From Candidatus Aenigmatarchaeota archaeon (lineage in GTDB: Archaea > Aenigmatarchaeota > Aenigmatarchaeia > QMZP01): DNA of 64,000 bases. Every line of letters begins with the position of its first letter. Positions within the stretch are counted from its first letter, which is position 1. Made by a program: the position numbers and the translations under genes. The stretch is from assembly GCA_043824495.1 (NCBI GenBank), contig JBDRSV010000024.1, forward strand, positions 91,056 to 155,055, read 5' to 3'. Below the pieces are notes generated by a model, which saw only the letters and a program-made list of their open reading frames with translations, searched no databases and was not told the DNA's origin. Shown here one piece after another: positions 1-64,000 of the stretch.

Positions 1-767
1 TTTTCTATCCCAACCACTTTTCTATGCTGGGCGACATCCAAGTAAAAGGCGCCGTAAATGCTATTCCGAAAACGGCTACAGCAGAAATTTGGGTGGCATA
101 TCTCGATTCGAACGGAATCGAAGAGAGACTACGTCCCATCAGATCCGAGCTGAAAAAGGAATTTGCATCAAGCGATTCCAATCTCGCGATCATATTCAGG
201 TCTAGTTCTCGGACTGAGTTTATGGCAGACGAAGTGGCGCATGATGTGATCAATTTTCTCCTGGAGATGCCAGACGGTGTCATTAGCATGTCACTTGATC
301 TGGAGGATGTTCCATACACATCCTCGAATGTTGGAGTCGTGAAAATCGAAAACGACTCTCTGGTTGTGGAAATATTGTCCCGATCCTTCTCTGATGACGA
401 TCTTTCCTGTATGAAAATGGAGATCGATCGCATCTGCCAGAGTCACAGTGCCACTGTAGAGTTCCCTGTAGAATCTTCAGGTTGGGAACCAAACCCTGAC
501 TCATATCTCCTTCAGGTCGCGCAAAAAACATGGGGTGAATGCGTTGGTGAGAATCTCAAACTTGTGGCAGTTCACGCAGGGTTGGAAGCTGGCGCAATTC
601 AAAACCGATGTGAAATCCTGTTTCCTAACAGGATAATGGACGTCATCTCACTTGGCCCCCAAATCGAGAAATCACACACATCAGATGAGAGAGCGTCCAT
701 CACATCCGTCGTCCAACTCTACAATTTCATGAAAGTTTTCGTGCTCGAATTGGTACATGAAAACTGA
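1..767 (+). CDS. pepD: M20-family aminoacyl-histidine dipeptidase (PepD-like), C-terminal part; 5' end outside window
   Basis: Frame is open from nt 3 to the stop at 767. C-terminal HAGLEAGAI...SLGPQIEKSHTSDERASITSV resembles PepD/M20C. Confidence 0.55.
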   Translation, partial: FYPNHFSMLGDIQVKGAVNAIPKTATAEIWVAYLDSNGIEERLRPIRSELKKEFASSDSNLAIIFRSSSRTEFMADEVAHDVINFLLEMPDGVISMSLDLEDVPYTSSNVGVVKIENDSLVVEILSRSFSDDDLSCMKMEIDRICQSHSATVEFPVESSGWEPNPDSYLLQVAQKTWGECVGENLKLVAVHAGLEAGAIQNRCEILFPNRIMDVISLGPQIEKSHTSDERASITSVVQLYNFMKVFVLELVHEN

Positions 768-876
768 TTGAGGTCTGTAGTGAATCACGTAGAAAAAAAG
801 GAACAGAAGAGAATGTTAATTTTTTCAAATCAAGCAGCGAACAACAAAGTTCGCTCAGAAAACTGAGGTGATTTTC

Positions 877-2388
877 ATGACTCAACAGGAAGCCCTCACA
901 AGGCTTACAAAACTCTGGGGAAAGGCTGCACTTCTCGATTCTTGTGGCCAGCTTCTGGGATGGGACGAACGAGTTTACATGCCCAGAAAGGGTGCAAAAC
1001 ATCGCGCAGATCAGCTTGCCATGGTGGCGGGAATGGTGCATGAACTCCAGGTTGATCCCAGAATCGGTGATCTTCTGGGTGCAATCAGCGGAAGTGATCT
1101 GGTTCGCGACCCGAGTTCAGACGCTGACGTCATCGTCCGCGAAATCGGCCGGGCTCACTACCGGCTGGTGAAAATGCCGCAATCGCTGGTCGAAGAGATC
1201 ACGCGCGTCACTACGCTCGCCCAGGGTGCGTGGGGCGAGGCGCGCGCCAACTCCGACTTCAAGTCGTTCAAGCCATGGCTGGAGAAAGTCATCGCACTGA
1301 AGAAGCAGGAAGCCGAAGCCGTCGGGTACAAAGACGATCCATACGATGCCATGCTCGATGTTTACGAGCCGGGCGCAACGGTCACCTCAATCGACGAGAT
1401 CTTCGCCAAGAACCGTGAAGAACTCGTGATGCTCCTCGATAAGATCAAAGGCTCGGGCAAAGGCCCCGACACCACGATCATCACCCGTGAATATCCAATC
1501 GAAGCACAGAAGACATTCGGTCACGAGGGCGCTGCCGCAATCGGTTTCGACTTCGAGCGCGGTCGTCTCGATATCACGACCCACCCCTTTTGCGCCGGCA
1601 TCGGCCCCGGCGATACGCGCATCACCACTCGTTACGATGTCCATCATTTCCCCGGCGCGTTCTTCGGTATACTGCACGAGGCCGGACACGGTATCTACGA
1701 CCAATGTCTGCCCGATGACAAGTTTGGCAGTCCGCTGGGTGAGTATATCTCGCTCGGTATCCACGAGTCGCAGTCGCGCATGTGGGAAAATATGGTCGGA
1801 CGCTCACGCGCCTTCTGGACACGCATGTATCCCAAAGCGCAGAAGGCATTCCCCAAAGCGTTAGGCGATGTTCCGGTTGACGCGTTCTATTGGGCGATCA
1901 ACGACGTCCGTCCGTCGTTCATCCGTGTCGAAGCCGACGAGGCCACTTACAACCTGCACATTCTGCTGCGTTTCGAAATGGAGCGCGCGTTCTTCTCGGG
2001 TGACTTGAAGGTCGATGACATCCCGGGCGCCTGGAACGAGAAATTCAAATCATACTTCGGCATCACCCCGCCCAATGACGCGCAGGGCTGCATGCAGGAC
2101 GTTCACTGGAGCGCGGGACTGGTTGGCTATTTCCCGACCTACGCACTTGGCAATCTCTACTCTGCGCAGTTCTTCGCCAAAGCCAACGAGGATCTCGGCG
2201 ACCTCCACGCCCAATTCGCCAAGGGCGAGTTCGCACCGCTGAAGAAGTGGCTGCAAGACAACATCCACAGCCACGGCCGCCGCTATCTCGCATGCGAGCT
2301 GGTCGAACGTGTCACCGGCAAGCCGCTCGGCTCCGAAGCGGTGATGGCGTACATGAACAAGAAGTTCGGTGAACTCTACGGCTTCTGA
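877..2388 (+). CDS. Carboxypeptidase Taq-type metallocarboxypeptidase (peptidase family M32)
   Basis: HEAGHG (HExxH), HESQSR and DVHWS...GYFPTYALG motifs. GAGG lies 9 nt upstream of ATG 877 (the track ORF starts at GTG 868). Confidence 0.9.
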   Translation: MTQQEALTRLTKLWGKAALLDSCGQLLGWDERVYMPRKGAKHRADQLAMVAGMVHELQVDPRIGDLLGAISGSDLVRDPSSDADVIVREIGRAHYRLVKMPQSLVEEITRVTTLAQGAWGEARANSDFKSFKPWLEKVIALKKQEAEAVGYKDDPYDAMLDVYEPGATVTSIDEIFAKNREELVMLLDKIKGSGKGPDTTIITREYPIEAQKTFGHEGAAAIGFDFERGRLDITTHPFCAGIGPGDTRITTRYDVHHFPGAFFGILHEAGHGIYDQCLPDDKFGSPLGEYISLGIHESQSRMWENMVGRSRAFWTRMYPKAQKAFPKALGDVPVDAFYWAINDVRPSFIRVEADEATYNLHILLRFEMERAFFSGDLKVDDIPGAWNEKFKSYFGITPPNDAQGCMQDVHWSAGLVGYFPTYALGNLYSAQFFAKANEDLGDLHAQFAKGEFAPLKKWLQDNIHSHGRRYLACELVERVTGKPLGSEAVMAYMNKKFGELYGF

Positions 2389-2539
2389 GAAGTACAATAC
2401 ACCGAATAAACCAGAGTCACTAAAACCCGATAACCTTTAATCCCAGTGGCTAGTAGTGTCGGTCGCTGGGCTGTGGTTCGAGGGAGTTCGCCACAAGAGG
2501 CTCGATGTTCAAGGAGACTGGACTCGAAAGGTTGACAAC

Positions 2540-2947
2540 ATGATGAGACGCATGATTTTCTTGTTGCTGTCGCTTCTGCTGGTGATCAGTTGCTCAGACT
2601 CGGATACTTCAGACGGTTTCTTCCCAAGTCTTGACGAGCAGTATGCTCAGGGTCTGGGAATGTCTTCTGACAAACCATTTCAGGGATTTTATGATCTTAG
2701 TAGTGGATGCAAGATCATACCTGGTGGTCATGTCGAAATTTGCTGCAGAATCCAAGGCGGTCTTAGTCTGGCTGTCAAGGACGCAGTGAATCGCTCCGAT
2801 CGACTAAAAATAGAATTCGGTGGTATCGAGAGCGTCTTATTCGAATCTGGTCAGACAGAAGACACCTTGCGATTGACGGCGATTTCCGAAAAACACCGCG
2901 AGAAAAGGTTGTACATTGTGGTGGTGAACAGTGCTGTGGGGACATAG
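2540..2947 (+). CDS. Putative lipoprotein
   Basis: MMRRMIFLLLSLLLVISC is a signal peptide with a lipobox-like Cys. Start chosen at the in-frame ATG 2540. Confidence 0.5.
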   Translation: MMRRMIFLLLSLLLVISCSDSDTSDGFFPSLDEQYAQGLGMSSDKPFQGFYDLSSGCKIIPGGHVEICCRIQGGLSLAVKDAVNRSDRLKIEFGGIESVLFESGQTEDTLRLTAISEKHREKRLYIVVVNSAVGT

Positions 2948-2964
2948 GTTCTCGCCGCGAATCC

Positions 2965-3004
2965 AAACAGGTATTCAAGAAGAGTCAATTCCTTCTGCCT
3001 GTTT
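2965..3004 (+). terminator. Hairpin terminator after the last gene of block I1
   Basis: AAACAGG (2965-2971) pairs with CCTGTTT (2998-3004), with an inner AGAAG/CTTCT pairing, followed by TTTTTAATTT. Confidence 0.55.
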
Positions 3005-3009
3005 TTAAT

Positions 3010-3030
3010 TTGTCTAATTAAAGGGATATA
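3010..3030 (-). repeat. Junction motif copy a (reverse complement TATATCCCTTTAATTAGACAA)
   Basis: Read directly from the sequence. GC-rich block on the left, AT-rich r-protein operon on the right. Confidence 0.9.
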
Positions 3031-3110
3031 GAAAGAAAAAATTAGAAATGTTCAGACATATAAACCTTATAAACTATAATGCTCAATAATTGGTATAATT
3101 CGAAAGGAAA

Positions 3111-3458
3111 ATGACATATATGAAAGCTAAGACAGATATTGGGGTTGGTTTGAAGCCACCTGAGCATAAATGTGAAGAAGAAAACTGTGCATGGCACGGG
3201 AAATTGCCTGTCAGAGGCAGAGTGTTTAGAGGTAGAGTTAGGGCCGCTAAATCTCAGAAAACAGCTATAATCGACTGGGGATTCCATAGATTCGTGCCTA
3301 AATACGAGAGATATGAGAGAAGAAAATCAAGAGTGACTGTTCATAATCCTGGCTGTATGAATGCTAAAGAAGGGGATAATGTTGTAATAGCAGAATGCAG
3401 ACCAATTTCAAAGACAAAGCACTTTGTAATTGTTGGTGTGCAAAAGGAAGGAAAATAA
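3111..3458 (+). CDS. rps17: 30S ribosomal protein S17
   Basis: KCEEENCAWHGKLPVRGRVFRGRV...TVHNPGCMNAKEGDNVVIAECRPISKTK is archaeal S17-like. Operon context. Confidence 0.9.
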   Translation: MTYMKAKTDIGVGLKPPEHKCEEENCAWHGKLPVRGRVFRGRVRAAKSQKTAIIDWGFHRFVPKYERYERRKSRVTVHNPGCMNAKEGDNVVIAECRPISKTKHFVIVGVQKEGK

Positions 3459-3459
3459 T

Positions 3460-3858
3460 ATGAAAGCGATATCAGCCAATATGACAAGGTGTTTGCCTGT
3501 GGGAGCAAGAATTAATTGTGTAGATAATTCAGGAGCAAAAATAATTAGAATAATTTCTGTAAGAGGATTTAAAGGTATACGAAGAACAATTCCTTCAACT
3601 GGTATTGCTGGTTTATTCCAGTGTAAAGTACTCAAAGGAAATGAGAAAGTTCGACATCTGGTTCATAAAGCTGTTATTGTAAGACAAACAAAAGAATTCA
3701 GAAGAGCAGACGGAACAAGAGTGTCATTCGAAGATAATGCAGCTGTATTAGTGGATGACAAAGGGGATCCAAAGGGTAATAGCATCAAGGGTCCTATTGC
3801 AAGGGAAGTTGTTGAGAGATTCCCAACAATTGGTAAGATTGCAAGCACAGTAGTTTAA
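3460..3858 (+). CDS. rpl14: 50S ribosomal protein L14
   Basis: INCVDNSGAKIIRIISV... is L14-like. Start at ATG 3460 just after the S17 stop. Confidence 0.9.
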   Translation: MKAISANMTRCLPVGARINCVDNSGAKIIRIISVRGFKGIRRTIPSTGIAGLFQCKVLKGNEKVRHLVHKAVIVRQTKEFRRADGTRVSFEDNAAVLVDDKGDPKGNSIKGPIAREVVERFPTIGKIASTVV

Positions 3859-4211
3859 TGGTGACTGACATGACAGATAACATAGATTTCAGTGAATTCC
3901 AAAAAGTTAATATAAGAATAGGAACAATTGAAGCAGCTGAGCCTGTTGAGAACACAGAAAAGCTGTTGAGGCTTCAAATAAGTTTAGGCGAAGAGAAGAG
4001 ACAAATTGTTTCTAGTATAGCAAAGGATTTCACACCTGATCAACTCATTGGTAAGCAAATACCAATACTTACCAACCTGGAGCCAAAAAGTTTCAGAGGA
4101 ATTGAAAGTCAGGGTATGATCTTACTGGTCGTAGAGGAACAAGATGGTTCAGAAAAGCTCACATTAATAACGCCTGAAAATAAAGTTCCTACAGGATCTA
4201 CAGTCAGGTAA
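3858..4211 (+). CDS. tRNA-binding domain protein (Trbp111/CsaA/MetRS-C-like)
   Basis: FQKVNIRIGTIEAAEP...KLLRLQISLGEEKRQIVSSI...NLEPKSFRGIESQGMILL matches the OB-fold tRNA-binding domain pattern. Confidence 0.7.
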   Translation: MVTDMTDNIDFSEFQKVNIRIGTIEAAEPVENTEKLLRLQISLGEEKRQIVSSIAKDFTPDQLIGKQIPILTNLEPKSFRGIESQGMILLVVEEQDGSEKLTLITPENKVPTGSTVR

Positions 4212-4216
4212 GAGTA

Positions 4217-4561
4217 ATGTCAAAAAAGAGAACAGTTGCAATATTGGTGGGGATATTAATGTTGTTATTGGTATTCCTGGTCGTACTACCGCTATCATTC
4301 GACTCTTCATTGGGAGCTGACTCATTACCTGATTCAGCTTTTTATGAAATTGAATTAGCAGGTGAGAACATAGCATGTGGTATATCACTTGATAGAAAAG
4401 CATGTTTGCTTGAACTTGCTAATGAAAGAGACCAAGAAGTGGAAGAGTTAAATATAAAACAAAGAAGATTATTCGATGAAGATGAAAAGCAACAGTATGA
4501 ATTGCTCATAATTAAAACTGAAAACGCAGCTTCGAGATTAAGAATCGAGGCACTAAAATAG
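4217..4561 (+). CDS. Hypothetical membrane-anchored protein
   Basis: N-terminal TM helix (VAILVGILMLLLVFLVVLPL) with a charged, coiled-coil-like C-terminus. Confidence 0.5.
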   Translation: MSKKRTVAILVGILMLLLVFLVVLPLSFDSSLGADSLPDSAFYEIELAGENIACGISLDRKACLLELANERDQEVEELNIKQRRLFDEDEKQQYELLIIKTENAASRLRIEALK

Positions 4562-4569
4562 GAGATCAA

Positions 4570-5094
4570 ATGAAACAGACATGGTCTAAAGACTGGTTGA
4601 GTTCAAAACAACCAAGAAAGCAAAGGAAATATAGAGCTAATGCACCGCTCCATATTAGACGTAAGTTTATTTCTGCACACTTGAGTGAAGATTTGAGAAG
4701 ACAATTCAGTAGAAGAGCATTCCCTCTAAGAAAAGGTGATCAAGTAGAAATTATGAGAGGTAGCTTCAGAGGTAAGAAAGGTCAGGTAACTCGAGTAAAC
4801 TTGTCAAAAAGTAAAGTTTACGTTGAAGGTGTAAACGTGAAAAAAGTGGATGGATCTGAAGTTGCAAGAGGAATCCAACCTTCCAACATTAGAATAATCA
4901 GTCTGAACCTTGACGATAAAAAGAGAAGAATCGCTGTAGACAGAACAAGAGACCAGAAAAAATCTGTAAAAGAAACAGTCAAAGAAGTGAAAACAGAAAA
5001 AGAAACAAAACCGGTAGCTAAACCAGATAAATCAAAAGTTCCAGCGAAAGAAGCTAAAACCACTCCTAAAAAATTAACAAAGGAAGGGAAATGA
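4570..5094 (+). CDS. rpl24: 50S ribosomal protein L24 with Lys-rich C-terminal extension
   Basis: KQPRKQRKYRANAPLHIRRKF...KGDQVEIMRGSFRGKKGQV (KOW motif). Operon position. Confidence 0.9.
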   Translation: MKQTWSKDWLSSKQPRKQRKYRANAPLHIRRKFISAHLSEDLRRQFSRRAFPLRKGDQVEIMRGSFRGKKGQVTRVNLSKSKVYVEGVNVKKVDGSEVARGIQPSNIRIISLNLDDKKRRIAVDRTRDQKKSVKETVKEVKTEKETKPVAKPDKSKVPAKEAKTTPKKLTKEGK

Positions 5095-5135
5095 GTTACT
5101 TTATGCTTAAATAGTTAATAATTAAGAGGTTTGAT

Positions 5136-5846
5136 ATGTCACATTTAAAGAGATACGCGATGCCAAGGAACTGGCCAGTTGAGGTCAAGAAGAAAATTTT
5201 TATAGTTAGACCTATGCCTGGGCCTCATGCTATAAATAGATGCATACCTCTAAAAATTCTGATTAAAGATTCTCTAGACTATGCAGATACATCAAGAGAA
5301 GCAAAGAAAATTATCACATCAGGAAAAGTTAAAGTTGATGGTGTGATAAGAAGAGATGTTAAGTTTCCTGTGGGATTGATGGATGTTATAGAATTGCCTG
5401 ATGCAAAGGAAGCTTATAGAGTTGTTCTCAATAGAAGAGGAATAATATTGAAGAAGATAAAATCTGATTCTGATAAGAAATTATGTTTAATCAAAAACAA
5501 AGTGAGTGTTAAAAAAGGACATTTTCAACTAAATCTTCATGACGGTAGAAATATACTCCTAAAAACAGGAGCTGACGCTTACAAAACAGGCGATTCCATT
5601 GTTATCCAACTTTCTGATAATAAAATACTCAAGCACTACAAACTAGAAAAAGGAGTACCAGCTTTCATATACGCAGGAAAGAATATGGGTGTCTCAGGAA
5701 CAATAAAGGAAATCAAAAAGAAGAAAACAATGGTAGAGAAATCTGTTATTATATTTAAGACTGATGAAAAAGAAATGGAAACCCTTAAGGGTTACGTTTT
5801 CCCAGGTTACTTGGATTTGGGTGAATCTGGAAAGGAGAGTAAATGA
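5136..5846 (+). CDS. rps4e: 30S ribosomal protein S4e
   Basis: MSHLKRYAMPRNWPV...GPHA... is S4e-like. Operon position. Confidence 0.9.
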   Translation: MSHLKRYAMPRNWPVEVKKKIFIVRPMPGPHAINRCIPLKILIKDSLDYADTSREAKKIITSGKVKVDGVIRRDVKFPVGLMDVIELPDAKEAYRVVLNRRGIILKKIKSDSDKKLCLIKNKVSVKKGHFQLNLHDGRNILLKTGADAYKTGDSIVIQLSDNKILKHYKLEKGVPAFIYAGKNMGVSGTIKEIKKKKTMVEKSVIIFKTDEKEMETLKGYVFPGYLDLGESGKESK

Positions 5847-6352
5847 CAGAAAACCCAATGAGACAGATAAGAATAGAGAAGGTCACTGTAAACATGGGAG
5901 CAGGTGAAGCCGGAGCTAAGTTAGATAATTCTGTTAAGCTTATTGAAAAATTAACAGGAGCTAAAATTGTTATTACAAAAACACATAAAAGAACCACATT
6001 CGGTGGACCAAAGAAAAAACCTATTGGAGCCAAAACAACTCTAAGAGGTAAAAAAGCTGAAGAATTCTTAGAGCTAATGTTAAAAGCTGTTGAAAATAAA
6101 TTAAGAAAAAAACAATTTGATGTTAATGGAAATTTCTCTTTTGGTATAAAAGAATACATTGATATACCAGGTGTCAAATACGATCCAGATATTGGAATTA
6201 TGGGAATGGATATCTGTGTAACATTACAAAGACCTGGATATAGAGTTAAGAATAGAAAAATAAATCAAAGAAAGATTGGGATGAAACACAACATTAAAAA
6301 AGAGGACTCCATGGAATTCATGAAAACTAGATTTAAGGTAGAGGTAGTTTAG
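5843..6352 (+). CDS. rpl5: 50S ribosomal protein L5
   Basis: NPMRQIRIEKVTVNMGAGEAG...FGIKEYIDIPGVKYDPDIGIMGMD. Confidence 0.9.
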   Translation: MTENPMRQIRIEKVTVNMGAGEAGAKLDNSVKLIEKLTGAKIVITKTHKRTTFGGPKKKPIGAKTTLRGKKAEEFLELMLKAVENKLRKKQFDVNGNFSFGIKEYIDIPGVKYDPDIGIMGMDICVTLQRPGYRVKNRKINQRKIGMKHNIKKEDSMEFMKTRFKVEVV

Positions 6353-6574
6353 ATGTCATTTTTAAAAGTTAGAAAACAGATAGAGAAAAAACCTATCAAG
6401 GTTGCAAGATATGATAAATTTAACAAACCAAAAAAGAGAAAATTCGGAAAAAATATTCATAGATGCGCAAAATGTAACAGAACAGGCGGGATGATAAATA
6501 AGTACGATTTACATTATTGTAGACAGTGCTTCAGAGAACAAGCAGAAAAATTAGGATTTGTAAAATATAGTTAG
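6353..6574 (+). CDS. rps14: 30S ribosomal protein S14 (zinc-binding type)
   Basis: CAKCNRTGGMINKYDLHYCRQCFRE with CxxC...CxxC. Operon position. Confidence 0.85.
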   Translation: MSFLKVRKQIEKKPIKVARYDKFNKPKKRKFGKNIHRCAKCNRTGGMINKYDLHYCRQCFREQAEKLGFVKYS

Positions 6575-6582
6575 GAGTTAAT

Positions 6583-6969
6583 ATGAGACACGATTTAATT
6601 TCAGATGCATTATGCATAATAAAAAACGCAGAATTCATTGGTAAAAAGGAGTGTAAGGTTCCTGTGTCTAAGTTAATTAAAGGTATGTTGACAATCATAA
6701 AAACCAATGAATACATTAAGGATTTCAAGTTAACACATGAAGAGAAAGGAGATTATTTTCATGTTCATCTTGCAGGTAAAATAAATGATTGTAATTCTAT
6801 TAGACCACAATACTCATTCCAAGTAAAAGACGTTGTTAAATGGGAAAAAAGATTCCTTCCAGCAAGAGAGATAGGAATTTTAATTATTACCACATCAAAG
6901 GGCATAATGGATCAAAGACAAGCAGAAAAAGAAAAATCCGGTGGTAGATTACTGGGTTATGTTTACTAG
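6583..6969 (+). CDS. rps8: 30S ribosomal protein S8
   Basis: DLISDALCIIKNAE...ITTSKGIMDQRQAEKEKSGGRLLGYVY. Confidence 0.9.
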   Translation: MRHDLISDALCIIKNAEFIGKKECKVPVSKLIKGMLTIIKTNEYIKDFKLTHEEKGDYFHVHLAGKINDCNSIRPQYSFQVKDVVKWEKRFLPAREIGILIITTSKGIMDQRQAEKEKSGGRLLGYVY

Positions 6970-6977
6970 GTGATTAT

Positions 6978-7241
6978 ATGATAACAAGCAGAGACATTAA
7001 ACATGCAGAAGAGCAAAAAAAATTGTTGATTGGAACAAAAAGTATAGTGAAATCACTAAAAATCGGGGAACTGGAAAGAGTCATTTATGCTTCTAATTGC
7101 CCAGAATCCACATTGAAGGATATAAATTATTATTTAAAATTAACTAAAACTGAAGTGGAATTATTCGATGGAAATTCTTCAAAACTAGGTGAAACCTGCG
7201 GTAAACCCTTTAATATACTTATGATCGCAATAAAGAAGTAG
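6978..7241 (+). CDS. rpl30e: 50S ribosomal protein L30e
   Basis: LLIGTKSIVKSLKIGELERVIYASNCP...GNSSKLGETCGKPFNILMIAIK. Confidence 0.8.
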   Translation: MITSRDIKHAEEQKKLLIGTKSIVKSLKIGELERVIYASNCPESTLKDINYYLKLTKTEVELFDGNSSKLGETCGKPFNILMIAIKK

Positions 7242-7247
7242 ATAAAT

Positions 7248-7652
7248 ATGCCAATAAAACTAGAAACAATGACAATTAGAACTATTGCAACATTTGAAAA
7301 CGTAACGAACGTTCATGCGGTGGATTGCATAATTGCAGACGATTACATGTGTTTTCTTGTTGATCCTGAAAAAGTTGGCTTAGCAATTGGCAAAAACGGA
7401 TCAACAATAAAACAATTAAGAAAAATGTTTAATAAACAAATAAAAGTGTTCGGTTACTACAGAGATCCAGAATCTCTTGTAAAGGGGGTAATACCCGAAG
7501 TAATTGAAATAGAACAAAATAGTGGAGCTTTGGTAGCTACTCTCCCAAGCGGAGAAAAATTATCTATAATAGAGAAAAACAACAAGAATATTAAGATACT
7601 AAAGGAAATATTAAAGAGACATTTTTCCATCAAGACATTAAAACTCAGATAA
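7248..7652 (+). CDS. nusA: Archaeal NusA-like KH-domain protein
   Basis: KVGLAIGKNGSTIKQLRKMF (KH GxxG). Sits in the L30e-NusA-S12-S7 context typical of archaea. Confidence 0.8.
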   Translation: MPIKLETMTIRTIATFENVTNVHAVDCIIADDYMCFLVDPEKVGLAIGKNGSTIKQLRKMFNKQIKVFGYYRDPESLVKGVIPEVIEIEQNSGALVATLPSGEKLSIIEKNNKNIKILKEILKRHFSIKTLKLR

Positions 7653-7657
7653 GATAT

Positions 7658-8287
7658 ATGATTCAAATGAAAATTAAGATAATAAAAAAATCTGGAAATG
7701 ACCTTGAATTCACAGCTGAAAACATCAGTATACCTTTAGCAAATGCACTTAGAAGGATAATGATTTCTGAAGTGCCAACATTATCAGTTGACTGGATTGA
7801 TATTCATAATAATACATCTGTTTTGTTTGATGAGATGATATCTCACAGAATTGGTTTAATTCCAATAAAATTCAACCCTGATAAATTTAACTTTATAGAT
7901 GATTGTAAATGTGAAGGCAAAGGATGTACATTGTGTCAAGCAGTGTTCTCAGTGACCAAGAAAGGTCCATGTATTGTTTATTCGGGGGACATGAAACCTG
8001 CAAACAAAGAAGCAATTTTCACAGATCCTAAATTCCCTATAGTTGAACTTCTAGAAAATCAAGAAATCAAACTAGATGCTATTGCAAGACTTGGAATAGG
8101 ACAAAATCACTCAAAGAATCAAGCAGCTATAGCAGCATATGAATATGATGGTGACGGAAAAGCATTGAAATTTAAATTTAAGATAGAGTCTGTATCAGGT
8201 TTGAAACCTGATTACATTGTTGAAAAAGCAGCACATATATTAGAATTAAAAGCAGCGGAATTTAAGAAGGAAGTCAATAAGATATGA
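7658..8287 (+). CDS. rpoD: DNA-directed RNA polymerase subunit D (Rpo3)
   Basis: IPLANALRRIMISEVPTLSVDWIDIHNNTSVLFDEMISHRIGLIPI, with a Cys cluster CKCEGKGCTLC. Confidence 0.85.
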   Translation: MIQMKIKIIKKSGNDLEFTAENISIPLANALRRIMISEVPTLSVDWIDIHNNTSVLFDEMISHRIGLIPIKFNPDKFNFIDDCKCEGKGCTLCQAVFSVTKKGPCIVYSGDMKPANKEAIFTDPKFPIVELLENQEIKLDAIARLGIGQNHSKNQAAIAAYEYDGDGKALKFKFKIESVSGLKPDYIVEKAAHILELKAAEFKKEVNKI

Positions 8288-8496
8288 GCGCTCAATTGGT
8301 TGTATCCTGGATCCTTGGTAGCATATTCATGCTAGGAGGGGTATGGATAATAACAAACCTCGAGATGAATCTTGGGGTGACCGAGTCCTCTTATATTGTC
8401 GCTCTTATTATAGCATTTATCATGTTCCTTCTAGCTGGTTTCCTATGGATTTCGGTTGCCGTGGGTACAGAAAAACAGCCGCATCACCACCATTAA
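8284..8496 (+). CDS. Small two-TM membrane protein ending in HHHH
   Basis: Two hydrophobic helices. ATGA overlap with the rpoD stop. GC is higher than in neighbouring genes. Confidence 0.4.
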   Translation: MSAQLVVSWILGSIFMLGGVWIITNLEMNLGVTESSYIVALIIAFIMFLLAGFLWISVAVGTEKQPHHHH

Positions 8497-8606
8497 TTCC
8501 GAAATGAGCTATTCCTGCATTTATAAATATTTATATCAATAAGAACCAATATACTCACAAAATCTATATAAATCCTTGAGCTGAATAAGCTCATACAAGT
8601 GATATC

Positions 8607-9029
8607 ATGGGACAATTTGGAGCACGAGAATTAAAGAAAAAGAGGAAAAAGTTTAGATGGAAATCTACAAAACACAAGAGACATCAGCTAAAATTATGGA
8701 AGAAATCACCTCTTAGAGGAGCTCCTATCGGAAAAGGTATAGTTCTTAAGAAGAAGGGTATTGAACAAAAACAGCCACATTCTGGTATTATTAAAGCTGT
8801 CAGAGTACAGATAGTTAAAAACGGTATTAATGTTACAGCATTTGTACCAAAAACAGGTGCAATCAAGCATATAGACGAGCATGACGAAGTAACAATAGAA
8901 GGAATGGGCGGATCTCAGGGTGGAGCTGTCGGTTCTATGCACGGTATCAAGTTTAAGGTTTTCAAGGTGAATAATATTTCTTTGAAAGAAATTCTAAAGG
9001 GGAAAAAACAGAAGTCTAAGGGCGGTTAA
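8607..9029 (+). CDS. rps12: 30S ribosomal protein S12
   Basis: [40 protein letters not shown] is S12-like. Confidence 0.9.
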
Positions 9030-9031
9030 TT

Positions 9032-9622
9032 ATGTCAATATTACTTTTTAATAGATGGGATACGAGCAAAGTTGAAGTCCAAGATCCTAGTCTTAAGAGA
9101 TATGTTAATTTGGAACCTGTTATAGTACCTAGAACTAACGGTAAAATGAGAGGTCAGCACAAATATAAAGTTAATATAGTTGAAAGATTCACAAACAGAC
9201 TCATGGTTAATGGCCATAGAGGAAAAAAACATAAAATCACATCAGGTCATCATGTTGGAAATACAGCAACACTTTTCAATCACATGAAAGCTGCTTTCAC
9301 AGAAATAGAAAACAAGACAAAGAAAGATCCTGTGCAAGTTCTTGTACACGCAATAGAGAATTCTTCAGTAGTTGAAGAGGTTGCTTCTTACAGAATGGGT
9401 GGCATAATGGCTAGAAAAGCTGTTGTAGTGTCTCCTCAGAGAAGGCTAGACCTAGCATTAAGATACCTCACGCAAGGAATCTACAAGAAGAGCTTCAAAA
9501 ACAGGCAACCTCTCTCAAGAGTCATCGCAGATGAGCTCATAGCTGCTGCTAACAACGACACAAAAGTCTTCGCAATCCAAGAGAAAAACAGAATAGAAAG
9601 AGAAGCCGAAGGCGCTAGATAA
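9032..9622 (+). CDS. rps7: 30S ribosomal protein S7
   Basis: NIVERFTNRLMVNGHRGKKHKITSG...VASYRMGG...AIQEKNRIEREAEGAR. Confidence 0.9.
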   Translation: MSILLFNRWDTSKVEVQDPSLKRYVNLEPVIVPRTNGKMRGQHKYKVNIVERFTNRLMVNGHRGKKHKITSGHHVGNTATLFNHMKAAFTEIENKTKKDPVQVLVHAIENSSVVEEVASYRMGGIMARKAVVVSPQRRLDLALRYLTQGIYKKSFKNRQPLSRVIADELIAAANNDTKVFAIQEKNRIEREAEGAR

Positions 9623-9708
9623 TTTTAATGTGCTATTTTTAGTGTCAGTAATTTCGTATAACAGGTAGCTCACACTACTTTTTTCTAAAAATAAAAGAAA
9701 TTGGGTAT

Positions 9709-10134
9709 TTACCCAATGTAATTAGCTTGTCCTGCACCTTGAGGTTTCAAGACTGGGATACCTATTGGTGGTGGTAGCTGTAAATCGTCAGCCATGTAAG
9801 CTATCTTTAGAAGACATCTCCTGAATAAGTGATTCAAGATTTCTATGTTTATTTCTTCTGGTAATTTTTTGTCTTTTTTCCAAGCTTTCATTACTATTGC
9901 TAGTGTTTTTGGAAGATAGATAACTTCTCCGCCTACCTTGATGTCGGCCAAATCAGGTGCATATTTTGTCTCAAACTCGAATGTTACGGACATTCCTTTT
10001 TTGTTAAGTGTTCCGATGTTTACTTCTTTTACACCTATGATTTTTGGTGTTGAGTTTACTTTAATTTCACCCTTAATTGGCTTTGGTTTTTTATTTGCCT
10101 CAAATGAGGTAAATGCGAGTCCTATGATTGGCAT
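9709..10134 (-). CDS. Hypothetical protein
   Basis: 141 aa ORF with backbone composition and no family I can name. A faint SecB-like pattern was not relied on. Confidence 0.45.
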   Translation of the reverse strand: MPIIGLAFTSFEANKKPKPIKGEIKVNSTPKIIGVKEVNIGTLNKKGMSVTFEFETKYAPDLADIKVGGEVIYLPKTLAIVMKAWKKDKKLPEEINIEILNHLFRRCLLKIAYMADDLQLPPPIGIPVLKPQGAGQANYIG

Positions 10135-10248
10135 ACTAATCTCCTTAATATTATGTATACTATTACATATTGTTATTTAAATGCATATTATGCTCTCATT
10201 TACGAATATTTCTTCATATATTTATATTTCCGTACACAAATCTATACT

Positions 10249-10782
10249 ATGAATATTCTCATACCAATGGCAGAGGGCTTTGAGGAAATAGAAGCTATTA
10301 CAGTTATAGATGTTTTCAGGAGAGCTGGAATCAATACTATCAGCGTCGGTCTTCCTGGTACAATGGTCACAGGAGCTCACGGCATCAAAGTTTTTGCTGA
10401 TAAGAGACTTGATGAAGTGAATATAGACGATTTTGATGCTCTTGTTCTTGTTGGTGGAGATCCTGGATACCACAATCTAGGTAAATCACAGAAGATAATA
10501 GAAGCCATCAAGAGGTTTGAAGCAGCAAAGAAACCTGTAGGAGCTATATGTACTGCGCCAGCTATTCTAGGTAAGCTAGGTCTACTAGACGAAAGAAGAG
10601 CAACAATATATCCCGGAATGGAGAGAGAGATACCAAGACCAAGAGGAAACAGAGTCATAGACGATGATAATATAATAACATCACAAGGACCTGGAACAGC
10701 TATGGAATTTGCTATCCAGATTGTGGATAAACTCAAGGGTCCTTCAATAGCGGGTAAGGTAAGAAGGGAACTGGTGGCTTAA
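10249..10782 (+). CDS. DJ-1/PfpI (ThiJ) family protein
   Basis: MNILIPMAEGFEEIEAITVIDVFRRAGI...FDALVLVGG...AICTAP has the nucleophile-elbow Cys. Start moved to ATG 10249. Confidence 0.85.
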   Translation: MNILIPMAEGFEEIEAITVIDVFRRAGINTISVGLPGTMVTGAHGIKVFADKRLDEVNIDDFDALVLVGGDPGYHNLGKSQKIIEAIKRFEAAKKPVGAICTAPAILGKLGLLDERRATIYPGMEREIPRPRGNRVIDDDNIITSQGPGTAMEFAIQIVDKLKGPSIAGKVRRELVA

Positions 10783-11007
10783 ATGAGCGGATTAACTGCA
10801 GCCGAGAAAGAAATTCTAGAAATAATGTCAAAGAGACTTTTAGTAACAACAAGAGAGTTGAACAAATTCTTGAGCTCTGATAAATACAATGGAGGAACTG
10901 ATTTTAGTTTACAGAGACTTGTAGATCAAGGATACTTAGAAAGAGTAGAATCCTTAGGGACAACTGTTGTTGTAACTCAGAAAGGCTTGAGAGCTCTAAA
11001 AGCTTGA
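10783..11007 (+). CDS. Small winged-helix DNA-binding protein
   Basis: 74 aa; LLVTTRELNKFL...LQRLVDQGYLERV is wHTH-like. The start abuts the upstream stop. Confidence 0.5.
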   Translation: MSGLTAAEKEILEIMSKRLLVTTRELNKFLSSDKYNGGTDFSLQRLVDQGYLERVESLGTTVVVTQKGLRALKA

Positions 11008-11070
11008 GTAAAGATCTTTTTATAGTAAAATGACATATATAGAAGTACTTCGATCGAATGATCTTAGAAT

Positions 11071-11234
11071 AGCCCCGTAGTGTAGTGGTCAAAGTTTGAC
11101 AACCTGTGTGCTCGCATGTAGTTGTCTACACGACTAGGCATATCGGGCCTTGGTTTTCGCAACTAAGGATCTGAGCGAGAAATCGCTGTGAAAGAGGATA
11201 CCCGGTGACTGCGGTTCGAATCCGCACGGGGCTA
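11071..11234 (+). tRNA. Intron-containing tRNA, tentatively tRNA-Gln(UUG), with two putative introns (11093-11137 and 11154-11199)
   Basis: The 5' AGCCCCG-TA-GTGT-AGTGGTCAA and 3' TGCGG-TTCGAAT-CCGCA-CGGGGCT-A give acceptor (A1:U72), D and T arms. Removing the two inserts leaves a 73-nt cloverleaf with anticodon loop CCUUGGA. Confidence 0.6.
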
Positions 11235-11266
11235 TCATTTTTATTGTATACTTACAATTATTTCTT

Positions 11267-12952
11267 ATGTATCCACTAGAAAAGTTCAGAGACGATATTA
11301 AATCAGTGATAGCTGAATACAAAAAGATAAAGAAAGATGAAGTTGTTTTAGCAAAACCTCCTCAAGGTATTCCAGCAGATTTAGCCTATCCATGTTTTGG
11401 CTTGGCTAAAAGAGAAAAAAGAGATCCAGTAGAATTTGCTCTCACAACAGTGGAGAAAATAAAACCTAGAGGATTGATATCCAGAATAGAAGCTAATGGT
11501 CCATACATAAACTTCTATGCAGACTGGAGTAAGATGGGAAGCTTAGTTTTGAATGGAATAATAAAAGAAAAAAACGCTTATGGTAAAGGAAAGAAAAAGA
11601 ATAAGATTCTAGTGGAACACACTTCAGCCAATCCAGATGGTCCTTTACATCTAGGTCATTTCAGAAACACTGTTATAGGAGACTCTTTAGCAAGAATATT
11701 ACGATTCTATGGTCATGAAGTAAAAACAGATTTCTATGTAAATGATACAGGAAGACAAATAACTCTAGCTTCTTGGATGTATTTACAAAATGAGCCTAAA
11801 CCTAAAGGTAAGCTAGATTGGTGGGTTTATGACTTGTATTTCAAATGTAACCAGAAATTGAAAACCAATCCAAGTATAGAAAATGAAATAACAGATATGA
11901 TGCTTAAGTTTGAAAATGGAGATAAAGAACTAAGAAAAACACATGAGTTCATAGTTGATCAATGCTTGAAGGGGCATAAAGAAACTCTAGAAAGCATTGG
12001 AATTAAAATCGATAGATTCTCAAAGGAAAGCGAATTCCTATTCACTGGAAAAGTTGATGATGTTTTGAAGAAGATACTCAAAACAAAGGAAGGAAAATCG
12101 TCTGGTAAAAGAGTATGGGTTGACTTGAAACAATTCAAAATAGAAAGAGAATTCACTCTAACAAGATCTGATGGAACAACAATTTATCCAGCAAGAGATT
12201 TGGCATATCATGCAGACAAGTTTGAAAGAGCAGATCAAAACATAAATATTATAGGAACAGATCAGAAATTTTACTTCAAGCAGTTAACATCAACTCTTGG
12301 TTTACTATTTCCAAAGAAAACAGAGAATTATCATGTTTTGTTTTATGAGTTTTTGCTGTTGCCAGAAGGAACAATGTCTACACGTTTAGGTAAATTTATT
12401 TCAGTTGATGAACTTGTAAAGAAATTTACAGAAACTGCAAGAAAAAGTATAGAAATAAAAAATCCAAAATACTCAACTAAATTCAAGGATGATATAGCTA
12501 AGATGGTTGGTATAGGTGCATTGAAGTATGCAATGATAAAAGTTTCGCCTGAGAAAACATATTCTTTCAGTGTGGATGACAGCCTAAATTTCGAAGGTAA
12601 CACGGCACCTTATATTCAATATACTCATGCAAGAGCTTCTTCGATACTTCAGAAAGCTGGTAGTAGCAAACATGTAATCAAGTATATAGGAGAAGAAGAG
12701 AAACAAGTCATGAACAAGTTAATGGAATTCCCATATGCAGTGAAAAGAGCTTCTAAAGAATATAGACCACACATAATAGCTAACTATGCATATGATCTAG
12801 CAACGTCTTTCAATAACTTCTATCACTCGGTTCCTGTACTGAAAGCAGAAAAAGACTTAATAGGAACAAGACTAGCTATAGTAAAAGCTGCTCAGATAGT
12901 TTTGAAAACAAGTCTAGATCTTCTAGGTATAGAAGCACCTGATAAGATGTAG
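11267..12952 (+). CDS. argS: Arginine--tRNA ligase
   Basis: HTSANPDGPLHLGHFRNTVIGD (class I HIGH region typical of ArgRS). 561 aa with a C-terminal anticodon-binding-like region. Confidence 0.9.
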   Translation: MYPLEKFRDDIKSVIAEYKKIKKDEVVLAKPPQGIPADLAYPCFGLAKREKRDPVEFALTTVEKIKPRGLISRIEANGPYINFYADWSKMGSLVLNGIIKEKNAYGKGKKKNKILVEHTSANPDGPLHLGHFRNTVIGDSLARILRFYGHEVKTDFYVNDTGRQITLASWMYLQNEPKPKGKLDWWVYDLYFKCNQKLKTNPSIENEITDMMLKFENGDKELRKTHEFIVDQCLKGHKETLESIGIKIDRFSKESEFLFTGKVDDVLKKILKTKEGKSSGKRVWVDLKQFKIEREFTLTRSDGTTIYPARDLAYHADKFERADQNINIIGTDQKFYFKQLTSTLGLLFPKKTENYHVLFYEFLLLPEGTMSTRLGKFISVDELVKKFTETARKSIEIKNPKYSTKFKDDIAKMVGIGALKYAMIKVSPEKTYSFSVDDSLNFEGNTAPYIQYTHARASSILQKAGSSKHVIKYIGEEEKQVMNKLMEFPYAVKRASKEYRPHIIANYAYDLATSFNNFYHSVPVLKAEKDLIGTRLAIVKAAQIVLKTSLDLLGIEAPDKM

Positions 12953-13083
12953 AGTGATTAAACGGTAAGCATAATCAAGCTAATAGCACTTATTATAATT
13001 ATTTATTTAGTAGTTTCTATTTTCCAATGTTACTGGCCTGCGAGTATGCTTGAAGAAGTCTTATGTATTTATGGTCCACTATT

Positions 13084-13614
13084 CTAGACACTATTCCACA
13101 ATCTCTGAATTAGTTGATTCATTGTAATCTTTTTCTGGAACAGTTCTTTTACATCATTCTTTTCAATCTGCACTCTTATCTGTGCCTTATTCTCTAAATC
13201 ATTCTTATAAGATTCAACTCTTGCAACTAACTCTGGTTTTATCGCTTCATTTTCAGCTTCTACTGCAAATTTTCTTACAAAAGAAGCATCCATAGCTAAA
13301 AGATCATTTGCAATTCGTTCTCTGTAAAGAGACTTAACCATTTTTGTTATTGTAGCTGCTTTTTCTACAGTAGCTGAATCAGATGCTTTCTGTACCACAA
13401 AAGCTTCTACACTCCCTGCACTAACAGGAACAGCTTCTTCTATACCTAAAGTATCTCTGTAAATACTCTCTTTCTGTGCAGATGTTGTAGCTTGATGTTT
13501 TATTACATCAGATGATCTTATGTCTACTAGAGCAAATCTTCCAGAAGCTTGTACAAGAGACATTGATAAAACTAACAAAATTCCAATTATCATCAAAGTT
13601 AATTTATAGTTCAT
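13084..13614 (-). CDS. Hypothetical secreted protein
   Basis: N-terminal signal/TM MNYKLTLMIIGILLVLSMSLVQA. Confidence 0.5.
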   Translation of the reverse strand: MNYKLTLMIIGILLVLSMSLVQASGRFALVDIRSSDVIKHQATTSAQKESIYRDTLGIEEAVPVSAGSVEAFVVQKASDSATVEKAATITKMVKSLYRERIANDLLAMDASFVRKFAVEAENEAIKPELVARVESYKNDLENKAQIRVQIEKNDVKELFQKKITMNQLIQRLWNSV

Positions 13615-14410
13615 TGAACCACTCCGTTAATTTTATTGAGTGTGCTGGATATGTTTTATCCACCACCAATATTTTTTTCTTCTCTAAATTCTTAAGCGCC
13701 GCTGCAAGACTAGATTTTGATATTCCCGATTTCTTTTCCAGTTCACTTCTCCTGATAACTCCTTTATTTTCTACGACTATATTTACAATCTTCTTTTCAT
13801 TCACTGATAATGTTTTTATGACCGATTCCTTTTTGGATAACCCTGGTTTCATTTTGTGTATGATTAATCCAATTCCAATGATTATGATAATACCAATAGC
13901 TGCAAACACGAATATAATTGGGTCGGTAGTCTTTGGTAGTTCCTTTTCAAATGAATATGATATTTCAATTGAGTTTATTCCTGCCCACCGAAGTTCTGTT
14001 ATATCTCCAGTTTGTATGTAAGCTGAAGGATTTGATGAAATTATTTTTGTGTTGTCAGGCATCAAAATAACAATGTTGTTATTTTGTAATCCTGTATCCA
14101 TATTGAATTTCCAGTTACCGTCTGTTTTTGATGTGAGTAGAGATGTTGTGTACAAAACAACAGCTTCTCTAGTTTCTCCAATTGACACTTCTATATAATC
14201 ATCATGCACTAGATGCAACCCGCCTCTTACTAGTACCTCATCCACATCTGCTGGGATTGGTAGACGATAAATACCTGATCCTGTTATTGTTATGCTTACT
14301 AATGTGTTTCCATTATCTTCTATGATTATGTAATATTCGGTTGCTTCTTGCGCATACACTGTCGGTATCAGCGCGAGCAATCCTATCATGATCAGCAATA
14401 CAACTTTCAT
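13604..14410 (-). CDS. Membrane-anchored protein with extracellular domain and C-terminal winged-helix domain
   Basis: Signal peptide, central TM (IIFVFAAIGIIIIIGIGLII), then IVNIVVENKGVIRRSELEKKSGISKSSLAAALKNLEKKKIL (wHTH-like). Confidence 0.55.
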   Translation of the reverse strand: MKVVLLIMIGLLALIPTVYAQEATEYYIIIEDNGNTLVSITITGSGIYRLPIPADVDEVLVRGGLHLVHDDYIEVSIGETREAVVLYTTSLLTSKTDGNWKFNMDTGLQNNNIVILMPDNTKIISSNPSAYIQTGDITELRWAGINSIEISYSFEKELPKTTDPIIFVFAAIGIIIIIGIGLIIHKMKPGLSKKESVIKTLSVNEKKIVNIVVENKGVIRRSELEKKSGISKSSLAAALKNLEKKKILVVDKTYPAHSIKLTEWFNEL

Positions 14411-14475
14411 ACATGAAAGTTAATTTTTGCCTACTTAAATATGACCTGGGGGAAGGGTTCCCCAGGTATATAATT

Positions 14476-15171
14476 TTACCAGTAAAGACCTGGTCCGAAT
14501 GGGCCGATTGGTACTTCTATTGGTTTATTTGGTTTAGGTTGTGGTGTGTTCCACTCTTCAGGGAACCCTGGTCCTATACCACAGTCCCCGCATACTGCTA
14601 TTCGTGGGAATACTTTGTATTCACCGTATGAATAGTCTCCGTAGATATCCATGGCTTTCCAGTGATTTCCACTGTACCAACCAAAGAAGAGCTCATCTTC
14701 ATAGAAGCCAGCGAATTTGTGGTTCTCATAAATTCCCCATACTTTGACTCCATTATTATCTTCACCAACAAAATATCCATTTGCGTATGTTCCCCATATA
14801 ACATTTTCTCCGTCATGTGTCCATAGAATAAATCTATGTGGTCCTGTGTAGTAGGGCATTGTTTCTCCTGTTGTATCAGAAGATCCTGTACTTGGAGCTT
14901 CCATTTTGTCTACTGTAGCTTCGTAACTTGAAGGTATAGAAGCTGTAGCTTCTGTTTTAAACTCTTCTAGCTTATCTGCTACATTCGTTTTCACGATTTC
15001 TATATGCTCTGTGTTCACGCTGTTAGCGAATCCAAATCCCCTCTTCATATCATTCAGTTTCTGAATAAGAGGTTCATAATCCTCGCTTGAAACAGCTTGT
15101 GTTGAGGCAATTCCTAGTGCCAATACTGACACGAAAACAATTGCCATAATATATTTGGTGTCCATTTTCAC
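14476..15171 (-). CDS. Hypothetical secreted protein, Tyr/Gly/Trp-rich repeats
   Basis: Signal peptide MKMDTKYIMAIVFVSVLALGIAS, with repeated GxY/WG motifs. Confidence 0.5.
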   Translation of the reverse strand: MKMDTKYIMAIVFVSVLALGIASTQAVSSEDYEPLIQKLNDMKRGFGFANSVNTEHIEIVKTNVADKLEEFKTEATASIPSSYEATVDKMEAPSTGSSDTTGETMPYYTGPHRFILWTHDGENVIWGTYANGYFVGEDNNGVKVWGIYENHKFAGFYEDELFFGWYSGNHWKAMDIYGDYSYGEYKVFPRIAVCGDCGIGPGFPEEWNTPQPKPNKPIEVPIGPFGPGLYW

Positions 15172-15240
15172 ACCCCCTTGACATCACCAAGGAATGAACA
15201 GGATATAAAGACCATACCGAACAAAAGTGAACAATCATGT

Positions 15241-15264
15241 TATATCCCTCTAATTAGACAATAT
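15241..15264 (+). repeat. Junction motif copy b (TATATCCCTCTAATTAGACAATAT)
   Basis: Read directly from the sequence. AT-rich on the left, GC-richer block I2 on the right. Confidence 0.9.
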
Positions 15265-15267
15265 AAA

Positions 15268-15298
15268 ACAATCAGGTGCCGAGTGCACACCTAATTGT
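15268..15298 (-). terminator. Imperfect hairpin downstream of the last gene of block I2
   Basis: ACAATCAGGTG (15268-15278) pairs with CACCTAATTGT (15288-15298) with one mismatch. On the gene strand it is followed by TTTATATT. Confidence 0.5.
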
Positions 15299-15315
15299 CC
15301 TTGCCAATCCTCTTC

Positions 15316-16422
15316 TCATCTCAGCTTCAAAAACGCTATATGAGGTGCAGGCAGCCACTTGACTAACGATTCAGTCCAAGAGAAAGACCATTTCAGCTTC
15401 TTCTTCATCTCGTGAACCTTCATACATTTCACCGAGACTAGATTCCAGTTCAGGATGCCGAAAGCTGTGCCCAAGAGACCACCGACAAGCATAACGAAGC
15501 CCTGTCCTACAAGATCCATTCCGGCGGAGGAAACGAGAAATTTGTAAGCGAGAAATCCGCCCAAGACTCCGTCAACTGCACACAACACTCTCTGGAAACA
15601 GTGAACCATCTTGATGATGTTCCAGATAAACTGACCGATAAATGTGAGGACCACCGAGATGCACACCAAGACAACGAAAATGACGGTCAGTGCAGTGAGA
15701 ATTGGGTACCAGACAGAAAGTAGAAGCAAACTGAAGAGAATGTATCCCATCGCGTTGAGATACCCGAGTTTTATTTCTCGGCGGTTCTTCTCCTCAAGGA
15801 AATACCTCCTTCTTAACACACCGATGTCGTATTTTTGGTCCGTGTGTCTGCTTATTCCGAGAGCCTCCCCAATACTCTTATAGTTGTACAAAACGTCTTC
15901 CCCGCTAGCGTCTTTCTTATCGACCATCATGAAAGGATAGAAGAACCTTCCGCGATCACGACTTCCAACAAAAGCGAGGAAAGAAAGAACGCCGGAAAAG
16001 ATCACAACACAGGCACCAGAGAGCGCCAACAGAAGAATGCTGCTGAGAGCGAGTTGAAGGATGTTCAGTGTTTCAGCATCTGCGAAAAGACCGGAAAATA
16101 TGTGATGTGCTGGCCACAAGCCGAGCACAAGACTCGGAAAAAGGAACGGGTGTGGCTTCGAGCATAACCAGTCCTTGGCTTTTCCGTAGTTGTCTCTGAT
16201 ATAAAACGGCCAAGTTCCGATATCATCCAACATCTCTCCGAGCATCACTTGGATCGCTTTGGCCACCTCACGGAGGTCGTAACCAAAATAACCAGCTGCT
16301 CCGCCGGCCAGGAAAGCAGCAACCCACATGTACAACTTGTCCGGCATCAGCCACATGGCAGTTGCACAGAACACGATGCCTCCAATGAAGCATCCGATTC
16401 CGATCTTCATCCAATCTTTCAT
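15316..16422 (-). CDS. Hypothetical polytopic membrane protein
   Basis: 368 aa with multiple hydrophobic helices. No family recognised. Confidence 0.6.
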   Translation of the reverse strand: MKDWMKIGIGCFIGGIVFCATAMWLMPDKLYMWVAAFLAGGAAGYFGYDLREVAKAIQVMLGEMLDDIGTWPFYIRDNYGKAKDWLCSKPHPFLFPSLVLGLWPAHHIFSGLFADAETLNILQLALSSILLLALSGACVVIFSGVLSFLAFVGSRDRGRFFYPFMMVDKKDASGEDVLYNYKSIGEALGISRHTDQKYDIGVLRRRYFLEEKNRREIKLGYLNAMGYILFSLLLLSVWYPILTALTVIFVVLVCISVVLTFIGQFIWNIIKMVHCFQRVLCAVDGVLGGFLAYKFLVSSAGMDLVGQGFVMLVGGLLGTAFGILNWNLVSVKCMKVHEMKKKLKWSFSWTESLVKWLPAPHIAFLKLR

Positions 16423-16489
16423 GGCGAAAATCTCCTTCTCGTTGTATTTCTTTGTTTATAGTTATCGTCCTAGAATTAATTCAAAACAA

Positions 16490-17041
16490 TCATATCTGCA
16501 AAGGTTCAAGCAGATACATCAGACTTCGGTCTCGTAATTCTGTCCTCTTATAAGGAGGGAGATCTATGAGACAAAGACTGGAAATACTCACGTGCATGGT
16601 TTGATACTTGGTTTCGTCTGCTTGGTACATTCCCGTAAAGATTATATTATTCAGGACAAACCCGGAAACTACTGTCCAGATCCAGAATGCCATCCATCCA
16701 TCGTACAAGAAGACGCTGGCAATCGCTGAAATGATTGCACCCACTGCGAGAACACCTACCTCAAAGAGAAGCATCGTAAAGATATCTCCCACGGGGTCGT
16801 TTTTGTCCTCTTCCCACCAATCCTCCATGACGAGTTCGTGGATAATCATGTCAATGAGATTCTGCCTGTTCTGCATTTTCTCGTGGTAGGCTATGAAACG
16901 AGTTGGTTGACGAATGTTGTGCCAGATGATCAATCCAATTGGCACCCAGATGACTGCTGTAGTGACAAGCAGCCAGAGAACTACTCTAGTTTCCATGTCC
17001 CCTCCAGGATTGATTGTTAGAAAAAATACTAGTATAATCAC
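16490..17041 (-). CDS. Hypothetical membrane protein
   Basis: 183 aa with about 4 TM helices and a GTG start at 17039-17041. Confidence 0.5.
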   Translation of the reverse strand: MIILVFFLTINPGGDMETRVVLWLLVTTAVIWVPIGLIIWHNIRQPTRFIAYHEKMQNRQNLIDMIIHELVMEDWWEEDKNDPVGDIFTMLLFEVGVLAVGAIISAIASVFLYDGWMAFWIWTVVSGFVLNNIIFTGMYQADETKYQTMHVSISSLCLIDLPPYKRTELRDRSLMYLLEPLQI

Positions 17042-17221
17042 TCTCGTTAATTGACATTTCTGTCTTTCGTTGTCGTAGAGTATTGATTCCTAAATTACAG
17101 ATGATGACTTTACCTCGAACAAGAATCTTGTGCCAGGTGCTAAAAGTTGTCAGCGATGATAAATGTGGAACATGATGCATAGAATTTAACCTAAAATTTT
17201 ATAAACCTATACAAAACCTTT

Positions 17222-17244
17222 TTATACCTCTTAATTGACAATAT
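17222..17244 (+). repeat. Junction motif copy c, divergent (TTATACCTCTTAATTGACAATAT)
   Basis: 18 of 22 positions match copy b in my ungapped alignment. Lies 5 nt upstream of ATG 17250. Confidence 0.65.
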
Positions 17245-17249
17245 ATAGT

Positions 17250-17639
17250 ATGAAGAAAAAAGCAAAGAGGACCACAAAGAAAACAGTGAAAAAACCAGTC
17301 AAGAAAATAAAAATAGAAAAGAGAGTAACACCAAAACCAAAAAAAGAAGAGAAAATTAAATGTCCTTATTGTAAGAGTTCTAGAGTGGTTTGGAGAGGAT
17401 ATAGATACAACGAAAAGACTGACAAGCACTTAAGATTATGTAACAACTGTAAGAGAAAGTTCACAAAAAGAGACGAGTTCTTCCGTATGAGATTCGGTGA
17501 AGAAGAGATAAAAAGAGCTGTGGAATTATACAAGAAAGGTTATTCTTCTGCAGAAGTAGTTCAGAACCTGAAAAGAAATCATGGAATAAAGGTTTCAAGA
17601 TGGACTGTGATCTGTTGGCATAAGAGATACACTAAGTAA
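17250..17639 (+). CDS. Zinc-ribbon plus HTH protein, IS1 InsA-like / transposase N-terminal-domain-like, without a catalytic domain
   Basis: Lys-rich N-terminus, CPYCKS...LCNNCKRKF (CxxC...CxxC), then GYSSAEVVQNLKRNHGIKVSRWTVICWHKRY (HTH-like). AT-rich backbone composition. Confidence 0.6.
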   Translation: MKKKAKRTTKKTVKKPVKKIKIEKRVTPKPKKEEKIKCPYCKSSRVVWRGYRYNEKTDKHLRLCNNCKRKFTKRDEFFRMRFGEEEIKRAVELYKKGYSSAEVVQNLKRNHGIKVSRWTVICWHKRYTK

Positions 17640-17659
17640 TTATTTTTTTTATCAGTTAT

Positions 17660-17681
17660 TATATCCCTTTAAATGGACAAT
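17660..17681 (+). repeat. Junction motif copy d (TATATCCCTTTAAATGGACAAT)
   Basis: Read directly from the sequence. A T-run lies upstream and GC-rich block I3 lies downstream. Confidence 0.9.
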
Positions 17682-17686
17682 GCAAA

Positions 17687-17723
17687 GGGAGAGGTGCAGT
17701 ATTCCACATCTGCACACTCTCCC
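17687..17723 (-). terminator. Imperfect hairpin downstream of the T9SS-domain gene
   Basis: GGGAGAGGTGCAG (17687-17699) pairs with CTGCACACTCTCCC (17710-17723), with mismatches. Confidence 0.5.
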
Positions 17724-17754
17724 ACCACATCACCTTTTCAGGCTTTGCAGATTT

Positions 17755-19629
17755 TTACTTCAGAAGCGTCATCTTTTTGCTTTCCGTCAGGCTGGCCGTT
17801 TGCAACCGATAGAAGTACATACCGGACGCGACGGCCTTACCGTAGCGGTCGGTTCCGTCCCAGCTAACCTGATGTGTTCCTTCGGGCTGGGACCCGTTGA
17901 CGAGAGTGGCAACGTTGCGGCCGAGGATATCAAAGACCTCTAGCTTTACGTCTCCTCCCTGAGTCAACTGATAGGAAATCACGGTTCCGGCGTTGAAGGG
18001 GTTCGGGTAGTTCTGGTTCAAGCTGAATGATGTAGGAACGGCTCCTGTTGTCTTGTACGCGATGTTCAGCGTACCTAATGGAATCCACCCAGCCGGAACT
18101 GTCCGGCTGTTGTTGATCTCGTCAGCTATCGTTTTGGCCAACTCGTGATCGCCGAATGGATCGTCGATCAAGTTGTCGCAGTATGTTACCGCCTGTGACA
18201 CAGTCGCGCCGTCATCGCTAATCACAGCGGTTTGTGCCAGTTTGCCGCTAGCGACATTGAGTAGCAAAGCCATGAGTTGCTGTCTGGCTCGATCAATCAT
18301 GTCAACGCTGCCCTTGAGGTTCAGCAACGTCTTCGCGACTTCGAGCTTGTCTTCACAAAGATCCGACACGGGTGGATCGTACACGACGACCTCGTTCACT
18401 GCGTTCGAGTTGAAGTGGCCCGCGATGAGGTCGAGATAGCTACACAGAGTTGAAGCATCGATTTGCGCGCGGCCATTCCCACCAGTAGCGACGCCGACGT
18501 TGTGTTTCCAGAAGCCGATTGTTCGTTGTTCTCCAGCGTCTGACGGGCATCCCAATTCAAAGTCGATTTGGGCTGTGCCTTCACAATCGAGATCGACGGA
18601 CTGTTCGCTCGGAAATGCCGTATACCCGAGGGGGCCAACAAATGATACCATGTAGCTGGCCTCACCCGGGAGGTTCTCGAAATCGTAGTAACCGGCTTCA
18701 TCAGTCACAGCCGATTCTACAAGTACACCGGTGGCATCGAAGACATCAATCGTGATACCAAGAACAGAGCAGTCAGCACTCAGTGTGCCCTCAATTGCGG
18801 CGAAGCATTCTTCCTCTCCACCTCCGCATGCACACGTTCCATCTTCCACCTCAATGGCGGTGATGGTGTTGTCGTAGGCGTCCTTTGACCAGACGACGGT
18901 CAACGGCGCGAAGTTGATGACGTCGCATTCGAGATCCTCATCCCGACCACCGATCGTCGCGAAGTCACTGAGATACACGCCCGTTGTCTTGTCAATGCGA
19001 ACGATGTTGCCCAGACCATCGCGCCCGATGTAAAGGGTGTTCCCCGTCCCAACAATAACACCACTTATTCGATCCAGTGTATTGCCGGCCGCGTCGGTCG
19101 GATACAACGTTCCCAGATAGGCTCCCGAGCCCGCATCGAAGTGGTCAATGCCCGTTGATACATCATCGGAAACCCAGACACTGTTATCCGTCGCATCAAA
19201 GCCAATGCCGTCGATGAAACAGAAGCCCGGTGTTACCACAGAAAACTGGAAAGTGGCTACGCCGGTGGTGGGATCGATGAGATACACGTTCGCCGGACAT
19301 TCGTTGTCACTGCCTCCCCAGATCATGTTGCGCGTATTGTCCCATGCAATAGCGCCGATCGAAACTGGTGTGCCATCCGGTTTGAAAATGGAAACGAAGC
19401 CGAGATCGGTGCCGAATTTGTCTATCGAGTAGAGAGTTGGGTCGAAAGAGTTGGTGTAGAAAATCACACCATCACATCCAACTGCAACACCGATACCGAC
19501 ACCAGACGAGCTTGGAACAGGAACTGTGACGTTCGTGATGACATCACCGGGAGCTGCCATTGACGTAGCGGTGATAGCGGTGAAGAGGCAGAACACAACA
19601 AGCGCAGTGAAAGCTGTGAGACGCTTCAT
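17755..19629 (-). CDS. Secreted beta-propeller/CarboxypepD_reg-like protein with T9SS (Por) C-terminal sorting domain
   Basis: Signal peptide MKRLTAFTALVVFCLFTAITATSMA. The C-terminal NYPNPFNAGTVISYQL...VFDILGRNVATLV...GMYFYRLQT...KKMTLLK is the classic T9SS CTD pattern. GC-rich. Confidence 0.85.
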   Translation of the reverse strand: MKRLTAFTALVVFCLFTAITATSMAAPGDVITNVTVPVPSSSGVGIGVAVGCDGVIFYTNSFDPTLYSIDKFGTDLGFVSIFKPDGTPVSIGAIAWDNTRNMIWGGSDNECPANVYLIDPTTGVATFQFSVVTPGFCFIDGIGFDATDNSVWVSDDVSTGIDHFDAGSGAYLGTLYPTDAAGNTLDRISGVIVGTGNTLYIGRDGLGNIVRIDKTTGVYLSDFATIGGRDEDLECDVINFAPLTVVWSKDAYDNTITAIEVEDGTCACGGGEEECFAAIEGTLSADCSVLGITIDVFDATGVLVESAVTDEAGYYDFENLPGEASYMVSFVGPLGYTAFPSEQSVDLDCEGTAQIDFELGCPSDAGEQRTIGFWKHNVGVATGGNGRAQIDASTLCSYLDLIAGHFNSNAVNEVVVYDPPVSDLCEDKLEVAKTLLNLKGSVDMIDRARQQLMALLLNVASGKLAQTAVISDDGATVSQAVTYCDNLIDDPFGDHELAKTIADEINNSRTVPAGWIPLGTLNIAYKTTGAVPTSFSLNQNYPNPFNAGTVISYQLTQGGDVKLEVFDILGRNVATLVNGSQPEGTHQVSWDGTDRYGKAVASGMYFYRLQTASLTESKKMTLLK

Positions 19630-20175
19630 GGATTTTTATTCCTTAGGTTGTGAGGGAAATATGACCCTCCGGGTTTGTTTTTCGATTAGTTTCTGATTGT
19701 TTGTCGTTTACCACGTTTCCAAGTTAAGGTCCGCGAATCGCTATTTTCATTGGCATCCTCTCTTTGGGTTAATGTTGTCCGCACAAATTGCGGGATTAAA
19801 AGAAGGAAAGACACAAAAGATAGAGTATGTCTTATGTAGACTGAGAGTAAAATCATTCGAAGAATAAAGCTAATACTATTAAAACAAACATGCATGTTTG
19901 ATGTGTTTCTTTTCATGTTTTTTGTGTTAGCCAATGTACCGTTTCTATGGTTAATTGGATTGATTGAGTTGCAATCAATACAAATTTAAATGATGTTCGA
20001 ATGAGTAGCATGATTTAAATTGTATACAAAAATTGACGTTGATTCATCGTCGTTTTTTTGTGTTTTGGTATTTTTTTTGATTCTAGCTTGTCGCTTTTGT
20101 CAAGTCTTTAACTCAAGTATATAGCTTACAGGTATTTAAATGTTTTCTAACACATTTTTTTTAATTTTCTTTCTT

Positions 20176-20197
20176 TTATCCCTTTAAATAGACATAT
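20176..20197 (+). repeat. Junction motif copy e (TTATCCCTTTAAATAGACATAT)
   Basis: Read directly from the sequence. A T-run lies upstream and GC-rich block I4 lies downstream. Confidence 0.85.
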
Positions 20198-20206
20198 AAA
20201 AAGGCA

Positions 20207-20259
20207 AACGGGCGAAGATTTGGAGCCAAACTCTTCTTGATGTCTCACCTCCGCCCGTT
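20207..20259 (-). terminator. Compound hairpin next to motif copy e
   Basis: AACGGGCG (20207-20214) pairs with CGCCCGTT (20252-20259), with an inner GAAGATTTGG/CCAAACTCTTC stem. On the minus strand it is followed by TGCCTTTTTATAT. Confidence 0.4.
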
Positions 20260-21168
20260 AAATGCCGTTGTCCGGCCTATCAATTTACCCGCCGGTTAGG
20301 TGAGCACATGTGCTCGTGTCCCAGAGGCGCATGTTTTCATGCCCTCCTTTGCCGGGTTCTTACGCGAACGTGCTGCTTGACCGAGATAATGTAGCTGCCA
20401 GATTCCCCACAACCTTGTTATTGGTGGAACCGCGACAGCGGTCGGTCCAGTCCGTATGCATCGTAGCCTCACTTGGTGAAGGACTGCGAATCAAGAGACG
20501 GGGATTCAGAAGAATCCCCGTCTCACGAGTTGACGGTTGGTACGAGATATATCAAAGGAAGTCTTTATGCCATTGGGTGCATTCCGAAACCTTTAGCCTC
20601 GTCCGTCTCCGAGGGATCCTATCAAAGGTTTCATAAAGGAAATTTCATGGACCTCGTTACGATAGGATCGGAGTGGCGTAAAGCCACGGCCAGAACCTCG
20701 AGGTCCCCCAGGATAAGATCACCGTTTGAATATGAGTCAGCGGTGAACGTAAGGGTGCTGGCGATTCTTCTTCGCATTCAAACCCTCCAGGGAACACTTC
20801 GTAATTTGTGTTGTCAGCGGCTGTTTACGAATCGGCGGTGATCGTTTCCACCACGGTACATGTCGGCGTGGTGACAAACGATGAAGAAGCGACTTCAAAA
20901 CGCGCGCGGCCATTGCTCGGCGGCGGCGAATGAGCCCAGGCATTGACGGCGGTCGCGGCGGTATTCATCCAGGAAGCGACCACTGGTGACCCGCGAAGGG
21001 TCGGTAATCGGTTCATAGAGCAAGCTCCATTTCTTCCGATAGGAAAATTCCAATCCACTTTACAAACTCTCGCCTAAACAGAAAGTATTGTCACATAACT
21101 TTCCGTCGCAAAAGAGAATGTGAAGAGGAAACAATTTCGTACACCTCGTCAAGAGATCGTCTCCATTT

Positions 21169-21534
21169 TCACCCTACATGGGCTAGGCGAGAGGATAGAC
21201 CAGTTGCTGATAGAGATGTAGAGGGAACCGTTTTCATCCGAAGATCTCTCCCGTCCCTCAGGGAGTAAGTTGCTCGTCCACCAGGTTCCCATACCAAGGG
21301 AGCTGGCAACTCTGCCATTCTCTCTATCCGACTCTCTGTTGTCATCGCCACTACGGCAACAACTCTTAGCCTATCCGGCGTAGGATTATGAGAGTGTAGA
21401 GCGAATTCCTCGTTCCATGTTTGTTCTGTATCGCTGCCTGTTATGATATCCAATCCTGAAAACGGGATTGGGTCAGCGGTATAAACAATACAGGAACCAT
21501 ATATGAGGTAGCAGAGTGTCATGATTCCCAGCAT
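21169..21534 (-). CDS. Possible small secreted protein
   Basis: AAGGAG lies 5 nt upstream of the ATG, with a hydrophobic N-terminus MLGIMTLCYLIYGSCIVYTA. It is the only ORF in block I4 with a good RBS. Confidence 0.4.
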   Translation of the reverse strand: MLGIMTLCYLIYGSCIVYTADPIPFSGLDIITGSDTEQTWNEEFALHSHNPTPDRLRVVAVVAMTTESRIERMAELPAPLVWEPGGRATYSLRDGRDLRMKTVPSTSLSATGLSSRLAHVG

Positions 21535-23161
21535 GACAACTCCTTACAAGGGCACATGGTTATATGGTAAATGCTCTCTCCGTCAACAAATCGTGCCCTC
21601 TAAGACATGTTTAGGAGAGAAAGGCGACAACTCATGAAGTGTTCTTCAGGTGGACCCGTCATCACTGTTATTGCGTTGACGGCCTTCTCCTTGACCCGGA
21701 CTTAGACGTGTGGCTTTCGGTGTTTTCGCGGCGCGTTTCTGCTGTTTTGGACTACGCTTCTTGTTGCTCGGAAGCCCGTCTCGGGCACCACCGTGACACG
21801 TCATGAAAGACCTCGTTTGTGAGGAGTTCAGTTCAAGCTTGTGCTGGAACTGTTTGGAACGAGGAATTGTTACTCTTTACGGCGAGCGATTGTGTGTCAT
21901 CGTAACTCCTTGACAATGGTTTCCACAAGCTCCAAAATAAAAAAGAGCTGTTGTTTTCAAATTCAGTTGGGAATCTCCTAGCCCGCCCCCAGAACTGACT
22001 AGAGGAGATCCCCAACTTTTGTACAGCGCACCCCGTGCATTGTTTTCAGGGTGGAGGGGCCCGGCGGTCAACTGAGCCCCTCACTGGACGAATCGGTCAC
22101 AGATAACATGTTACGCATTACCGACTCGAAATCTATGCCACGGCAGTAGATGGAAGTGGTCGCATCTACCGCCGGGCTTCACGACGTTGTGCATTTTGTC
22201 GCCTTCAGCCTTACACAACGCCGTTATTTCCCCACCCACAGGGAATTTAATATCGCGGGGCCTCACTCAGGAGACCCCGCTTCCGTTGGGTTTACTACCG
22301 AATTGTTCGGTAGCGTTCTTCCACGACAGACATACGCACATGCGCACGTCTTCATTTCTTTGAGGACCTACTCATCTCCGATTTGAGTAGGTCCTCGGCT
22401 CCCCACAACCCCCCGATCAGCACCGGGAATTTTTTTGAGGGGAAATCTGAGCAGATATCTCAGACTCCCCTCCCGTCAGGTCTACCGACCAGCACTTCCG
22501 GTTGGACGCCGGAAATTCTTTATTAGAAGGGGTTTCCCCTCTCCAAGAAACCCCTTCCTCTTCGGCGTAGCGCGTCTCACGCGCTTTAGTGCATCGATCC
22601 CCACCGATCAGGTAAAACCCTTGGATGGTTCTCTCCCCGAACCCCCACTGAAATATTTTGGAACCCCTCATAGATCCCCGTAATCTCCGAGAGGTTCCGA
22701 CAGCAGCACCATACAAATGGGACTACCGTGACAATCAAAAATACCGGAATCCACCGCGTCAGAAGAGGATTCCGGTATTCTACATCGCTGGTTGTGTTGA
22801 GAGCTTACCCCTTACTGGTCTTAACGAGTATGTTACGTCGGACTTCCTTTCACCAAATATACGGGTCACTACAGAATACCCGATCGATCCGCTTTGTTGT
22901 CTTAATCTCACCAGCGGATAGTGACGCGGTTACAGCCAGCGATTTCGCCTTTATACAACAGGCGTCTCCAAACCAAAATGGAAATTGGAGTTGTTGCTTC
23001 CACACTTCCGGATTTCCCCCTCCGGTAAACTCTAAGGTACTGATAGGTGACCGCTCGTGTTTCTTGTGTTCGCAATTGCCGATTGCATCAAGCTCTTCGT
23101 AGATCTAGATCTGGAAGTAATTAGCAAACGATCACAATAAACAGACAACTGGGAGAAGTCC

Positions 23162-23788
23162 ATTTCTACCAGTACCTGGATTTTCTAACCCTCGGGAGGT
23201 GTGTACAAGCCTAAGCAGAGTTTGTCCTGTTGAATTGGCCCCGAGGGTAAGTGGCCTTCCGGAAGAGAATTGGTGAGGTCCTGTAACAGAACTCTATCTC
23301 ATTCCGGGGTAAAGCTCAAGGCACAGCCAGAAGGAGACGTATTACCTTGAGAAGTTGGTCTCCCGAGTGAAGAAATTCGAGATGTCCCATCGATGAAGGA
23401 CATCTCTTCTCCACTCGGGCTCATTCGTCAGCCTGGAAGGAGAAGTGCAAGAGTTTTCGCGCAATTACTCTCTCTCCTCCCGGGAAATTTATGACCTCCT
23501 GGTCCGAAACTTGTGCCGCGGTAAACCAGAAGGCGTAACTGCTAGGCTATGTGACGGCCACAGCAGTAGGGATCGAATCCAATACACGAAAGACAGCTAA
23601 GACTAACTCTGTCTCGTGTGGTTTACGAGTAAAATTCAGAAATCGATAGTCTTCGGCCTCTTCGAGGGAAACTGCTTAAGCGCTTAATTGCAGCGCGTTA
23701 TGTTTCCTGGTAAGTGACCTGTTCTCTAGGATGTACCGAAGGCTAACTTAGTTAGTCTCGGGAAATTCGCGTGTGATTGGTAGAAATG
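23162..23788. ncRNA. Candidate ~630-nt structured RNA (family unknown, strand undetermined)
   Basis: CATTTCTACCA (23162-23172) is complementary to TGGTAGAAATG (23778-23788). Internal helices include CCCTCGGG/CCCGAGGG and GAGATGTCC/GGACATCTC (23379-23406). No ORF. Confidence 0.35.
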
Positions 23789-23949
23789 AAACATGAAATG
23801 TCCTTATATATAAATGTAATTTAATTACTTAAATAGGTTGATGGATAGCTTTAAAAAGGTACTATTAAAATTATTTTTTTGTGAAGGGATCGATATACCA
23901 AGTGCTTCCAAAAATAAAGAGTAGAAAAAAATAAGAGTGAAAAAAGCAA

Positions 23950-25992
23950 TTAACCAATGAATTCAACCTTTTCAAAACTGCCGTTTTCTTCAAATTTGTC
24001 TAATGTTGATACGAAAATTATTACTTTTTTCTTGTCTTCTTTACAGATTCTAGCTGCTTGTTGTATTACCATGTTCTTGATTCTGTCTGAAGCACATATG
24101 AAATGATTGCTTTGTTTCAAGTCCTGATAAATTAATTCTCTATCATCTGTGTCTTCAACCATTATAGTTAATTCTTTTCCATCGTTCTGTAAATATATTC
24201 TGTTACCTTCTTGTTCACTCTTCCATCCGACTTCATTAAAGGTCTGCATGATACCTGTTAAGTTCAATTCTTTTTTCTGTGTTGAGTTACCAAATTTATT
24301 AGTGAAAACTTTCTCTCCTATATTTGTAAGAAAGTAATAACATAATCTATTCTTCTTAACTTTAGCATCAGCTGAATCAACTAATCCGTTATAAGTTAAG
24401 TTCTCAACCTTTTTCTTGAAAGTTGCTCCTGACATTTTTACATTTGTGTATATCTGAGATGTGTAAGCAGCACTACCATTACCAATGGTTTTCATCATAG
24501 CCCACTCTTGTTCTCCTAAATCCTCAATTGGAAGAGAGTTTATGAATTCTTCTTCCTTTACTGGAGGAGGTGAGTAGCTATCTTCTTTAGCTATTCTGTC
24601 TTTCATGTGCTCTCTGATATCATCATCTACAATAGAGTTCTTAACCAGTTTAGCCTTGTCGAATTTTACAAGGAATGGTTCTGGGAAATTCATAGAGTGT
24701 CTCAAAAGCATGAAACCGTGACCTACTGGCAGTCTTCTTAGATACTTACCTTCTTCTCTAGAATCAAGACCAAGCATGTTTGAAGCGTCTTGAATATCTG
24801 AAGTATGTTTTGTATCCAAACCTAGATTCATGTATATATGAGTAGAAGTATTACCAATTGCTGGATATGAAACTAAAGATGGATGCTGATCTATGTATAT
24901 CATTCCTAATCCTAATTCTCTAATTTCTCTAAATATTAATTCTACAACGGTTTCTGATCCTAATTTGGCAGATTTTTCTCTGTTAAGAACATGATGAGCT
25001 TCTTCCATCACTATACATCCTATGACTTCTTCTTTTCCGCCTTCTACGAGTAACCAATCTCTTATCCACTGTAGAATTATTTCTATGATAAAGCTCTTAT
25101 CATTAACATCAAGAGCATCTAATTCTAGAATTGTTACCTTTCCTTTCTTGAAGAAATCAGATGGTTTTATACCTTCTACACAGTCGAATATATGACCTGT
25201 GTCTTTGAAGCATAATGACTCTAATGGTCTTTCAGCTGTTGCTAACCAGTTTCTTTCTCTTGTTGGCAGCTTACCTTCTGCATATTCTGCTAAGTAATCT
25301 TTAAGGTCAAACAGTGTTGGATTTTTCTTTTCCTTGAAAACTCCATCTAAAGCTTTCAAGATTACGTGTCTTCCACCACCGAGTAACCAGTAAGAATGAT
25401 CGAATATTGAAGAGAACTCTTTCATCCACTGTGTTTGACTAATTCCTTTAGGACCTTTCAGTGGATTGAATTTGAAAGGAGCTACGCCTCTTCCGATTGT
25501 GTAAATATCTATTTTGTCTTTAATTTTAGTTGATAGTAAATCTTTATAATTTCTCTTAGAGAAATCAAATATCAAAACAGGAATATCCTTTTCTGCTAAT
25601 TCTTCAATTAAGTTATATGAAATATTTGTTTTACCATAACCAGATGAACCAAATATTCCTATATGTGTAAGTAAGTTTTTCTCTTCTAGCATGATTGGAT
25701 ATAAACCCTTTCTTCCGTATAAAACATCACCTAATCTAATTGTTCCTTTAGCTGCTGCTTCTTGGCTAGGAGGTTCCATTAGTACTGTATCTCTTAGATC
25801 TTCATCAGCAGAAACTGCGGCTTTTATAACATCAAGTAGTTCGAAGATTCTTTGTCTTACATCTTCGTTTCCAACTAAGTAAGCTTTACTTAATCTCAAA
25901 GCTTTGTCTTTACCCAAGATTGGAGTAAGCTTCTTAATTTCATCTGCAATTAGTTTTTCTTGAATATTAATCATTTGTACCACCCAAATCAT
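23950..25992 (-). CDS. HerA/DUF87-type P-loop ATPase with C-terminal winged-helix-like region
   Basis: Walker A GIFGSSGYGKTN and Walker B-like GCIVMEEAHHV. 680 aa. Confidence 0.7.
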   Translation of the reverse strand: MIWVVQMINIQEKLIADEIKKLTPILGKDKALRLSKAYLVGNEDVRQRIFELLDVIKAAVSADEDLRDTVLMEPPSQEAAAKGTIRLGDVLYGRKGLYPIMLEEKNLLTHIGIFGSSGYGKTNISYNLIEELAEKDIPVLIFDFSKRNYKDLLSTKIKDKIDIYTIGRGVAPFKFNPLKGPKGISQTQWMKEFSSIFDHSYWLLGGGRHVILKALDGVFKEKKNPTLFDLKDYLAEYAEGKLPTRERNWLATAERPLESLCFKDTGHIFDCVEGIKPSDFFKKGKVTILELDALDVNDKSFIIEIILQWIRDWLLVEGGKEEVIGCIVMEEAHHVLNREKSAKLGSETVVELIFREIRELGLGMIYIDQHPSLVSYPAIGNTSTHIYMNLGLDTKHTSDIQDASNMLGLDSREEGKYLRRLPVGHGFMLLRHSMNFPEPFLVKFDKAKLVKNSIVDDDIREHMKDRIAKEDSYSPPPVKEEEFINSLPIEDLGEQEWAMMKTIGNGSAAYTSQIYTNVKMSGATFKKKVENLTYNGLVDSADAKVKKNRLCYYFLTNIGEKVFTNKFGNSTQKKELNLTGIMQTFNEVGWKSEQEGNRIYLQNDGKELTIMVEDTDDRELIYQDLKQSNHFICASDRIKNMVIQQAARICKEDKKKVIIFVSTLDKFEENGSFEKVEFIG

Positions 25993-26515
25993 TAAAGATC
26001 TTTAAGATCTTATTTTCTGTTTGTAGTTGTTCCAGGAGCTCTCTTAGCTCTGTTTTTAATTCTAATCCATCTCTCCAAAAAAGAATATTTTCTTGTCTTT
26101 TTTCTTTTCTGAGAATAGAAACATCAAGTTTGAAATTTCTCTTTTCATCGATGTCTGTGATATGATTCATCATATCGTCTTTTTCTTCGATGTCTTCTTC
26201 AATTTCTTTTAAGAATGTTTTGTGGAGAACTTCTCTTTCTTTCATAGTGTTTTCAATTTCACTAACTCTTATTTGCAAGAATTCTACTTTATCGAATAAG
26301 CTTCCAATAACTAGAGGATCATCTCTTTTTAGAGCAGTGAGTTTACTTTCTTCAAATCTTGGCATTGATCTTTTCTTAATAATTTGAACTTCTCTAACTT
26401 CGGGTTCATCTAGATCAATCTCATCATGTCTAATTAAAGACTCACGTCTTCTCTTTTTTGTAATGTCTTCATACTCGTCAAGAGTTTTATAATAGGGTTC
26501 CATTAATCTGTCCAT
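25967..26515 (-). CDS. Coiled-coil protein, overlaps the start of the ATPase gene
   Basis: 182 aa, highly charged with a heptad-like E/K/L-rich sequence. Confidence 0.5.
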   Translation of the reverse strand: MDRLMEPYYKTLDEYEDITKKRRRESLIRHDEIDLDEPEVREVQIIKKRSMPRFEESKLTALKRDDPLVIGSLFDKVEFLQIRVSEIENTMKEREVLHKTFLKEIEEDIEEKDDMMNHITDIDEKRNFKLDVSILRKEKRQENILFWRDGLELKTELRELLEQLQTENKILKIFNDLGGTND

Positions 26516-27342
26516 AATAATTACCTCGAGTGACCATTTGTCACTATCTGATAGTTAAAATATGTATAAAGGGTTTATAAAGCTTTCGGTTAGCTTGCAG
26601 TGTGCTGTTTTTGAGCGTAAAAATCGTGTACGAAAGACAATTTTCTTGGGTTTCCATGACTTTTGTGCCAACGAAAGACATATTCTGTCTTTAGTAAGAG
26701 AGTTAATAAAGATTTCTGTCTCGCGCCTTATAAAGGATCCGAATTGGATATTTTATATAGTAATTAATTACTATTGTAGAGATCTTTATTTACTTAAGTC
26801 TTTACATAAATAATTCTCAAATACTTTTTGTCTTTGCTAAAGTTTAATGCAGATTTTCCTCGAAACTTTTGTGGAAATTCTTGAAATCAAATGTCTTCTA
26901 GTTTTGCTAGAGCTTTTGAAGACATGGAAACTCTCATAAAACCCCAACCGAAAAGTATTTAAACCCTTTGACTATAATTTCACTATAGATTAGTGACAAC
27001 AAATTAAGAAATGTCTGAGTTATGTGTGGTGTCAAATCCTACATAACTATCTTTACAATCTACGCAACTTTGAATAAAAAGAATTTCGGGTTAAACTCGC
27101 AATTCTAAACTCAGAGAAATTGAGTGCACAGGAATTTAGGCGCGGCCTAAAATCCCCATAAGAAATCCAAAAAAATGACACGCTTTGTGTCAAAAAATGT
27201 GATTTGAGGGGGTTTGATTTCCTTAGCTCTGAGTATCTACTTTTCGAAAACCACGAAGACTCGCGTAACAATTCTAAGCAATAAATATAGTGAAATTCCA
27301 GACTTCTGTAGACTTTCGCTGTCTGACATAGAAATTAACAAG

Positions 27343-27353
27343 TTGACAATAAA
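27343..27353 (+). promoter_or_regulatory. TTGACAATAAAC box (sigma70 -35-like), first of three copies
   Basis: The same box recurs at 29367 (CTGACAATAAAC) and 30278 (TTGACAATTAAC), each 35-55 nt upstream of a start codon. Confidence 0.4.
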
Positions 27354-27377
27354 CGGAAACTTCTGGGAGGGATTGTC

Positions 27378-27740
27378 ATGAGAAATATCATGAGCTGTGT
27401 TTTCCTGCTGCTCACATTATTCCTGGTGAGTTGTGCGAAAAGTGGTCCGGAGCTGGGGAGTGATATCCGGATCAGTGGAACAATCGTCGACATGAGCGAA
27501 GGAGGTAGTAGGGATTTCCTGATCCAGTCCGGAGGAAAACTCTACCATTTCGGTACTCGACTGCAATTTAAATGGAGTAAACTTCGTGCGGGACATTACG
27601 TCACCGTGGATGGGAAGTTTGGGGGACCGTGCGAGGAAGCCTCAATGTTCAGACGCTACATGTACGACGACGAAGGGAACTTCATCAAGTCCCTCGAGGT
27701 CTATGACATCATCCATGTTTCGAACGTGGAGAGGCAGTGA
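27378..27740 (+). CDS. Putative lipoprotein
   Basis: MRNIMSCVFLLLTLFLVSCAKSG (lipobox LVSC), with GGGAGGG upstream. Confidence 0.6.
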   Translation: MRNIMSCVFLLLTLFLVSCAKSGPELGSDIRISGTIVDMSEGGSRDFLIQSGGKLYHFGTRLQFKWSKLRAGHYVTVDGKFGGPCEEASMFRRYMYDDEGNFIKSLEVYDIIHVSNVERQ

Positions 27741-28098
27741 TCCCACTGAGTTCATCCAATTCATCGGGTGGACCCAGATGAGATTATTGTCTAAAGGCTA
27801 AATCAGCAGGCCTTGAATTGTTGGTAGGGATCATTGGAAGATTCCCAAAAACATGGCAAGGAGGGCAACATGTCGCAGGGAACCAAAAACACCAAAGACA
27901 CAGGAACAAGAGCGTTTCTGGTTATCGACGGAACTACAGGAGACCTCATTCCTGTGAAAGCATCGTCTGGACGAAAAGCTGAGCAAATCGCCGGCAGCGT
28001 AACCAGACAATCCCGCAAATAAAATTACCCACTGTGAATTCCCCAGGAGTATCATCCGCCCGGAAGATACTCTGTTCTCCCCCATACTACCATAGGCC

Positions 28099-28138
28099 AC
28101 ACGGAGCTCATCAGGTTTTCACTTGGTGGGCTCCAGTG
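28099..28138 (+). promoter_or_regulatory. Conserved intergenic hairpin element, copy 1
   Basis: CACGGAGCTCAT...GGTGGGCTCCAGTG. Shares the GAGCTCAT / GGTGGGC core with copies 2 and 3 but has a different, still complementary, outer stem. Confidence 0.45.
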
Positions 28139-28240
28139 AGATCTTTGGTGGTTAACGTTCCATAACCGTTTCATTCACAACCTTTTGCCGACCTTGTCTG
28201 CATTGCAGCTCAAGGAAGTGTGTAAAGGAAGGAGAGTGTC

Positions 28241-28942
28241 ATGTTATTGCATGTAACAGTAATAAGCCGCGGAGACAGAACAACGATCGATGTTCCCAGA
28301 ACAGAATTCAACTGGGATACCAATCAATGTCGCGTAGTTGAAGGTGCAGAGGAAGCTGAAAGAAATCTCGGGGTGGCGGAGAATCTCGAAATCCGTAAAC
28401 CCGCGGCTTACCAGGGACCCTATTTATACTGTATTGTAGAGGTGGGGTTCGAGGAAATTTGTTTTCCCCCGACTTTCCTCAAGTGGATCGAGAATGTTCC
28501 CGAGGATGAGAAAAGAGCCATCCTTATCGTTCCCACCAAAACCATCCGAAAGGCCGATGATAGTCACTATATGGGATCTATAGATCGTTATAGGTATTAT
28601 CCTCATGGTGAAGTCTTCCTGATTGGTCGCAGAATCATCGTGAGGAACATCTACCTATCACCTGATAACATCAAGATGGTGGTGGATAAAATCCTTGCCC
28701 GACTGAGTGACGGCCTGTTCCTCCGGTTGGCCTTTGAGTTTCTCCAGGCTACGCCGATCAGTGACAATCCTACGGTGACTGGAGAACATATCACCATGTT
28801 GGATAATCTCTTCACGGGGACGCGTTCCCTTCGGAGAGGAGATTCAACTCGTCGCGAACGGTTCAATCATGTTCGGGCCGTGATTGGACATATGGCCAAA
28901 CACGGGATAGTTCTGTCTGGCAAGATCGAACCCGTGAAGTAA
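28241..28942 (+). CDS. Hypothetical protein
   Basis: 233 aa with AAGGAAGGAGAG upstream. No family recognised. Confidence 0.6.
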   Translation: MLLHVTVISRGDRTTIDVPRTEFNWDTNQCRVVEGAEEAERNLGVAENLEIRKPAAYQGPYLYCIVEVGFEEICFPPTFLKWIENVPEDEKRAILIVPTKTIRKADDSHYMGSIDRYRYYPHGEVFLIGRRIIVRNIYLSPDNIKMVVDKILARLSDGLFLRLAFEFLQATPISDNPTVTGEHITMLDNLFTGTRSLRRGDSTRRERFNHVRAVIGHMAKHGIVLSGKIEPVK

Positions 28943-28995
28943 TCAACGGCTTGGAAACCAAGTCAAATCAACGACAATGAAAGTTGAGGTGTAAT

Positions 28996-29316
28996 ATGAA
29001 TAGGCGAATACAGAGTATGATTGTGATGACTGCGACTTTGATAGCTGTTGCAGTCTTTCTCCAAGTCTCACAGCTTCACGCGGCACATTTGATGGCAACC
29101 GCAATTGCAATTGCGGTTGTGGTGATGATCGTTGTTAACATGGGAAGAGTTCCCAACACTCGGCAGAAGTTTCGGAACTTCTCTGTCGGAGCCGTTTTCG
29201 GGAGCATCTTCCTGTGGGAGTTGTTCAAGGTTACGTTCTTGAATCACCCTGCGGCTCTTTGGAGTGTGGTTGTACTCGGAGCTGCGGCAGTCTCATTTCT
29301 GACGTTCCGCCGGTAG
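28996..29316 (+). CDS. Hypothetical membrane protein
   Basis: Three hydrophobic helices. GAGGTG lies 4-5 nt upstream of ATG 28996. Confidence 0.55.
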   Translation: MNRRIQSMIVMTATLIAVAVFLQVSQLHAAHLMATAIAIAVVVMIVVNMGRVPNTRQKFRNFSVGAVFGSIFLWELFKVTFLNHPAALWSVVVLGAAAVSFLTFRR

Positions 29317-29330
29317 TACTGAAGTTCACC

Positions 29331-29361
29331 GGGGATCCCGATCAATCTGGTTGGGATCCCC
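29331..29361 (+). terminator. Hairpin terminator (GGGGATCCC...GGGATCCCC)
   Basis: 9 bp perfect stem. A homologous copy lies at 30241-30273. Confidence 0.6.
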
Positions 29362-29414
29362 TCAACCTGACAATAAACTGTTGTTAAATGTTCCATTACA
29401 CCAAGGAGGGCGCA

Positions 29415-30233
29415 ATGCGTCACCAACGTTTCATCACCACAGTACTGGCACTCATGTTCTTGACTGTGCCGGCAATGTTCAGCAGTGCGGTTCTGGCCGA
29501 TCCGATTTCATCCGGAGACGGTCAAATGTATGTGGTCCAACAGGGAGATTGGTTGACGCGGCCGATCATCCCGACACTCTACTCGGATGTGTTGAAGCCA
29601 GGCGACTTGAAGAGTGCTCTCTGGATCGCTGACATCTTCGATACACTCAACATTAACATCACCCACCGCGACAAAATTCGGGCGTATGATACCATCATGG
29701 CGCCGTCATTCGCGGCGTTGAAGAAGTACAAACATCTCGCACCCGCCGACGTGGTCATCAACCTGTTCGCCACGTATGATATCGCGTCCATGGAACTTGT
29801 GGACGCCGAGTTTGTAAGAAAGCGCATCGAGGACTTTGAGGGTACTTACTGGTACAAAAATCGAGCCGCGTGGGCCCGAATTTTCGGAGTCGGTAATGGC
29901 ACGTATGTCTGCGGTGACACCGTGATGCCGTTCTCATGGTTCATGAGCTGCAATACGGACGGTAATACGGGAATGACTATCTCCATCTCCATGGACGAAG
30001 GAGATCTCACCGCAGTTCGCAAGGTTCCAGGTACACGTAACGGATTCTGGGGAGCCAGTCGTGACAATAAGTTCACATACGTGGGCTTCGGCAACGACTG
30101 GATCGATCGTTGCGACTGGAATGACGAGACCGAGAGCTGGGACATTCCACCAGTTCTGAATGAGATCGTCGGAACTCTCAACAACTTTCCATTCGTCCAG
30201 TATATGACCGTCGTCGCGTACGAACTGGAATAG
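29415..30233 (+). CDS. Hypothetical secreted protein (paralog of 30334..31659)
   Basis: Signal peptide MRHQRFITTVLALMFLTVPAMFSSAVLA, with AAGGAGGG upstream. The C-terminal half aligns with the next gene. Confidence 0.65.
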   Translation: MRHQRFITTVLALMFLTVPAMFSSAVLADPISSGDGQMYVVQQGDWLTRPIIPTLYSDVLKPGDLKSALWIADIFDTLNINITHRDKIRAYDTIMAPSFAALKKYKHLAPADVVINLFATYDIASMELVDAEFVRKRIEDFEGTYWYKNRAAWARIFGVGNGTYVCGDTVMPFSWFMSCNTDGNTGMTISISMDEGDLTAVRKVPGTRNGFWGASRDNKFTYVGFGNDWIDRCDWNDETESWDIPPVLNEIVGTLNNFPFVQYMTVVAYELE

Positions 30234-30240
30234 TTGTTAC

Positions 30241-30273
30241 AGGGGATCCTGACCAATTCGGTTGGGATCCCTT
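30241..30273 (+). terminator. Hairpin terminator, duplicate of 29331-29361
   Basis: AGGGGATCC...GGATCCCTT, followed by the same CAACTTGACAAT box. Confidence 0.55.
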
Positions 30274-30333
30274 CAACTTGACAATTAACGTAACATGTTA
30301 ACAATGAATACCAACAGAGAAGGAGAAAGTCAA

Positions 30334-31659
30334 ATGTGTAACATCATCATCCGTACCATCGTGGCACTGGCACTCATGGTTCTGATCGTGCCGGCCATCA
30401 CCAACATCGCAATTGCGGACGGAACGCCGTGTGGTCTCACCGTAGGTAATGGCAACGACATCGATCGCGACTTCGTTGCATTCCTCAACAAAGAAGGAAT
30501 CAGATGGTTAACAATCGAGGAATTCGTTGAGTGCTACTCCCAACTGATCGGTCCAGGTAGTACCATGTTGAGCACCACTCGGGGATATGGCTGGGGATAT
30601 ATTGACGTTCCTTTCAAGTTTGGCGATTCGGTCGCGTCTATAGTGAACATGGAGATCATGCCAGGCGTCCGGATCAATATGGCTTGGGATCAAGCGGTCA
30701 TCTTCTACAAATATGCGAATAATCATGGAATGCATATTCTGAAGAAGACGGAGAATGACCGTGAGGTTCCGGCCTGGAGCGGCTTGATTGATGAAGCTAC
30801 GGTGCGTCAACATGTCAACGGCTTCGAAGTGTCCGCGCAGATTCCGAGTGATGTTCTGGAATCGGATGTTGCGATTATCCGGATGCGAGATTTAAAGGAC
30901 GCCTACTTGGCCGAGAACACCGACGTTATCGAGTCTTACCTCATCGAGAAGTTTGACCTCGACGACGATTCCGAGCCGTATTCTGACAATCGGCCAAATA
31001 TATTTCATCGCAGTGGCGAAGTCTTACTGGACTCGGAGATGTTCTTCGTGTATGAAGGTCTGGAAATTCTCAATCTCATCATCAATGATCGGTGGATTGG
31101 TGTACGATTCCCCGGATCGACCTATATCCACTTCATCAACATCGGACCGAGAAAAGTCCACGACTTGAATGCCAACTTCGTCGAGACGAAAACTCCGAAC
31201 AACACCGGCGGTCAGATCAGTATCCCGCAGGATGTGATCGAAAAGATGACGTGGATCGATTCCGTCTATTCGGATAGGATGTCCCCGAATCCGATGTTAG
31301 GTTTCGGAAACGGTGAGTACCTGGCGAGCTCTGGGATCGTTTCGTTCGCGTGGGTTGCCTGGACCAACACCGATGGCAACCTCCAGTTCTATCTCAATGT
31401 TCTCCTTAACATTGATCATCAGGTGACGATCGAGACTGTGTCTCACTACGGTGGGCCTGATGTTTGGAGGGCGTGGAGTCCGAATCAGACCTGCACAGAG
31501 GTGGAGACTGGAAACGGCTGGTGTTATATTCACTGTTCCCAGTCGGAAAGTGGACCTCGAATCTGCGACTATAGACAAGCCTTGGACGATGCAGTCGCGG
31601 CGTTCAATGGCATCGATTTCTTCACGAACATGAAGGTGATCATGTACACGGTGAAGTAA
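30334..31659 (+). CDS. Hypothetical secreted protein (paralog of 29415..30233)
   Basis: Signal peptide MCNIIIRTIVALALMVLIVPAITNIAIA. GFGNGEYLASSGIVSFAWVAWTNTDGN aligns with GVGNGTYVCGDTVMPFSWFMSCNTDGN in the previous gene. Confidence 0.65.
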   Translation: MCNIIIRTIVALALMVLIVPAITNIAIADGTPCGLTVGNGNDIDRDFVAFLNKEGIRWLTIEEFVECYSQLIGPGSTMLSTTRGYGWGYIDVPFKFGDSVASIVNMEIMPGVRINMAWDQAVIFYKYANNHGMHILKKTENDREVPAWSGLIDEATVRQHVNGFEVSAQIPSDVLESDVAIIRMRDLKDAYLAENTDVIESYLIEKFDLDDDSEPYSDNRPNIFHRSGEVLLDSEMFFVYEGLEILNLIINDRWIGVRFPGSTYIHFINIGPRKVHDLNANFVETKTPNNTGGQISIPQDVIEKMTWIDSVYSDRMSPNPMLGFGNGEYLASSGIVSFAWVAWTNTDGNLQFYLNVLLNIDHQVTIETVSHYGGPDVWRAWSPNQTCTEVETGNGWCYIHCSQSESGPRICDYRQALDDAVAAFNGIDFFTNMKVIMYTVK

Positions 31660-31947
31660 AGCCGAACGCCACGAATTACTAATCCGCTCTTCTTCCCAAA
31701 GAAGTGTGGCTAGTGTGAAAGGAGTATGGGAAGGTTCCACAGTAGTAGCATCAACGGCAAAAAGTAAAAGACAAAAAAATGAAGGCCAAACCCGAGGAGG
31801 AACTCGAAGTGAAGACGAAACGAAGGTCATGCCAATATCCCATTTCGCCCATGATGGCGACTCATATTCTCATAGTCTGACCGGCCGCCGGCGACGCCAC
31901 GGGCCTCTTATATAGTTAGCGGGGCCCATCGCCAATGCAGTCAAAAT

Positions 31948-31975
31948 CCCGGGTAGGCTTCAACCCCTACCCGGG
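31948..31975 (+). terminator. Hairpin terminator CCCGGGTAGG...CCTACCCGGG
   Basis: 10 bp perfect stem. Confidence 0.6.
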
Positions 31976-31976
31976 G

Positions 31977-32028
31977 TTCCAAATGAGCTCATCTAGTTCA
32001 GATATTTTCTAGGTGGGCCCATTTGGAA
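31977..32028 (+). promoter_or_regulatory. Conserved intergenic hairpin element, copy 2
   Basis: TTCCAAATGAGCTCAT...AGGTGGGCCCATTTGGAA. Confidence 0.45.
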
Positions 32029-32092
32029 TTGTAAATGATTGTTGACTGTTCAATGAGCGTTCCGAAAGGAACATTGCAAGGAGATTTTTATC

Positions 32093-32557
32093 ATGACACA
32101 GCAGATGACATCAGTACCAGATGGTTGGGGCGGAGCAGGTGGCGACAGTCTCGGCACAGATGCACTCGAGCTTCTGAAGAAAATGGGATTCGACAATGCA
32201 ATGGGACAAGCGTTGCTCGGCAGCTTTAATCCACAGGGTTTCGTGGATGCGCTTCTCACGTTCCGACCGTTCCCGGTTGGCGGAGTCTCTCCCGAAGCTC
32301 GGAACGAGAGCAGAGAAGCTCAGTGGATTTATCTCACATGGATCTTCACCAGTCGGCAGAGAGCCTCCTTTCCCGTCGAAGGGGTGAGTGGCCTTGCTGA
32401 CTTCGTGGATATTGTCCGGAAAGCACAGAGCGATGCGGACGCGAACGAACATGCAGTTCGAATCTTGTCCAGGTTTGGGTGTGTCGATCTCCTCGTTGGT
32501 GAAGGTCGGACCTTCTTGCACACGAAAGCCATCGATTTCGCTAATTCCCAAACGTAA
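32093..32557 (+). CDS. Hypothetical protein
   Basis: 154 aa with AAGGAGA upstream. Confidence 0.55.
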   Translation: MTQQMTSVPDGWGGAGGDSLGTDALELLKKMGFDNAMGQALLGSFNPQGFVDALLTFRPFPVGGVSPEARNESREAQWIYLTWIFTSRQRASFPVEGVSGLADFVDIVRKAQSDADANEHAVRILSRFGCVDLLVGEGRTFLHTKAIDFANSQT

Positions 32558-32579
32558 GTCCGCGACATCACCAACCAAT

Positions 32580-32612
32580 CCCGGGAACAAGACAGTTCAA
32601 TCTGTTCCCGGG
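32580..32612 (+). terminator. Hairpin terminator CCCGGGAACA...TGTTCCCGGG
   Basis: 10 bp perfect stem. Confidence 0.6.
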
Positions 32613-32665
32613 TTCCAAATGAGTTCATGTGGTTTGATTTCTTGACTAGGTGGGCTCATTTGGAA
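32613..32665 (+). promoter_or_regulatory. Conserved intergenic hairpin element, copy 3
   Basis: TTCCAAATGAGTTCAT...(TTGACT)AGGTGGGCTCATTTGGAA, with an 11 bp outer stem. Confidence 0.45.
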
Positions 32666-32757
32666 TTGAGTTGTAGTAGAACCATAACCCATTCACGACC
32701 TTTTGTCGACCCTGTCTGATATCAGTTCAGGGAAGAATCTAAAGGAAGGAGAATTCA

Positions 32758-34749
32758 ATGCATTCACTCCAAGAAGTAAAAGAACACATCAAGACAACGA
32801 TGTGCAAAGCGGTTCAAGTGAATCGCTGGATGATGTGGATCGCGCTCGTCGTCATATGTATTGTGGCGATTGAGTTGTTCGTTTGGTTGCCTTCACTGCC
32901 AGAAGAGGCGCAAGACGTCCTTTCCCCATTCATAGAAGGTGGAAACAGGAATGCAGGCACGTTATTACTCCACTTCTTCTGTTTCATGGGTGCATTGGTG
33001 TCTATCTTCTTCAAAATCTTCGGTCCGATCACAAGATCTTATGATAATACACTTTTCTGGGAACTCCATCTGGGTGGAACAAAAAGGATCGGATTCCGCC
33101 TGGGTGACTGGCCTACTGGTGTGTTCATTGAAGCGGCAGACGTTCTCAGTGATTTACCAGCGAATGTCAGGAAAAGAATTCCGTGCACCCAGTATGCTGT
33201 TTCTCGAATTAAAAGCGTAACGGAATTCGACGACAGCGGTAGAGCCATCGTCCCACGGGATGAGAGTGTGTCTTCTGTGAGATTCGCCACAGTGGATGAT
33301 GGTCGACCGGGAACGCTCGACTTGGATAGGGTGTTCTCCTGGGCGCATAAGTACATCCGAGGCTATTATATCTGCCTGGCCTTTACATGTCTGTTCCTGG
33401 CTTGGCCGGTGATAACCGGCTACTCGATCGCGAGCTTCATGCACGACCTCCCGGTCCAGATCCACGACATCGCTGTTGACCCATCTCAGAATTCGACGAA
33501 AGTAATCGTCAGTTCTGATCGCAATGTCCGGTATGACTCAAGAATCGAGGTTGCAGATGACTGTGTCTGCTCCCGATTCATTCTGAACATATACCCGGCA
33601 AAGTGTGATTTCCTGGAGGAGATCTTTGCCAGTGACTATGTAATGAGAGGGTATTATGGGGCTCGAACCAACACCGGGCAGCTCTCCGAAGCAACTGGAT
33701 GGAATGGTGTCAGGCAAATCAACATCAGACAAGTTGGTGACACCATCAAGATTGTACTCGGCCTGAAAGATATGGTTGAGTACGCAATGAGTCGCTCGTC
33801 AGAGCACGGCACAAAGGATCTGGTCGTTGGTCTGGACACGCCAGTCGAGTCCAAACAGACATCGGGCGAATATTGGACCGCGAACAAGTTCGCAGATCAG
33901 TACGAAGTTCCTGACAACAATGCCCGTCGCGAGTCATCGTGTGGTGAATGGAAGTCGTTCGTCAGATTTGTATCTGCGGATAGTAACAACGTATACTTCT
34001 CTGCCAGATACGGTGGAGTGTACAGAGTGGATATGAATGGATGGATTGACACGATCGTCCCAAACAACGAGGTTGATTACTACCACACGCCAGTGAGTAG
34101 CGGTAATAAACTCGCTGGCATCCATGATGGGAATGATCTCTGTATTGTGGATATGGATACCAGAAAGGTCAAGAACGTCACCCATGGACAAATATGGGAC
34201 GTCGATTGGGTCTCGGACACCGGACTCGTGTTCTGGAGAGATCTTGATGGTGTCTGTTACTACTCCCTCTCTGCGGACTCGTCTTGGTCTTTGAACAAAA
34301 AGGCCAAATTCCCATCTGTGTGTGGGGATAAGATATTCTACCTCACACACTTACGCACCCATCGGGATGAGTGGGATTCCACACTAATCTGGGAGATGAG
34401 CCTTGACGGGTCTTCCAGAACCGTAGCTAGGTTGAAGGGAGGCTACTCACACCTGAGTATGTCTTCGGACTGCTCAATTGCAGTTCTGAAAGAGCCGTAT
34501 AGTTCTGACCGCACGTGGGTCAATAGAATCAAAACATTCTCCTTCAACGACTGCATTATGACAACACTGACGGAGTGTGGTGAGTCTCCAAGGATCACTA
34601 CAGACAATCGAATTGTTTATGTCAAGTTGTATCCTGTGGAGGGGCGTGGGGATTTCAACTCGAACTCAGAAGTCCGGATCATGGATCTGGACGGCAGAAA
34701 CGACACCTTGATTGTCAACAGAGAGGAACTCCGGAAGTTTCCGATGTAA
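32758..34749 (+). CDS. Membrane-anchored protein with C-terminal TolB-like beta-propeller region
   Basis: N-terminal TM helices. The C-terminal half has repeated short beta-strand/Asp-Gly motifs resembling PD40/WD40-like repeats (weak). Confidence 0.6.
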   Translation: MHSLQEVKEHIKTTMCKAVQVNRWMMWIALVVICIVAIELFVWLPSLPEEAQDVLSPFIEGGNRNAGTLLLHFFCFMGALVSIFFKIFGPITRSYDNTLFWELHLGGTKRIGFRLGDWPTGVFIEAADVLSDLPANVRKRIPCTQYAVSRIKSVTEFDDSGRAIVPRDESVSSVRFATVDDGRPGTLDLDRVFSWAHKYIRGYYICLAFTCLFLAWPVITGYSIASFMHDLPVQIHDIAVDPSQNSTKVIVSSDRNVRYDSRIEVADDCVCSRFILNIYPAKCDFLEEIFASDYVMRGYYGARTNTGQLSEATGWNGVRQINIRQVGDTIKIVLGLKDMVEYAMSRSSEHGTKDLVVGLDTPVESKQTSGEYWTANKFADQYEVPDNNARRESSCGEWKSFVRFVSADSNNVYFSARYGGVYRVDMNGWIDTIVPNNEVDYYHTPVSSGNKLAGIHDGNDLCIVDMDTRKVKNVTHGQIWDVDWVSDTGLVFWRDLDGVCYYSLSADSSWSLNKKAKFPSVCGDKIFYLTHLRTHRDEWDSTLIWEMSLDGSSRTVARLKGGYSHLSMSSDCSIAVLKEPYSSDRTWVNRIKTFSFNDCIMTTLTECGESPRITTDNRIVYVKLYPVEGRGDFNSNSEVRIMDLDGRNDTLIVNREELRKFPM

Positions 34750-34830
34750 GCGTGTAGTTATCATTCACACCCCGCCTGGATTCAATTCCAGGCGGGGTTG
34801 ATCATGAAATAAAGAGAAGGGGAGTGTACC

Positions 34831-35835
34831 ATGATAAAAATGTTTGGTAAACTGCTCTGCGGAGTTGCCATGGTTGTAGGCGGGTTGATCGCAGTGCTAG
34901 CGACGATCACTTTCTTCGCAGTCATTGGGAACATGGTAATCGATACTTACAAAATTGGCATGCATTTCTCTCCGTTGTTACCGACAGCCTTCATCAGCCT
35001 TTGGGTCGCCGCCGTCATGCTTTGGATTACCACCCTCGGCGCGAAAGGCCTCGGATGGTCGGTATCATGCCATTTGAAATTCAACATCGGTTACGGTTCC
35101 ATGCTGCTGGGAATCGTCGGCGTAATTGTGATCCTGGGATACTACACATATCTCTTCACCTTTGCTGACATCCCAGGACAACTGGTTGTCCTCAGTATTG
35201 ACGGTATGGAGACGTTCAGTCGGGTGGAAGTTCGTCTCATGAAAATCATGGATTTGGTGCCTCTACTATTCGCATCCATTTGCACCGGATTCACCGGACT
35301 GGCTCTCTGGTGGGGACGAATACAATCAATCCGGTTTCCGTTCTCCCGTTGGTTCGGAATCGCTGTCGCGATGATTCTTGTTATTGTCATGGCAGTGCCT
35401 GTTCTTGGTCAGGCCGATTCCACAGGCTTCACTGAGGCCAAGACCCATCTTTGTGGGATGCAGATGAATTATGCTGAATATTTCGGTGAGTTGTTCGCGG
35501 CGCGTTTCGCATCCCGGGAACTTGATATCAATATCTTCGATGCCGATGAAGAGTGGATGTGGAGAATGGTTGATTCAACATTCTACCGAAGGGATACACT
35601 CTTTGCTGTCAGAGACGGGTTCTCGTCGGTATTTAATATGGCCGAAGAGAAGGCCGAGCTTGTGGCCGCGACTGATCTGGCGAGAATTGTCGGGAAAATC
35701 AGGGGAATCCCGGAAGGTGAACGCGTTCCTTTAAGGTATTGTTTCCGTGGGGGACAGTTCATCAAGAAAGATACAAACAGAGGTTACCATGCGGTTGTAG
35801 TGCAGATTCTTCCGCTGTCTGAGAATCTGGAGTGA
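34831..35835 (+). CDS. Hypothetical polytopic membrane protein with cytoplasmic C-terminal domain
   Basis: 334 aa with about 6 TM helices, and GGGGAG upstream. Confidence 0.6.
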   Translation: MIKMFGKLLCGVAMVVGGLIAVLATITFFAVIGNMVIDTYKIGMHFSPLLPTAFISLWVAAVMLWITTLGAKGLGWSVSCHLKFNIGYGSMLLGIVGVIVILGYYTYLFTFADIPGQLVVLSIDGMETFSRVEVRLMKIMDLVPLLFASICTGFTGLALWWGRIQSIRFPFSRWFGIAVAMILVIVMAVPVLGQADSTGFTEAKTHLCGMQMNYAEYFGELFAARFASRELDINIFDADEEWMWRMVDSTFYRRDTLFAVRDGFSSVFNMAEEKAELVAATDLARIVGKIRGIPEGERVPLRYCFRGGQFIKKDTNRGYHAVVVQILPLSENLE

Positions 35836-35973
35836 AACCAACATTATCCTTTCAACATTTGATGGAGGACGGGTCATGAAACTAGTCTTAAATCGTAGGC
35901 ATCTTATAGATCCCGCCAGTGTCATTGGGCCACGCGTGAACTGGTTGTTCTCCTGAATGGCCAAGAGGTTCAG

Positions 35974-36222
35974 GTGCGTCCTATCGACCAGACGATAATT
36001 CTGATCGGACGCGATCCGGAATGTGACGTAATACTCGATAATCGCGCCGTCGACTTCTTCCATGCTCACATTGATTTCGGCGAGAATTTTGTAGTAATTG
36101 ACAACGTGTCACTCAACGGCACGTTTGTCAACGGAGAAAAGGTCGAGAAAGCGGTTCTCCGTCCTGGTGATGTGATCACAATAGCCAGGTATGAGATTCA
36201 CATCCGGTCCCTCCGGAAGTAG
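35974..36222 (+). CDS. FHA-domain protein (start uncertain; domain extends upstream of the annotated GTG)
   Basis: IILIGRDPECDVILDNRAVDFFHAHI...NVSLNGTFVNGEKV...PGDVITIARYEIHI is FHA-like. The frame is open back to 35899. Confidence 0.65.
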   Translation: MRPIDQTIILIGRDPECDVILDNRAVDFFHAHIDFGENFVVIDNVSLNGTFVNGEKVEKAVLRPGDVITIARYEIHIRSLRK

Positions 36223-36250
36223 ACGACGCGATGGTAGTCTTGTTCCAATT

Positions 36251-36279
36251 CCGTACAGGTGTTTACAAAATCTGTGCGG
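36251..36279 (+). terminator. Imperfect hairpin after the last gene of block I5
   Basis: CCGTACAG (36251-36258) pairs with CTGTGCGG (36272-36279) with one mismatch, followed by GATTTGTATT. Confidence 0.45.
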
Positions 36280-36286
36280 GATTTGT

Positions 36287-36308
36287 ATTGTCTAATTAAA
36301 GGGATATA
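36287..36308 (-). repeat. Junction motif copy f (reverse complement TATATCCCTTTAATTAGACAAT)
   Basis: Read directly from the sequence. GC-rich block on the left, AT-rich DNA on the right. Confidence 0.9.
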
Positions 36309-36316
36309 AGAGTTAA
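36308..36316. repeat. 9 bp target-site duplication AAGAGTTAA (left)
   Basis: Identical 9-mer at 45467-45475, each directly abutting a terminal inverted repeat. Confidence 0.85.
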
Positions 36317-36332
36317 GGCTTTGCACAAAAAC
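36317..36332 (+). repeat. Left terminal inverted repeat
   Basis: GGCTTTGCACAAAAAC is the exact reverse complement of 45451-45466. Confidence 0.9.
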
Positions 36333-36390
36333 TCTGTTTTACACAAAAACTGTGCTTAGCCTAAAAAATTCAAGAAAAAGGAGGTGAAGC

Positions 36391-36609
36391 GTGAAAAAGG
36401 TTAAAAGTTGGAAATCTAAAGATAATAATATGATGATTACTCCAAGATTAGTGTTAATGTTCATTTTTGGACTTATTGCTATTTATGGTCTTTTTGCTGC
36501 TCTTAGTCCAGAAAGGTATATAATTCCTCTAGTTTCAGGTGAATTTGCACAAATTATTGGGTTTATTATATTTATCATAGCAGGTTATTTTTTTGTTAGG
36601 TTTAGATAA
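36391..36609 (+). CDS. Small membrane protein
   Basis: Two TM helices, a GTG start and GGAGGTG upstream. Confidence 0.45.
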   Translation: MKKVKSWKSKDNNMMITPRLVLMFIFGLIAIYGLFAALSPERYIIPLVSGEFAQIIGFIIFIIAGYFFVRFR

Positions 36610-36610
36610 T

Positions 36611-36874
36611 ATGGACAAAATACAACTTAAAAAGAATAAGATAGATCTGGAAGCTAGATATATAATGCAAGAAAGAAATGCTATTTTATTGGCCCTCCCT
36701 GCTTTACCATTAACTTCTTTTAACTTGGGTTTGTTTGTAGGTCAACTTGATCCATTAGTCTCTGCATTCATTGCTTTGGTTGTTTTTGAATATCTTTATT
36801 TTATTAAGCTTCATTTTGATCGAAAATTAAAGGATAAAATAAAAGAAATTGATGATCTGATGAGAATTACCTAA
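36611..36874 (+). CDS. Small membrane protein
   Basis: ATG 36611 follows the previous stop. Two hydrophobic helices. Confidence 0.45.
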   Translation: MDKIQLKKNKIDLEARYIMQERNAILLALPALPLTSFNLGLFVGQLDPLVSAFIALVVFEYLYFIKLHFDRKLKDKIKEIDDLMRIT

Positions 36875-36935
36875 GGCGAATTCTGACCAAAAACCCTTGC
36901 ATTGATTTATATTCCTTTCCAACTAATTCTTTCCT

Positions 36936-37589
36936 ATGACAAAACCAATCGCACTATCGGCAAGTAGCATAAGACTTTTCCTAGAGTGCCCTCGATGCTT
37001 CTGGCTGCATATAAACAAGAAGGTAAGAAGGCCTTCGGGAGCTTTCCCATCGTTGCCAGCGGGTATGGACAAGATACTCAAGATACACTTTGATGAGTAC
37101 AGGGAGAAAGGCAAGATACCAAAAGAGCTAGAAGGCAAATTCAGCGGCAAGCTTTTTGGTGATACAGAAATATTGGGTGTGTGGCGTAACAACAGAAAAG
37201 GGCTAAGACATACAGACAAAAAGAGTGGCATTATTCTCATGGGAGCGTTAGATGACCTCTTTGTCACCAATAATGGACAGTTTGCACCATTGGACTTCAA
37301 AACAAGAGGCTATCCCCTCAAGGAAGACACACATGAACACTATCAGCACCAGATGGACATTTACTCATATCTTCTAGAAAAGAACAACATGAAGACTGCA
37401 GGCTATGCAATACTCATATTCTACCATCCGAAACGTGTTACAAGCACATGCAATGTTGAGTTTAATGCAGACCCTTTGAAGGTGAAGACCAGCATAAAGG
37501 ACGGTGAGAAGATATTTTTGGATGCTGTAAAATGCCTTTCGGGGAAAGAGCCCAATCCTGGCAAGGACTGTGGGTTTTGTAGATGGTGA
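36936..37589 (+). CDS. PD-(D/E)xK nuclease, Cas4/RecB-like with Cys cluster
   Basis: N-terminal ECPRCFW, central LDFKTRGY, and C-terminal C...CGFCRW cysteines as in Fe-S Cas4/AddB-type nucleases. No CRISPR array or other cas genes nearby. Confidence 0.55.
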   Translation: MTKPIALSASSIRLFLECPRCFWLHINKKVRRPSGAFPSLPAGMDKILKIHFDEYREKGKIPKELEGKFSGKLFGDTEILGVWRNNRKGLRHTDKKSGIILMGALDDLFVTNNGQFAPLDFKTRGYPLKEDTHEHYQHQMDIYSYLLEKNNMKTAGYAILIFYHPKRVTSTCNVEFNADPLKVKTSIKDGEKIFLDAVKCLSGKEPNPGKDCGFCRW

Positions 37590-37696
37590 TTCAAATCTAT
37601 TTTCAGTGTCAAACAAACCTATTTAAATAAAACAGACCACTTTCTATTGGAACTAATTAAATATATACCAACTGAAACCAATAATTAATAGTTCAT

Positions 37697-38329
37697 ATGC
37701 TTATGGACGAACGAAAACCAGAAATAAAAATTGTAGATAGGTCATTCTTACTTTACCTTCTATCGAAGGCCCAAGAAGCTAAAGCAGAATTAGGTAGAAC
37801 CTTATTACAGAAATTTGTTTTCGCTACTGAGGTTACTACGAAAGGAAAGGGTGGTGGAGGGCTAAATTATTATATTTATAAATGGAAACATGGTCCATTT
37901 AGCAAAGAGCTTGCACAAGATAGAGAAGTTCTTCTAAAAAACAATTTAATAACAGATAGTAATGAACTTACAAAAGAAGGGCATAAAATATTATCATATA
38001 TTAATCCCATTGTTGATAAAGATTCGGAATCTAAAGCCGTAATAAGTGTAATAACTAAAACTCTTTCTGGGAGAAGCTTGTCTCATATATTAGAAATTAT
38101 TTATAAGTCCGATTTTGATCTCCCAAATGGGAAAAGAATGAAAATAAAGACAATACCAGAGGGGACTCCAATGATTTTCAGATCGGAAGAACGAGATGTT
38201 AAAAACAGATCTCTCTTCACAGAATCTACGATAGAAACACTGGCCATAATGATGAATAAGGAAAAACATTCTTCTCTTAAGAAAGCCATGTCAATGCCGA
38301 TGATAGGAGAATTCAAATATGATATATGA
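37697..38329 (+). CDS. Panacea (DUF4065/SocA)-like putative antitoxin
   Basis: LLQKFVFATEV...YIYKWKHGPFSKEL resembles the KLQKLLY...W.YGP pattern. 4 bp overlap with the next ORF. Confidence 0.4.
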   Translation: MLMDERKPEIKIVDRSFLLYLLSKAQEAKAELGRTLLQKFVFATEVTTKGKGGGGLNYYIYKWKHGPFSKELAQDREVLLKNNLITDSNELTKEGHKILSYINPIVDKDSESKAVISVITKTLSGRSLSHILEIIYKSDFDLPNGKRMKIKTIPEGTPMIFRSEERDVKNRSLFTESTIETLAIMMNKEKHSSLKKAMSMPMIGEFKYDI

Positions 38330-38724
38330 TAAAAAAAAGATTTCTTGAAACTAGCGGATTTCGTGAATTCTTCCAAAGTTTGAGCGATTTCGACAAAAAA
38401 AATGTTAAAAAAATTATAGAAAAAATAAGAGAACGTGTGGAGTATAATATACTTAAACCAGATAGTTTTCTTCGCTATGAGTTTGCAGGCACGCGGAAAG
38501 AAAGAAGAGAAAGACTTAGAGTATTCTATCGCGTGTGTGAGGAATGCCGAAGACTAGGTCATGATAAAATCGAAGGCAGATGTCACGATTGCCCAAGAGA
38601 AGACGATATCATTTGTCTTATATGGGGAGACGATATTCGAGACGATGAAACATATAAAGATAAAACAATGCTTGACAGACCAGGAGCTAAAATAGATAAG
38701 AGGTCAAATGAATTCTGTGAATGA
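38326..38724 (+). CDS. RelE/ParE-like putative toxin with an inserted CxxC...CxxC zinc-ribbon
   Basis: F..FFQSL...KKIIEKIRE...LRVFYRV...IICLIWGDDIRDDETY follows the RelE/ParE pattern, with a CEECRRLGHDKIEGRCHDC insert. Confidence 0.4.
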   Translation: MIKKRFLETSGFREFFQSLSDFDKKNVKKIIEKIRERVEYNILKPDSFLRYEFAGTRKERRERLRVFYRVCEECRRLGHDKIEGRCHDCPREDDIICLIWGDDIRDDETYKDKTMLDRPGAKIDKRSNEFCE

Positions 38725-38761
38725 ATTAATTTTTTATTTTACGGCGATTTTGGCCTAAAAC

Positions 38762-38995
38762 CTATCTATCAACAGTCTCTACCCACGGCGCTTTTCTCTC
38801 AGGCAGTTTACTTCCTTTGATCACTATCTTGAATTTTAGTGGATTAGTAATATGCTTTCTGAATTCGTCTTTCCTCATTTCTGTCAAGTGTCTGACTATC
38901 TCAACAACATTGAGTCTGTATTCTTCGCTGAATCCTTCTTTTGGTGGTTTAGGGTCCTTTATTCTAATGTCTTTTAGAATTATATCTACCATCAT
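38762..38995 (-). CDS. Hypothetical small protein (last gene of the R-M operon)
   Basis: 77 aa, co-directional with and close to the two upstream genes. Confidence 0.4.
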   Translation of the reverse strand: MMVDIILKDIRIKDPKPPKEGFSEEYRLNVVEIVRHLTEMRKDEFRKHITNPLKFKIVIKGSKLPERKAPWVETVDR

Positions 38996-39018
38996 TATAT
39001 TTGGAGCAAAGAAATAAA

Positions 39019-39324
39019 TTAGCTTTCAATTCGCGTGGGGAGCCCCGATTCTCTGAGGCGTTTTATACGTTCCTCATGAGTCATTTTACCTGTGCCTCTT
39101 TCTATAGAGTCCTTTATTTCTGTTTTAGATGCTTTGCATTCAGGACATTTGGTATGGACATCGAGCTTTTCTGGATGATATTTTGGTATCAATTTACTTC
39201 TTCCTGCAGCATGAGCTCTCCCTTCGCTATACCAATCAAGTGTTTTGGTAATATCAATATCCGCCTTTTTACAGAATGGGCACCTGATACTTTCTCTTGT
39301 AAATTCAGGTTTTGATCTTGTCAT
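39019..39324 (-). CDS. Zinc-ribbon protein
   Basis: CPFCKK...CPECK. Starts 6 nt after the R-M gene stop. Confidence 0.5.
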   Translation of the reverse strand: MTRSKPEFTRESIRCPFCKKADIDITKTLDWYSEGRAHAAGRSKLIPKYHPEKLDVHTKCPECKASKTEIKDSIERGTGKMTHEERIKRLRESGLPTRIES

Positions 39325-39329
39325 ATATC

Positions 39330-42056
39330 TTATATTTTCTCTATTATTTTCTTCTCTTCTTCTGTTATCCCGTATATTCTATATATATATGAATCTATTT
39401 CTTTGTCAATTCTTTGTATCTCATTTTCTATATGTACTCTTCTATCCGTTTTTTTGTCACCTATCTCATTTAAACTGTTATTCATAGAAATTATTTTATC
39501 AACTAAGTTAATGACATCTTTCTCTGTTTCTTTACTAACTAGTTTAATAGGAAATTTCTTCGTATTAGCAATTAGTATTTTTTGGAATAGCCTTTTTGAA
39601 GGATCTAAATATTTCTCTTTATGGTAAAAAGTCATTAGCTTTGAGTTTAAAATTGCTAGAATATATTTAATTTGATCAGAACTACCGTTCTTGGGTATTA
39701 TATTAAATCCTATTTGTGTGTTATATAACTCCTTTTCGGTATATCCAGCGTATATTTTTGGAGGTTTACCACTGATAATCTGTCTCACGACTATACGAGG
39801 TTTTAAGAAAAATCTCTGTTCTCTGGGAGCGCCTAGCCATTTCCCATAACTAATATATTCTGTTTGGTTCCATTTTATACCATATCTTATAATGCCTGCT
39901 CCAGATAAGAGGGGTTTGAAAGTTTCATTCTTTTTTGTTTCTGAATGAAAAACTTTATTTTTTATTTGATCTTGTGTATGACCTTTGTATTTATCATAAG
40001 GTGTTAATCCTAGCGAGAAATCGCACAAATCTATCAAAGGTTTTGTACCTTCTTCAATCTTTTTAATTATTTTACTTATAGTAGGATTTCGAGATATATT
40101 GATAATGTTATCACGACTCCAGTCTAGTTGATTAAATGTTGTGTATGTATTGCAATTTTCTTTGTCTATGAAACTTATCTTTTCTTCACTAGGATAAATC
40201 AAAAGTTCACATTTAGTACTTTTTGTTGGCTTCTTTTTTTGGTATATGAGTATTATGGTCTCTACTTTAGCCTTCTCAAAAACATTATCAGGAAGTCTCA
40301 CAATCTTTTTAAGAGTCGCTTCGTTTAATAGTAATTTTCTTATTTTTGAATATGATTGATTATATAGGATTGAATTCGGTATAATAAAACCGAAGTATCC
40401 TCCATTCTTTAGTAGACGGAAAGATTTTTCAACAAAAACTGAGTACAGATTCATTCTATTTTCTACTGTTTCATATGCCGAAAATAAATATTTAACAATT
40501 AGAGGATCTAGCTGTTTTATATCTACATACGGTGGATTACCAATTATAATATCAAAGGAACCTCCTTCAAAATCGTCTATCCATTTAAAAGAGTCTAATC
40601 CAGCAACCTCTTCAGCATCTATTAAACTGTTTCCATGACATATATGAGTATCAATCTCTGTGGGTAGTTTTCTTCCCTTTTCTGCAGCCTTCAGTAATAA
40701 ATTCAGTTTTGTTATTTCTACTGCTTTATTGTCTAAGTCCACACCGTAAAAGTTATTCTTAAGCATGTGTGTTTTAACTGAATAAATTCCCTGATAATCT
40801 AATCTCATTTGTTTTGCTTCTGGTTTTTGCATCATACTATTCAACAAATGATCAAAAGACTTTATTAAGAATGAACCAGAACCACACGCAGGGTCTAATA
40901 TTTTAATTTCTAATGGCTTCGTTTTTTTATCTGTTATTAACTCTCCTAAAGTGTTTCTAATAATATAATCTACTACATAAGTCGGTGTGTAATAAATGCC
41001 TTGTTCCTTTCTATGTAGTCTCGAATCTCTTAATTGAGCTTTCCCTGATTTCTTTTGATCAAGAATTAGACCCAAGTATTGCTCATAAACTTGACCTAGA
41101 ACATCAGCATCTATCCAGTCAAAATTATAAATGTATGTTTTGTCTTTCGATTCGTATAAATAATAAATTAAATTTTTAATTATAGATCCGTTGATATTGA
41201 TTGTATCACAATCATTATCTCTCGATATAGCAAACAAACCACTGTTATATACATCATCATATGTTTTGAATATTTCCTTCAGTTTTGTGTAAGCTTTACT
41301 ATCATGTAGGTGTTTTATATCGCTAAGTATAACACCATCAGGATTTATGTTTATGTCTTCACAGCGTCGAATAAATATAAGTCTGTCTAGAATTCTCTGG
41401 ACTATATCATCCTTCTCATCAATAGAATACTTTTTTGCATAGGTTTTCTCAATGTCGCTAGCAATTAAACTTCTTATAAGCATCAAATCATTAAGCAGGG
41501 TTTTATCGATAGAAACCCTTTTCTTCAATCTACCTTCATCTTCAGCTTTTTTAAGGATAATATTTTCTTCAAAACTGTTTTTTGATAAGAAAAGCAAATC
41601 TTCAAAGCTGTTGATATAATCTTCTGGGGTATTGAAAACTCGGAATTTATTTCTTATAGAATTTTCTTCCTCTACACAAAATATTCTTGTTTCTTCAAAG
41701 TTGGTTGATACTGCAAAAGGTACTCTCTTTGATAGTGCATATGATATTACTTGTTTATCCGCTTCTCTATCTAAAGATACACCAACCTTTTTGACTTCAA
41801 GAAAGAAAACAGTTCTGCCATTAATCTTAAAGGCGTAATCTGCGCGTCCTCTTTGACTTCCTCTATGTGCTTGAGACTGTTTATCAAAATCATTTCGCTC
41901 CCAACCAAGCAACTGAAAAAGAGGTTCAATTAATCTAGTTTCTGTATCAGCTTCTGACAGTTTTTTATATGATTCTTTGTCAGCGTTGAATTCGTTAATT
42001 AATTTTTGAATTTCCTCCTTAATGATCTCTTTATCCATATAATTAGAATGAAACAA
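39330..42056 (-). CDS. Type IIG restriction-modification enzyme (N-terminal PD-(D/E)xK nuclease fused to gamma-class N6-adenine methyltransferase and target-recognition region)
   Basis: GRADYAF...FFLEVKK (D...ExK), LDPACGSGSFL (motif I) and IIGNPPYV (motif IV NPPY). 908 aa. Confidence 0.8.
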   Translation of the reverse strand: MFHSNYMDKEIIKEEIQKLINEFNADKESYKKLSEADTETRLIEPLFQLLGWERNDFDKQSQAHRGSQRGRADYAFKINGRTVFFLEVKKVGVSLDREADKQVISYALSKRVPFAVSTNFEETRIFCVEEENSIRNKFRVFNTPEDYINSFEDLLFLSKNSFEENIILKKAEDEGRLKKRVSIDKTLLNDLMLIRSLIASDIEKTYAKKYSIDEKDDIVQRILDRLIFIRRCEDININPDGVILSDIKHLHDSKAYTKLKEIFKTYDDVYNSGLFAISRDNDCDTININGSIIKNLIYYLYESKDKTYIYNFDWIDADVLGQVYEQYLGLILDQKKSGKAQLRDSRLHRKEQGIYYTPTYVVDYIIRNTLGELITDKKTKPLEIKILDPACGSGSFLIKSFDHLLNSMMQKPEAKQMRLDYQGIYSVKTHMLKNNFYGVDLDNKAVEITKLNLLLKAAEKGRKLPTEIDTHICHGNSLIDAEEVAGLDSFKWIDDFEGGSFDIIIGNPPYVDIKQLDPLIVKYLFSAYETVENRMNLYSVFVEKSFRLLKNGGYFGFIIPNSILYNQSYSKIRKLLLNEATLKKIVRLPDNVFEKAKVETIILIYQKKKPTKSTKCELLIYPSEEKISFIDKENCNTYTTFNQLDWSRDNIINISRNPTISKIIKKIEEGTKPLIDLCDFSLGLTPYDKYKGHTQDQIKNKVFHSETKKNETFKPLLSGAGIIRYGIKWNQTEYISYGKWLGAPREQRFFLKPRIVVRQIISGKPPKIYAGYTEKELYNTQIGFNIIPKNGSSDQIKYILAILNSKLMTFYHKEKYLDPSKRLFQKILIANTKKFPIKLVSKETEKDVINLVDKIISMNNSLNEIGDKKTDRRVHIENEIQRIDKEIDSYIYRIYGITEEEKKIIEKI

Positions 42057-42193
42057 ATTCTAATAAGCTTTATCTTCACCAATAATTTCTGTTTCTCCTT
42101 TTCTGCCGCTGTACAAGTTCTGGTTCAGTGCGGTTCAACTTAGTTCAACTGAACTGTAGAAAACTTTATAAGCCCTATAAACAAGGATAATGT

Positions 42194-43213
42194 ATGCAAA
42201 AAAAATATTCAGCAGATTGGCTTGAAAAAGCTGAGATTGTGAAAAGAAAAATAAAGGACCTACAACTGGATCCAGAAAATGTTAGGTTTAGCCATATACC
42301 ACAAATTCATAAGAGCACAAAAAACATAGAAGAAATAATGAAGGAGGATGACGGCATCTTTGACCTTTATGATCAAATACTTTCTTCAAATGGTATTATA
42401 GAGCCTATTGTAATTGATTCAAATAATATGGTCATCGAGGGTAATCGAAGATTAACTTGTTTGAGGCTCTTGGATGACCAGGCAAAAAAAGGAGAATTAG
42501 ATGATGAAGGCATATCTAGAACCCAGTTTGAAGAGGTGCAATGCAGACTCTTGCCTAAAATAGATGACGAAACAAGGGATCTTTTCCTTGCAACAATACA
42601 TGTGAAAGGCAAGAAGCCTTGGAAAAGATTTAATAAAGCCAAGCATATATACAGGCTTAACAGAATGCACAAAATAAGTTATGACGAAATAGCAAGACTT
42701 CTTGGGATGGGAAAAGCCACCGTCCAGAGAAATGTTTCTGTTTATGTGGAGGTCAGTAAATATCACACAAGATTCTCTGACGATAAAGAATGGTTTAAGA
42801 AATTCATGCTCTATGAGCAGTTTTTTATGAGAAAAGATTTAAGAGATTTTAGAGAAGATCAAGAAAACATAAACATTTTTGCTAAATGGGTTTATTCTGG
42901 AAAATTTCAAAATCATAAAGATATTAGAAGATTATATGAAGTCCTAAATGATGAGGACTCAAAAAATGAATTTGAAAAGACAAATATGGAGAACGCCATA
43001 AAAACATTGGAAACCAAGAATCCTGAGCTCGTAGACGCTGACTTTAAGAAAATAAACGACACTATAAGTGTTTTACAAGAAATTTCAAGAGCTAAGCTCA
43101 ATGATATTGTCTCAAACCCAGAGAAAATAAAACTATTAAATTCGCTTGAGCATGAACTGAAAAACTTACTGATTGATATAGAAAGCAGAAAAGACAGCTT
43201 AAGGAAAAAATAA
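42194..43213 (+). CDS. ParB/sulfiredoxin-domain (ParB-like nuclease) protein
   Basis: LDPENVRF...IVIDSNNMVIEGNRRLTCLRLL (GxRR motif). Divergent from the R-M gene. Confidence 0.65.
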   Translation: MQKKYSADWLEKAEIVKRKIKDLQLDPENVRFSHIPQIHKSTKNIEEIMKEDDGIFDLYDQILSSNGIIEPIVIDSNNMVIEGNRRLTCLRLLDDQAKKGELDDEGISRTQFEEVQCRLLPKIDDETRDLFLATIHVKGKKPWKRFNKAKHIYRLNRMHKISYDEIARLLGMGKATVQRNVSVYVEVSKYHTRFSDDKEWFKKFMLYEQFFMRKDLRDFREDQENINIFAKWVYSGKFQNHKDIRRLYEVLNDEDSKNEFEKTNMENAIKTLETKNPELVDADFKKINDTISVLQEISRAKLNDIVSNPEKIKLLNSLEHELKNLLIDIESRKDSLRKK

Positions 43214-43214
43214 T

Positions 43215-43301
43215 GACCAGGGTGGTGGAAGGGGCGACTGACGGGTGGCCCTCCATAACTTCCTTTGTCAGGAAGCGAACACGGTAAAACGTGCCCTGGT
43301 C
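43215..43301 (+). ncRNA. GC-rich 87-nt multi-helix element (unknown RNA or DNA structure; strand assumed)
   Basis: GACCAGGG (43215-43222) pairs with CCCTGGTC (43294-43301). Inner hairpins are GGA-GGG/CCC-TCC, CTTCC-TTTGTCA-GGAAG and CACG-GTAAAA-CGTG. It stands out in AT-rich surroundings. Confidence 0.4.
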
Positions 43302-43371
43302 TTCATAATCTTAATGTTTGATTAATATTTATATGTTATTTATATATTCTTTTTCTATCTTATTAACTAAT

Positions 43372-43590
43372 CTATAGTTTCCAATAAGTAACTCCACCTC
43401 TGGTTTTACCTCTAGATAAGTACCCGCGTTTAAATAATCTCTTAAGTGTTTTATCTGCACTATGCCAACTCATTTTCGTTCTTTTCGCTATCTTATTTGT
43501 TGTTATGGGTCTCTGGGTTCTTCTAAGAAGATTAAGTATAGCAGATTCCTTTGGACTGAATCTTGAATGTCCGTTTACCATTTTAATCAC
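43372..43590 (-). CDS. Small winged-helix DNA-binding protein
   Basis: ILNLLRRTQRPITTNKIAKRTKMSWHSADKTLKRLFKRGYL is wHTH-like. Confidence 0.5.
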   Translation of the reverse strand: MIKMVNGHSRFSPKESAILNLLRRTQRPITTNKIAKRTKMSWHSADKTLKRLFKRGYLSRGKTRGGVTYWKL

Positions 43591-43849
43591 GCCTTATCAA
43601 CTTGAAGCTGACTTTAATATCTTTCTTGTCCTTAAGTGGAATTGGAGTTTCTACAGTATACTCTAAAAGATCTTCTTCAGAGAATTTTATTGCATCCGAT
43701 ATCTCTCTTGGAAACCTCACGAAAAACAAGTCTCGTGAGTCCTTGCTTATTTTTGCTGATTTTGTTATAATCTCTTTATCATATGGGAGCTCTTTTTCCA
43801 GTGATCTCTTTTTTTCAGGTTTTTCCCATTGTATGTTTTTTCTTCCCAT
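43583..43849 (-). CDS. Hypothetical small protein, overlaps the downstream wHTH gene by 8 nt
   Basis: 88 aa, in a two-gene cassette arrangement. Confidence 0.4.
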   Translation of the reverse strand: MGRKNIQWEKPEKKRSLEKELPYDKEIITKSAKISKDSRDLFFVRFPREISDAIKFSEEDLLEYTVETPIPLKDKKDIKVSFKLIRRD

Positions 43850-44027
43850 ACTTAATATATTGCATGTGTTCTTTATAAAAGTTATGGTGTATTTTTAAAG
43901 CTTTGTATGCAAAATGCAAACCTTTATAAGGATAAACATTCTAAATTACATATGTAACTTACAAACTCATAAAATATAAGGAGGTGATAACGAGACTGGC
44001 GATAAGGTATAACTTCGCCAGTCTCTC

Positions 44028-45038
44028 ATGCTTATGAAAACGAAACAACTTACTTTAGATCGAGACTGGAGCCAATATAACTTGGCCCAAACACAGGAGA
44101 AACTTCTATTCATGAGAATACTGAGTGATGCCGTTAATTCCATGAATATAGAATATACATACAAAGGCAACGGAAGACCAAGCATAGGCATAGAGGACAT
44201 GATAAAAGTCCTCGTGATAAAGGTTTTCAACGGCTTCTCGCAGAGGAGGACAATACCAGATTTGTATATGGCTAAAGGTTTAGGCTACATACCTGAAGTC
44301 CCACACTTCAATTCCATAAGCAACTACTTCAACAGCACTGAATTGACTTATTATCTTGAGCAGCTCTACAGGATATTGGCTATGCCATTCATTCCTATAG
44401 AACAGTACTTTGCTATCGATTCTACTGGTTTTGGTAAATACAATACCAATTGGACTGCCAGCAAATATAAAAACGCAAGCATGAGAAGCTTCAACAAGCT
44501 GCATATAATATGCGGAGTGCGGACAAACATAATTGTGATAGCTAAAGTGACAGATGCACACCAACACGATTCTCTTCAGTTTCCTAAGATGCTTAAGGAG
44601 ACATGCAAAATATTCACAGTAAAAGAGATCTCTGCAGACAAAGGATATCTAGCACTCTATAATGTGAATGCAGCTAAAGAATTAGGCGTAGTACCCTACA
44701 TAATGCCCAAGAAGAACACAAAGTTATATTCCAAAAAGAGATGGGTGGATGGAGAGGCATGGGATAGAATGGTACTCATGTGGAGACATAAAGAGGAAGA
44801 ATTCAGAAAACACTACCATCTGAGATCGAATGTTGAGAGCAGCTTCTCAATGATGAAGAGGAAGTTTCTTCCTTTCATAAGGAGTAAGAACCCTATTGCA
44901 CAGAAGAATGAAATTCTGGCTAAGGTTGCTTGTCACAATATATCCGTTCTTGTCCACTCAATCTTTGAATTGGGTTTAAACATAGATTTTAAAAATATAG
45001 ATTCAACAGATGAAAGGAGGGAATATTATGACGCCTGA
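44028..45038 (+). CDS. DDE transposase, IS4/IS5 superfamily (DDE_Tnp_1-like)
   Basis: FAIDSTGF, ISADKGY and the Y-x2-R-x3-E-x6-K signature (YHLRSNVESSFSMMK). Confidence 0.85.
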   Translation: MLMKTKQLTLDRDWSQYNLAQTQEKLLFMRILSDAVNSMNIEYTYKGNGRPSIGIEDMIKVLVIKVFNGFSQRRTIPDLYMAKGLGYIPEVPHFNSISNYFNSTELTYYLEQLYRILAMPFIPIEQYFAIDSTGFGKYNTNWTASKYKNASMRSFNKLHIICGVRTNIIVIAKVTDAHQHDSLQFPKMLKETCKIFTVKEISADKGYLALYNVNAAKELGVVPYIMPKKNTKLYSKKRWVDGEAWDRMVLMWRHKEEEFRKHYHLRSNVESSFSMMKRKFLPFIRSKNPIAQKNEILAKVACHNISVLVHSIFELGLNIDFKNIDSTDERREYYDA

Positions 45039-45444
45039 AGAAGGGATGAAAATATTAAACCAGTATCTAAGTGATATGAATAAATTAAGGGAGAAAAGAT
45101 ATTATGAGGGTAAAGATGAATTAAACTTACTTGATAGAAAAATAAAAACTTTCATAAATAGAGTTTTCCCAGATTATGAAGAAAGGCAGAAAGACTATTA
45201 TAGAACTGTACATGCTTGGTTTATTGCTACAATGCATGAAGAGACAGAAGAAGAAAAACAAACGGATTACATGAATCAAATAAGAAAAATGACACTATTT
45301 GTCAATACTTTGTTGGATGAATTACAAGTTTTTGGGTTGGCATCAGAAAAATTTGGACCAACAAAAACTGAGACAGAAAAAGAAATAAGCGGTGGAATTC
45401 CAGGCATTCTAAAAGGTAAATACAAACGAACTAAAAGCGAATAG
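45010..45444 (+). CDS. Hypothetical protein inside the transposon right end
   Basis: 144 aa. Overlaps the transposase 3' end and ends 6 nt before the right TIR. Confidence 0.45.
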   Translation: MKGGNIMTPEEGMKILNQYLSDMNKLREKRYYEGKDELNLLDRKIKTFINRVFPDYEERQKDYYRTVHAWFIATMHEETEEEKQTDYMNQIRKMTLFVNTLLDELQVFGLASEKFGPTKTETEKEISGGIPGILKGKYKRTKSE

Positions 45445-45450
45445 TAAAAG

Positions 45451-45466
45451 GTTTTTGTGCAAAGCC
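45451..45466 (-). repeat. Right terminal inverted repeat
   Basis: GTTTTTGTGCAAAGCC. Confidence 0.9.
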
Positions 45467-45475
45467 AAGAGTTAA
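45467..45475. repeat. 9 bp target-site duplication AAGAGTTAA (right)
   Basis: Identical to 36308-36316. Confidence 0.85.
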
Positions 45476-45513
45476 ACATAAACTATAAATAAAAGAAGAT
45501 ACAAGAAGTCCAC

Positions 45514-46281
45514 ATGGAACCAATTATATGTTTTGGGCAACAGCCTAATGGAATATTTCCTAAGAATTTCTTTGTGGCTAAGATAGATTCAGCTAGAAAG
45601 CTTCAGCGGGAAATTGGTGGAAAAATAATATGGTTCTGTCACGATTCAGATCATGATCACAGAGAAACAAAAACAAGAATAGAATCTAATATGCATAAAG
45701 AAGGTTTTGTTGATCTTAACTTCTCGATTAAGAACAAAACCCAAAGGAAATATACTCCTTTATACCTAAAAGAAATAACTCCGGAATGGAAAGAAGAAAC
45801 AAGAAAAATTCTAGAAAGAATTGTTTCACTAGAATTGCTTATAATATTCTATTCTGTGAATGAAACAAGAGTAGCGGATTTCTGTATAGAGATGTATAAG
45901 AGAATGGGATTACTTGATGGTATAGATATTGTAAGAAGTAGTGATCCTAGGTTTAGAGAAGAAGCAGAGAAGCCAGAAGAAGAATTCATAGATGTGGAAT
46001 ATGATGGAGAAATAGTAAGAGCTAGGTGTATGAAAGATGGGTTATATTTACATGAAGGCGGAGATAGTTACAAGAAGATGGCGGATATGTGTGATTATTC
46101 AAAGAAACAAGTCTCCGCTGCTAGAGATTCTAGGTTTCCCTGGATGCAATCTGTAATTAAAGCAACTCATTATGTGTATGGAATGTCAGAGAAAGAATAT
46201 ATAAAGAAACAACAAATAGAGATGGTTCCTAGAGATGAAATAGATAAGAAAGATTTTGCATTTATTCAATTACTTAAATAA
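45514..46281 (+). CDS. Hypothetical protein
   Basis: 255 aa with backbone composition. No family recognised. Confidence 0.5.
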   Translation: MEPIICFGQQPNGIFPKNFFVAKIDSARKLQREIGGKIIWFCHDSDHDHRETKTRIESNMHKEGFVDLNFSIKNKTQRKYTPLYLKEITPEWKEETRKILERIVSLELLIIFYSVNETRVADFCIEMYKRMGLLDGIDIVRSSDPRFREEAEKPEEEFIDVEYDGEIVRARCMKDGLYLHEGGDSYKKMADMCDYSKKQVSAARDSRFPWMQSVIKATHYVYGMSEKEYIKKQQIEMVPRDEIDKKDFAFIQLLK

Positions 46282-46944
46282 ATCTAAATTAAGTTCTAGT
46301 GGTCTATCAACTATGAAGGATTCTCCATATTTAGAACCAATTAGACTACCTACACTTTGTCTATAGAAGCTTAGTCTATCTACAACACCTTCTGTTTGTG
46401 ATTTGTGACAATTTGCTAATTCTTTCCATTTCTCAAAATAGTCTGTTACATCACATACTAGATTAGGTTCTAGATGTCTTGGAATCATGTAATAAATTAC
46501 ATGTGGAACAAAATGATGATCATGGTCTAATTTGATATTCTTGAATTTAGCTAATCTCAGTGCATGTTTCACTATATTTCCTGTAGTGAAATGATCAGAG
46601 TGAGCTACTCCATCGTGATGCCCTGCATTGTTCTCATAATATGGAGCAAATACAATATCTGGTTTATGCTTTCTAATAACGGAAGCTATTTTTTCTCTAC
46701 TTTTATAATTGTCTTCTATTTGACAATCTTTGAAACCGAGGAATTCGAAAGAAGCTCCTGCGAATTTAGCAGCTTCCTCAACCTCTTTTTCTCGTATTTC
46801 AGGAGAACCCTTTGTCCCTGCTTCACCCTTGGTTAGTACAGCTAAGCTAACCTTGAAACCCTGGTCTACTAGCTTGAGTAGGGTCCCACCCATAGCAAAT
46901 TCTACATCGTCTGGATGAGCACCAAAAATTAGAACGCTTTTCAT
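46270..46944 (-). CDS. PIG-L/LmbE family N-acetylglucosaminyl deacetylase
   Basis: LIFGAHPDDVEFAMGGT (AHPDD motif) and HSDH. Confidence 0.8.
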   Translation of the reverse strand: MKSVLIFGAHPDDVEFAMGGTLLKLVDQGFKVSLAVLTKGEAGTKGSPEIREKEVEEAAKFAGASFEFLGFKDCQIEDNYKSREKIASVIRKHKPDIVFAPYYENNAGHHDGVAHSDHFTTGNIVKHALRLAKFKNIKLDHDHHFVPHVIYYMIPRHLEPNLVCDVTDYFEKWKELANCHKSQTEGVVDRLSFYRQSVGSLIGSKYGESFIVDRPLELNLDLFK

Positions 46945-47034
46945 GTGTATTTGTTCTCGTCTGAGTTTATATGCGTTTTTGTATAGAATATAGTGGCATA
47001 GATAGATTCAATAACTTTTGTTACTAATGAAAAT

Positions 47035-49560
47035 TTATTTTATGATATGAATTGCAACTGATTTTTCATATCCTTTTATGAAATCTTCTACCATGTCTCT
47101 TGCTGTAGTGTCTGAATGTTGTATTGGTGGATGCTTCATGAAATAAGCTGATGGACCTTCTAAGTAGCCTCCGATACCTCTATCTTTTGCTATTTTTGCA
47201 CAGCGAATACCATCTATTACTACACCAGCAGAATTTGGAGAATCTTCTACAGAAAGTCTGAGTTCTAAATTAAGAGGAACATCTCCGAATTTTCTTCCTT
47301 CCATTCTAATGAAACAAATCTTGTTATCTTTCTGCCATGGAACATAATCACTTGGTCCAATATGAATATTTTCTGGTTCTAGTGGTATTGGTAATTGAGA
47401 CTGAACAGCTTCTGTCTTGCTGATTTTTTTGCTCTTGAGTCTTGATCTCTCAAGCATGTTTAGGAAATCTGTGTTATGAACTAATATGTTTGAACAAATA
47501 AACCGTTCAAATGGTTTTGTGCTTATGTCATAAACATACACATCTTTTAATTTTATTTTTCTAATGTTTTTTATCTTAAGGAAGCGAGTATCGCCTGTAC
47601 ATAATTGTTTAATTTTTTCTCTTTCAAACTCACTTTTAACTTTATCCAATTGAGAAAGAACTATATGAGTTCTAATTGATCCGTGTTTGTACCACGTTGT
47701 TGATTTTATTTTCCATTTTTTCAAAAGTTTTATATTTGGTATTCGATGTGTTCCATAACGTTTTAATTTATTATTAGTATTGAGCATTGCCTTTTTCTTG
47801 TAATCTTGTAAAAATCCTACTTTATTTATGAACAATTCCATATCAATTTTTGATGATATTAATCCATGCCAAGCATACCCTAGTTTGCTGTTATATGCAG
47901 TTCTAGTGCTACTATATCTTTCCTTGAAAATTGTTGAATTTATTCCTAATCTCAAAAACAATGTCTGTATATCATTCAAAAGGTCACGAGAAACAGATGT
48001 CCATCTTATCTGTTTTCCTGTAACACCACCATCACCACTTAAATAACCTCTTAAAACTAATGATATTTGTCTATCTGATAAATTAAAAATCCATTCTGGT
48101 ATCCGTTTTGTATAAGCATTTCCCCCTAAACCAATAGCTAACTTAAATATTTTAGACAATATTTTTGAATGAATCCTTACACTAATACCGTCATTTCTAA
48201 CGCTATATCCAATATTAAATCTATCTGTTAAACTATCTATAAGGTACATACACTCAGGTTCAGCACCGCATGCAATTTCTATATTAGATGAACCTTCTCT
48301 ATCATAATTACCATCTGCAATCCATAAACCAACCAACTGTAAAAGATCATCTGTAATTGGGAATTTAACAGGAATTTTTATTTCAGGATGACCACGGACA
48401 TTTATATGACCGTCTGATACACCATCAACTAATAATTTATTACTATATGGACTTAGATCTATACTTTCAATTTCTTCTGATTTAGCATGTGGTAACACTC
48501 TAGGAACAGCAATATACGTTTCATTTCCTTTTAGTATTTTTACAGGGATTTCATTTAATATACCGTCATCGCTTAATGTAAAGACATTATGATCCCCTGT
48601 GATTTTTATTGTCCTACCTTCTTCGGTAGTTATTTCATAAATAGGTTCAGATACCTTATGTCGTATTAGTGCATTTATATCTGATAGGACAACGTTATAA
48701 TTATCATTTATAGTAAAACATCGCATATTTTCATTAATTTCTTTCATAATTACAATGTCTTTTCCATCAGATCTTTTCTTACCATAAAGCTCCAAATAAG
48801 AGTCTATCAAATCTCCAATTTTAACCCGCTTTAATTGATTGTTTATAACTACAGGAACCTCCTGATCTCCTGTTACACTGTTCCCCCCAGTATTCAATTG
48901 ATATGTCCTATCAATCTTTATTCCTCTATCAGAGAATAACTTTGTTAAAACTCTATGTGTAATTGTTGCACCTAATTGACTCTTAATATCATCACCAATA
49001 ATAGGAATTCCTTTTTCCTTGAACTTATCACCCCATTCAGGATTTGATGCAATGAAAACAGGCATACAGTTAATGAATCCAACACCTGCATCTAAACAAG
49101 CTTGTGCATAGAACTTAGTTGCTTCTTCACTTCCAACAGGCATGTAATTAATTAGCACATCAGCCTGACTATCCTTCAACACTTGAACAACATCCACATT
49201 TTTTTTCCCTGATTTTTTAAATCTATTATCTTCAGGATAATTATTCATATGATCTGCTACACCATCTAACACAGGTCCCATCTGAACTTCCACTCCAATG
49301 TGAGGAACATCCTTATAAAATATAGTAGTGTTGTTAGGCTTTGCGAATATTGCTTCCGACAAATCTTTATCTACCTTTCTCTCATCAATATCAAAAGCAG
49401 CTACTGGTTTAATATCAGATATTTTATATTCACCTAGAATATTATGCATTAGACCTGATACTGGTTTACTAGAATCTACATCTTTGTAATAGAATAATCC
49501 CTGAACAAGACTAGAACAACAATTACCAACTCCAGCAAATGCAACCTTTATTTCTGTCAT
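47035..49560 (-). CDS. myo-Inositol-1-phosphate synthase interrupted by an in-frame intein
   Basis: Exteins (227 + 145 aa): [16 protein letters not shown]...YQLNTGGN | [23 protein letters not shown]... are typical of archaeal-type MIPS. Confidence 0.85.
47473..48879 (-). mobile_element. Intein (469 aa) with LAGLIDADG homing-endonuclease domain
   Basis: Begins with Ser (SVTGDQ...) and ends ...ILVHN, followed by Thr+1. [12 protein letters not shown] and [11 protein letters not shown] are LAGLIDADG-type blocks. Confidence 0.8.
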
Positions 49561-49626
49561 GTTTTACACCTGTAAAATAGTTGGTCAAGAAAGTATATAT
49601 ACTTTACGTGTGTAAATTATTCAATA

Positions 49627-49938
49627 ATGAAACCTTTAGAGAGACTAGAGAAATTGAATACAAGTGATTGTTTGTGGGTCTACATTCTTAGTATACTGAA
49701 TAAGACTCCTATGCATGCATATGCGGTAAGAAAAGAAGTGGAAAAAAGGTTTGGTTTTACACCAGGAAATGTGACATCTTACAAGGTTTTATATTTACTC
49801 AAAAGAAATGGTTATGTAAGTAAGAGTAAATATGGTAGAACAATTGTATACGACATAACTACAGATGGAAAGAAAGAACTGAAAAAAGCAGCAGGCTTCT
49901 ACAGAAGTCTTGCTCAAAAGCTTGAGGCGAGAAAATGA
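49627..49938 (+). CDS. PadR-family transcriptional regulator
   Basis: PMHAYAVRKEVEKRFGFTPGNVTSYKVLYLLKRNGYV. Confidence 0.75.
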   Translation: MKPLERLEKLNTSDCLWVYILSILNKTPMHAYAVRKEVEKRFGFTPGNVTSYKVLYLLKRNGYVSKSKYGRTIVYDITTDGKKELKKAAGFYRSLAQKLEARK

Positions 49939-50525
49939 CACTGTATAAGAAAAGAAAAAAATTCGATTCACATTCAAAAAAACTAGGATCGTTTTTCTCT
50001 AAGTTTGGTCTATCTCCAAATCAGTGGACTATGGTTGGTTTTATTCCAGCCATAATAACTGCTTATTTTCTGTATGTAGGAAGCTTGTCTCTAGCTGCTT
50101 TATTCTTCATAATTACTATAGTAGTTGATGTGATAGATGGTTCTGTTGCAAGACATATGGGAAAATCAACTAAACTAGGAGCATATTTGGACACTGTGGT
50201 TGATAGATATGTAGAACTCATAATCATCATAGGATTGCTATTCGTATCAATGCCTGTTATACTTCTACCCATGTATGCATGGATCTTCTTGTTCTTATTC
50301 GGATCAATGATGACTACGTATGTAAAAGCAGCTGCAGTTGAAAAGGGTTTAACTACAAAGGAAATCAAAGGTGGACTGCTTGAAAGAACAGATAGAATGG
50401 TTATTCTGCTGATTGGACTTCTTTTGGGTATAGTTAATCCATTATATTTGAGTTATGTTATTATCTTGTTAGCAATACTCACAAACATTTCTGCTTTACA
50501 AAGATTTTCTATTGCAACGAGTTAA
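49935..50525 (+). CDS. CDP-alcohol phosphatidyltransferase (candidate archaetidylinositol-phosphate synthase by context)
   Basis: DVIDGSVARHMGKSTKLGAYLDTVVDR matches D-x2-DG-x2-AR...G-x3-D-x3-D. Polytopic membrane protein next to MIPS. Confidence 0.75.
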   Translation: MTLYKKRKKFDSHSKKLGSFFSKFGLSPNQWTMVGFIPAIITAYFLYVGSLSLAALFFIITIVVDVIDGSVARHMGKSTKLGAYLDTVVDRYVELIIIIGLLFVSMPVILLPMYAWIFLFLFGSMMTTYVKAAAVEKGLTTKEIKGGLLERTDRMVILLIGLLLGIVNPLYLSYVIILLAILTNISALQRFSIATS

Positions 50526-50563
50526 GGATAAATTATTTAAACAGGAACATACATCTTGTTCTC

Positions 50564-50827
50564 ATGACAGATTTAGATCTCAGTGATTATTTAGTAGCTA
50601 GAACATACTTAACGGAATTTCCTGAAGATCCTACACATGAGGATATAGGGACACTTATTCAGCTGGCAGATTCTCATGACCATTTCGTGATAAGAGAAAG
50701 AGCTTATGATATCTTAGGCAGACTTGGATATCCTACTGAGTTACATGTAGCTGCAGTTGATCCTCATCTTGTTGTAAGAAAAACTGGAAATAGATGGTTG
50801 AATGAGTGGAAAGTGTTATATGTCTAG
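50564..50827 (+). CDS. Hypothetical protein
   Basis: 87 aa ORF. Confidence 0.35.
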   Translation: MTDLDLSDYLVARTYLTEFPEDPTHEDIGTLIQLADSHDHFVIRERAYDILGRLGYPTELHVAAVDPHLVVRKTGNRWLNEWKVLYV

Positions 50828-50857
50828 ATATTTAAACCCCTTTTCTATAGTCCTACT

Positions 50858-52045
50858 ATGAGTCAATTCTCAAACATAGAAGATGCTATACATGATGTAA
50901 AACAAGGAAAACCTATCATAGTTGTAGATGATGAACACAGGGAAAATGAGGGAGATTTAATTGTTGCTGCAGAAAAAGCCACTCCAGAAAATATTAATTT
51001 CATGGCTAAATTTGGAAGGGGTTTAATTTGTACTCCTATTACCAGAGAAAGAGCATCAGAACTTGGTTTAGATTTAATGGCTAGAACAACAGATAGACAT
51101 GGTACTGCTTTTACTGTTTCAATAGATCACAAAGATACAACAACAGGAATATCTGCCACTGAAAGATCACTTACAATACAAAAAATTATAGACGAGAATT
51201 CTAAAAAAGAAGATTTTTATCAACCTGGTCATGTGTTTCCTTTAATCAGCCTAAAAGGTGGAGTGCTACATAGAGCAGGTCATACAGAAGCTACTGTAGA
51301 CTTAGCTGTTCTAGCTGGTTTGAAACCAGCTGGTGTTTGTTGTGAAATAATGAAAGAAGATGGAGAAATGGCAAGACTCCCTGATTTATTAGAATTTGCT
51401 AAAACACATGAATTGAAAATCATAACAATAGCTGATTTAATTCAGTATAGAACAAAGAAAGACAAGCTCATAGAAAGAATCACAGAAATCAAGATGCCAA
51501 TAAAATATGGAGAATTCAGAGCATTTGGTTACAAAGACAAAGTGTATGGTGAAGAATTTTTGGTTCTAGTAAAAGGTGAAATTAAAGATAATGTTCTAGT
51601 TAGAGTGCATTCAGGGTGTGTTACAGGTGATATTTTCGGTTCTAAAAGATGTGATTGTGGTCCTCAGTTAGATGCAGCTTTGAAACAAATTTCAGAAGCT
51701 GGCAATGGTGTTTTACTATACATACAACATCACGAAGGAAGAGGAATTGGTTTGCTAAATAAACTAAAAGCTTACGAGCTTCAGGATCAAGGTCATGATA
51801 CAGTGGAAGCAAATGAGAAATTAGGATTCAAACCAGATTTGAGAGATTATGGTTTAGGAGCTCAAGTTCTTGTTGATCTAGGACTGAAAAAGATACGATT
51901 ACTTACAAATAATCCAACAAAAATAGTCGGTTTAGAAGGATATGGACTCGAGATAACAGAGAGAGTTCCTCTCAAAACAGTACCAAATGAATACAACCAT
52001 AAATACCTAGAAACTAAGAAAGAGAAGATGGGTCACGAGTTATAG
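50858..52045 (+). CDS. ribBA: Bifunctional 3,4-dihydroxy-2-butanone-4-phosphate synthase / GTP cyclohydrolase II
   Basis: [18 protein letters not shown] (RibB) and [24 protein letters not shown]...[14 protein letters not shown] (RibA). Confidence 0.9.
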
Positions 52046-52144
52046 CTACTTTTGAACGTATTTAAGTCAAAAAGCTTATAAATCCTATATAAATAATACA
52101 AACCTAAGGGATGAAATCCCTCTTATGGGATGGAGGTAAAAAAT

Positions 52145-52516
52145 ATGGCAAAACCAAGTTTTGTAACATTCGATGTTCCTGCAGATGTAGTAAATAAAAT
52201 ATATGAGGCACTTTCCCTAGCAAACACTACAGGTAAGATAAGAAGAGGAGTAAACGAAGCAACAAAAGCAATAGAAAGAGGAAGCGCAAAGTTTATTGTT
52301 ATTGCAGAAGATGTAACTCCTGAAGAAGTAATCATGCACTTACCGTTGTTATGTAAGGAAAAGAAAATACCTTATGCATTTGTTCCTACAAAAGCAGAAT
52401 TGGGAAAAGCATCAGGAATAGATGTTCCAACATCTTCATTAGCTGTGCTTGAAGAAGGCGATTCTAAGAAAATCTTCGCAGAAGTTAAAGCTAAATTAGA
52501 TGCTTTGATCAAGTGA
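52145..52516 (+). CDS. rpl7ae: 50S ribosomal protein L7Ae
   Basis: TGKIRRGVNEATKAIERGSAKFIVIAEDVTPEEV...IPYAFVPTKAELGKA. Confidence 0.9.
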   Translation: MAKPSFVTFDVPADVVNKIYEALSLANTTGKIRRGVNEATKAIERGSAKFIVIAEDVTPEEVIMHLPLLCKEKKIPYAFVPTKAELGKASGIDVPTSSLAVLEEGDSKKIFAEVKAKLDALIK

Positions 52517-52521
52517 TTGTT

Positions 52522-52722
52522 ATGGTAGTATCAGCAGAAGTAGTTCAAGTCGCAGGTAAATTGGGCGTCAAAGGCGTAAGCAGAGTTAGATGTAAGGTTC
52601 TTGACGGTCGTGATAAGGACAAAATAGTCACAAGAAACGTTTCAGGTCCTATCAGAAAAGGCGATATTATACTATTAAAAGACACCTCAATGGATAGCGT
52701 GTCTTCACTTCAGAAGAGATAG
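52522..52722 (+). CDS. rps28e: 30S ribosomal protein S28e
   Basis: AEVVQVAGKLGVKGVSRVRCKVLDGRDKDKIVTRNVSGPIRKGDIILL. Confidence 0.85.
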   Translation: MVVSAEVVQVAGKLGVKGVSRVRCKVLDGRDKDKIVTRNVSGPIRKGDIILLKDTSMDSVSSLQKR

Positions 52723-52824
52723 ATTCTCTGACTTCTGATAATAAATTCCTTCTTATTAGAAAGAATATCTTTGGATGAGAGGGGGGACTAAACGCTCCTC
52801 GAGGGTTCATATGTCCTACCTATA

Positions 52825-52920
52825 GGCAAAATAGAGCATGTGGGGCACGTAAAAGACGCTCCTATAAGAGAAACCCTAGAAGAAACTGGTATAACTCCCT
52901 TATTTGAGCAAGTTTGGTAG
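52825..52920 (+). pseudogene. Nudix-box-like remnant (short fragment, no intact ORF)
   Basis: Translates to GKIEHVGHVKDAPIRETLEETGITP, close to G-x5-E-x7-REUxEExGU but with Gly at the first Glu. An in-frame stop lies immediately upstream. Confidence 0.3.
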
Positions 52921-52952
52921 GGTCATTTCAGATATTCTTGAAAAGGATAAAT

Positions 52953-53366
52953 ATGAAATTATGTAGTGCTTGTTTGCTTGGAGTTAAGTGTAGATACAAT
53001 GGGAAAGATAAAGCAGACGAAAAAATACTAGAACTATCCAAGAAAGAAGAATTGATACCCGTTTGTCCAGAACAACTTGGTGGATTATCTACTCCTAGAG
53101 AGCCAGCTGAACGGAAGGGAGACAGAATGATAACAATATCAGGTAAAGATGTTACTGAAAATTTTGAAAGGGGAGCTGAAGAGACACTCAGAATAGCCAA
53201 AATGATGGGAGTGAAAGAGGCCATATTAAAACAAAAAAGTCCTTCTTGTGGATGTGGAAAAGTTTATGATGGAACATTCACTGGAAAAATAATTAAAGAG
53301 GATGGTATAACGGCATCTTTATTGAAAAGGAATGGTATTAAAGTGATGTCTGAAGAGGATTTATGA
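52953..53366 (+). CDS. DUF523-family protein
   Basis: MKLCSACLLGVKCRYNGKDK...SPSCGCGKVYDG. Confidence 0.7.
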   Translation: MKLCSACLLGVKCRYNGKDKADEKILELSKKEELIPVCPEQLGGLSTPREPAERKGDRMITISGKDVTENFERGAEETLRIAKMMGVKEAILKQKSPSCGCGKVYDGTFTGKIIKEDGITASLLKRNGIKVMSEEDL

Positions 53367-53427
53367 TAAGTCCCTTCATGTAAACTATATAAATACCCAG
53401 GACAAATAAAACCAGATAGGTGATCAC

Positions 53428-53595
53428 ATGAAGTGTAGTTTTTGTGGTGAAGCAATAAAAGAAGGAACTGGAAAGATGTTTGTTAGAACTGATGCTAGAG
53501 TTTTTCATTTCTGCGGTTCTAAGTGCCAGAAAAACCAGAGAATGGGTAGAGTAGGAAAGAACCTAAAGTGGACTAGTAAGTTCGAGAAGGGTTAA
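53428..53595 (+). CDS. rpl24e: 50S ribosomal protein L24e (55 aa, below the ORF-track cutoff)
   Basis: My translation is MKCSFCGEAIKEGTGKMFVRTDARVFHFCGSKCQKNQRMGRVGKNLKWTSKFEKG. Expected partner of L7Ae-S28e. Confidence 0.85.
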   Translation: MKCSFCGEAIKEGTGKMFVRTDARVFHFCGSKCQKNQRMGRVGKNLKWTSKFEKG

Positions 53596-53601
53596 TTTTG
53601 T

Positions 53602-53793
53602 ATGAGAAAATATACTCTTACTTTCAGAGATGATCCAACATTTCTACTAGAAGAATCCGGTGTTGATGTTCTAGCTAATATGACAAAACCACCTGTACGA
53701 TTTTATCCATCAGGTGATATTAGAAATGACCTTCCTGACTCAAGAGATTTTCTGCTTCAGATGCTTAGAGATCGTGGTTACGGGGACAGGTAA
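53602..53793 (+). CDS. Hypothetical small protein
   Basis: 63 aa ORF. Confidence 0.35.
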   Translation: MRKYTLTFRDDPTFLLEESGVDVLANMTKPPVRFYPSGDIRNDLPDSRDFLLQMLRDRGYGDR

Positions 53794-54543
53794 CTAAACA
53801 GATTCAATAAACTCTTTTTCTAAGAAGTGTAATTCACCAGGAATGAGTATTACTGATGGTGTTGTTTTGATATTTTTAGTTATCAATTCTTTTGCTTTAC
53901 CTGAAACTATTTGTTGTTCTCCACCAATTTGATAAACACCTATAACAAGAGTTTCTTCTGTTATTACGTCTTGTTTCTTTTCTTTTTCCATGTCTATGAG
54001 AATTTCTAACCCTTCTTTGACTGTCATGTATCTGTTTTCTTCTGATTTTACATCAAGCAAAACAAGTGTGTGTAGGCCATTTTTCTTGTTTTTCTGAATT
54101 GTTTCATAACAACTTGTAGGTTTGTAATTATCTTGTGGATAAGCTATAGTTGTGGTGGCTCCGAATTTGTATGGTTGTAAACCACTTTCTCCTATAGCTG
54201 AGTAAATACTAGAACCATGAATTACTTGAGTTTCAATTCCTGCTTTCTTTGCATCAAGAATAATAGATGTGTGTGTAGTTGCTACTAGAGCATCTCCACC
54301 TACTAGAATTCCTACGTTCTTTTCTTTTGCTTCCTTCAGAATTGTTTCAATACCCTCTTCTAAATCACTTCTTTTGATCTCTTTTACTGGTTTTCCTATT
54401 AGCTTATTTAGTTTCTTCTCGTCTATATTCATTCTGGTTGTGTATAGTTCCAAGTAAAGAATGTCACATTTCTGAGCTGTTTCTAAAGCTCTGATACTCA
54501 TATCTTTCTCATCATACAATCCAAGTGAAATTAAGTATAACAT
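53794..54543 (-). CDS. dphB: Diphthine synthase
   Basis: MLYLISLGLYDEKDMSIRALETAQKCDILYLELYT... is a tetrapyrrole-methylase-fold Dph5 pattern. Confidence 0.85.
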   Translation of the reverse strand: MLYLISLGLYDEKDMSIRALETAQKCDILYLELYTTRMNIDEKKLNKLIGKPVKEIKRSDLEEGIETILKEAKEKNVGILVGGDALVATTHTSIILDAKKAGIETQVIHGSSIYSAIGESGLQPYKFGATTTIAYPQDNYKPTSCYETIQKNKKNGLHTLVLLDVKSEENRYMTVKEGLEILIDMEKEKKQDVITEETLVIGVYQIGGEQQIVSGKAKELITKNIKTTPSVILIPGELHFLEKEFIESV

Positions 54544-54642
54544 ATTTATCCCATCTGAGCAAGCAATCCCTTTCTTCTTACTCTCTTAAATGAATAGTAG
54601 TATAACGGTATTTAAAGAATAAGTTTTACCTGTTTAAATGTT

Positions 54643-55014
54643 TCATGTATAAAGTGGTTTTAGATCATCTACAGGATACACACCAAGAGTTTTAATGTAG
54701 GTTCTAGTTCCTTTTAGTGAATAAGCGTGTCTGATGTGGACACCCAATCTTCTTTTAAATCCACCAAGTGTCGACTCTGCGCTAACTAGTTTATCAGAAA
54801 ATTCATCTAGATCATATTCTGTTCCAAATGAAGCCAAATCGTCTCTTAATCTCCTACTTCTCTCTCTAGATGATATATTTATTTCTGCTGGATTTGTGTA
54901 ATCTATTCCATGTTTTCCACAGAAATCGGATATCTGGGTAAGTGTAAGAAGATCATCCAGAAGAACTCCACTAGCTTCTCTTAGAAAAGCTGCTGTGTTA
55001 TCGTTATTTGCCAT
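54643..55014 (-). CDS. Hypothetical protein
   Basis: Start moved to the internal ATG (MANNDNTAAF...) to avoid overlap with the upstream gene. Confidence 0.4.
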   Translation of the reverse strand: MANNDNTAAFLREASGVLLDDLLTLTQISDFCGKHGIDYTNPAEINISSRERSRRLRDDLASFGTEYDLDEFSDKLVSAESTLGGFKRRLGVHIRHAYSLKGTRTYIKTLGVYPVDDLKPLYT

Positions 55015-55055
55015 ACGGAGTAATAATAAGAAATAATTTAAATAAGTTTTCCATG

Positions 55056-55337
55056 CTAAACAGAACCTATAATGATTAGAGCTACTACGATAACCAAAGC
55101 TAGCATAAGCATAAATATCTGTTTCCATGAACTGAAAAAGAATTTTGCCATGAAGAATAATATTATCAGTATTAGTACACCGGCTAGAATAGTTCCTTCT
55201 ATACCTATGTTACTAACAGGGTTGAGAGAACCCATTAATTCTAGAAATAGACCAAAGATACCACTCAGTGTACTCATAGTGTTCCCTATAACAAGTTGTA
55301 TCATTTCAAGTATCACAATCAATGGAGCATCTGCCAT
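55056..55337 (-). CDS. Small membrane protein
   Basis: Three hydrophobic helices. Confidence 0.45.
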   Translation of the reverse strand: MADAPLIVILEMIQLVIGNTMSTLSGIFGLFLELMGSLNPVSNIGIEGTILAGVLILIILFFMAKFFFSSWKQIFMLMLALVIVVALIIIGSV

Positions 55338-55362
55338 TGATTAATAATTAGTCTGAGTGCAT

Positions 55363-56547
55363 TTATTTCTTTGTGAGGATCTCAACTATGTCTCCATCCT
55401 TGAGCTCGTACTCTGCACCCACTTTCTTACGATCTGTCTTCATTCCACCTATGAATTTATCTGCTAAATCTGTGTGGATTTTTCCAGCGAACTGTTTCAA
55501 ATGAGTTCCTCTAGGAACTAAATGTACGTCTGGTAGAACATTTCCATCTTTATCTGTCATTTTACCTATGTTTGTAACTGGATAAACAGCTATCATATCG
55601 AGTGTTTCAAAAACAGTATGATTCAATATATTTTGTATACCAGTAGATTCATATTTAACAAGAATTTTTTCTTTTATGAACTCTAAAGCTGAGATTTGTT
55701 TTGGTGTTAGTCTATGCGCAACAACTATCTCAAAGTCTTTATCTCCTGGATTATATTTGATGAAACCATGCTCATTAGCTTCTCTTAAAGCTAGTTCACA
55801 CTCGGCTGTACATGGAATTATATGTTTATGTTTATCATGTAAAAGTTTGAAATTCTTCTGACCATCCTCTGTATCTATTTTATTTCCTGCTATCACAATA
55901 GGTTTGTTTCTTTTTCTTAGCTCACTTACTAAATGTATTAAATGATCTTCTTTTGTGTGCACTTCTATGTCTAATTTCTTAACTTCGTCTCTAACAGTTT
56001 CATAATCTAATTGTAAACCTGACAATTGTTCGTAAATTAAATCTTCTAGTTTTGCATCAGTTGTTTCAGCTTTTTTAGAGAGTTGTTTCCAGTTGTTTTT
56101 TAATATTTGAAACATCCAATAATCTATTTCTCTAGGTAAGAAATGGATATCTTCTTCAGGATCATGCGAACCTGCTTTTACAGGATTACCTTCCCCGTCT
56201 GTTCCTCCAGATAGATCAACTACATGAATTAGTCCTGATGCTGTCATAATGTCTGTTAGAAATTGATTACCTAAACCCTTTCCCTTATGTGCATCCGGAA
56301 CAAGTCCTGCTATGTCTATAAGTCTGACTGGTATGTATCTAATTCCGTCAATACATTTAGAATTCTTAGGCTTGCAAGTAACTCCTTGTGTCTTACAAGG
56401 ACATTCTGCTGTTACGTAAGCAACACCTTGGTTAGGTTTGATTGTTGTGAATATTCTGTTGCTTATTTCTATGTCTATCAGAGTAGCTGCTTTGAAGAAT
56501 GTTGATTTACCTGTGTTTGATTTACCTACAACCCCTATTTGGATCAT
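55363..56547 (-). CDS. Obg-like GTPase/ATPase (YchF/Drg-type) with C-terminal TGS-like domain
   Basis: GVVGKSNTGKSTFF (G1), DIAGLV (G3), AGNKID (G4) and a C-terminal ...LKDGDIVEI. Confidence 0.8.
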   Translation of the reverse strand: MIQIGVVGKSNTGKSTFFKAATLIDIEISNRIFTTIKPNQGVAYVTAECPCKTQGVTCKPKNSKCIDGIRYIPVRLIDIAGLVPDAHKGKGLGNQFLTDIMTASGLIHVVDLSGGTDGEGNPVKAGSHDPEEDIHFLPREIDYWMFQILKNNWKQLSKKAETTDAKLEDLIYEQLSGLQLDYETVRDEVKKLDIEVHTKEDHLIHLVSELRKRNKPIVIAGNKIDTEDGQKNFKLLHDKHKHIIPCTAECELALREANEHGFIKYNPGDKDFEIVVAHRLTPKQISALEFIKEKILVKYESTGIQNILNHTVFETLDMIAVYPVTNIGKMTDKDGNVLPDVHLVPRGTHLKQFAGKIHTDLADKFIGGMKTDRKKVGAEYELKDGDIVEILTKK

Positions 56548-56582
56548 ATGATATATTTATTTAGTAAATTTAAAAACGATTC

Positions 56583-56951
56583 ATGGGCTTCAATTCCGGT
56601 AACCAGTTCAGAATTGCAGGTATACTTTTGATATTGGAAACTATAGCTCTTCTATATTTCTCTATCGTTCCGTATGCATCTATAGACACTGGGATAGAAG
56701 CATTGCGCCTCGGAGACTTCGAACACTTGATGGCTTATCTCATCTATGCTCTTTTAGCTGAGCGAGTATTAAGTCAGACAAAATTCAAGAAGCATAGAGT
56801 TATACTAGCATTCTTAATTGCAGCAGCTTTTGGTGGAATAAATGAGGTTATACAATCTTTCATTCCTTTGAGAGAAGCAGATATGATTGATTTAGCCTTT
56901 GATACTGTTGGTTCTGTCATCGGTAGCTTTTTGCTTGGTCTTAAGAAATGA
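56583..56951 (+). CDS. VanZ-like membrane protein
   Basis: GGINEVIQSFIPLREADMIDLAFDTVGSVIGS. Confidence 0.65.
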   Translation: MGFNSGNQFRIAGILLILETIALLYFSIVPYASIDTGIEALRLGDFEHLMAYLIYALLAERVLSQTKFKKHRVILAFLIAAAFGGINEVIQSFIPLREADMIDLAFDTVGSVIGSFLLGLKK

Positions 56952-56966
56952 TTTTTTATAACCTTC

Positions 56967-56990
56967 TATATCCCTTTAAATAGACAATAT
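56967..56990 (+). repeat. Junction motif copy g (TATATCCCTTTAAATAGACAATAT)
   Basis: Read directly from the sequence. VanZ stop plus a T-run on the left, GC-rich block I6 on the right. Confidence 0.9.
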
Positions 56991-56991
56991 A

Positions 56992-57032
56992 AAGGGGAAA
57001 GTGTGATTGGTGGTCACACTTTTTCTCCCCTT
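56992..57032 (-). terminator. Hairpin downstream of the last gene of block I6
   Basis: AAGGGGAAAGTGTGA (56992-57006) pairs with TCACACTTTTTCTCCCCTT (57014-57032), with bulges. Confidence 0.55.
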
Positions 57033-57063
57033 GTAGCACCCGGAGAAGCTGCTCGCGTTGCAG

Positions 57064-57528
57064 TTAATCGTCGAGGTCGAGATCCTGAATGGGACCGTCT
57101 GCGGGATCGATCGCCTTGTCGGTACATGTGAACTCATTGCCGTGACCCTCACCGAAGTTGGCTCGGGCCGTGATCTGGAACGTGCCGTCTGTTGACGCCG
57201 CGGGGACAATTGTGGTAGGCGAAGTAACCGCGAAGAACATTGTGTCCTTGGACCCACTGGCAGGAGCAGGTTTGAACTCGATCGTTGTGTCGCTGTCGCC
57301 ATAGTCGAAGCGGGCAGCGGGAGCCAATGAGCGAGTTAAACTGCTACTGCGAAAGGCTTCAATGCCTCCGGACAAACCGAGGTCGATAGCCTTGTCCCTG
57401 GCGATCTTCTCGATTGTTGTGCTTCTTACGTCTACTTTTACATCATTCAGAACTGTGTCCCCGAACTTCAGGTTGATTTTAATGCTGTCGGCCACGATAC
57501 CCCTCCGTTTCTGCGTGATCAATGTCAC
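57064..57528 (-). CDS. Hypothetical acidic protein
   Basis: 154 aa, ends ...DLDLDD. No signal peptide seen. Confidence 0.55.
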   Translation of the reverse strand: MTLITQKRRGIVADSIKINLKFGDTVLNDVKVDVRSTTIEKIARDKAIDLGLSGGIEAFRSSSLTRSLAPAARFDYGDSDTTIEFKPAPASGSKDTMFFAVTSPTTIVPAASTDGTFQITARANFGEGHGNEFTCTDKAIDPADGPIQDLDLDD

Positions 57529-57536
57529 GTCTGTGA

Positions 57537-58082
57537 TTAGTCCTTCTCAGCCTTCTGAAGTTTCAGACAAATGGTCTCACCGTCAGTTGCGTGGTCGTAG
57601 TCAAATGTAGTCGCAAATTTGGCGCTCCCGATCTTGATTCGAGCGTGAATCTGACACTTCTTGGGAATACTCGGGAGAGTTATCTCCCCACGAATGATCG
57701 TAGAGCCGCCTTCAGTGTCCTCATCATCTATCTTGAAGTAGACGATGGTCCCATTCGGAGTTGCGATACAGTCATCGCCGTGGCATACTTCGGCTTTGAC
57801 GGTGACTGAAGCACGAACAAAGTCGAGATCGAAATCGGTGTTCCCATCAGCCGTGTCATAATCCAGACGTGCTTCGTACAACTCGCCGTCGATTGTTACG
57901 AATGCTTCAAGCGATCCAGCCGCGAGGACGCCCATTAAGACGATGATACCGTTTTCTTTCACGGTGGCACGATTTTCTTCGCTTGCGTCGCCTGCGTCAT
58001 TACCAAATAATACTGAGATGCCTTTTGGTATTAGCTCAGTATCTTCGTAATAGGCGGTCAGTTGAAGTGTCGTTTTATCCAT
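57537..58082 (-). CDS. Hypothetical acidic beta-rich protein
   Basis: 181 aa. AAGGAGGG-type RBS upstream (the reverse complement of 58090-58100 contains GGAGGG). Confidence 0.55.
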   Translation of the reverse strand: MDKTTLQLTAYYEDTELIPKGISVLFGNDAGDASEENRATVKENGIIVLMGVLAAGSLEAFVTIDGELYEARLDYDTADGNTDFDLDFVRASVTVKAEVCHGDDCIATPNGTIVYFKIDDEDTEGGSTIIRGEITLPSIPKKCQIHARIKIGSAKFATTFDYDHATDGETICLKLQKAEKD

Positions 58083-58127
58083 TTATCCTTTGCCCTCCTT
58101 GTATGGTTTGCCTGTTCCATATAGGCG

Positions 58128-59030
58128 TTATAAACTGACTGTCACAAGAATGTGGTGTGACTTGTCCCCATATTCACTTTGGCGCATTGGCAAGAGCATT
58201 ACTCTACCAATCTTGCCTCCTATATAGTACCAGGAGGATTTAACACCGAACTCGTATCCGCCTCCGAGAAGAAGGAGGTATTTCCCATGCTGCCAGGCAA
58301 ACGCCTTGTCAGCACCGATTCCAACATTTCCGGATTTCGTATCACCGAAGGTCTCAAAGCCCAGGCCGTGGAAGAGGCCAACAGAACTAGAGAAGACCCA
58401 TTTACCCTTTCTGAAGTTCTGGTAGGCATCGAATCGTGTAGCTTGAATTCTTGCAGATCTCAGAAAACCGAGAACTGATGATTCTTTGTGATTAAGTTTC
58501 CATTCAAACCTGGTTCCAAAGTCCAAGTCCCACATGTTCTGGGATGGTTCGGTGATCCATATGGGACCGCCAGGAATGTACTCGGTTCCGGGAGCAATGA
58601 AATTGACAGTTCTCGTTCTCACCCAGATTCTTCGAGCCCCGATAGCAAGTCGAAATTTTCCAGGAAGAACTCCGAGAGCAAACCGAATATTCGTCGTTGT
58701 GGCGATTTTTTGGAAGTCGGTCTGTGCAGGTGGTACGCCTTCTGATTGAGTGTAACCACCGAGACCCATTAGAGTAAAGCTAGTCTCGGTACCCAGTGGG
58801 CGGAGAAGGAACGGGAGCTTGTACGAGGCTCCAGATTCTATTACCCAGAAATCTGTCCGCGAACCATACATCCCGTCTGTTGGGGTCTTGAGAATGTAGG
58901 TGAAGACTGACGAGTTGTCGTAAATTGGTGGTGGTTTGGCATCCACTTTCACCGGAGACACTACCACCACAAACAGTGTCACTGCTGCGATGATGTTACG
59001 CATCGAGACCCTCGCGATAACTTTATGCAT
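58128..59030 (-). CDS. Signal-peptide protein with alternating beta-strand pattern (outer-membrane beta-barrel-like)
   Basis: N-terminal hydrophobic signal (NIIAAVTLFVVVVSPVKVDA), with an aromatic/Gly-rich alternating pattern throughout. Confidence 0.5.
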   Translation of the reverse strand: MHKVIARVSMRNIIAAVTLFVVVVSPVKVDAKPPPIYDNSSVFTYILKTPTDGMYGSRTDFWVIESGASYKLPFLLRPLGTETSFTLMGLGGYTQSEGVPPAQTDFQKIATTTNIRFALGVLPGKFRLAIGARRIWVRTRTVNFIAPGTEYIPGGPIWITEPSQNMWDLDFGTRFEWKLNHKESSVLGFLRSARIQATRFDAYQNFRKGKWVFSSSVGLFHGLGFETFGDTKSGNVGIGADKAFAWQHGKYLLLLGGGYEFGVKSSWYYIGGKIGRVMLLPMRQSEYGDKSHHILVTVSL

Positions 59031-59263
59031 CGAAACCCCCTTGGCTGAACGCCGTGACCGAGTCTATAGAAATCTCTCTACTTCTATCTCAACACGAAAG
59101 ACGATTTACTTGACTTTCGTGATTAAGTGGTTACCTAAATACAAATACCAGCACTGAGATGAGATTAATCTTCTCAGATAAATGCTGGGTTAAAGGTGTG
59201 TTTAGTTGAAAAACATGAATATAGAGGATTCTTGATAATAAACTTTTAAAAAGTAGGTGAACC

Positions 59264-60091
59264 TTAAAATAGGCCGAATTTCTTCTTTTTGAACTGTTTA
59301 TAGAATTCTGTCTGAGTTTTGATGGTAAATGTTTGTGTTATTGAGATTCCCAATAACATTATTATTGCTCCTATTATTATGCTAACAGATCCTGATTGTA
59401 ATGCTTTGAATAGTTCTGCTTCACTTCCGCCCATCATTGCGGCTGGTCCCAATGCTAGTGCAATTGCTCCTAATAATGGTAATGAGAATATGAATAATAT
59501 TACCAACACAAGAAGTGTGATTATTATCCAAATTAAAATTACACGAAGAGGACTCTTTGTGACTATGTGGTAAGAGTCTTTTAGGGAATTGAGTATTCCA
59601 TTCTTCTTAATGACTAATGACTGTAAGCTGAAGAAGAACAGTATTGAGATTATTACAGATACTATGGTTGATAGAACAGGACCAGCAAATGGTATTGCTC
59701 CGGCTATGGTACTGAAAATCATTGATATTATTGATATTAGTATAACCAAACCTAAACCTGGTAAGAATTTAGAGTAACCAACACTCCAGCTCTTACTCAC
59801 TTCCTTTTCTTTATCGCTCTGATGTATAAGAGCTATTGTTAAGTATAGATTTAGTAATGTCCATACAGCAAACAAGAACACAAGTGAGACGATGAATCCA
59901 CCTAAACTAAACAGAGCAAGTGGGTTTATAGCAGCTTCAGTTATCACAGATAATATTGATTCTAAATTAGTTGCTGCGAGACCAAATGCTACTAAGAAGA
60001 ATACTAAATGGAGTATGAAAAATGGTAACCATCTTCGAGGTGAAAACCCGAATTTGAATCCCTTCTCCAATGCATCTCCATAATTGAGCAT
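59264..60091 (-). CDS. Polytopic membrane protein
   Basis: 275 aa with about 6-7 TM helices. AT-rich backbone. Confidence 0.6.
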   Translation of the reverse strand: MLNYGDALEKGFKFGFSPRRWLPFFILHLVFFLVAFGLAATNLESILSVITEAAINPLALFSLGGFIVSLVFLFAVWTLLNLYLTIALIHQSDKEKEVSKSWSVGYSKFLPGLGLVILISIISMIFSTIAGAIPFAGPVLSTIVSVIISILFFFSLQSLVIKKNGILNSLKDSYHIVTKSPLRVILIWIIITLLVLVILFIFSLPLLGAIALALGPAAMMGGSEAELFKALQSGSVSIIIGAIIMLLGISITQTFTIKTQTEFYKQFKKKKFGLF

Positions 60092-60105
60092 AATTATACT
60101 TTACC

Positions 60106-60441
60106 TTACTTTCTTATAAACATTGATTTTCGCTTATCTATTATTATAATGTAACCTATTATTGCAAAGAATAGCATAACCAATGTATATGGGAATAGTA
60201 TTCCGGTTATGAAAAACAGATAACCTATAAATCCCCCAACAATAGCGAATATGACAACTGTCCACCCATAAAAATTCCCATCAGATGGCATTACAGCTTC
60301 AATTAAAACTAATAGACCGACAACGAAAACTATAGAACTTATGAATAAATCGAGAGCGCCAAATACACCTGAAAAAAGTAAAGCCCCAGCAACAAATCCC
60401 TTTGCTGCACTCTTGGGATGAAAAAATGGTTGTTCAATCAT
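60106..60441 (-). CDS. Small membrane protein (start uncertain)
   Basis: Three TM helices. The track ORF extends to 60513 but would then overlap the upstream gene. Confidence 0.45.
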   Translation of the reverse strand: MIEQPFFHPKSAAKGFVAGALLFSGVFGALDLFISSIVFVVGLLVLIEAVMPSDGNFYGWTVVIFAIVGGFIGYLFFITGILFPYTLVMLFFAIIGYIIIIDKRKSMFIRK

Positions 60442-60445
60442 ATAC

Positions 60446-60961
60446 CTATCCATAAACCCCATGTGAAGTTGGTGTGTCTGTCTTTTCAATAGCAAAATAA
60501 TCTTTGATTCCATTTCTGTAATTGAGTATTAAATTTCTACACTTTGCTATGTAACCTTGTCTAACTCTATCGTAAAACAAATAGGAATACATGTACCATA
60601 TAGGTTTTAAGATAATACTTTTGCCACCAAAACTTGTTCTAATAGCGCCTTGTAGTTGTAAACTAAAATCTCCAGATTTGTCTTTTTTTGATGTGTGCCC
60701 TTGAACTTTTATTTTTATGTAAGCATCAGAATGTCTACTGAGTTTTACTCTCACCCACCATTTAGAGAAAAAAGAAGTTGGATCACTTGAAACGTCCCAA
60801 TTAAGTTGTGTTTGAGCAGTACCTGAGGAACTCACGTGGAAAAATGGCTTTAGACTTCCCGATATTCTTTTAACAACATCAAATGAATTTGGACCTTGGT
60901 ATTTAACATAGCTAAATCTGTCTGGTGCAAGACAGTCATCTTGAATTTGCAACTTTCCCAT
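60446..60961 (-). CDS. Hypothetical protein, paralog of 60969..61508
   Basis: Shared pattern: ...QGPNSFDVV / VGPNVIKLY, WWVRVKL / RWWIHKD, LQGAIRTSF / IRGLLRTEY. Confidence 0.55.
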   Translation of the reverse strand: MGKLQIQDDCLAPDRFSYVKYQGPNSFDVVKRISGSLKPFFHVSSSGTAQTQLNWDVSSDPTSFFSKWWVRVKLSRHSDAYIKIKVQGHTSKKDKSGDFSLQLQGAIRTSFGGKSIILKPIWYMYSYLFYDRVRQGYIAKCRNLILNYRNGIKDYFAIEKTDTPTSHGVYG

Positions 60962-60968
60962 AATTACC

Positions 60969-61508
60969 TCAGCTCGTTTCTACTTTAACATCTTCTGAGT
61001 TCTTGTTTAATTCCTCGAAGAATTCTCTCATTTTTCTTTGTAAATAAACAGTCATGTGTCTACAGTCTTCTGCATACTCTTCTCTTTTTCCGTGATAGAA
61101 TAATCTATGCCAAAGAGTTCTCATCATTTCGTAAAATAATGTTCTTTGCCATATTGTATCTTGTGGATATTCTGTTCTTAATAGGCCCCTGATATCTATT
61201 TTTGCATTCCCCGTCTTCTCATTTCCTTGTGCAGATAGGTCTATTCTAACAAAAAGATATGTGTTCAAATCCATATCTTTGTGTATCCACCATCGTACCT
61301 TTATCTTATCTCCCTCTTTACCTTTTCCGTAAGAATAATCAGTTTCTTGTATATCGCTATCAGCGACTTTGAATATATTTTTCATGCCTTCGTATAGGCC
61401 GTTATAGAGCTTGATTACGTTCGGACCAACAAACTTCATTGTTATTCCACCTGGCTCTTCCTCAAAGCAATTGTCCTCCATAACTAACTTTGTTCTTGCA
61501 AAAACCAT
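60969..61508 (-). CDS. Hypothetical protein, paralog of 60446..60961
   Basis: See the paralog entry. 179 aa. Confidence 0.55.
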   Translation of the reverse strand: MVFARTKLVMEDNCFEEEPGGITMKFVGPNVIKLYNGLYEGMKNIFKVADSDIQETDYSYGKGKEGDKIKVRWWIHKDMDLNTYLFVRIDLSAQGNEKTGNAKIDIRGLLRTEYPQDTIWQRTLFYEMMRTLWHRLFYHGKREEYAEDCRHMTVYLQRKMREFFEELNKNSEDVKVETS

Positions 61509-61532
61509 TAAATCACCAACTTATGTATTTAT

Positions 61533-61742
61533 TTGTCTCTAGGAAATAAATATAAGTATAGGTGTTCTATGTTTGGATTGATAGGTATCATTGTAGGAAT
61601 TCTAATGTTCCTTATTGGAGTATTTTTATTTTTCTTTTTTCCGTCGAATGCGTCTCATCAGTCAAGTAGTTTCGCTCTAACGGGTATTTTAATAGGACTC
61701 TTGTTAATGATTATAGGTGCAGTTTTAATATTTTTACCGTAG
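61533..61742 (+). CDS. Small two-TM membrane protein
   Basis: GIIVGILMFLIGVFLFFFF and ALTGILIGLLLMIIGAVLIFL. Confidence 0.45.
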   Translation: MSLGNKYKYRCSMFGLIGIIVGILMFLIGVFLFFFFPSNASHQSSSFALTGILIGLLLMIIGAVLIFLP

Positions 61743-61749
61743 GTGAATT

Positions 61750-63300
61750 ATGGGATTAATAATAGATGACTTTAGGGATTGGGCAATGGAGTCAGGACCT
61801 TTGACAGGCACAGCTGTATGTGGATCTCCTTTCGAAATGCAGATAATTTTAGATTATACAGGACTTAGGGGAAGCGGTTCTAACATATATTATTCTCTAA
61901 TATACCAAGCACCTAAATGGAACTTCAAGGTCAAAAAAGTAGACGAATGGATAGAAGTTACACCAGCTTTTGCTGATTATTATAATATAACTATTGCACA
62001 AAAGCAAAAGATAGAGGGTGCAATTAAATCTGGGTTAGCTTCTGCTTCCCAATCTGTTGCTGATTATGAACTACTTGCTCACGATGCAAGAAGATATAGA
62101 GAAATAATAGATTATTTCAAGGAGGGTCAAAAAGACGATCATGTTCTACGTTCTCTGTTCCTTGACAGAGTGGATGTGTATACAGGAGATAATTACTCTC
62201 TTGTTACAATGGCTAAGAGGTGGCCAACAATAATAACTGATTTCATAAGAATGGAGAGTGCTTGGACGAATCCAGACATAATTCCGGAGGATAAGCAAGT
62301 TAAGCTCATAATGAATAATCTTGATGTTTCTCAAGCTGAAGCTACTATTCTGAAAACAAAGAATCAGCTGTTCAGAAAGTGGAAAGTAATGTTTTTCCCT
62401 GTTGTTAAGGATAGATATGCAAGAATACAGGCCATGGTTGAAGCAAGAAGAAAATCAATTGACGAATACAAGAACTGGCTTAAACCGTATGTGGCTAAAT
62501 ACAGAATGATAAGAGAGAAAACCGAATTAAATCCAAAAGAATATGTTTCAAATGCTTATATGACTCCTGGTTTTGGTCAATCCCAAGCATCTACAGGAGT
62601 AAGATTATGGTTCTTTAAAGTGTTCCCTCCAGAACAAATGGGTAAATCAGAATCAGTTAGAAGTGACGGAAAATTCATGATAAATCCTTATGATGACTTA
62701 GTCAAAGAGTGGAAAAAGAAAATAGAAGAAAAGTATGGCGTTGAAATAACAGATGACGAAGTAAAAAAACTCCTCAAAGAAAAATCATCAGGAGACAATC
62801 CTGAAATGGATCCTGGTGAGATATATTATATTCTAATAGACCTGAATATAGAACTTGCTCTAACCAAAACACCTCCTCCACAAGGGTCAGAACAAGACAA
62901 TTTGATGTTTAAACCTGTGAGAGCATGGGTAATGTCTCAGAATGTTTTGTTAATTCATTTACTTGAAATATATGCAATAGAGAAAAGTTTTGATAAATAT
63001 GTAAATGAGATGGTTGGAGCTCCTAGTATAGAAAAAAATATTCTAGAAAATATAGAAAAGGAGTTTGAGGAGCCTAAAACAGAGAAAATGACAGGATTGA
63101 AAAACGCTGGAAGAAAGATCAATAGAGCTGGAAGAATATTTAGGAAGGGTGGAGAAAAGATATTTTACGTGTTTGTAAAGAAAGGTCCATATGAAACCGT
63201 TTTCGAGGAAAGAGTATCAAAGATGTATATGCGTGGTGCTGGTGGACAGTATGGTAGGGTAATAGGCTTCATACAACAAAAAATGGGCGTTGGTAATTAG
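61750..63300 (+). CDS. Hypothetical protein (516 aa)
   Basis: Long ORF with backbone composition. No family recognised. Confidence 0.6.
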   Translation: MGLIIDDFRDWAMESGPLTGTAVCGSPFEMQIILDYTGLRGSGSNIYYSLIYQAPKWNFKVKKVDEWIEVTPAFADYYNITIAQKQKIEGAIKSGLASASQSVADYELLAHDARRYREIIDYFKEGQKDDHVLRSLFLDRVDVYTGDNYSLVTMAKRWPTIITDFIRMESAWTNPDIIPEDKQVKLIMNNLDVSQAEATILKTKNQLFRKWKVMFFPVVKDRYARIQAMVEARRKSIDEYKNWLKPYVAKYRMIREKTELNPKEYVSNAYMTPGFGQSQASTGVRLWFFKVFPPEQMGKSESVRSDGKFMINPYDDLVKEWKKKIEEKYGVEITDDEVKKLLKEKSSGDNPEMDPGEIYYILIDLNIELALTKTPPPQGSEQDNLMFKPVRAWVMSQNVLLIHLLEIYAIEKSFDKYVNEMVGAPSIEKNILENIEKEFEEPKTEKMTGLKNAGRKINRAGRIFRKGGEKIFYVFVKKGPYETVFEERVSKMYMRGAGGQYGRVIGFIQQKMGVGN

Positions 63301-63408
63301 TTTAGAATTTTCTTTTCGTAGTGGTTTATATAAACTGAAATCAATATACATTCAGCTATTGGTATAAACTTTATAAACTAATAATTTGTTTATCAAACAG
63401 TGATTTGG

Positions 63409-64000
63409 ATGGCTAAAAATAAAAAAATAACTAAGAGAGCAGTTAAGAAATCGGTTAAGAAAACAGCTGAAAAGCCAGCTAAGACTGCCAAATCAAAATC
63501 TAAACCTACTCCTAAGACCAAGAAACTAACACCAGAACAAGAAGCAAAAGAGCTTGATGATGAAAAGCTAGAAAGAATAGATCTTCTAAAGAAATTCACA
63601 AAGGATGTTTTGAAAGAGTATGGTCAGCTAATTAGAGCTATAGTATTATTTGGTTCTACTGCTAGAGGCGGGTTCAAGAAGCACTCTGATATTGATATTT
63701 TTGTTATAGTTGATGATACAAGAGAGAAAATCACTCCTATGCTTAGAGATAAACTAGAAGACGATTTAGACAAAATAGCTAAGAGCTGCTCAAAGAAAAT
63801 GTCTGTGCAGCAACCTTACATGCTCACTGAATTCTGGAGACTTGTGAGAGAAGGTCATCCAATTGTTTTCAATTTCATAAGAGAAGGAGTTCCCGTATTT
63901 GACAGAGACATGTTTTTACCTATCAAGAGATTACTTCAAATAGGAGAGATAAAGCCGTCTCAAGAAGCTGTTGAGAAATTTATTGAGAGAGGACCTAAGA
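63409..64000 (+). CDS. Nucleotidyltransferase-domain (Pol-beta superfamily) protein with Lys-rich N-terminus; 3' end outside window
   Basis: My translation from ATG 63409 is open to the window end. AIVLFGSTARGGFKKHSDIDIFVIVDD matches GS-x-ArG...SDiDi. Confidence 0.65.
   Translation, partial: MAKNKKITKRAVKKSVKKTAEKPAKTAKSKSKPTPKTKKLTPEQEAKELDDEKLERIDLLKKFTKDVLKEYGQLIRAIVLFGSTARGGFKKHSDIDIFVIVDDTREKITPMLRDKLEDDLDKIAKSCSKKMSVQQPYMLTEFWRLVREGHPIVFNFIREGVPVFDRDMFLPIKRLLQIGEIKPSQEAVEKFIERGPK

Follow-up and report, generated by a model that had tools for sequence, protein, structure and literature searches.

The segment at 36317-45466 of the 64-kb window (the whole stretch of DNA that was analysed), on the chromosome of a Candidatus Aenigmatarchaeota (DPANN) host, is a real and recently inserted transposon of 9,150 bp (9.15 kb) that carries R-M and other defence genes. 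We consider it very likely that this segment is an autonomous unit transposon (IS-like with passenger genes) that has one IS903-related DDE transposase and is site-seeking.

The left terminal inverted repeat (TIR; 36317-36332, forward strand) reads GGCTTTGCACAAAAAC, is conserved in relatives and is identical to IS903 over its first 7 nt. The right TIR (45451-45466, reverse strand) is its exact reverse complement at 16/16 positions, and the only two exact copies of GGCTTTGCACAAAAAC in the window are these two ends of the element. Each TIR is abutted by a copy of the 9-bp target-site duplication (TSD) AAGAGTTAA, at 36308-36316 on the left and 45467-45475 on the right. A sequence-only reading of the window had called these 16-bp TIRs and 9-bp TSD perfect, and both are exact: an unbiased search around the transposase for inverted repeats that match at ≥12/16 positions and have a 9-bp direct repeat on their outer sides gave the ends at 36317-45466 as its single solution, with an estimated chance rate of ~0.003 per locus. 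The possibility raised by that reading, that the 16-mer and 9-mer belong to a longer segmental duplication, is excluded, as the likeness of the two ends ceases after 16 nt. The same TIR, which it had suggested looking for in other elements, is present in L002, L003, L004, L005, L155 and L156, whose 9-bp TSDs are perfect yet different. A second copy of the terminal box, subterminal and in direct orientation (..ACACAAAAAC; 36335-36350, forward strand), lies 18 nt from the first box and is confined to the left end, which makes the ends of the element asymmetric. Across the family, the left end has two to three terminal boxes and this asymmetry is conserved. The window contains the 9.15-kb element just once, and public data offer no orthologous empty site, since the flanking genes are known from the source contig only; the mobility of the element is therefore something that we infer from its structure and its relatives rather than observe.

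The sole transposase of the element is a 336-aa protein encoded at its right end (44028-45038, forward strand), of the IS5 family near the IS903 group (Pfam DDE_Tnp_1, 1.2e-17). The lone IS4/IS5-type DDE transposase recognized earlier is thus an intact enzyme: the catalytic residues D131, D204 and E270 are in place and invariant in relatives, and the YREK signature (Y263-R266-E270-K277) is also intact. Its best NCBIfam model, NF033579, matches over the full length with 108 bits, below the cutoff of 140 bits, whereas ISEc35, a bona fide IS903-type element, scores 383 bits against the same model. The transposase is a divergent sister of the IS903 group within the IS5 family.

The transposase gene is preceded by a perfect 11-bp hairpin (43993-44026, forward strand), part of a larger predicted fold (−25.2 kcal/mol, z −5.6) in which the SD region and start codon of the transposase are base-paired. 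Palindromes are found at the equivalent position in L002, L005, L152, L154 and L156. Two small genes transcribed divergently from the transposase (43372-43849, reverse strand) encode a 72-aa wHTH protein (Lrs14/DUF7342-like) and an 88-aa protein whose homologue in L155 is weakly AbrB/MazE-like. Both are probable regulators. The pair also occurs in L004, L012 and L155, and other relatives have RHH or DUF2080 proteins at that place. A 144-aa ORF (45010-45444, forward strand; weak PADLOC match to PDC-S35, 1e-4) overlaps the 3' end of the transposase gene, in a slot that is filled by non-homologous ORFs in L003, L005 and L011.

Approximately 50 complete relatives of 2.4-9.2 kb are present in DPANN archaea and several bacterial phyla; a search that assumed no TIR sequence recovered ~48 elements in this size range, and related transposases form 469 clusters (50%-identity level, E ≤ 1e-30). 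The relatives share one architecture, with the transposase at the right end, variable cargo, and a distal left end with a second box; L116 and L118 are short non-autonomous derivatives. This uniformity bears on the origin proposed in the sequence-only reading, in which a conventional ~1.6-kb IS (43899-45466) acquired a fortuitous distal left end and turned 7.6 kb of chromosomal DNA into cargo in a one-off event. While the position of the transposase at the extreme right of the element and a weak TIR-like sequence at 43899-43922 would suit such an origin, we regard it as highly improbable. The inner sequence agrees with the TIR at just 10/16 positions and is missed in a search allowing up to 3 mismatches; matches of at least 10/16 occur at 139 positions in the window, and with ~0.9 such matches expected per 430 nt, the inner repeat is not significant. 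Furthermore, the ~50 relatives include no IS of 1.2-1.6 kb and no element with an inner left end, and all of them have a distal left end with the characteristic second box and 1.4-8 kb of extra genes. The left end of the present element bears the same family-specific subterminal repeat, which indicates a genuine end and not a lookalike. The degenerate inner repeat being at chance level and the architecture of the relatives uniform, the 1.6-kb origin is largely refuted.

The cargo of the element, as a unit transposon, begins with two small hydrophobic ORFs of 72 and 93 aa (36391-36874, forward strand), for which PADLOC and PHROG profile searches returned no family matches. These are followed by a 217-aa Cas4-like PD-(D/E)XK nuclease (36936-37589, forward strand; Pfam PDDEXK_1 4.6e-8, PADLOC Cas4 7.6e-9, phrog_31195 1.7e-44) and an overlapping gene pair encoding 210 and 132 aa (37697-38724, forward strand). 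This pair had been described as Panacea/RelE-like, a description that is not supported: Pfam and NCBIfam profiles gave no match to Panacea or RelE, and the 210-aa protein has just weak matches to PADLOC PDC-M19A (3.5e-6) and phrog_14939 (1.2e-7), by which it resembles a candidate defence protein. The gene at 39330-42056 (reverse strand) encodes a type IIG R-M enzyme (PADLOC REase_MTase_IIG, 1.2e-93) with an HSDR_N nuclease (1e-7), an N6 adenine methyltransferase with NPPY (Pfam Eco57I 8e-38, N6_Mtase 1e-33) and a TaqI_C target-recognition domain (2e-17). Its homologues are cargo in L051, L052, L060, L062 and L077. Downstream of it lie two small genes (38762-39324, reverse strand) for a 77-aa protein and a 101-aa zinc-ribbon protein, a homologue of which adjoins the R-M genes of L002. 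A 339-aa protein (42194-43213, forward strand), ParB-like in its N-terminal domain and containing an HTH, matches PADLOC PDC-M38A (1.1e-19) and PD-Lambda-5_A (2.6e-8) and a ParB-like PHROG (1.5e-7). Next to this gene, at 43215-43302, is a GC-rich (53%) element predicted to fold into a three-arm, cloverleaf-like structure (MFE −45.9 kcal/mol, z −4.6); it is not a tRNA, has no Rfam match even at E ≤ 1, and was not found in the relatives. The earlier call of defence-type cargo is supported by the PADLOC run that it had recommended, together with the Pfam and PHROG matches, in that most of the cargo is of this type, and the small wHTH genes and structured element do lie within the cargo as described.

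Some of these genes could also suggest an integrated plasmid or virus, now a remnant, that happens to contain an IS, with the repeats marking the integrated replicon. The PHROG match of the Cas4-like protein is strong, ParB-like proteins are frequent on archaeal viruses and plasmids, wHTH regulators are present, and the contig of the relative at L152/L153 is virus- or plasmid-like and has an integrase. Nevertheless, we give this explanation very little weight. ORF, Pfam, NCBIfam, PADLOC and PHROG analyses found no genes for replication, a capsid or an integrase in the element, and its boundaries are a transposase-type TIR and a 9-bp TSD, not an att duplication. Moreover, the same ends enclose entirely different cargo in the relatives, among which the transposase gene alone is conserved at the DNA level. 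R-M genes dominate the cargo across the family, with 7 matches to N6_Mtase, 5 to N6_N4_Mtase and 3 to Eco57I, one each to EcoRI methylase, D12 methylase, Tsp45I and BamHI, and a PADLOC type IIG system in 6 elements.

Immediately outside the element, left of the TSD, lies the motif TTTGTATTGTCTAATTAAAGGGATATA (36282-36308, forward strand), 60 nt past the stop of a GC-rich FHA gene (35974-36222). Its last base is the first base of the TSD, an overlap already seen in the sequence-only reading, and removal of the element would, as that reading stated, join the motif directly to the promoter region of gene 45514, where TATAAATA (45485-45492), 3' of the right TSD, starts 29 nt upstream of the ATG. 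The motif recurs in the window at 3004, 15241, 17660, 20175 and 56967, with a weak copy at 17221. These copies are at gene 3' ends and point back into the genes, an arrangement that an ordinary promoter would not have. The insertion had been described as flush against this junction motif, which understates the case: the motif lies in the same register and orientation beside the elements in L002, L004, L005, L156 and L152. In the close subfamily, which is small (n = 8, with L152 lacking an intact TSD), the conserved target is a ~20-nt motif, (T)GTC(T)AAnTTAAAGGGATAN, and the side that it flanks is invariably that of the left end; 6 of the 8 close relatives, from other genomes, abut the motif with this register and orientation, and in 2 it is degenerate.

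More distant archaeal elements have a different signature: in 15 of 17, exactly 6 bp separate the 9-bp target from a TTTAWATA box, and the spacer is usually A-rich and BRE-like. Where the flank offers enough sequence, the TATA side has an ORF start 24-100 nt past the TSD (12/13). A flank motif in common was not found among bacterial members, so promoter-proximal targeting is not universal. This last result, along with the loose flank preferences that are all that is known for IS903-type elements and the tendency of compact genomes to keep insertions mainly in intergenic DNA, would fit an adjacency produced by a general preference for AT-rich intergenic DNA, or by selection against insertions into genes, with no recognition of the motif. 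We find this unlikely, since independent insertions, which differ in TSD and in genome, keep a nucleotide-exact register: TATCCC occupies outward positions 2-7 in 6/8 close relatives, on the left side every time, and the TTTAWATA 8-mer (≤1 mismatch) peaks at one start alone, outward position 7, in 15/17 elements against 0.32 per position elsewhere. In addition, three different elements stand in tandem on one identical 9-mer in L049, and the left end of one element meets the right end of another across the 9-bp repeat alone in L011, L012, L033, L046, L051, L007 and L023. Purifying selection by itself is insufficient to explain such single-base precision and orientation bias. The motif is thus the conserved, orientation-specific target of a transposase subfamily and not a coincidence, and archaeal members land with single-base precision beside promoter-like TATA sequences; what the motif does and how targeting works are inferences.

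Among known systems, the IS903 group (IS903/IS903B, ISEc35) is similar in its single transposase with DDE_Tnp_1 and YREK (best model NF033579), in termini that begin GGCTTTG/GGCnTTG, and in its 9-bp target duplication. The ends of IS903B begin GGCTTTGTTG, and those of ISEc35 are GGCGTTGTTG/GGCCTTGTTG with a 9-bp TSD. Flanks of the 9-bp target are read in both, the preference of IS903 being WTTYA-N9-TRAAW (PMC2577343), but target choice here is far stricter, and within the present subfamily it is also orientation-specific. The element's transposase is only ~25% identical to that of ISEc35, at 108 bits against the 140-bit cutoff. IS903 is ~1.05 kb with one ORF, in contrast to 2.4-9.2 kb with passenger genes here, and the present family differs further in its asymmetric ends, with 2-3 direct boxes at the left, and in its hosts, mainly DPANN archaea, Acidobacteriota, Planctomycetota and Chloroflexota. 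Transporter IS (tIS), listed for the IS1595 and IS66 families only (TnCentral, 2021), likewise combine one transposase, terminal inverted repeats, a TSD and internal passenger genes; their transposases are of other families, and the cargo of the present family is systematic and mostly R-M/defence. Asgard aloposons are archaeal, are described as cargo-carrying transposons and in some cases have ParB-like partition proteins, but the tandem giant genes (3,000-6,000 aa), MinD/ParA-like ATPase and tRNA-gene integration that define them have no counterpart in the element.

Tn7 inserts in an orientation-specific manner into 'safe' sites and has asymmetric ends with several transposase-binding repeats. 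In outline, the present family shares with Tn7-like transposons (PMC8649781) such site- and orientation-specific insertion, such ends and a cargo rich in defence systems. The element nonetheless has a single IS5-type DDE protein without TnsA/B/C/D/E or a CRISPR-based target selector, and a TSD of 9 bp versus 5 bp in Tn7. Nor is target immunity evident in the present family, as tandem arrays are common. The 'dif-site hunters' of the IS1202 family (ISAjo2 type) are also single-transposase elements, are found in a single orientation with a constant spacing to a site that proteins bind, and are proposed to recognize the site or its bound protein (PMC10132070). They differ in having a TnsB-like transposase, TGT...ACA ends, a 5-bp TSD and no cargo, and their target is a XerC/D site as opposed to the TATA-like motif here.

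In the mechanism that we propose, the transposase would bind the GGCTTTGCACAAAAAC boxes, of which the left end has two in direct orientation and the right end one, excise or copy the whole segment, and insert it via a 9-bp staggered cut. Comparison of the elements shows that target choice is not random, and that the close subfamily takes its 9-bp target directly beside the ~20-nt motif. For the distant archaeal elements, the TTTAWATA-spaced target places the insertion just upstream of an outward-facing promoter, sparing both promoter and coding sequence. Since no protein other than the transposase is present in all eight motif-targeting elements, it is most likely the transposase itself that confers specificity, by reading the DNA that flanks the target; bending of this DNA by factors bound at the promoter may aid the choice. 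The divergent small DNA-binding proteins and the hairpin over the transposase start codon probably hold transposition low.

The R-M-dominated cargo may protect the host and at the same time stabilise the element. The element is a new, cargo-bearing, site-seeking IS903-like transposon, and the IS903-related, always cargo-bearing family to which it belongs is large and, within a literature search of limited reach, apparently undescribed.

The element occupies 9,150 bp of the window (36317-45466), and its ends are as the sequence-only reading described them. The 16-bp terminal inverted repeat (TIR), GGCTTTGCACAAAAAC at 36317-36332, has its exact reverse complement at 45451-45466 and no third exact copy in the window, and the 9-mer AAGAGTTAA adjoins both termini as a target-site duplication (TSD; 36308-36316 and 45467-45475). 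Similarity between the two ends ceases after 16 nt, and they are therefore not part of a longer segmental duplication, a possibility that the same reading had raised against itself. We also applied an unbiased finder that presupposes no repeat sequence and requires only inverted repeats matching at 12/16 positions or more on either side of a transposase, enclosed by direct repeats of 9 bp. At this locus the 36317-45466 element was its single solution, with an estimated false-positive rate of roughly 0.003 per locus. The reconstructed empty site reads ...TTAAAGGGATATAAGAGTTAAACATAAACTATAAATA...; exact-match look-ups of the transposase and both flanking genes returned the source contig only, and thus neither an orthologous empty site nor a second copy. 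The element is a genuine transposon with demonstrated end structure and TSD, an intact catalytic signature and a conserved architecture, and as far as its sequence indicates it is probably active.

The DDE transposase gene (44028-45038; DDE_Tnp_1, Pfam PF01609, 1.2e-17) encodes a protein in which D131, D204, E270 and the Y263-R266-E270-K277 signature are invariant across an alignment of 35 homologues. It thus conforms to the ISfinder definition of the IS5 family: a DDE_Tnp_1-type transposase that retains the D, D, E triad and the Y-(2)-R-(3)-E-(6)-K signature. A shorter version of the protein, identical over its full length, is deposited as MFH1978553.1 (308 aa; Candidatus Aenigmatarchaeota MAG, 171.8-kb contig), and the same locus is also found on a Logan contig. 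This public annotation begins 28 codons too late (window 44028-44111): the family alignment places invariant W14, Y17, E24 and K25 upstream of the NCBI start, so the longer ORF called from sequence alone has the correct start.

The best NCBIfam model for the window protein is NF033579. Despite a full-length match, its score of 108 bits falls below the 140-bit cutoff for an IS903-type equivalog, and its relatives score 99-116 bits. By comparison, 383 bits are reached by ISEc35, which among named plasmid-borne ISs is the closest to the window transposase, at 24.6% identity. ISEc35 is 1,051 bp long, with ends GGCGTTGTTG/GGCCTTGTTG and the 9-bp TSD CTGGAGAAG; the IS903B terminus, verified in records, starts GGCTTTGTTGAATAAATC. 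The TIR starting with GGC that characterizes the IS903 group (GGCTTTGTTGAATAAATC in IS903) is present at the ends of the element (GGCTTTGCACAAAAAC), as is the group's 9-bp TSD, which is AAGAGTTAA on both sides here and recurs as 9-bp duplications in about 50 relatives. Given NF033579 as the best model, the termini of ISEc35 and IS903B and the TSD of ISEc35, the transposase is, at the level of sequence, a divergent sister of the IS903 group, with shared GGC(T)TTG termini and a 9-bp duplication. The element thus has the termini and TSD of this group but lies outside both its curated transposase cutoff and its compact form. Compact IS903-group elements, about 0.95-1.15 kb long, carry a transposase only, whereas this element is 9,150 bp long and has about 14 further ORFs.

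We fetched loci for transposase homologues at 59-70% identity, and the search for further TIR copies that had been proposed recovered the same terminus at both ends of elements in L002 (5,487 bp), L003 (6,948 bp), L004 (2,740 bp), L005 (3,706 bp), L155 (3,616 bp) and L156 (about 4,175 bp), loci in other genomes. Each is flanked by a perfect 9-bp TSD, different in every case. While a contig scan with a single transposase query confirmed no relatives, an alignment-based query scan of one genome per species gave 80 loci at 37-68% identity, hosted by DPANN archaea, Acidobacteriota, Planctomycetota, Chloroflexota and other bacteria. The finder delimited about 48 elements among these loci, all of 2.4-9.2 kb with termini that start GGCTTTGC-like; in each of them the transposase gene occupies the right end and points outward. 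An exhaustive transposase search yielded 469 clusters at the 50%-identity level (E<=1e-30). Scans of metagenomes and viral sequences with the left-end DNA pattern produced nearly all chance matches; the genuine ones were only L092/L116 and L118, and two short non-autonomous derivatives were found, of 1,120 bp (L116) and 910 bp (L118). No autonomous relative is shorter than 2.4 kb.

These comparisons bear on the origin of the element. It had been proposed that an IS of about 1.6 kb recruited a distal left end, leaving a degenerate inner repeat at 43899. That repeat matches the TIR at 10/16 positions, which is the chance level, and the model is therefore rejected; moreover, none of the roughly 48 delimited elements is a 1.2-1.6-kb form, though the finder could have detected one. 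A composite transposon would require two complete IS copies, and we find one transposase gene, one TIR pair and no inner ends. The earlier observation of a cargo-carrying transposon is thus borne out, while its interpretation is right in part.

Across the family, the left end consists of two or three direct TGCACAAAAAC boxes with an 18-nt period (in the window, 36324-36332 and 36342-36350) and the right end of the terminal box alone, sometimes plus an inverted copy; the termini are thus asymmetric. The transposase would bind these terminal boxes and move the whole segment with a 9-bp stagger, and the difference in box number between left and right may underlie the orientation bias of insertion.

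DNA-level similarity between the element and its relatives is confined to the transposase gene. The cargo gene at 39330-42056 is predicted to encode a type IIG restriction-modification (R-M) enzyme, as first suggested, with HSDR_N, N6_Mtase/Eco57I and TaqI_C domains (PADLOC REase_MTase_IIG, 1.2e-93). A nuclease, a gamma-class N6-adenine methyltransferase (NPPY) and a target-recognition domain would thus lie in one polypeptide, and GNPPY and D...EVK are visible in its translation. Homologues are carried by five other elements. A small zinc-ribbon protein is encoded next to the R-M genes both in the window (39019-39324, minus strand) and in L002 (766-1128, minus strand), two elements with otherwise different R-M cargo, and may be an R-M accessory or controller. 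The Cas4-like PD-(D/E)XK nuclease (36936-37589) and the ParB-like N-terminal domain protein (42194-43213; PDC-M38A 1e-19, PD-Lambda-5_A) also stand as originally named. The gene pair at 37697-38724 does not: it had been called Panacea/RelE-like, which calls for a DUF4065/Panacea antitoxin and a RelE-fold toxin, and has no Pfam or NCBIfam match at E<=0.01. The only matches, weak ones to candidate defence families, are those of its 210-aa product to PADLOC PDC-M19A (3.5e-6) and phrog_14939; its 132-aa product has none.

The GC-rich structured element that had been remarked upon separates the ParB-like gene from the wHTH gene; it is 88 nt long (43215-43302), has 53% GC and adopts a predicted three-arm, cloverleaf-like fold (MFE -45.9 kcal/mol, z -4.6). 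It gave no Rfam match at the gathering threshold across the whole window or at E<=1 within 43150-43380, no tRNA match by ARAGORN, and no counterpart in related elements.

Scanning 138 non-transposase ORFs from 48 elements showed that cargo is dominated by DNA methyltransferases and restriction enzymes (N6_Mtase 7, N6_N4_Mtase 5, Eco57I 3, HNH 3), with single matches to EcoRI and D12 methylases, Tsp45I and BamHI. The R-M cargo may both stabilise the element and benefit the host. We considered whether the Cas4-like nuclease might be a conserved transposition component in the manner of TnsA in Tn7; it is not recurrent among the cargo of the 48 elements.

Small DNA-binding protein genes adjoin the transposase gene, are divergently transcribed, and differ from element to element. 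The small wHTH gene noted at first sight proved to be one of a pair with an 88-aa protein beside the transposase, present in the window, L004, L012 and L155. A third small-protein family is common to L002, L003, L005 and L011 and scores as RHH in L003 and L005, and L154 has in this position a DUF2080 protein, a domain listed as antitoxin-type (PMC10440598). In addition, a predicted fold (-25 kcal/mol, z -5.6) in which both the SD region and the transposase start codon are paired contains a perfect hairpin of 11 bp (43993-44026), and palindromes occur at the equivalent place in L002, L005, L152, L154 and L156. The hairpin probably exerts translational or operator control, and together with the small DNA-binding proteins it would hold down transposase expression.

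The placement of the element flush with the 27-nt junction motif (window 36282-36308, overlapping the first TSD base), a point made from the sequence alone, recurs in its closest relatives. Eight elements form this close subfamily, and TATCCC occupies outward positions 2-7 beside the left TSD in six of them, on the left-end side every time. Reading outward, these left flanks are ATATCCCTTTAATTAGAC (window), ATATCCCTTTTAATTGAC (L004), GTATCCCCTTTAAATGAC (L002), CTATCCCGTTAAGTTGAC (L005), TTATCCCTTTAAGTTGAC (L156) and ATATCCCGCTTAGAAGAG (L152); those of L003 and L155 are degenerate versions of the motif. L002 carries the motif left and right of the 9-bp target, as two inverted copies. Differences in TSD and in genome show the insertions to be independent, and the motif that they target is the window's junction motif. 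Unoccupied copies of the latter lie at 3004, 15241, 17660, 20175 and 56967, and a weak one lies at 17221. The L152 member (L152/L153, 5263-8060), 2.8 kb long and beside the motif (ctaagcgggatat), has a TSD that is not intact, and its virus- or plasmid-like contig contains a tyrosine integrase gene and numerous small ORFs.

Of 17 more distant archaeal elements, 15 have a TTTAWATA 8-mer (at most one mismatch) whose first base falls precisely on outward position 7, on either side, against a background of 0.32 elements per position, and all-A/T octamers peak at the same position. Like an archaeal BRE, the intervening 6 nt are in most cases rich in A (GAAACC, GAAACA, GAAAGT, AAAAGC). On the TATA side, 12/13 sufficiently long flanks have an ORF start 24-100 nt past the TSD; control flanks also often have ORFs, so that ORF proximity is only mildly supportive. 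In the window, TATAAATA is likewise present in the right flank, 29 nt before the start codon (ATG) of gene 45514.

No common flank motif was found in bacterial members. Nevertheless, in a Pyrinomonadaceae MAG (L049, 2950-17746), three different elements (4,399, 4,964 and 5,398 bp) form a head-to-tail array with one and the same 9-mer, CCTGCCATT, between them. They have distinct TIR variants and 65-72% identity across the transposase region only, and the array records several insertions, each independent, at exactly the same bacterial site. Another element's right end likewise precedes the left end across just a 9-bp repeat in L011, L012, L033, L046 and L051, and the same arrangement is seen in L007 and L023. 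As judged from these alignments of flanking sequence, target positions are nucleotide-precise and subfamily-specific. A different arrangement is found in L020 (13160 and 18968), where a right end is followed by TTTGGTGGG and, 5.8 kb on, a left end is preceded by the same 9-mer; these ends, facing each other's flanks, may be the product of an inversion or of intramolecular transposition.

We infer that the transposase itself reads the DNA flanking the target, for which there is precedent in the WTTYA-N9-TRAAW preference of IS903 (PMC2577343). It is the sole protein common to all eight motif-targeting elements; the other widely shared 'ORFs' are alternative frames within its gene. The wHTH, AbrB-like, RHH and DUF2080 proteins encoded beside it differ among these elements and are therefore rejected as a common specificity factor. 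Alternatively, the transposase might sense promoter DNA bent by TBP/TFB, by analogy with Ty3, whose integration is guided by TFIIIB.

The window is a GC mosaic, with islands of about 49% GC (1-3030, 15241-23750, 27300-36308 and 56967-59100) in a background of 33%. The low-GC part encodes ribosomal proteins L7Ae, S28e and L24e and is therefore archaeal chromosome. At 47035-49560 of the window (minus strand), the myo-inositol-1-phosphate synthase gene is split by an intein that contains a LAGLIDADG homing endonuclease, according to precomputed Pfam annotation of the Logan contig. The islands have a cassette-like layout, in which an AT-rich upstream region is followed by one or more GC-rich genes and then by the 27-nt motif, TTTATATTGTCTA(A/T)TTAAAGGGATATA, which comes 49-71 nt past the stop of each GC-rich gene or operon, after a T-tract. 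The left end of the element coincides exactly with the right edge of the 27.3-36.3 kb island. Read as BRE/TATA, the motif points back into the 3' ends of the GC-rich genes, an orientation that does not fit an ordinary, outward-facing promoter. Homologues of the GC-island proteins were found in none of the fetched loci; the hosts of L003-L005 have about 48% GC, similar to the islands. A second repeat, ...CAAC(C/T)TGACAAT(A/T)AAC (27343-27356, 29328-29378 and 30239-30289), lies roughly 25-50 nt upstream of GC-island start codons at 27378, 29388 and 30295 and could serve these islands as a promoter or leader motif of their own.

Judged against the literature surveyed, the element represents a new variant of the IS903-like kind, one that bears cargo and seeks out particular sites. 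One transposase, inverted repeats, a TSD and passenger genes together make it a transporter IS (tIS), a class of IS-like element for which only the IS1595 and IS66 families are listed (10.1101/2021.05.26.445724, TnCentral 2021); a 2026 survey of archaeal IS makes no mention of IS903 or passenger genes. In outline it resembles Tn7-like transposons, which are also site-seeking and carry cargo. In contrast to their 5-bp TSD and heteromeric TnsA/TnsB/TnsC, it has a 9-bp TSD and a single IS903-like DDE enzyme, and searches of all its ORFs (Pfam, NCBIfam, PADLOC) found neither TnsA/TnsB/TnsC nor a dedicated target selector. The IS1202 'dif hunters' are likewise site-seeking (PMC10132070) but differ in machinery from this single-enzyme element. 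Aloposons were also considered as relatives and are unrelated.

Taken jointly, these findings allow a broader reading that we put forward tentatively and consider rather unlikely to hold in full. Archaeal members would home to the basal promoter, placing the 9-bp target exactly upstream of BRE/TATA, perhaps via TBP/TFB-bent or -marked DNA, as a prokaryotic counterpart of Ty3/TFIIIB. One subfamily would have been retargeted to a lineage-specific, promoter-like motif of 20 nt that marks the 3' termini of GC-rich gene cassettes gained by horizontal transfer in Aenigmatarchaeota. The family as a whole would be a widespread vehicle, hitherto unrecognised, by which R-M and defence genes reach 'safe' sites in DPANN archaea as well as in several bacterial phyla.

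Should the picture of the family drawn from the relatives hold, even apart from this broader reading, IS-like elements with built-in cargo would extend to the IS5/IS903 lineage, where they are currently unlisted, and one small DDE transposase would achieve single-nucleotide placement beside TATA-like sequences, with a fixed orientation in one subfamily. Such simple, protein-only targeting could inform how DDE enzymes choose their targets and might also be put to use as a tool. For DPANN archaea, whose mobile elements are poorly known and whose tiny genomes offer few harmless places to insert, the family would be a common vehicle for R-M and other defence genes. The window's junction motifs, for their part, acquire a first functional handle, as preferred landing pads of this transposon subfamily.

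Follow-up and report, generated by a model that had tools for sequence, protein, structure and literature searches.

Two overlapping genes, A and B, in a MAG of Candidatus Aenigmatarchaeota, a DPANN archaeon, raise the question of whether they form a toxin-antitoxin system and, if so, of what kind. Within the window (the whole 64,000-nucleotide stretch of DNA that was analysed), an ORF check places gene A at 37697..38329 (+ strand; 210 aa), a PanA-like antitoxin candidate, and gene B at 38326..38724 (+ strand; 132 aa), a RelE-family toxin candidate, both as originally predicted. We consider it likely that the two genes form an operon for a type II toxin-antitoxin system of PanA/PanT type, with B as the RelE-family toxin and A as its cognate Panacea antitoxin. 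This reading rests on the folds, family links, conserved residues, conserved adjacency, and a natural fusion, and from the same analysis we infer toxicity, the RNA target, metal binding, the neutralising part of A, and the biological role.

Gene layout, linkage, and genomic setting

Sequence comparisons mark A and B as genuine genes and not chance ORFs, because an exhaustive HMMER search recovers 226 relatives at E<=1e-3 and because A-type and B-type genes are neighbours on dozens of independent contigs. The product of gene A is identical to the NCBI MAG protein ABIJ92_04425, with a start that is ambiguous by two codons, as NCBI uses the second ATG (37703, giving 208 aa). The motif LLQKFVF...YKWKHGP is found in A, and LRVFYRV, CEECRRLGHDKIEGRCHDC, and IWGDDIRDDETY are found in B. 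The predicted 4-nt overlap of the two reading frames is read directly from the sequence as ATGA (38326..38329, + strand), the ATG of B occupying 38326-38328 and the TGA of A occupying 38327-38329, and the same overlap is present in loci L022 and L024. This overlap implies translational coupling of A and B, which would also be co-transcribed.

The AT-rich region upstream of A (37619..37693, + strand) is a putative archaeal promoter/operator, with TATA-like boxes CTATTTAAATA (37619-37629) and CTAATTAAATA (37653-37663), TATATA at 37662, and a weak palindrome from repeat analysis (37676-37693); the palindrome and the TATA-like boxes are indistinguishable from chance in DNA this AT rich. Six nucleotides past the stop codon of B is a TTTTTTATTTT run (38730..38740, + strand), a putative oligo-T terminator, a reading that draws on what is generally known of archaeal termination.

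In all testable first-round loci (8/8) the gene immediately upstream of the B-type gene is of A type, and the same holds for L010 and L014. Genomes and metagenomes together supplied 80 distinct B-type genes; 51 of these have an A-type neighbour, and 19 of the 51 are in convergent pairs, an arrangement not typical of type II systems under co-regulation. For 12 of the 80, a Phd/YefM antitoxin stands in place of the A-type gene, and this type of partner swap is classic toxin-antitoxin behaviour. There is also one natural in-frame A-B fusion (P0088, locus L009). Comparison of the loci by blastp shows that only A and B are common to them, and the restriction-modification enzymes of different loci share merely a weak methylase match. 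A conserved multi-gene system that includes the Cas4-like nuclease and the type IIG restriction-modification enzyme was considered and rejected, as the flanks are not homologous between loci. Other searches were sparse in returns: B and one short-form relative had no tblastn match on PLSDB plasmids, single-protein word-indexed homology searches gave just two matches and one match for the two proteins, and a third-profile pattern search of genome contigs gave 27 pattern matches and no relatives.

The genomic setting may bear on what the pair does. Its role would be in addiction or in abortive-infection defence, within a variable genomic region, and it is possible, if only tentatively put, that the pair is chiefly an antiviral abortive-infection module in which the Panacea core senses a virus-derived cue and frees or activates the RelE-like toxin. 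We note that such a proposal concerns the biological role and is compatible with toxin-antitoxin biochemistry. In the window, a Cas4-like PD-(D/E)XK nuclease flanks the pair on one side and a type IIG restriction-modification enzyme on the other, with an IS transposase nearby, and relatives adjoin an MmeI-type restriction-modification enzyme (L005) or a Cas4-like nuclease (L003/L004). However, any toxin-antitoxin pair is commonly co-located in variable islands, and the flanking defence-type genes, not being homologous between loci, do not amount to a conserved multi-gene system. Direct scans with A give no Pfam or NCBIfam match, and their sole notable outcome is PDC-M19A (3.5e-6), a candidate-defence model of PADLOC, but this match is limited to the Panacea-like N-terminal part of the model, and B has no PADLOC match; a literature search found no description of PDC-M19. 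A sensory role for Panacea has been put forward (Ernits et al. 2023, PMC10440598), and the A-B fusion resembles defence proteins in which toxin and antitoxin are fused, such as CapRel, mentioned in the same paper (PMC10440598), although only one relative is found on a predicted viral contig.

Protein B and its Cys4 insert

Protein B by itself is largely invisible to standard searches, with no match in direct scans of Pfam or NCBIfam and nothing meaningful among PDB sequences by phmmer; a B-family profile run against the PDB recovers no RelE and only a weak XPA Zn-finger match. The RelE/ParE layout that the original prediction read from short motifs is nonetheless borne out through the short-form relatives, of which 7/13 match TIGR02385 RelE_StbE (3e-7) and 8/13 match PF05016 (4.1e-6), compared with 3/12 long-form relatives for PF05016 (best 0.0019). 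The short-form profile also finds solved RelE proteins among PDB sequences (RelE1 at 1.8e-5, RelE2 at 3.8e-4), and relatives of B are named RelE by JGI and NCBI, some with a precomputed PF05016 match. The predicted model of B has a fold of the RelE/ParE type, small and alpha/beta, with an N-terminal helical hairpin on an antiparallel sheet. RelE and YoeB are the best structural and sequence matches of B and its family, and the solved structures retrieved align over ∼80 of the 132 residues, none of them across the Cys4 insert.

The conserved residues point to RelE within this superfamily. R65 and Y110 are invariant in the B family and R57 almost so; in a closer 12-sequence set R105 hardly varies, and R54, R62, R101, and Y105 are invariant in the short-form relatives. 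A MAFFT alignment with Escherichia coli RelE, using a reference sequence that is self-consistent with published residue numbers and with the 'R81A/R83A' of PDB 2kc8, maps R61 to R65 and Y87 to Y110; it places the R81/R83 region near R105 and K52/K54 near R57/K58, with the R81 mapping good to plus or minus one residue. Because RelE R61 and Y87 align with the invariant R65 and Y110, and R81/R83 fall near R105, the alignment makes B more likely to be a RelE that cleaves mRNA than a ParE that poisons gyrase, and the retention of catalytic-type residues across the family argues for retained enzymatic function. B would most likely cleave mRNA in the ribosomal A site, like bacterial and archaeal RelE.

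That B is instead a ParE-type DNA gyrase poison and no mRNA endonuclease is quite unlikely. Its relatives do match PF05016, which is named ParE_toxin, but that profile spans the entire RelE/ParE superfamily despite its name, and this counts against a ParE assignment. ParE is also among the Panacea partners reported previously (Kurata et al. 2022, PMC8832971); against this, the top structural and sequence matches are RelE and YoeB, the NCBIfam matches (RelE_StbE, YafQ, and Txe/YoeB) are all to mRNases, the conserved Arg/Arg/Tyr fits the RelE catalytic positions, and the bacterial partners are of the Phd/YefM type, as with YoeB and RelE.

The RelE-like fold of B carries an insert (C71-x2-C74-x11-C86-x2-C89 plus a near-invariant H79; 38536..38592, + strand) at the beta3-beta4 turn, a position taken from the B model, the RelE alignment, and the HMM alignments to PDB RelE, which break at 'aiCee'. 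The turn is swapped for a Cys4 module of ∼22 residues that is probably metal binding, with a predicted Zn site, and the four cysteines of the CxxC-x11-CxxC pattern are invariant in the B family. The invariant CxxC pairs fit the earlier description of a zinc-ribbon insert, but the ribbon fold is less certain: the model has short helices at 71-76 and 79-83 (pLDDT 69-88) and no hairpins. Because of these helices, and because the insert region matches XPA, RecR, and rubredoxin-like Zn modules only weakly, 'Cys4 metal-binding insert' is the safer label. It had also been called unusual for the RelE/ParE fold. It is not a one-off, since the CxxC...CxxC arrangement is in 110/120 retrieved clusters, both archaeal and bacterial; in the remaining 10/120, complete members keep the four cysteines with variant spacing, and two are truncated after the first CxxC. 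As far as these sequences indicate, the Cys4 insert characterises a sizeable RelE subfamily, some members of which are already auto-annotated as RelE. A literature search for Zn-ribbon RelE toxins found no description, and a Cys4-insert RelE was not found in the main texts of PMC8832971 and PMC10440598, in which 'zinc' has 0 occurrences.

B ends in a C-terminal tail (residues 111-132; 38656..38721, + strand), which the alignments show in long-form relatives only and which is modelled with low confidence (pLDDT 66-73). The short forms L010, L014, P0131, and P0132 stop just past the conserved Tyr.

Panacea core and C-terminal module of protein A

The proposal that A is a DUF4065/Panacea protein holds at the level of the family. 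A on its own has no PF13274 match in a Pfam scan even at E<=10, and its closest relative (P0004) scores 15.3 bits against a gathering cut-off of 25.7 bits. The A family consensus matches PF13274 (SocA_Panacea) with 39.8 bits (E 9.7e-10, profile positions 1-109 of 113), 34/60 relatives match at E<=0.01, and two that exceed the cut-off are P0024 (42.5 bits) and P0010 (29.7 bits). HMMER links A over its full length to PF13274-matching relatives with E values down to 1e-27, among more than 130 full-length relatives. We place A in the Panacea/SocA_Panacea family by transitive homology together with the fold, because A itself falls under every curated threshold.

The Panacea core spans approximately residues 34-140 (37796..38116, + strand) as delimited by the family-level profile matches, and would most likely act as a scaffold or sensor. 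The AlphaFold model of A (pLDDT 95.5, pTM 0.91) has helices at 34-49, 70-81, 93-107, 110-123, and 128-137 and a hairpin at 60-68; compared by description, this layout is consistent with the compact, mostly helical Panacea core with helices alpha1-alpha7 and a beta1-beta2 hairpin (PMC10440598). In a Foldseek comparison with the PDB the model has no significant fold match, and the best, to the DarTG chain 7yk3_B (probability 0.87, E 0.17), is suggestive only. Among PDB sequences phmmer gives nothing meaningful for A, and the A-family profile gives no Panacea, only a winged-helix (Sso10a) match; other profile searches likewise give weak winged-helix/wHTH matches within A, where a winged-helix-like sub-region (approximately residues 70-107) lies inside the Panacea core.

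Both family assignments thus survive the profile and structure searches, and the view of A as a Panacea antitoxin is refined in that A is not a bare domain but has a Phd/YefM-like C-terminal module (residues 152-210; 38150..38326, + strand), detected by profile-profile comparison. When hhalign compares the A family with Phd/YefM-like partners of bacterial B-type toxins (11 sequences), the probability is 81% (E 1.2e-5, 58 columns), and a 3-sequence version of the same comparison gives 77%. Two of these partners were scanned against PF02604 (cut-off 29.8), with L018 scoring 30.0 bits and L020 27.4 bits; PF02604 is matched neither by the C-terminal fragment of A nor by the corresponding part of the A family consensus. 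The homology is moderate (77-81% probability), and the tail of A itself is among the more divergent. These comparisons suggest that A is a Panacea core with an appended neutralising module, its ∼60 C-terminal residues being YefM-like. By analogy with the modules appended to Panacea that neutralise toxin (Ernits et al. 2023, PMC10440598), residues 152-210 are proposed to be the toxin-neutralising segment, and would most likely wrap B and block it.

Neutralisation could in principle be indirect, in the style of the type VI system SocA-SocB, with A as an adaptor delivering B to a protease and not as a stoichiometric inhibitor. SocA is the founding Panacea-domain antitoxin (PMC8832971) and lends its name to the Pfam family SocA_Panacea, but the PanA-PanT pairs tested form direct complexes (Kurata et al. 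2022, PMC8832971; Ernits et al. 2023, PMC10440598), the Phd/YefM-like module is typical of direct binders, and the natural A-B fusion fits direct contact, making an adaptor role very unlikely. Least probable of all is that there is no toxin-antitoxin pair, with A a winged-helix transcription factor and B a small Zn-finger nucleic-acid binder that has lost toxin function: the weak winged-helix and Zn-module matches fit this, but the winged-helix-like part belongs to the Panacea domain, variation at the RelE catalytic-type residues of B is absent or almost absent throughout the family, and exchange with Phd/YefM partners is as expected of a toxin.

Relationship to known systems and implications

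The reading of A and B as a Panacea antitoxin with a RelE-family toxin finds its closest counterpart in the PanA-PanT systems, in which Panacea is paired with toxins including ParE and MqsR-like proteins (Kurata et al. 2022, PMC8832971). Both are two-gene modules with a Panacea antitoxin upstream of an unrelated toxin, RelE-superfamily toxins (MqsR-like, ParE) are already listed as partners, multi-domain PanAs neutralise via appended modules, and PanA-PanT occurs in archaea too. The differences are that A is too divergent for a PF13274 match on its own, that its module is C-terminal and like a whole Phd/YefM unit whereas those described are Phd-C helices, PAD1, and ZBD, that the toxin is a Cys4-insert RelE, and that about a quarter of the related pairs are convergent.

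With RelBE and YefM-YoeB, including archaeal aRelE (Pyrococcus horikoshii 1wmi, Methanocaldococcus jannaschii 3bpq), the pair shares the fold of the toxin and the succession of its secondary-structure elements, the conserved Arg/Arg/Tyr at the RelE catalytic positions, and the antitoxin-then-toxin order with overlapping codons; bacterial members of the Cys4 subfamily also pair with Phd/YefM antitoxins. B departs from these toxins in its insert of ∼22 residues replacing the beta3-beta4 turn, and A, at 210 aa with a Panacea core, from their small RelB or YefM antitoxins. MqsR-MqsA and the B. fungorum MqsR:PanA pair similarly combine a RelE-superfamily RNase toxin with zinc in the system, and variants containing Panacea exist. 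However, in MqsR-MqsA the antitoxin carries the zinc site (the ZBD of MqsA), and here the toxin carries the Cys4 site; moreover, MqsR is ribosome independent and belongs to a different sequence family.

It is conceivable, but rather doubtful, that Cys4-insert RelE toxins and chimeric Panacea/YefM-like antitoxins are a distinct, mostly archaeal lineage in which the insert is functional (as an adaptation to the archaeal ribosome or mRNA, or as a switch responding to redox state or metal), the Panacea core controls toxin release as a sensor of virus or stress, and convergent, independently transcribed genes are workable. To our knowledge, such an independently transcribed convergent arrangement is hardly known for type II systems.

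The pair is a recognisable type II toxin-antitoxin system and an uncharacterised variant of one, and the conceptual gain is incremental. Because current curated profiles miss A-type and B-type proteins, archaeal toxin-antitoxin censuses undercount them, and hardly any experiments have addressed the toxin-antitoxin biology of DPANN and other uncultured archaea. The locus poses the question of why convergent pairs make up a quarter of the total, and provides a concrete and widely distributed module for testing how the insert affects target recognition or regulation of a RelE-type toxin. It also allows a test of whether Panacea antitoxins are a classical neutralising module, here YefM-like, joined to a sensor core, the construction proposed for the PanAs of bacteria.

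The gene pair and the antitoxin candidate

The antitoxin candidate gene A (37697..38329, plus strand; 210 aa) and the RelE-family toxin candidate gene B (38326..38724, plus strand; 132 aa) very probably constitute a PanA/RelE-type toxin-antitoxin pair. The original prediction described two ORFs with a 4-nt overlap; both are found on one strand, with ATGA at 38326-38329, so that the A stop codon and the B start codon share bases, and each of the motifs it cited was located in the two proteins. A and B are identical to ABIJ92_04425 and ABIJ92_04430, hypothetical proteins of a Candidatus Aenigmatarchaeota MAG, with the NCBI start of A at 37703, two codons downstream of the ORF start. The AT-rich TATA-like boxes 5' of A and the T-rich run TTTTTTATTTT (38730-38740) 3' of the B stop codon would, by inference only, be an archaeal promoter and terminator. 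We note an imperfect palindrome, AACCAATAATTAATAGTT (37676-37693), between the TATA-like boxes and the A start codon, which is possibly an operator or a chance occurrence in AT-rich DNA. The kind of system is known, as PanA-PanT systems pairing Panacea antitoxins with RelE-superfamily toxins are already catalogued, including MqsR-like (n=90) and ParE partners (PMC8832971).

Scanned as a single protein, A has no DUF4065/Panacea match in Pfam/NCBIfam, even at E<=10, and a single-protein search with A and B gave no match among PDB sequences. In a word-indexed database search A had a single real relative and B had none; an exhaustive HMMER search with A and B concatenated as the query gave 226 relatives, of which >130 are full-length A-type proteins of about 200-220 aa and 11 are of the B type. 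The Pfam model PF13274 (SocA_Panacea) is matched by 34 of 60 aligned A-type relatives (best 1.5e-10), and the A family HMM consensus reaches 39.8 bits, above the gathering cut-off of 25.7, spanning profile positions 1-109 of 113 (about residues 34-140 of A). Two relatives, P0024 at 42.5 bits and P0010 at 29.7 bits, exceed this cut-off as well. Because the family consensus and relatives clear the cut-off and A alone has no match, A is classed by sequence as a divergent Panacea-family member that falls below the threshold, in agreement with the earlier motif-based assignment.

The AlphaFold model of A is very confident (pLDDT 95.5, pTM 0.91). It has a helical core and one beta-hairpin, consistent with the published description of Panacea (PMC10440598), and beyond these a C-terminal region (residues 139-199) in which three short strands and three helices are modelled. 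Foldseek found no significant match in the PDB, the top one being 7yk3_B (probability 0.87), which belongs to the M. tuberculosis DarTG complex. In PADLOC, A matches PDC-M19A, a candidate-defence model (E 3.5e-6), with its residues 15-138 aligned to profile positions 5-116 of 294. These two matches may reflect Panacea-like domains in those systems.

The toxin candidate and its Cys4 insert

The single-protein scan of B matched no RelE/ParE model in Pfam/NCBIfam, even at E<=10. In the AlphaFold model of B (pLDDT 78.7, pTM 0.77) the elements run b1-a1-a2-b2-b3-[residues 71-94]-b4, and its top 37 Foldseek matches in the PDB are all RelE/ParE-superfamily toxins, the best being Mtb RelE2 (3g5o_C; E 8.5e-4, TM 0.73 on target). 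The B family profile retrieved 124 database clusters, many labelled by JGI as 'mRNA-degrading endonuclease RelE', Txe/YoeB, or YafQ, one labelled by NCBI as 'RelE family toxin', and several with a precomputed PF05016 match. Among 13 short-form relatives, which end just after the conserved tyrosine, individual scans matched TIGR02385 (RelE_StbE) in seven (best 3e-7) and PF05016 in eight (best 4.1e-6). The short-form profile also matches the solved toxins RelE1 (1.8e-5), RelE2 (3.8e-4), T. thermophilus RelE, YoeB, and E. coli RelE; these alignments break off precisely at 'aiCee', the point at which the insert begins, and that with RelE2 picks up again past it, at '...hR..iY'. The RelE/ParE assignment of B is thus upheld by both the Foldseek matches and the short-form relatives.

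Residues G55, R65, C71, C74, C86, C89, and Y110 are invariant in the B family and L49, R57, I70, E73, and H79 nearly so, as are R75 and R105 within a closer 12-sequence set. The E. coli RelE sequence used for comparison has a numbering that fits the published K52, K54, R61, R81, and Y87. In the MAFFT alignment, its R61 corresponds to R65 of B and its Y87 to Y110, while R105 is next to the R81/R83 region and R57/K58 are close to K52/K54. Judged from these conserved residues, RNase chemistry of the RelE type is favoured over gyrase poisoning of the ParE type, and B is probably an RNase, not a gyrase poison.

The same alignment places the insert (C71-x2-C74-x11-C86-x2-C89) at the beta3-beta4 turn. 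Originally regarded as unusual for the fold, it is no one-off: CxxC-x(6-25)-CxxC occurs in 110 of 120 retrieved clusters, and in the other 10 the complete members keep four cysteines with the second spacing altered, while two of these 10 are truncated after the first CxxC. The insert can thus be read from these sequences as characteristic of a sizeable subfamily, 'CEECR' RelE, with genome matches in archaea (Bathyarchaeia, Methanosaeta, Odinarchaeia, Halobacteria, Methanolliviera, and ANME-1) and bacteria (Anaerolineae and Nitrospirae MAGs). The suggested zinc ribbon has its four cysteines in two CxxC pairs, and the model places two short helices there, at moderate confidence, rather than classical hairpins. 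As the resemblance to Zn modules of the XPA, RecR, and rubredoxin-like kinds is also weak, we refer to it as a predicted Cys4 metal site. In the literature, covered incompletely, we found no description of a Cys4 insert in a RelE fold, of a Panacea plus YefM-like antitoxin architecture, or of a frequent convergent arrangement of such pairs.

Partners of the toxin candidate and a proposed YefM-like module

In the first contig set, an A-type gene lies directly 5' of the B-type gene at every locus with upstream sequence (the window, L001, L003/L004, L005, L006, and the truncated L007), and the distant A-type genes of L010 and L014 are also followed by a B-type gene, overlooked by phmmer. At L009 the two types occupy one ORF (P0088, L009:4001-4879, 292 aa), an in-frame fusion with the A-type domain N-terminal and the Cys4 RelE-type domain C-terminal, which may represent a fused toxin-antitoxin or a single-contig sequencing artefact. 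Partners were counted for 80 distinct B-type genes taken from collections of genomes, metagenomes, and viruses. Of these, 32 have an A-type gene directly upstream on the same strand, and 19 have one directly downstream on the opposite strand, often with a 4-nt stop-stop overlap; a Phd/YefM-type antitoxin of ~72-90 aa is upstream in 12, and 17 have no recognised partner (three of them lacking upstream sequence). PF02604 scores for two Phd/YefM-type partners are 30.0 bits (L018) and 27.4 bits (L020), against a cut-off of 29.8. Such exchange between unrelated antitoxins is a usual trait of type II toxin-antitoxin systems and independently marks B as the toxin.

The convergent order, verified by eye in L027, L034, and L081, is unusual for a type II pair and implies separate promoters. 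It is seen at L016, L027-L035, L041, L044-L047, L076, L077, L081, L085, L087, L090, L091, and L107 (in L027, B at 1226..1594 on the plus strand and A at 1591..2244 on the minus strand), with no other small gene upstream of the B-type gene. L107:2944-3941 (IMGVR_UViG_3300022221_000374) is one such pair on a 34.6-kb predicted viral contig, possibly a provirus; it shares gene lengths and the 4-nt overlap with the Bathyarchaeota MAG locus L016, and each is 48% identical to the query over query residues 10-108. P0024 (L012:2501-3148 / L013:2264-2911), which scores highest of the A-type proteins on PF13274, lacks a B-type neighbour and is convergent with an uncharacterised 161-aa gene, suggesting that some A-type proteins may be solo or paired with other toxins.

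The C-termini of the Phd/YefM-type partners ('...PEGkPkaVilS...ETL.ImS.keL..Si..Ak..l..g..llS.eEvF') resemble that of the A family ('...IPkGtdll...EWlETLeIllDkea.eSL.eai..akeGrllsyeEvf'). With hhalign, a 60-sequence A alignment matches 11 such antitoxins at 81% probability (E 1.2e-5, 58 columns; 77% with a three-sequence set), with residues 152-210 of A lined up against positions 14-72 of an antitoxin 72 aa long. These comparisons are moderate evidence for a Panacea core joined to a YefM-like module in A. In multi-domain PanAs, appended modules (Phd-C, PAD1, and ZBD) were shown experimentally to neutralise the toxin, and Panacea was proposed as a sensor (Ernits et al. 2023; PMC10440598). By analogy, the C-terminal module of A may be the element that neutralises B, a proposal that we regard as evenly balanced.

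Genomic setting

Upstream of the pair are two small membrane-like ORFs and a Cas4-like PD-(D/E)XK nuclease (36936..37589, plus strand). Downstream is a 908-aa type IIG Eco57I/MmeI-like restriction-modification enzyme (39330..42056, minus strand), and 3' of it on the same strand, convergent with A-B, are a 101-aa Zn-ribbon ORF (39019..39324; two CxxC pairs, weak Zn-ribbon matches) and a 77-aa ORF with no matches (38762-38995). An HTH protein lies beyond this minus-strand group, and a DDE_Tnp_1 transposase of an IS element (44028..45038, plus strand) is 5 kb downstream of the pair. At 47035-49560 (minus strand), an 841-aa myo-inositol-1-phosphate synthase is split by an intein (Pfam Intein_splicing, 5.3e-20) that contains a homing-endonuclease domain of the LAGLIDADG type (LAGLIDADG_3, 6.4e-18).

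The A-B pair has the GC content of the window baseline (about 35%), and 1.7 kb upstream of it, near 36.0 kb, is the sharp edge of a ~49% GC island at 28-36 kb. Exactly on this boundary sits a stand-alone FHA-domain protein of 82 aa (35974..36222, plus strand; Pfam FHA, 7.1e-18). Islands of about 48-50% GC cover 28000-36000, about 1-3000, and 18000-24000, against a baseline of 31-36%, and 56000-60000 has about 42%; the islands could be horizontally acquired DNA or reflect chimeric MAG assembly.

Genes of the nuclease and restriction-modification types also flank related pairs (L003:2118-2750, in L003/L004, and L005:3841-6381). The flanking nucleases have no homology between loci detectable by blastp, and the restriction-modification enzymes share a weak methylase match alone (24.6% over 236 aa), so the flanking genes seem to reflect a defence-island setting that recurs and not a conserved system. 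A and B are the only genes common to the loci and their neighbours vary, and the two-gene unit is thus a mobile module. Its neighbourhood here is variable and rich in defence genes and mobile elements, a setting that fits, rather than proves, a role in toxin-antitoxin function or abortive infection.

What the first reader, a model, noticed from the sequence alone, without database searches (positions are those of the whole stretch)
47035..49560. LAGLIDADG intein inside myo-inositol-1-phosphate synthase
The 841-aa ORF resolves into a 372-aa MIPS (…YQLNTGGN | [19 protein letters not shown]…) interrupted by a 469-aa insert (nt 47473-48879). The insert starts with Ser and ends with His-Asn, followed by Thr+1. 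It contains two LAGLIDADG-type blocks ([23 protein letters not shown]). The insertion falls in the conserved GGN-TDF region of the enzyme, typical of inteins targeting conserved sites. Inteins are mostly known from replication, repair and nucleotide-metabolism proteins, so a lipid-headgroup and osmolyte-pathway enzyme is an uncommon host as far as I know.
Basis: partly seen in the sequence, partly recalled or inferred. Interest (0 to 1): 0.6.

Follow-up and report, generated by a model that had tools for sequence, protein, structure and literature searches.

The report
Homing-endonuclease intein inside inositol-phosphate synthase
An archaeal gene for the enzyme that makes inositol phosphate is interrupted, inside a conserved active-site motif, by a complete self-splicing protein element (an intein carrying its own homing endonuclease); the element type is ordinary, the host enzyme is unusual, and the same insertion is already in public metagenome data although I found no paper describing it.

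Summary
ORF 47035..49560 (-) encodes an 841-aa precursor: a 372-aa myo-inositol-1-phosphate synthase (MIPS) split after Asn227 by a 469-aa insert (nt 47473-48879). The insert has every canonical class-1 intein feature: Ser1, block B T94-x-x-H97, block F Asp451, His468-Asn469 and Thr+1. It also has two LAGLIDADG motifs with their acidic residues (D189, D283). Removing it in silico restores an end-to-end MIPS match. An AlphaFold model (pLDDT 91.6) matches PI-PkoII, the TliVMA intein, PI-PfuI and PI-SceI.

The same intein at the same GGN|TDF site occurs in at least 65 protein clusters and 22 species-representative genomes. These are named as DPANN lineages (Aenigmatarchaeota, Iainarchaeota, Micrarchaeota), Altiarchaeales, Hadarchaeum and Hodarchaeaceae. 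Intein-free alleles, which already carry Thr/Ser at +1, are much more common among the closest homologues and are interleaved with intein-bearing ones. Intein and extein trees disagree. One endonuclease-deleted mini-intein and one degenerate copy exist. This fits an active homing cycle.

Its nearest relatives (24-32% identity) are Ser1/Thr+1 inteins in archaeal PilB-type ATPases and in proteins with reverse-gyrase-like and RNA-polymerase-A''-like junction motifs. My literature searches found no description.

Verdict: a real, probably functional intein; a new member of a known kind; moderate-to-low interest.

The parts
47035..49560 (-). Precursor ORF, 841 aa: MIPS N-extein, intein, MIPS C-extein
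   Evidence: The identical protein is on an independent Logan contig, SRR26275509_35550.
48880..49560 (-). N-extein, MIPS aa 1-227, ending ...YQLNTGGN
   Evidence: Aligns to 1gr0 residues 14-233. Matches TIGR03450.
47473..48879 (-). Intein, 469 aa (protein aa 228-696): Hint splicing domain with a nested double-motif LAGLIDADG endonuclease
   Evidence: Pfam PF14890 and PF14528. AF2 model pLDDT 91.6, pTM 0.91. Foldseek top hits are PI-PkoII 2cw7 (E=2e-24), 7qss and 1dq3.
47035..47472 (-). C-extein, MIPS aa 697-841 plus the stop codon. It begins with Thr+1 (codon 47470-47472) in [19 protein letters not shown].
   Evidence: Aligns to 1gr0 residues 233-367. Contains the SKKISK equivalent of the yeast FRSKEISKS motif with the essential lysines (direct reading).
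48841..48879 (-). Intein block [14 protein letters not shown]. Ser1 is the N-terminal nucleophile.
   Evidence: S1 and V2 are invariant in 20 aligned family members. All 63 family members whose N-junction is present start with Ser. TIGR01445 intein_Nterm E=1e-8.
48577..48618 (-). Intein block [15 protein letters not shown], containing the TxxH motif (T94, H97)
   Evidence: T94 and H97 are invariant. Coordinates.
48301..48345 (-). LAGLIDADG motif 1, [15 protein letters not shown], with catalytic Asp189
   Evidence: G184, W186, A188, D189 and G190 are invariant. Coordinates.
48022..48066 (-). LAGLIDADG motif 2, [15 protein letters not shown], with catalytic Asp283
   Evidence: G278, Y279, S281, G282, D283 and G284 are invariant. 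Pfam LAGLIDADG_3 covers protein aa 500-582.
47473..47541 (-). Intein blocks F and [24 protein letters not shown], with Asp451, His468 and Asn469
   Evidence: V449, Y450, D451, E458, R459, F460, C462, S463, H468 and N469 are invariant. Coordinates.
49561..49626 (.). 66-nt divergent intergenic region between the MIPS and PadR genes. It holds an A/T-rich TATA-like element (aaagtatatatac, about 49593-49605) and GGTG 7-10 nt before the MIPS ATG.
   Evidence: Direct reading. Promoter function is inferred, not tested.
49627..49938 (+). PadR-family regulator, divergent from the MIPS gene (context)
   Evidence: Pfam PF03551 E=3e-11. A PadR homologue lies next to the intein-bearing MIPS in 13 of 22 related loci.
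49935..50525 (+). Archaetidylinositol-phosphate-synthase-like CDP-alcohol phosphatidyltransferase, the consumer of the MIPS product (context)
   Evidence: NF040950 E=1e-40, 139.7 bits against a cut-off of 180. PF01066 E=3e-16. A homologue adjoins the intein-bearing MIPS in 16 of 22 loci.
46270..46944 (-). PIG-L / BshB1-like N-acetylglucosaminyl deacetylase, 90 nt downstream of the MIPS gene on the same strand (context)
   Evidence: PF02585 E=5e-28. TIGR04001 E=2e-45, below its cut-off.

Best explanation
This is a canonical (class 1) intein with a nested double-motif LAGLIDADG homing endonuclease. It is inserted between Asn227 and Thr228 (spliced numbering) of an archaeal inositol-3-phosphate synthase.

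Shown here:
- The insert is in frame and its removal restores a contiguous MIPS.
- All splicing residues and both endonuclease acidic residues are present and invariant across the family.
- The predicted fold is that of solved bifunctional inteins.
- The element is confined to this one site in MIPS, and its distribution is patchy and incongruent with the host gene.

Inferred, splicing: after translation Ser1 makes an N-to-O acyl shift. Thr+1 attacks the resulting ester. Asn469 cyclises, assisted by His468, and releases the intein. An O-to-N shift then joins GGN to TDF, which rebuilds the conserved motif and gives active MIPS. MIPS feeds the neighbouring archaetidylinositol-phosphate synthase.

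Inferred, homing: the freed intein acts as a site-specific endonuclease on intein-free MIPS alleles around ...GGNGGNAAY|ACNGAYTTY.... Repair from the intein-bearing copy then spreads the element. The native Thr at +1 in intein-free alleles is what makes the site usable.

Inferred, host: the organism is an uncultivated archaeon, probably a DPANN lineage near Aenigmatarchaeota or Iainarchaeota.
For: Structure of the precursor:
- ORF and junction coordinates.
- Pfam and NCBIfam intein, LAGLIDADG and MIPS hits.
- The extein halves are contiguous against 1gr0 and TIGR03450.

Conservation and fold:
- Invariant S1, T94, H97, D189, K258, D283, D451, H468 and N469 in 20 diverse homologues.
- AF2 model pLDDT 91.6. 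Foldseek top hits are PI-PkoII, TliVMA, PI-PfuI and PI-SceI; the endonuclease core also matches I-DmoI.
- The profile hits PI-PkoII at E=2e-29.

Distribution:
- 65 clusters share the same site. All have HN before Thr+1, except one with Ser+1.
- 22 GTDB species-representative loci were found, all in MIPS.
- The 120 nearest intein-free alleles have N|T (118) or N|S (2) at the site.
- Intein-bearing alleles fall in 16 separate clades among intein-free ones, and the window's nearest extein neighbours are all intein-free.
- Intein and extein NJ trees share 17 of 58 splits. Examples: P0016/P0064 extein 73% vs intein 41%; P0023/P0061 intein 69% vs extein 53%.

Selection and decay:
- The endonuclease core is at least as conserved as the Hint-N domain (column identity 0.68 vs 0.62).
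- One endonuclease-deleted mini-intein (L022) and one degenerate copy (L023: ADG to ANG, SGDG to SVDG) exist.

Context:
- Neighbourhood with AIP-synthase-like and PadR genes recurs in 16 and 13 of the 22 loci, whose names span several phyla.
Against: - No experiment: neither splicing nor DNA cleavage was tested.
- Ser1/Thr+1 hydroxyl nucleophiles are generally thought less reactive than Cys (my own knowledge), so splicing could be slow or conditional.
- The trees are simple NJ trees without support values, on metagenome-derived sequences. Mis-binning (for example the loci labelled 'bacterium' and 'Patescibacteria') and transfer of whole MIPS genes could produce part of the incongruence.
- Block F position 13 is Glu, not the common His. 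PI-PkoII and the TFIIB mini-inteins also show E at this position in the printed alignments.
- The MIPS extein scores 499 bits against TIGR03450, below that model's cut-off of 638. Enzyme identity therefore rests on Pfam, 1gr0 and the conserved motifs.
Confidence: 0.9

Rival explanations
1. The intein still splices, but its endonuclease is no longer active. On this view the element is a vertically inherited relic that persists only because imprecise loss would destroy an essential active-site motif.
For: Degenerate and endonuclease-deleted copies exist in the family (L023 and L022). The window's copy is at most about 71% identical to any other copy found, so no recent transfer is visible. Endonuclease activity cannot be read from sequence.
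Against: Both LAGLIDADG acidic residues and K258 are invariant in 20 diverse copies. The endonuclease core is the second most conserved segment, after Hint-C. Intein-free alleles are interleaved with intein-bearing ones. The intein and extein trees conflict.
Confidence: 0.2
2. The intein has been co-opted as a conditional switch. Splicing, and therefore MIPS activity and inositol-lipid synthesis, would respond to an environmental cue such as redox state, temperature or salt.
For: The intein sits in the catalytic motif, so the precursor must be inactive. Two non-catalytic cysteines, C54 and C462, are invariant. Conditional splicing is proposed for other archaeal inteins in PMC4760082.
Against: Nothing here bears on this directly. 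Most close relatives lack the intein, which argues against a required regulatory role. The pattern is fully explained by selfish homing.
Confidence: 0.08
3. The insert is non-splicing, making the gene a dead MIPS (pseudogene), or it is a permanent domain insertion.
For: L006 carries a frameshifted copy, so inactivated copies can occur.
Against: In the window the ORF is intact. All splicing residues are present and invariant. The exteins are conserved at 70-77% to intein-free enzymes. The gene lies in a conserved MIPS / AIP-synthase / PadR module. No second MIPS copy is present in the window.
Confidence: 0.03
4. The structure is an assembly chimera that joins a MIPS gene to an unrelated intein-bearing gene.
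For: The window has a strongly mosaic GC content. Some database MIPS entries are duplicated chimeras (P0066-P0069).
Against: The identical 841-aa protein is on an independent Logan contig. The same architecture, with exact junctions, recurs in 65 clusters and 22 genomes. The junctions are in frame on both sides.
Confidence: 0.01

Closest known systems
PI-PkoII (Thermococcus kodakarensis DNA polymerase intein 2; PDB 2cw7/2cw8)
   Same: It is the best solved match by sequence profile (E=2e-29) and by fold (Foldseek E=2e-24, TM 0.72). It has the same architecture: a Hint domain with an N-terminal extension, a double LAGLIDADG core, and Glu at block F position 13.
   Different: Only about 19% identical. 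It is 537 aa rather than 469 and its host is a family-B DNA polymerase. Its cleavage and splicing have been studied experimentally; this one is untested.
Ser1/Thr+1 'SVTGD' inteins of archaeal PilB/FlaI-type (T2SSE) ATPases, and of proteins whose junction motifs resemble reverse gyrase and RNA polymerase A'/A''
   Same: They are the nearest non-MIPS relatives in a 1.84-billion-protein library. They align over the full length at 24-32% identity and share block A S-V-x-G-D...HN and Thr+1 (Ser+1 in the RpoA''-like hit P0316). NCBIfam's RpoA'' model with its intein matches the whole 469 aa at E=1e-30.
   Different: The host proteins are ATPases or nucleic-acid enzymes, the usual intein hosts. Their insertion sites differ: VED|TPE, DPD|TEGE and others. 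The MIPS intein forms a separate, tight group: its one listed representative (P0006) scores 742 bits and the next hit 442 bits. Only the T2SSE hosts were confirmed by Pfam; the other host assignments rest on reading the junction motifs.
PI-SceI (yeast VMA1 intein), PI-PfuI, and the TliVMA and PhoVMA inteins
   Same: They share the bifunctional Hint plus LAGLIDADG fold and, by inference, the same splicing and homing mechanism.
   Different: They use Cys1 and Cys+1 (PI-SceI, from my own knowledge), have 11-20% identity, and differ in their DNA-recognition regions.
Intein-containing tetraether lipid synthase Tes (NCBIfam NF045703)
   Same: It is a precedent for an intein in an archaeal membrane-lipid enzyme. 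Its endonuclease region matches this intein at E=6e-20.
   Different: It is a different host enzyme (radical SAM) at a different site, and only the endonuclease part aligns.

Membership tests
Class 1 (canonical) intein | In-frame insertion whose removal restores a contiguous, conserved host protein | tested here: met
   1gr0 aligns to aa 2-227 and 696-830 with chain residues 233/233 abutting. The spliced product matches TIGR03450 positions 1-355 of 355 in one stretch.
Class 1 (canonical) intein | Block A with Cys or Ser as first residue | tested here: met
   Ser1 in SVTGDQ. It is invariant in the family. TIGR01445 is above its cut-off.
Class 1 (canonical) intein | Block B TxxH | tested here: met
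   T94-G-D-H97, invariant.
Class 1 (canonical) intein | Blocks F and G: block F Asp, penultimate His, C-terminal Asn | tested here: met
   D451, H468 and N469 are invariant. Block F position 13 is Glu rather than His, as in PI-PkoII and the TFIIB mini-inteins.
Class 1 (canonical) intein | Cys, Ser or Thr as first C-extein residue | tested here: met
   Thr+1. Among the family's C-junctions, one has Ser+1 and all others Thr+1. Thr or Ser is also present in 120 of 120 nearest intein-free alleles.
Class 1 (canonical) intein | Hint fold | tested here: met
   The AF2 model (pLDDT 91.6) superposes on mini-inteins at 1.9-2.8 A rmsd (5o9i, 7oec, 4e2t). Pfam PF14890 E=1e-20.
Class 1 (canonical) intein | Autocatalytic protein splicing | not testable with these tools
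   Needs expression of the precursor and detection of the ligated exteins.
LAGLIDADG homing endonuclease (single-chain, double-motif) | Two LAGLIDADG helices, each ending in a catalytic acidic residue | tested here: met
   LVGLWIAD189G and LRGYLSGD283G, invariant. PF14528 E=6e-18.
LAGLIDADG homing endonuclease (single-chain, double-motif) | Pseudo-dimeric alpha-beta-beta-alpha-beta-beta-alpha core fold | tested here: met
   Foldseek matches the core to I-DmoI and I-Tsp061I (TM to target 0.63-0.68) and to PI-PfuI.
LAGLIDADG homing endonuclease (single-chain, double-motif) | Site-specific cleavage of the intein-free allele, and homing | not testable with these tools
   Only indirect support is available: patchy distribution, tree conflict, and degenerate or deleted copies.
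Myo-inositol-1-phosphate (inositol-3-phosphate) synthase | Membership by curated profile | tested here: inconclusive
   Pfam PF01658 scores 110.9 bits against a cut-off of 27, so it is met. TIGR03450 scores 499 bits against an equivalog cut-off of 638, so it is not reached. 1gr0 E=6e-125.
Myo-inositol-1-phosphate (inositol-3-phosphate) synthase | Conserved active-site motifs (equivalents of yeast YNHLGNNDG and FRSKEISKS with the two lysines) | tested here: met
   YQLNTGGN|TDF and LKSKKISKT are present in the spliced sequence. The motif list is from PMC8287684, citing Basak et al. 2017.
Myo-inositol-1-phosphate (inositol-3-phosphate) synthase | Conversion of glucose-6-phosphate to inositol phosphate | not testable with these tools
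   Needs an enzyme assay of the spliced protein.

The most novel reading that the evidence does not exclude
The MIPS intein may be more than a selfish passenger. It could be a natural intein that uses only hydroxyl nucleophiles (Ser1/Thr+1) and acts as a conditional post-translational gate on inositol-lipid head-group synthesis in DPANN and other uncultivated archaea. It could also document a jump of a Ser1/Thr+1 intein lineage from ATPase and nucleic-acid enzymes into a lipid-pathway enzyme, through a site that happens to offer ...(D/N)|T(D/E/P)....
Probability: 0.08. Interest if true: 0.55.

Novelty: new member of a known kind. Interest (0 to 1): 0.33.

Why it matters
- It adds a lipid and osmolyte pathway enzyme (COG category I) to a host list that PMC4760082 reports as about 75% replication, repair and nucleotide-metabolism proteins in archaea.
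- The family displays, within one data set, all four states of the homing-cycle model: an intact endonuclease, a degenerate endonuclease, a mini-intein, and an empty site with the native Thr.
- The family could serve as a compact natural system for studying intein gain and loss in uncultivated archaea.
- It could be a source of inteins that splice with Ser and Thr nucleophiles in a GGN/TDF context.
- For annotation: NCBI names several of these proteins only 'LAGLIDADG family homing endonuclease' or 'hypothetical protein'. This hides a MIPS gene in genomes where lipid-pathway capacity is a debated question (DPANN); that it is debated is from my own knowledge.

Tried and rejected
- Possible mini-inteins or a second insertion site. 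P0066-P0069 are long MIPS entries (495-590 aa) with no intein Pfam domain. BLAST shows they are partial tandem duplications or chimeric assemblies of MIPS, not inteins.
- Intein-only search of the 5.8-billion-protein word index. It was useful only for pointing to a TadA/T2SSE ATPase intein at 34% identity. The exhaustive representative search replaced it.
- Literature. Four searches combining intein with MIPS, inositol or DPANN terms found no description of a MIPS intein. The supplement of Novikova et al. is not held, so their full host list could not be checked.
- Taxonomic placement from the window. There is no rRNA, other Rfam family or tRNA in the 64 kb. Placement therefore rests on the source names of the best protein hits.
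- Geometry of the invariant cysteines C54 and C462 and of the splice junction. Model coordinates are not exposed to the script environment.
- Bacterial promoter and terminator scan around the gene. Counts do not exceed shuffled controls, and the models are not applicable to an archaeon.
- Other copies in the window. There is no second MIPS copy and no second intein of this family.
Full report
**1. The observation**

The minus-strand ORF 47035..49560 encodes 841 aa. The sequence ...YQLNTGGN is followed by SVTGDQ... at residue 228. The sequence ...ILVHN ends at residue 696 and is followed by [19 protein letters not shown].... The insert is therefore 469 aa, nt 47473-48879, and the joined exteins are 372 aa.

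Pfam finds three families above their curated cut-offs:
- Inos-1-P_synth, in two pieces, E=4e-32
- Intein_splicing, E=5e-20
- LAGLIDADG_3, E=6e-18

M. tuberculosis Ino1 (PDB 1gr0) aligns to residues 2-227 (chain 14-233) and 696-830 (chain 233-367). Nothing of the host enzyme is missing or duplicated at the junction. The in-silico spliced protein matches the NCBIfam inositol-3-phosphate synthase model over all 355 positions in one stretch. Its score is 499 bits, below that model's cut-off of 638.

**2. Anatomy of the insert**

The canonical splicing blocks are all present:
- Block [14 protein letters not shown], with Ser1
- Block [15 protein letters not shown], with T94 and H97
- Block [19 protein letters not shown], with D451
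- Block G, ILVHN, with H468 and N469
- Thr+1 in the C-extein

Between blocks B and F lie two LAGLIDADG motifs, LVGLWIAD189G and LRGYLSGD283G, and a conserved Lys258. In an alignment of 20 diverse family members (40-70% identical to the window copy) every one of these residues is invariant.

An AlphaFold2 model built on that alignment is confident, with pLDDT 91.6 and pTM 0.91. Its best PDB matches are bifunctional inteins: PI-PkoII (E=2e-24), the TliVMA intein, PI-PfuI and PI-SceI. Mini-inteins superpose on the Hint part at about 2 A rmsd. I-DmoI superposes on the endonuclease core. A sequence profile gives the same ranking, with PI-PkoII at E=2e-29.

**3. Position in the enzyme**

The insertion splits QLNTGGN|TDF, the equivalent of yeast YNHLGN|NDG. 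It lies 13 residues before SKKISK, the equivalent of FRSKEISKS with the essential lysines. PMC8287684, citing Basak et al. 2017, lists both motifs among the most conserved active-site motifs of MIPS. The precursor should therefore be inactive until it is spliced; this is an inference.

**4. The element elsewhere**

A search with the whole precursor found 65 clusters (at 90% identity) with the same architecture. All have the insert at the same site. All copies whose N-junction is present begin with Ser, and all end in HN followed by Thr, except one with Ser. Source names include Aenigmarchaeota, Altiarchaeales, Hadarchaeum, Hodarchaeaceae and Bilamarchaeaceae. JGI names some of them 'myo-inositol-1-phosphate synthase/intein/homing endonuclease'. 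NCBI mostly names them 'LAGLIDADG family homing endonuclease' or 'hypothetical protein'.

A scan of one genome per GTDB species found 22 loci. All are in MIPS at this site. Their record titles name Iainarchaeum, Aenigmatarchaeota, Micrarchaeota, Altiarchaeales, Bilamarchaeaceae, Hodarchaeaceae and Hadarchaeum. Two bins are labelled bacterial and may be mis-binned.

In an exhaustive search of 1.84 billion 50%-identity representatives, only one listed hit (P0006, 742 bits) has the length and match position of a MIPS precursor. The next hit scores 442 bits. The MIPS intein is thus a tight, distinct group.

**5. Evidence for a homing cycle**

The 120 closest homologues of the spliced extein are all intein-free, at 70-77% identity, and several are named Aenigmarchaeota or Nanoarchaeota. 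They read N|T (118) or N|S (2) at the site. The +1 nucleophile is therefore the enzyme's native residue.

In an NJ tree of exteins, the intein-bearing alleles form 16 separate clades among the intein-free ones. The window's nearest neighbours are all intein-free.

Intein and extein NJ trees share only 17 of 58 splits, and intein clusters cut across extein clusters. Examples:
- P0016 vs P0064: extein 73%, intein 41%
- P0054 vs P0055: extein 93%, intein 65%
- P0023 vs P0061: intein 69%, extein 53%

The endonuclease core is more conserved than the N-terminal Hint part, with column identity 0.68 against 0.62. L022 carries a clean deletion of the whole LAGLIDADG core, leaving a 255-aa mini-intein. 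L023 has ADG changed to ANG, SGDG changed to SVDG, and a further deletion. L006 is frameshifted.

Together these are the states expected from repeated invasion, decay and loss. The trees are crude, and whole-gene transfer or mis-binning may contribute to the conflict.

**6. Nearest relatives among inteins**

After the MIPS group, the best-scoring proteins are multi-intein archaeal T2SSE (PilB/FlaI/TadA-type) ATPases (also P0125). Full-length matches of 24-32% identity all begin S-V-x-G-D and end HN|T (HN|S in P0316). They sit in these sites:
- VED|TPE, in T2SSE ATPases
- DPD|TEGEKI, a TOPRIM-type motif like that of reverse gyrase
- RNA polymerase A'/A''-like motifs

The non-T2SSE host assignments come from reading the junction motifs, not from domain searches. 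NCBIfam's RpoA'' model matches the whole insert at E=1e-30. The MIPS intein therefore belongs to a broad archaeal clade of Ser1/Thr+1 LAGLIDADG inteins. Its unusual feature is the host.

**7. Genomic context**

The organism is an archaeon: genes for ribosomal proteins L7Ae, S28e and L24e lie nearby.

The MIPS gene is flanked by three relevant genes:
- a divergent PadR regulator
- an archaetidylinositol-phosphate-synthase-like gene (NF040950, E=1e-40)
- a co-directional PIG-L / BshB1-like deacetylase

AIP-synthase and PadR homologues adjoin the intein-bearing MIPS in 16 and 13 of the 22 loci. This argues that the gene is a working part of an inositol head-group module. The window has no second MIPS copy and no second intein of this family.

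**8. What is known**

Four full-text searches found no paper that links inteins with MIPS. Novikova et al. report that 66.9% of archaeal intein hosts fall in COG category L and 8.3% in F. They do not mention inositol. Their supplement could not be read. NCBIfam has 'exception' models for intein-bearing GyrA, RtcB and Tes, but none matched here as an intein-bearing MIPS.

**9. Verdict**

The finding is real and correctly interpreted. It is a standard kind of element in an uncommon host. It is already present, and partly auto-annotated, in public data, but I found no published description. I rate it a new member of a known kind, with interest about 0.33.

The main unknowns are experimental. Does it splice, and how fast or conditionally with hydroxyl nucleophiles? 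Is the endonuclease still active?

Noticed in passing
window 1-3000, 14000-24000, 28000-36000, 56000-60000: GC content is strongly mosaic. Blocks of 42-52% GC are embedded in a background of about 33%. The 28-36 kb block holds five ORFs of 233-663 aa with no Pfam match. The 17.7-19.6 kb ORF has FlgD-Ig, SdrD-B and Por_Secre_tail domains, which are typical of bacterial surface proteins. ORF 868-2388 is an M32 carboxypeptidase. These blocks could be foreign islands or an assembly chimera.
   Followed up: partly
window 46270-46944 (-), 47035-49560 (-), 49627-50525 (+): MIPS, an archaetidylinositol-phosphate-synthase-like gene, a PIG-L/BshB1-like deacetylase and a PadR regulator are clustered. The MIPS / AIP-synthase / PadR part recurs in related loci. 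This suggests synthesis of an inositol, and possibly glucosaminyl-inositol, lipid head group in what is probably a DPANN archaeon. DPANN archaea are usually considered poor in lipid biosynthesis (my own knowledge).
   Followed up: partly
window 44028-45038 (+) and 39330-42056 (-): A DDE_Tnp_1 (IS4-like) transposase ORF and a 908-aa MmeI/Eco57I-type fused restriction-modification enzyme lie just beside the MIPS neighbourhood.
   Followed up: no
window 45514-46281 (+), 45010-45444 (+), 50564-50827 (+): Three ORFs adjacent to the inositol module (255, 144 and 87 aa) have no Pfam or NCBIfam match. The 255-aa ORF overlaps the 3' end of the PIG-L gene by 12 nt, convergently.
   Followed up: no
L022 1619-2383; L023 3001-4308; L006 2420-3830: Natural derivatives of the same intein were found: a 255-aa mini-intein with the LAGLIDADG core cleanly deleted (L022), a copy with mutated LAGLIDADG motifs and a deletion (L023), and a frameshifted copy (L006). 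L022 and L014 come from bins labelled Patescibacteria and 'bacterium', which are probably mis-binned archaeal contigs.
   Followed up: partly
P0066-P0069 (database proteins, not in the window): These MIPS entries of 495-590 aa contain partial tandem repeats of the MIPS sequence. They are probably assembly or gene-calling artefacts.
   Followed up: yes
P0251-P0259, P0289 (database proteins): These archaeal T2SSE/PilB-type ATPases of 981-2140 aa carry one to three Ser1/Thr+1 LAGLIDADG inteins related to the MIPS intein (Pfam Intein_splicing stretches). At least P0254, P0256, P0259 and P0289 have one at a VED|TPE site.
   Followed up: partly
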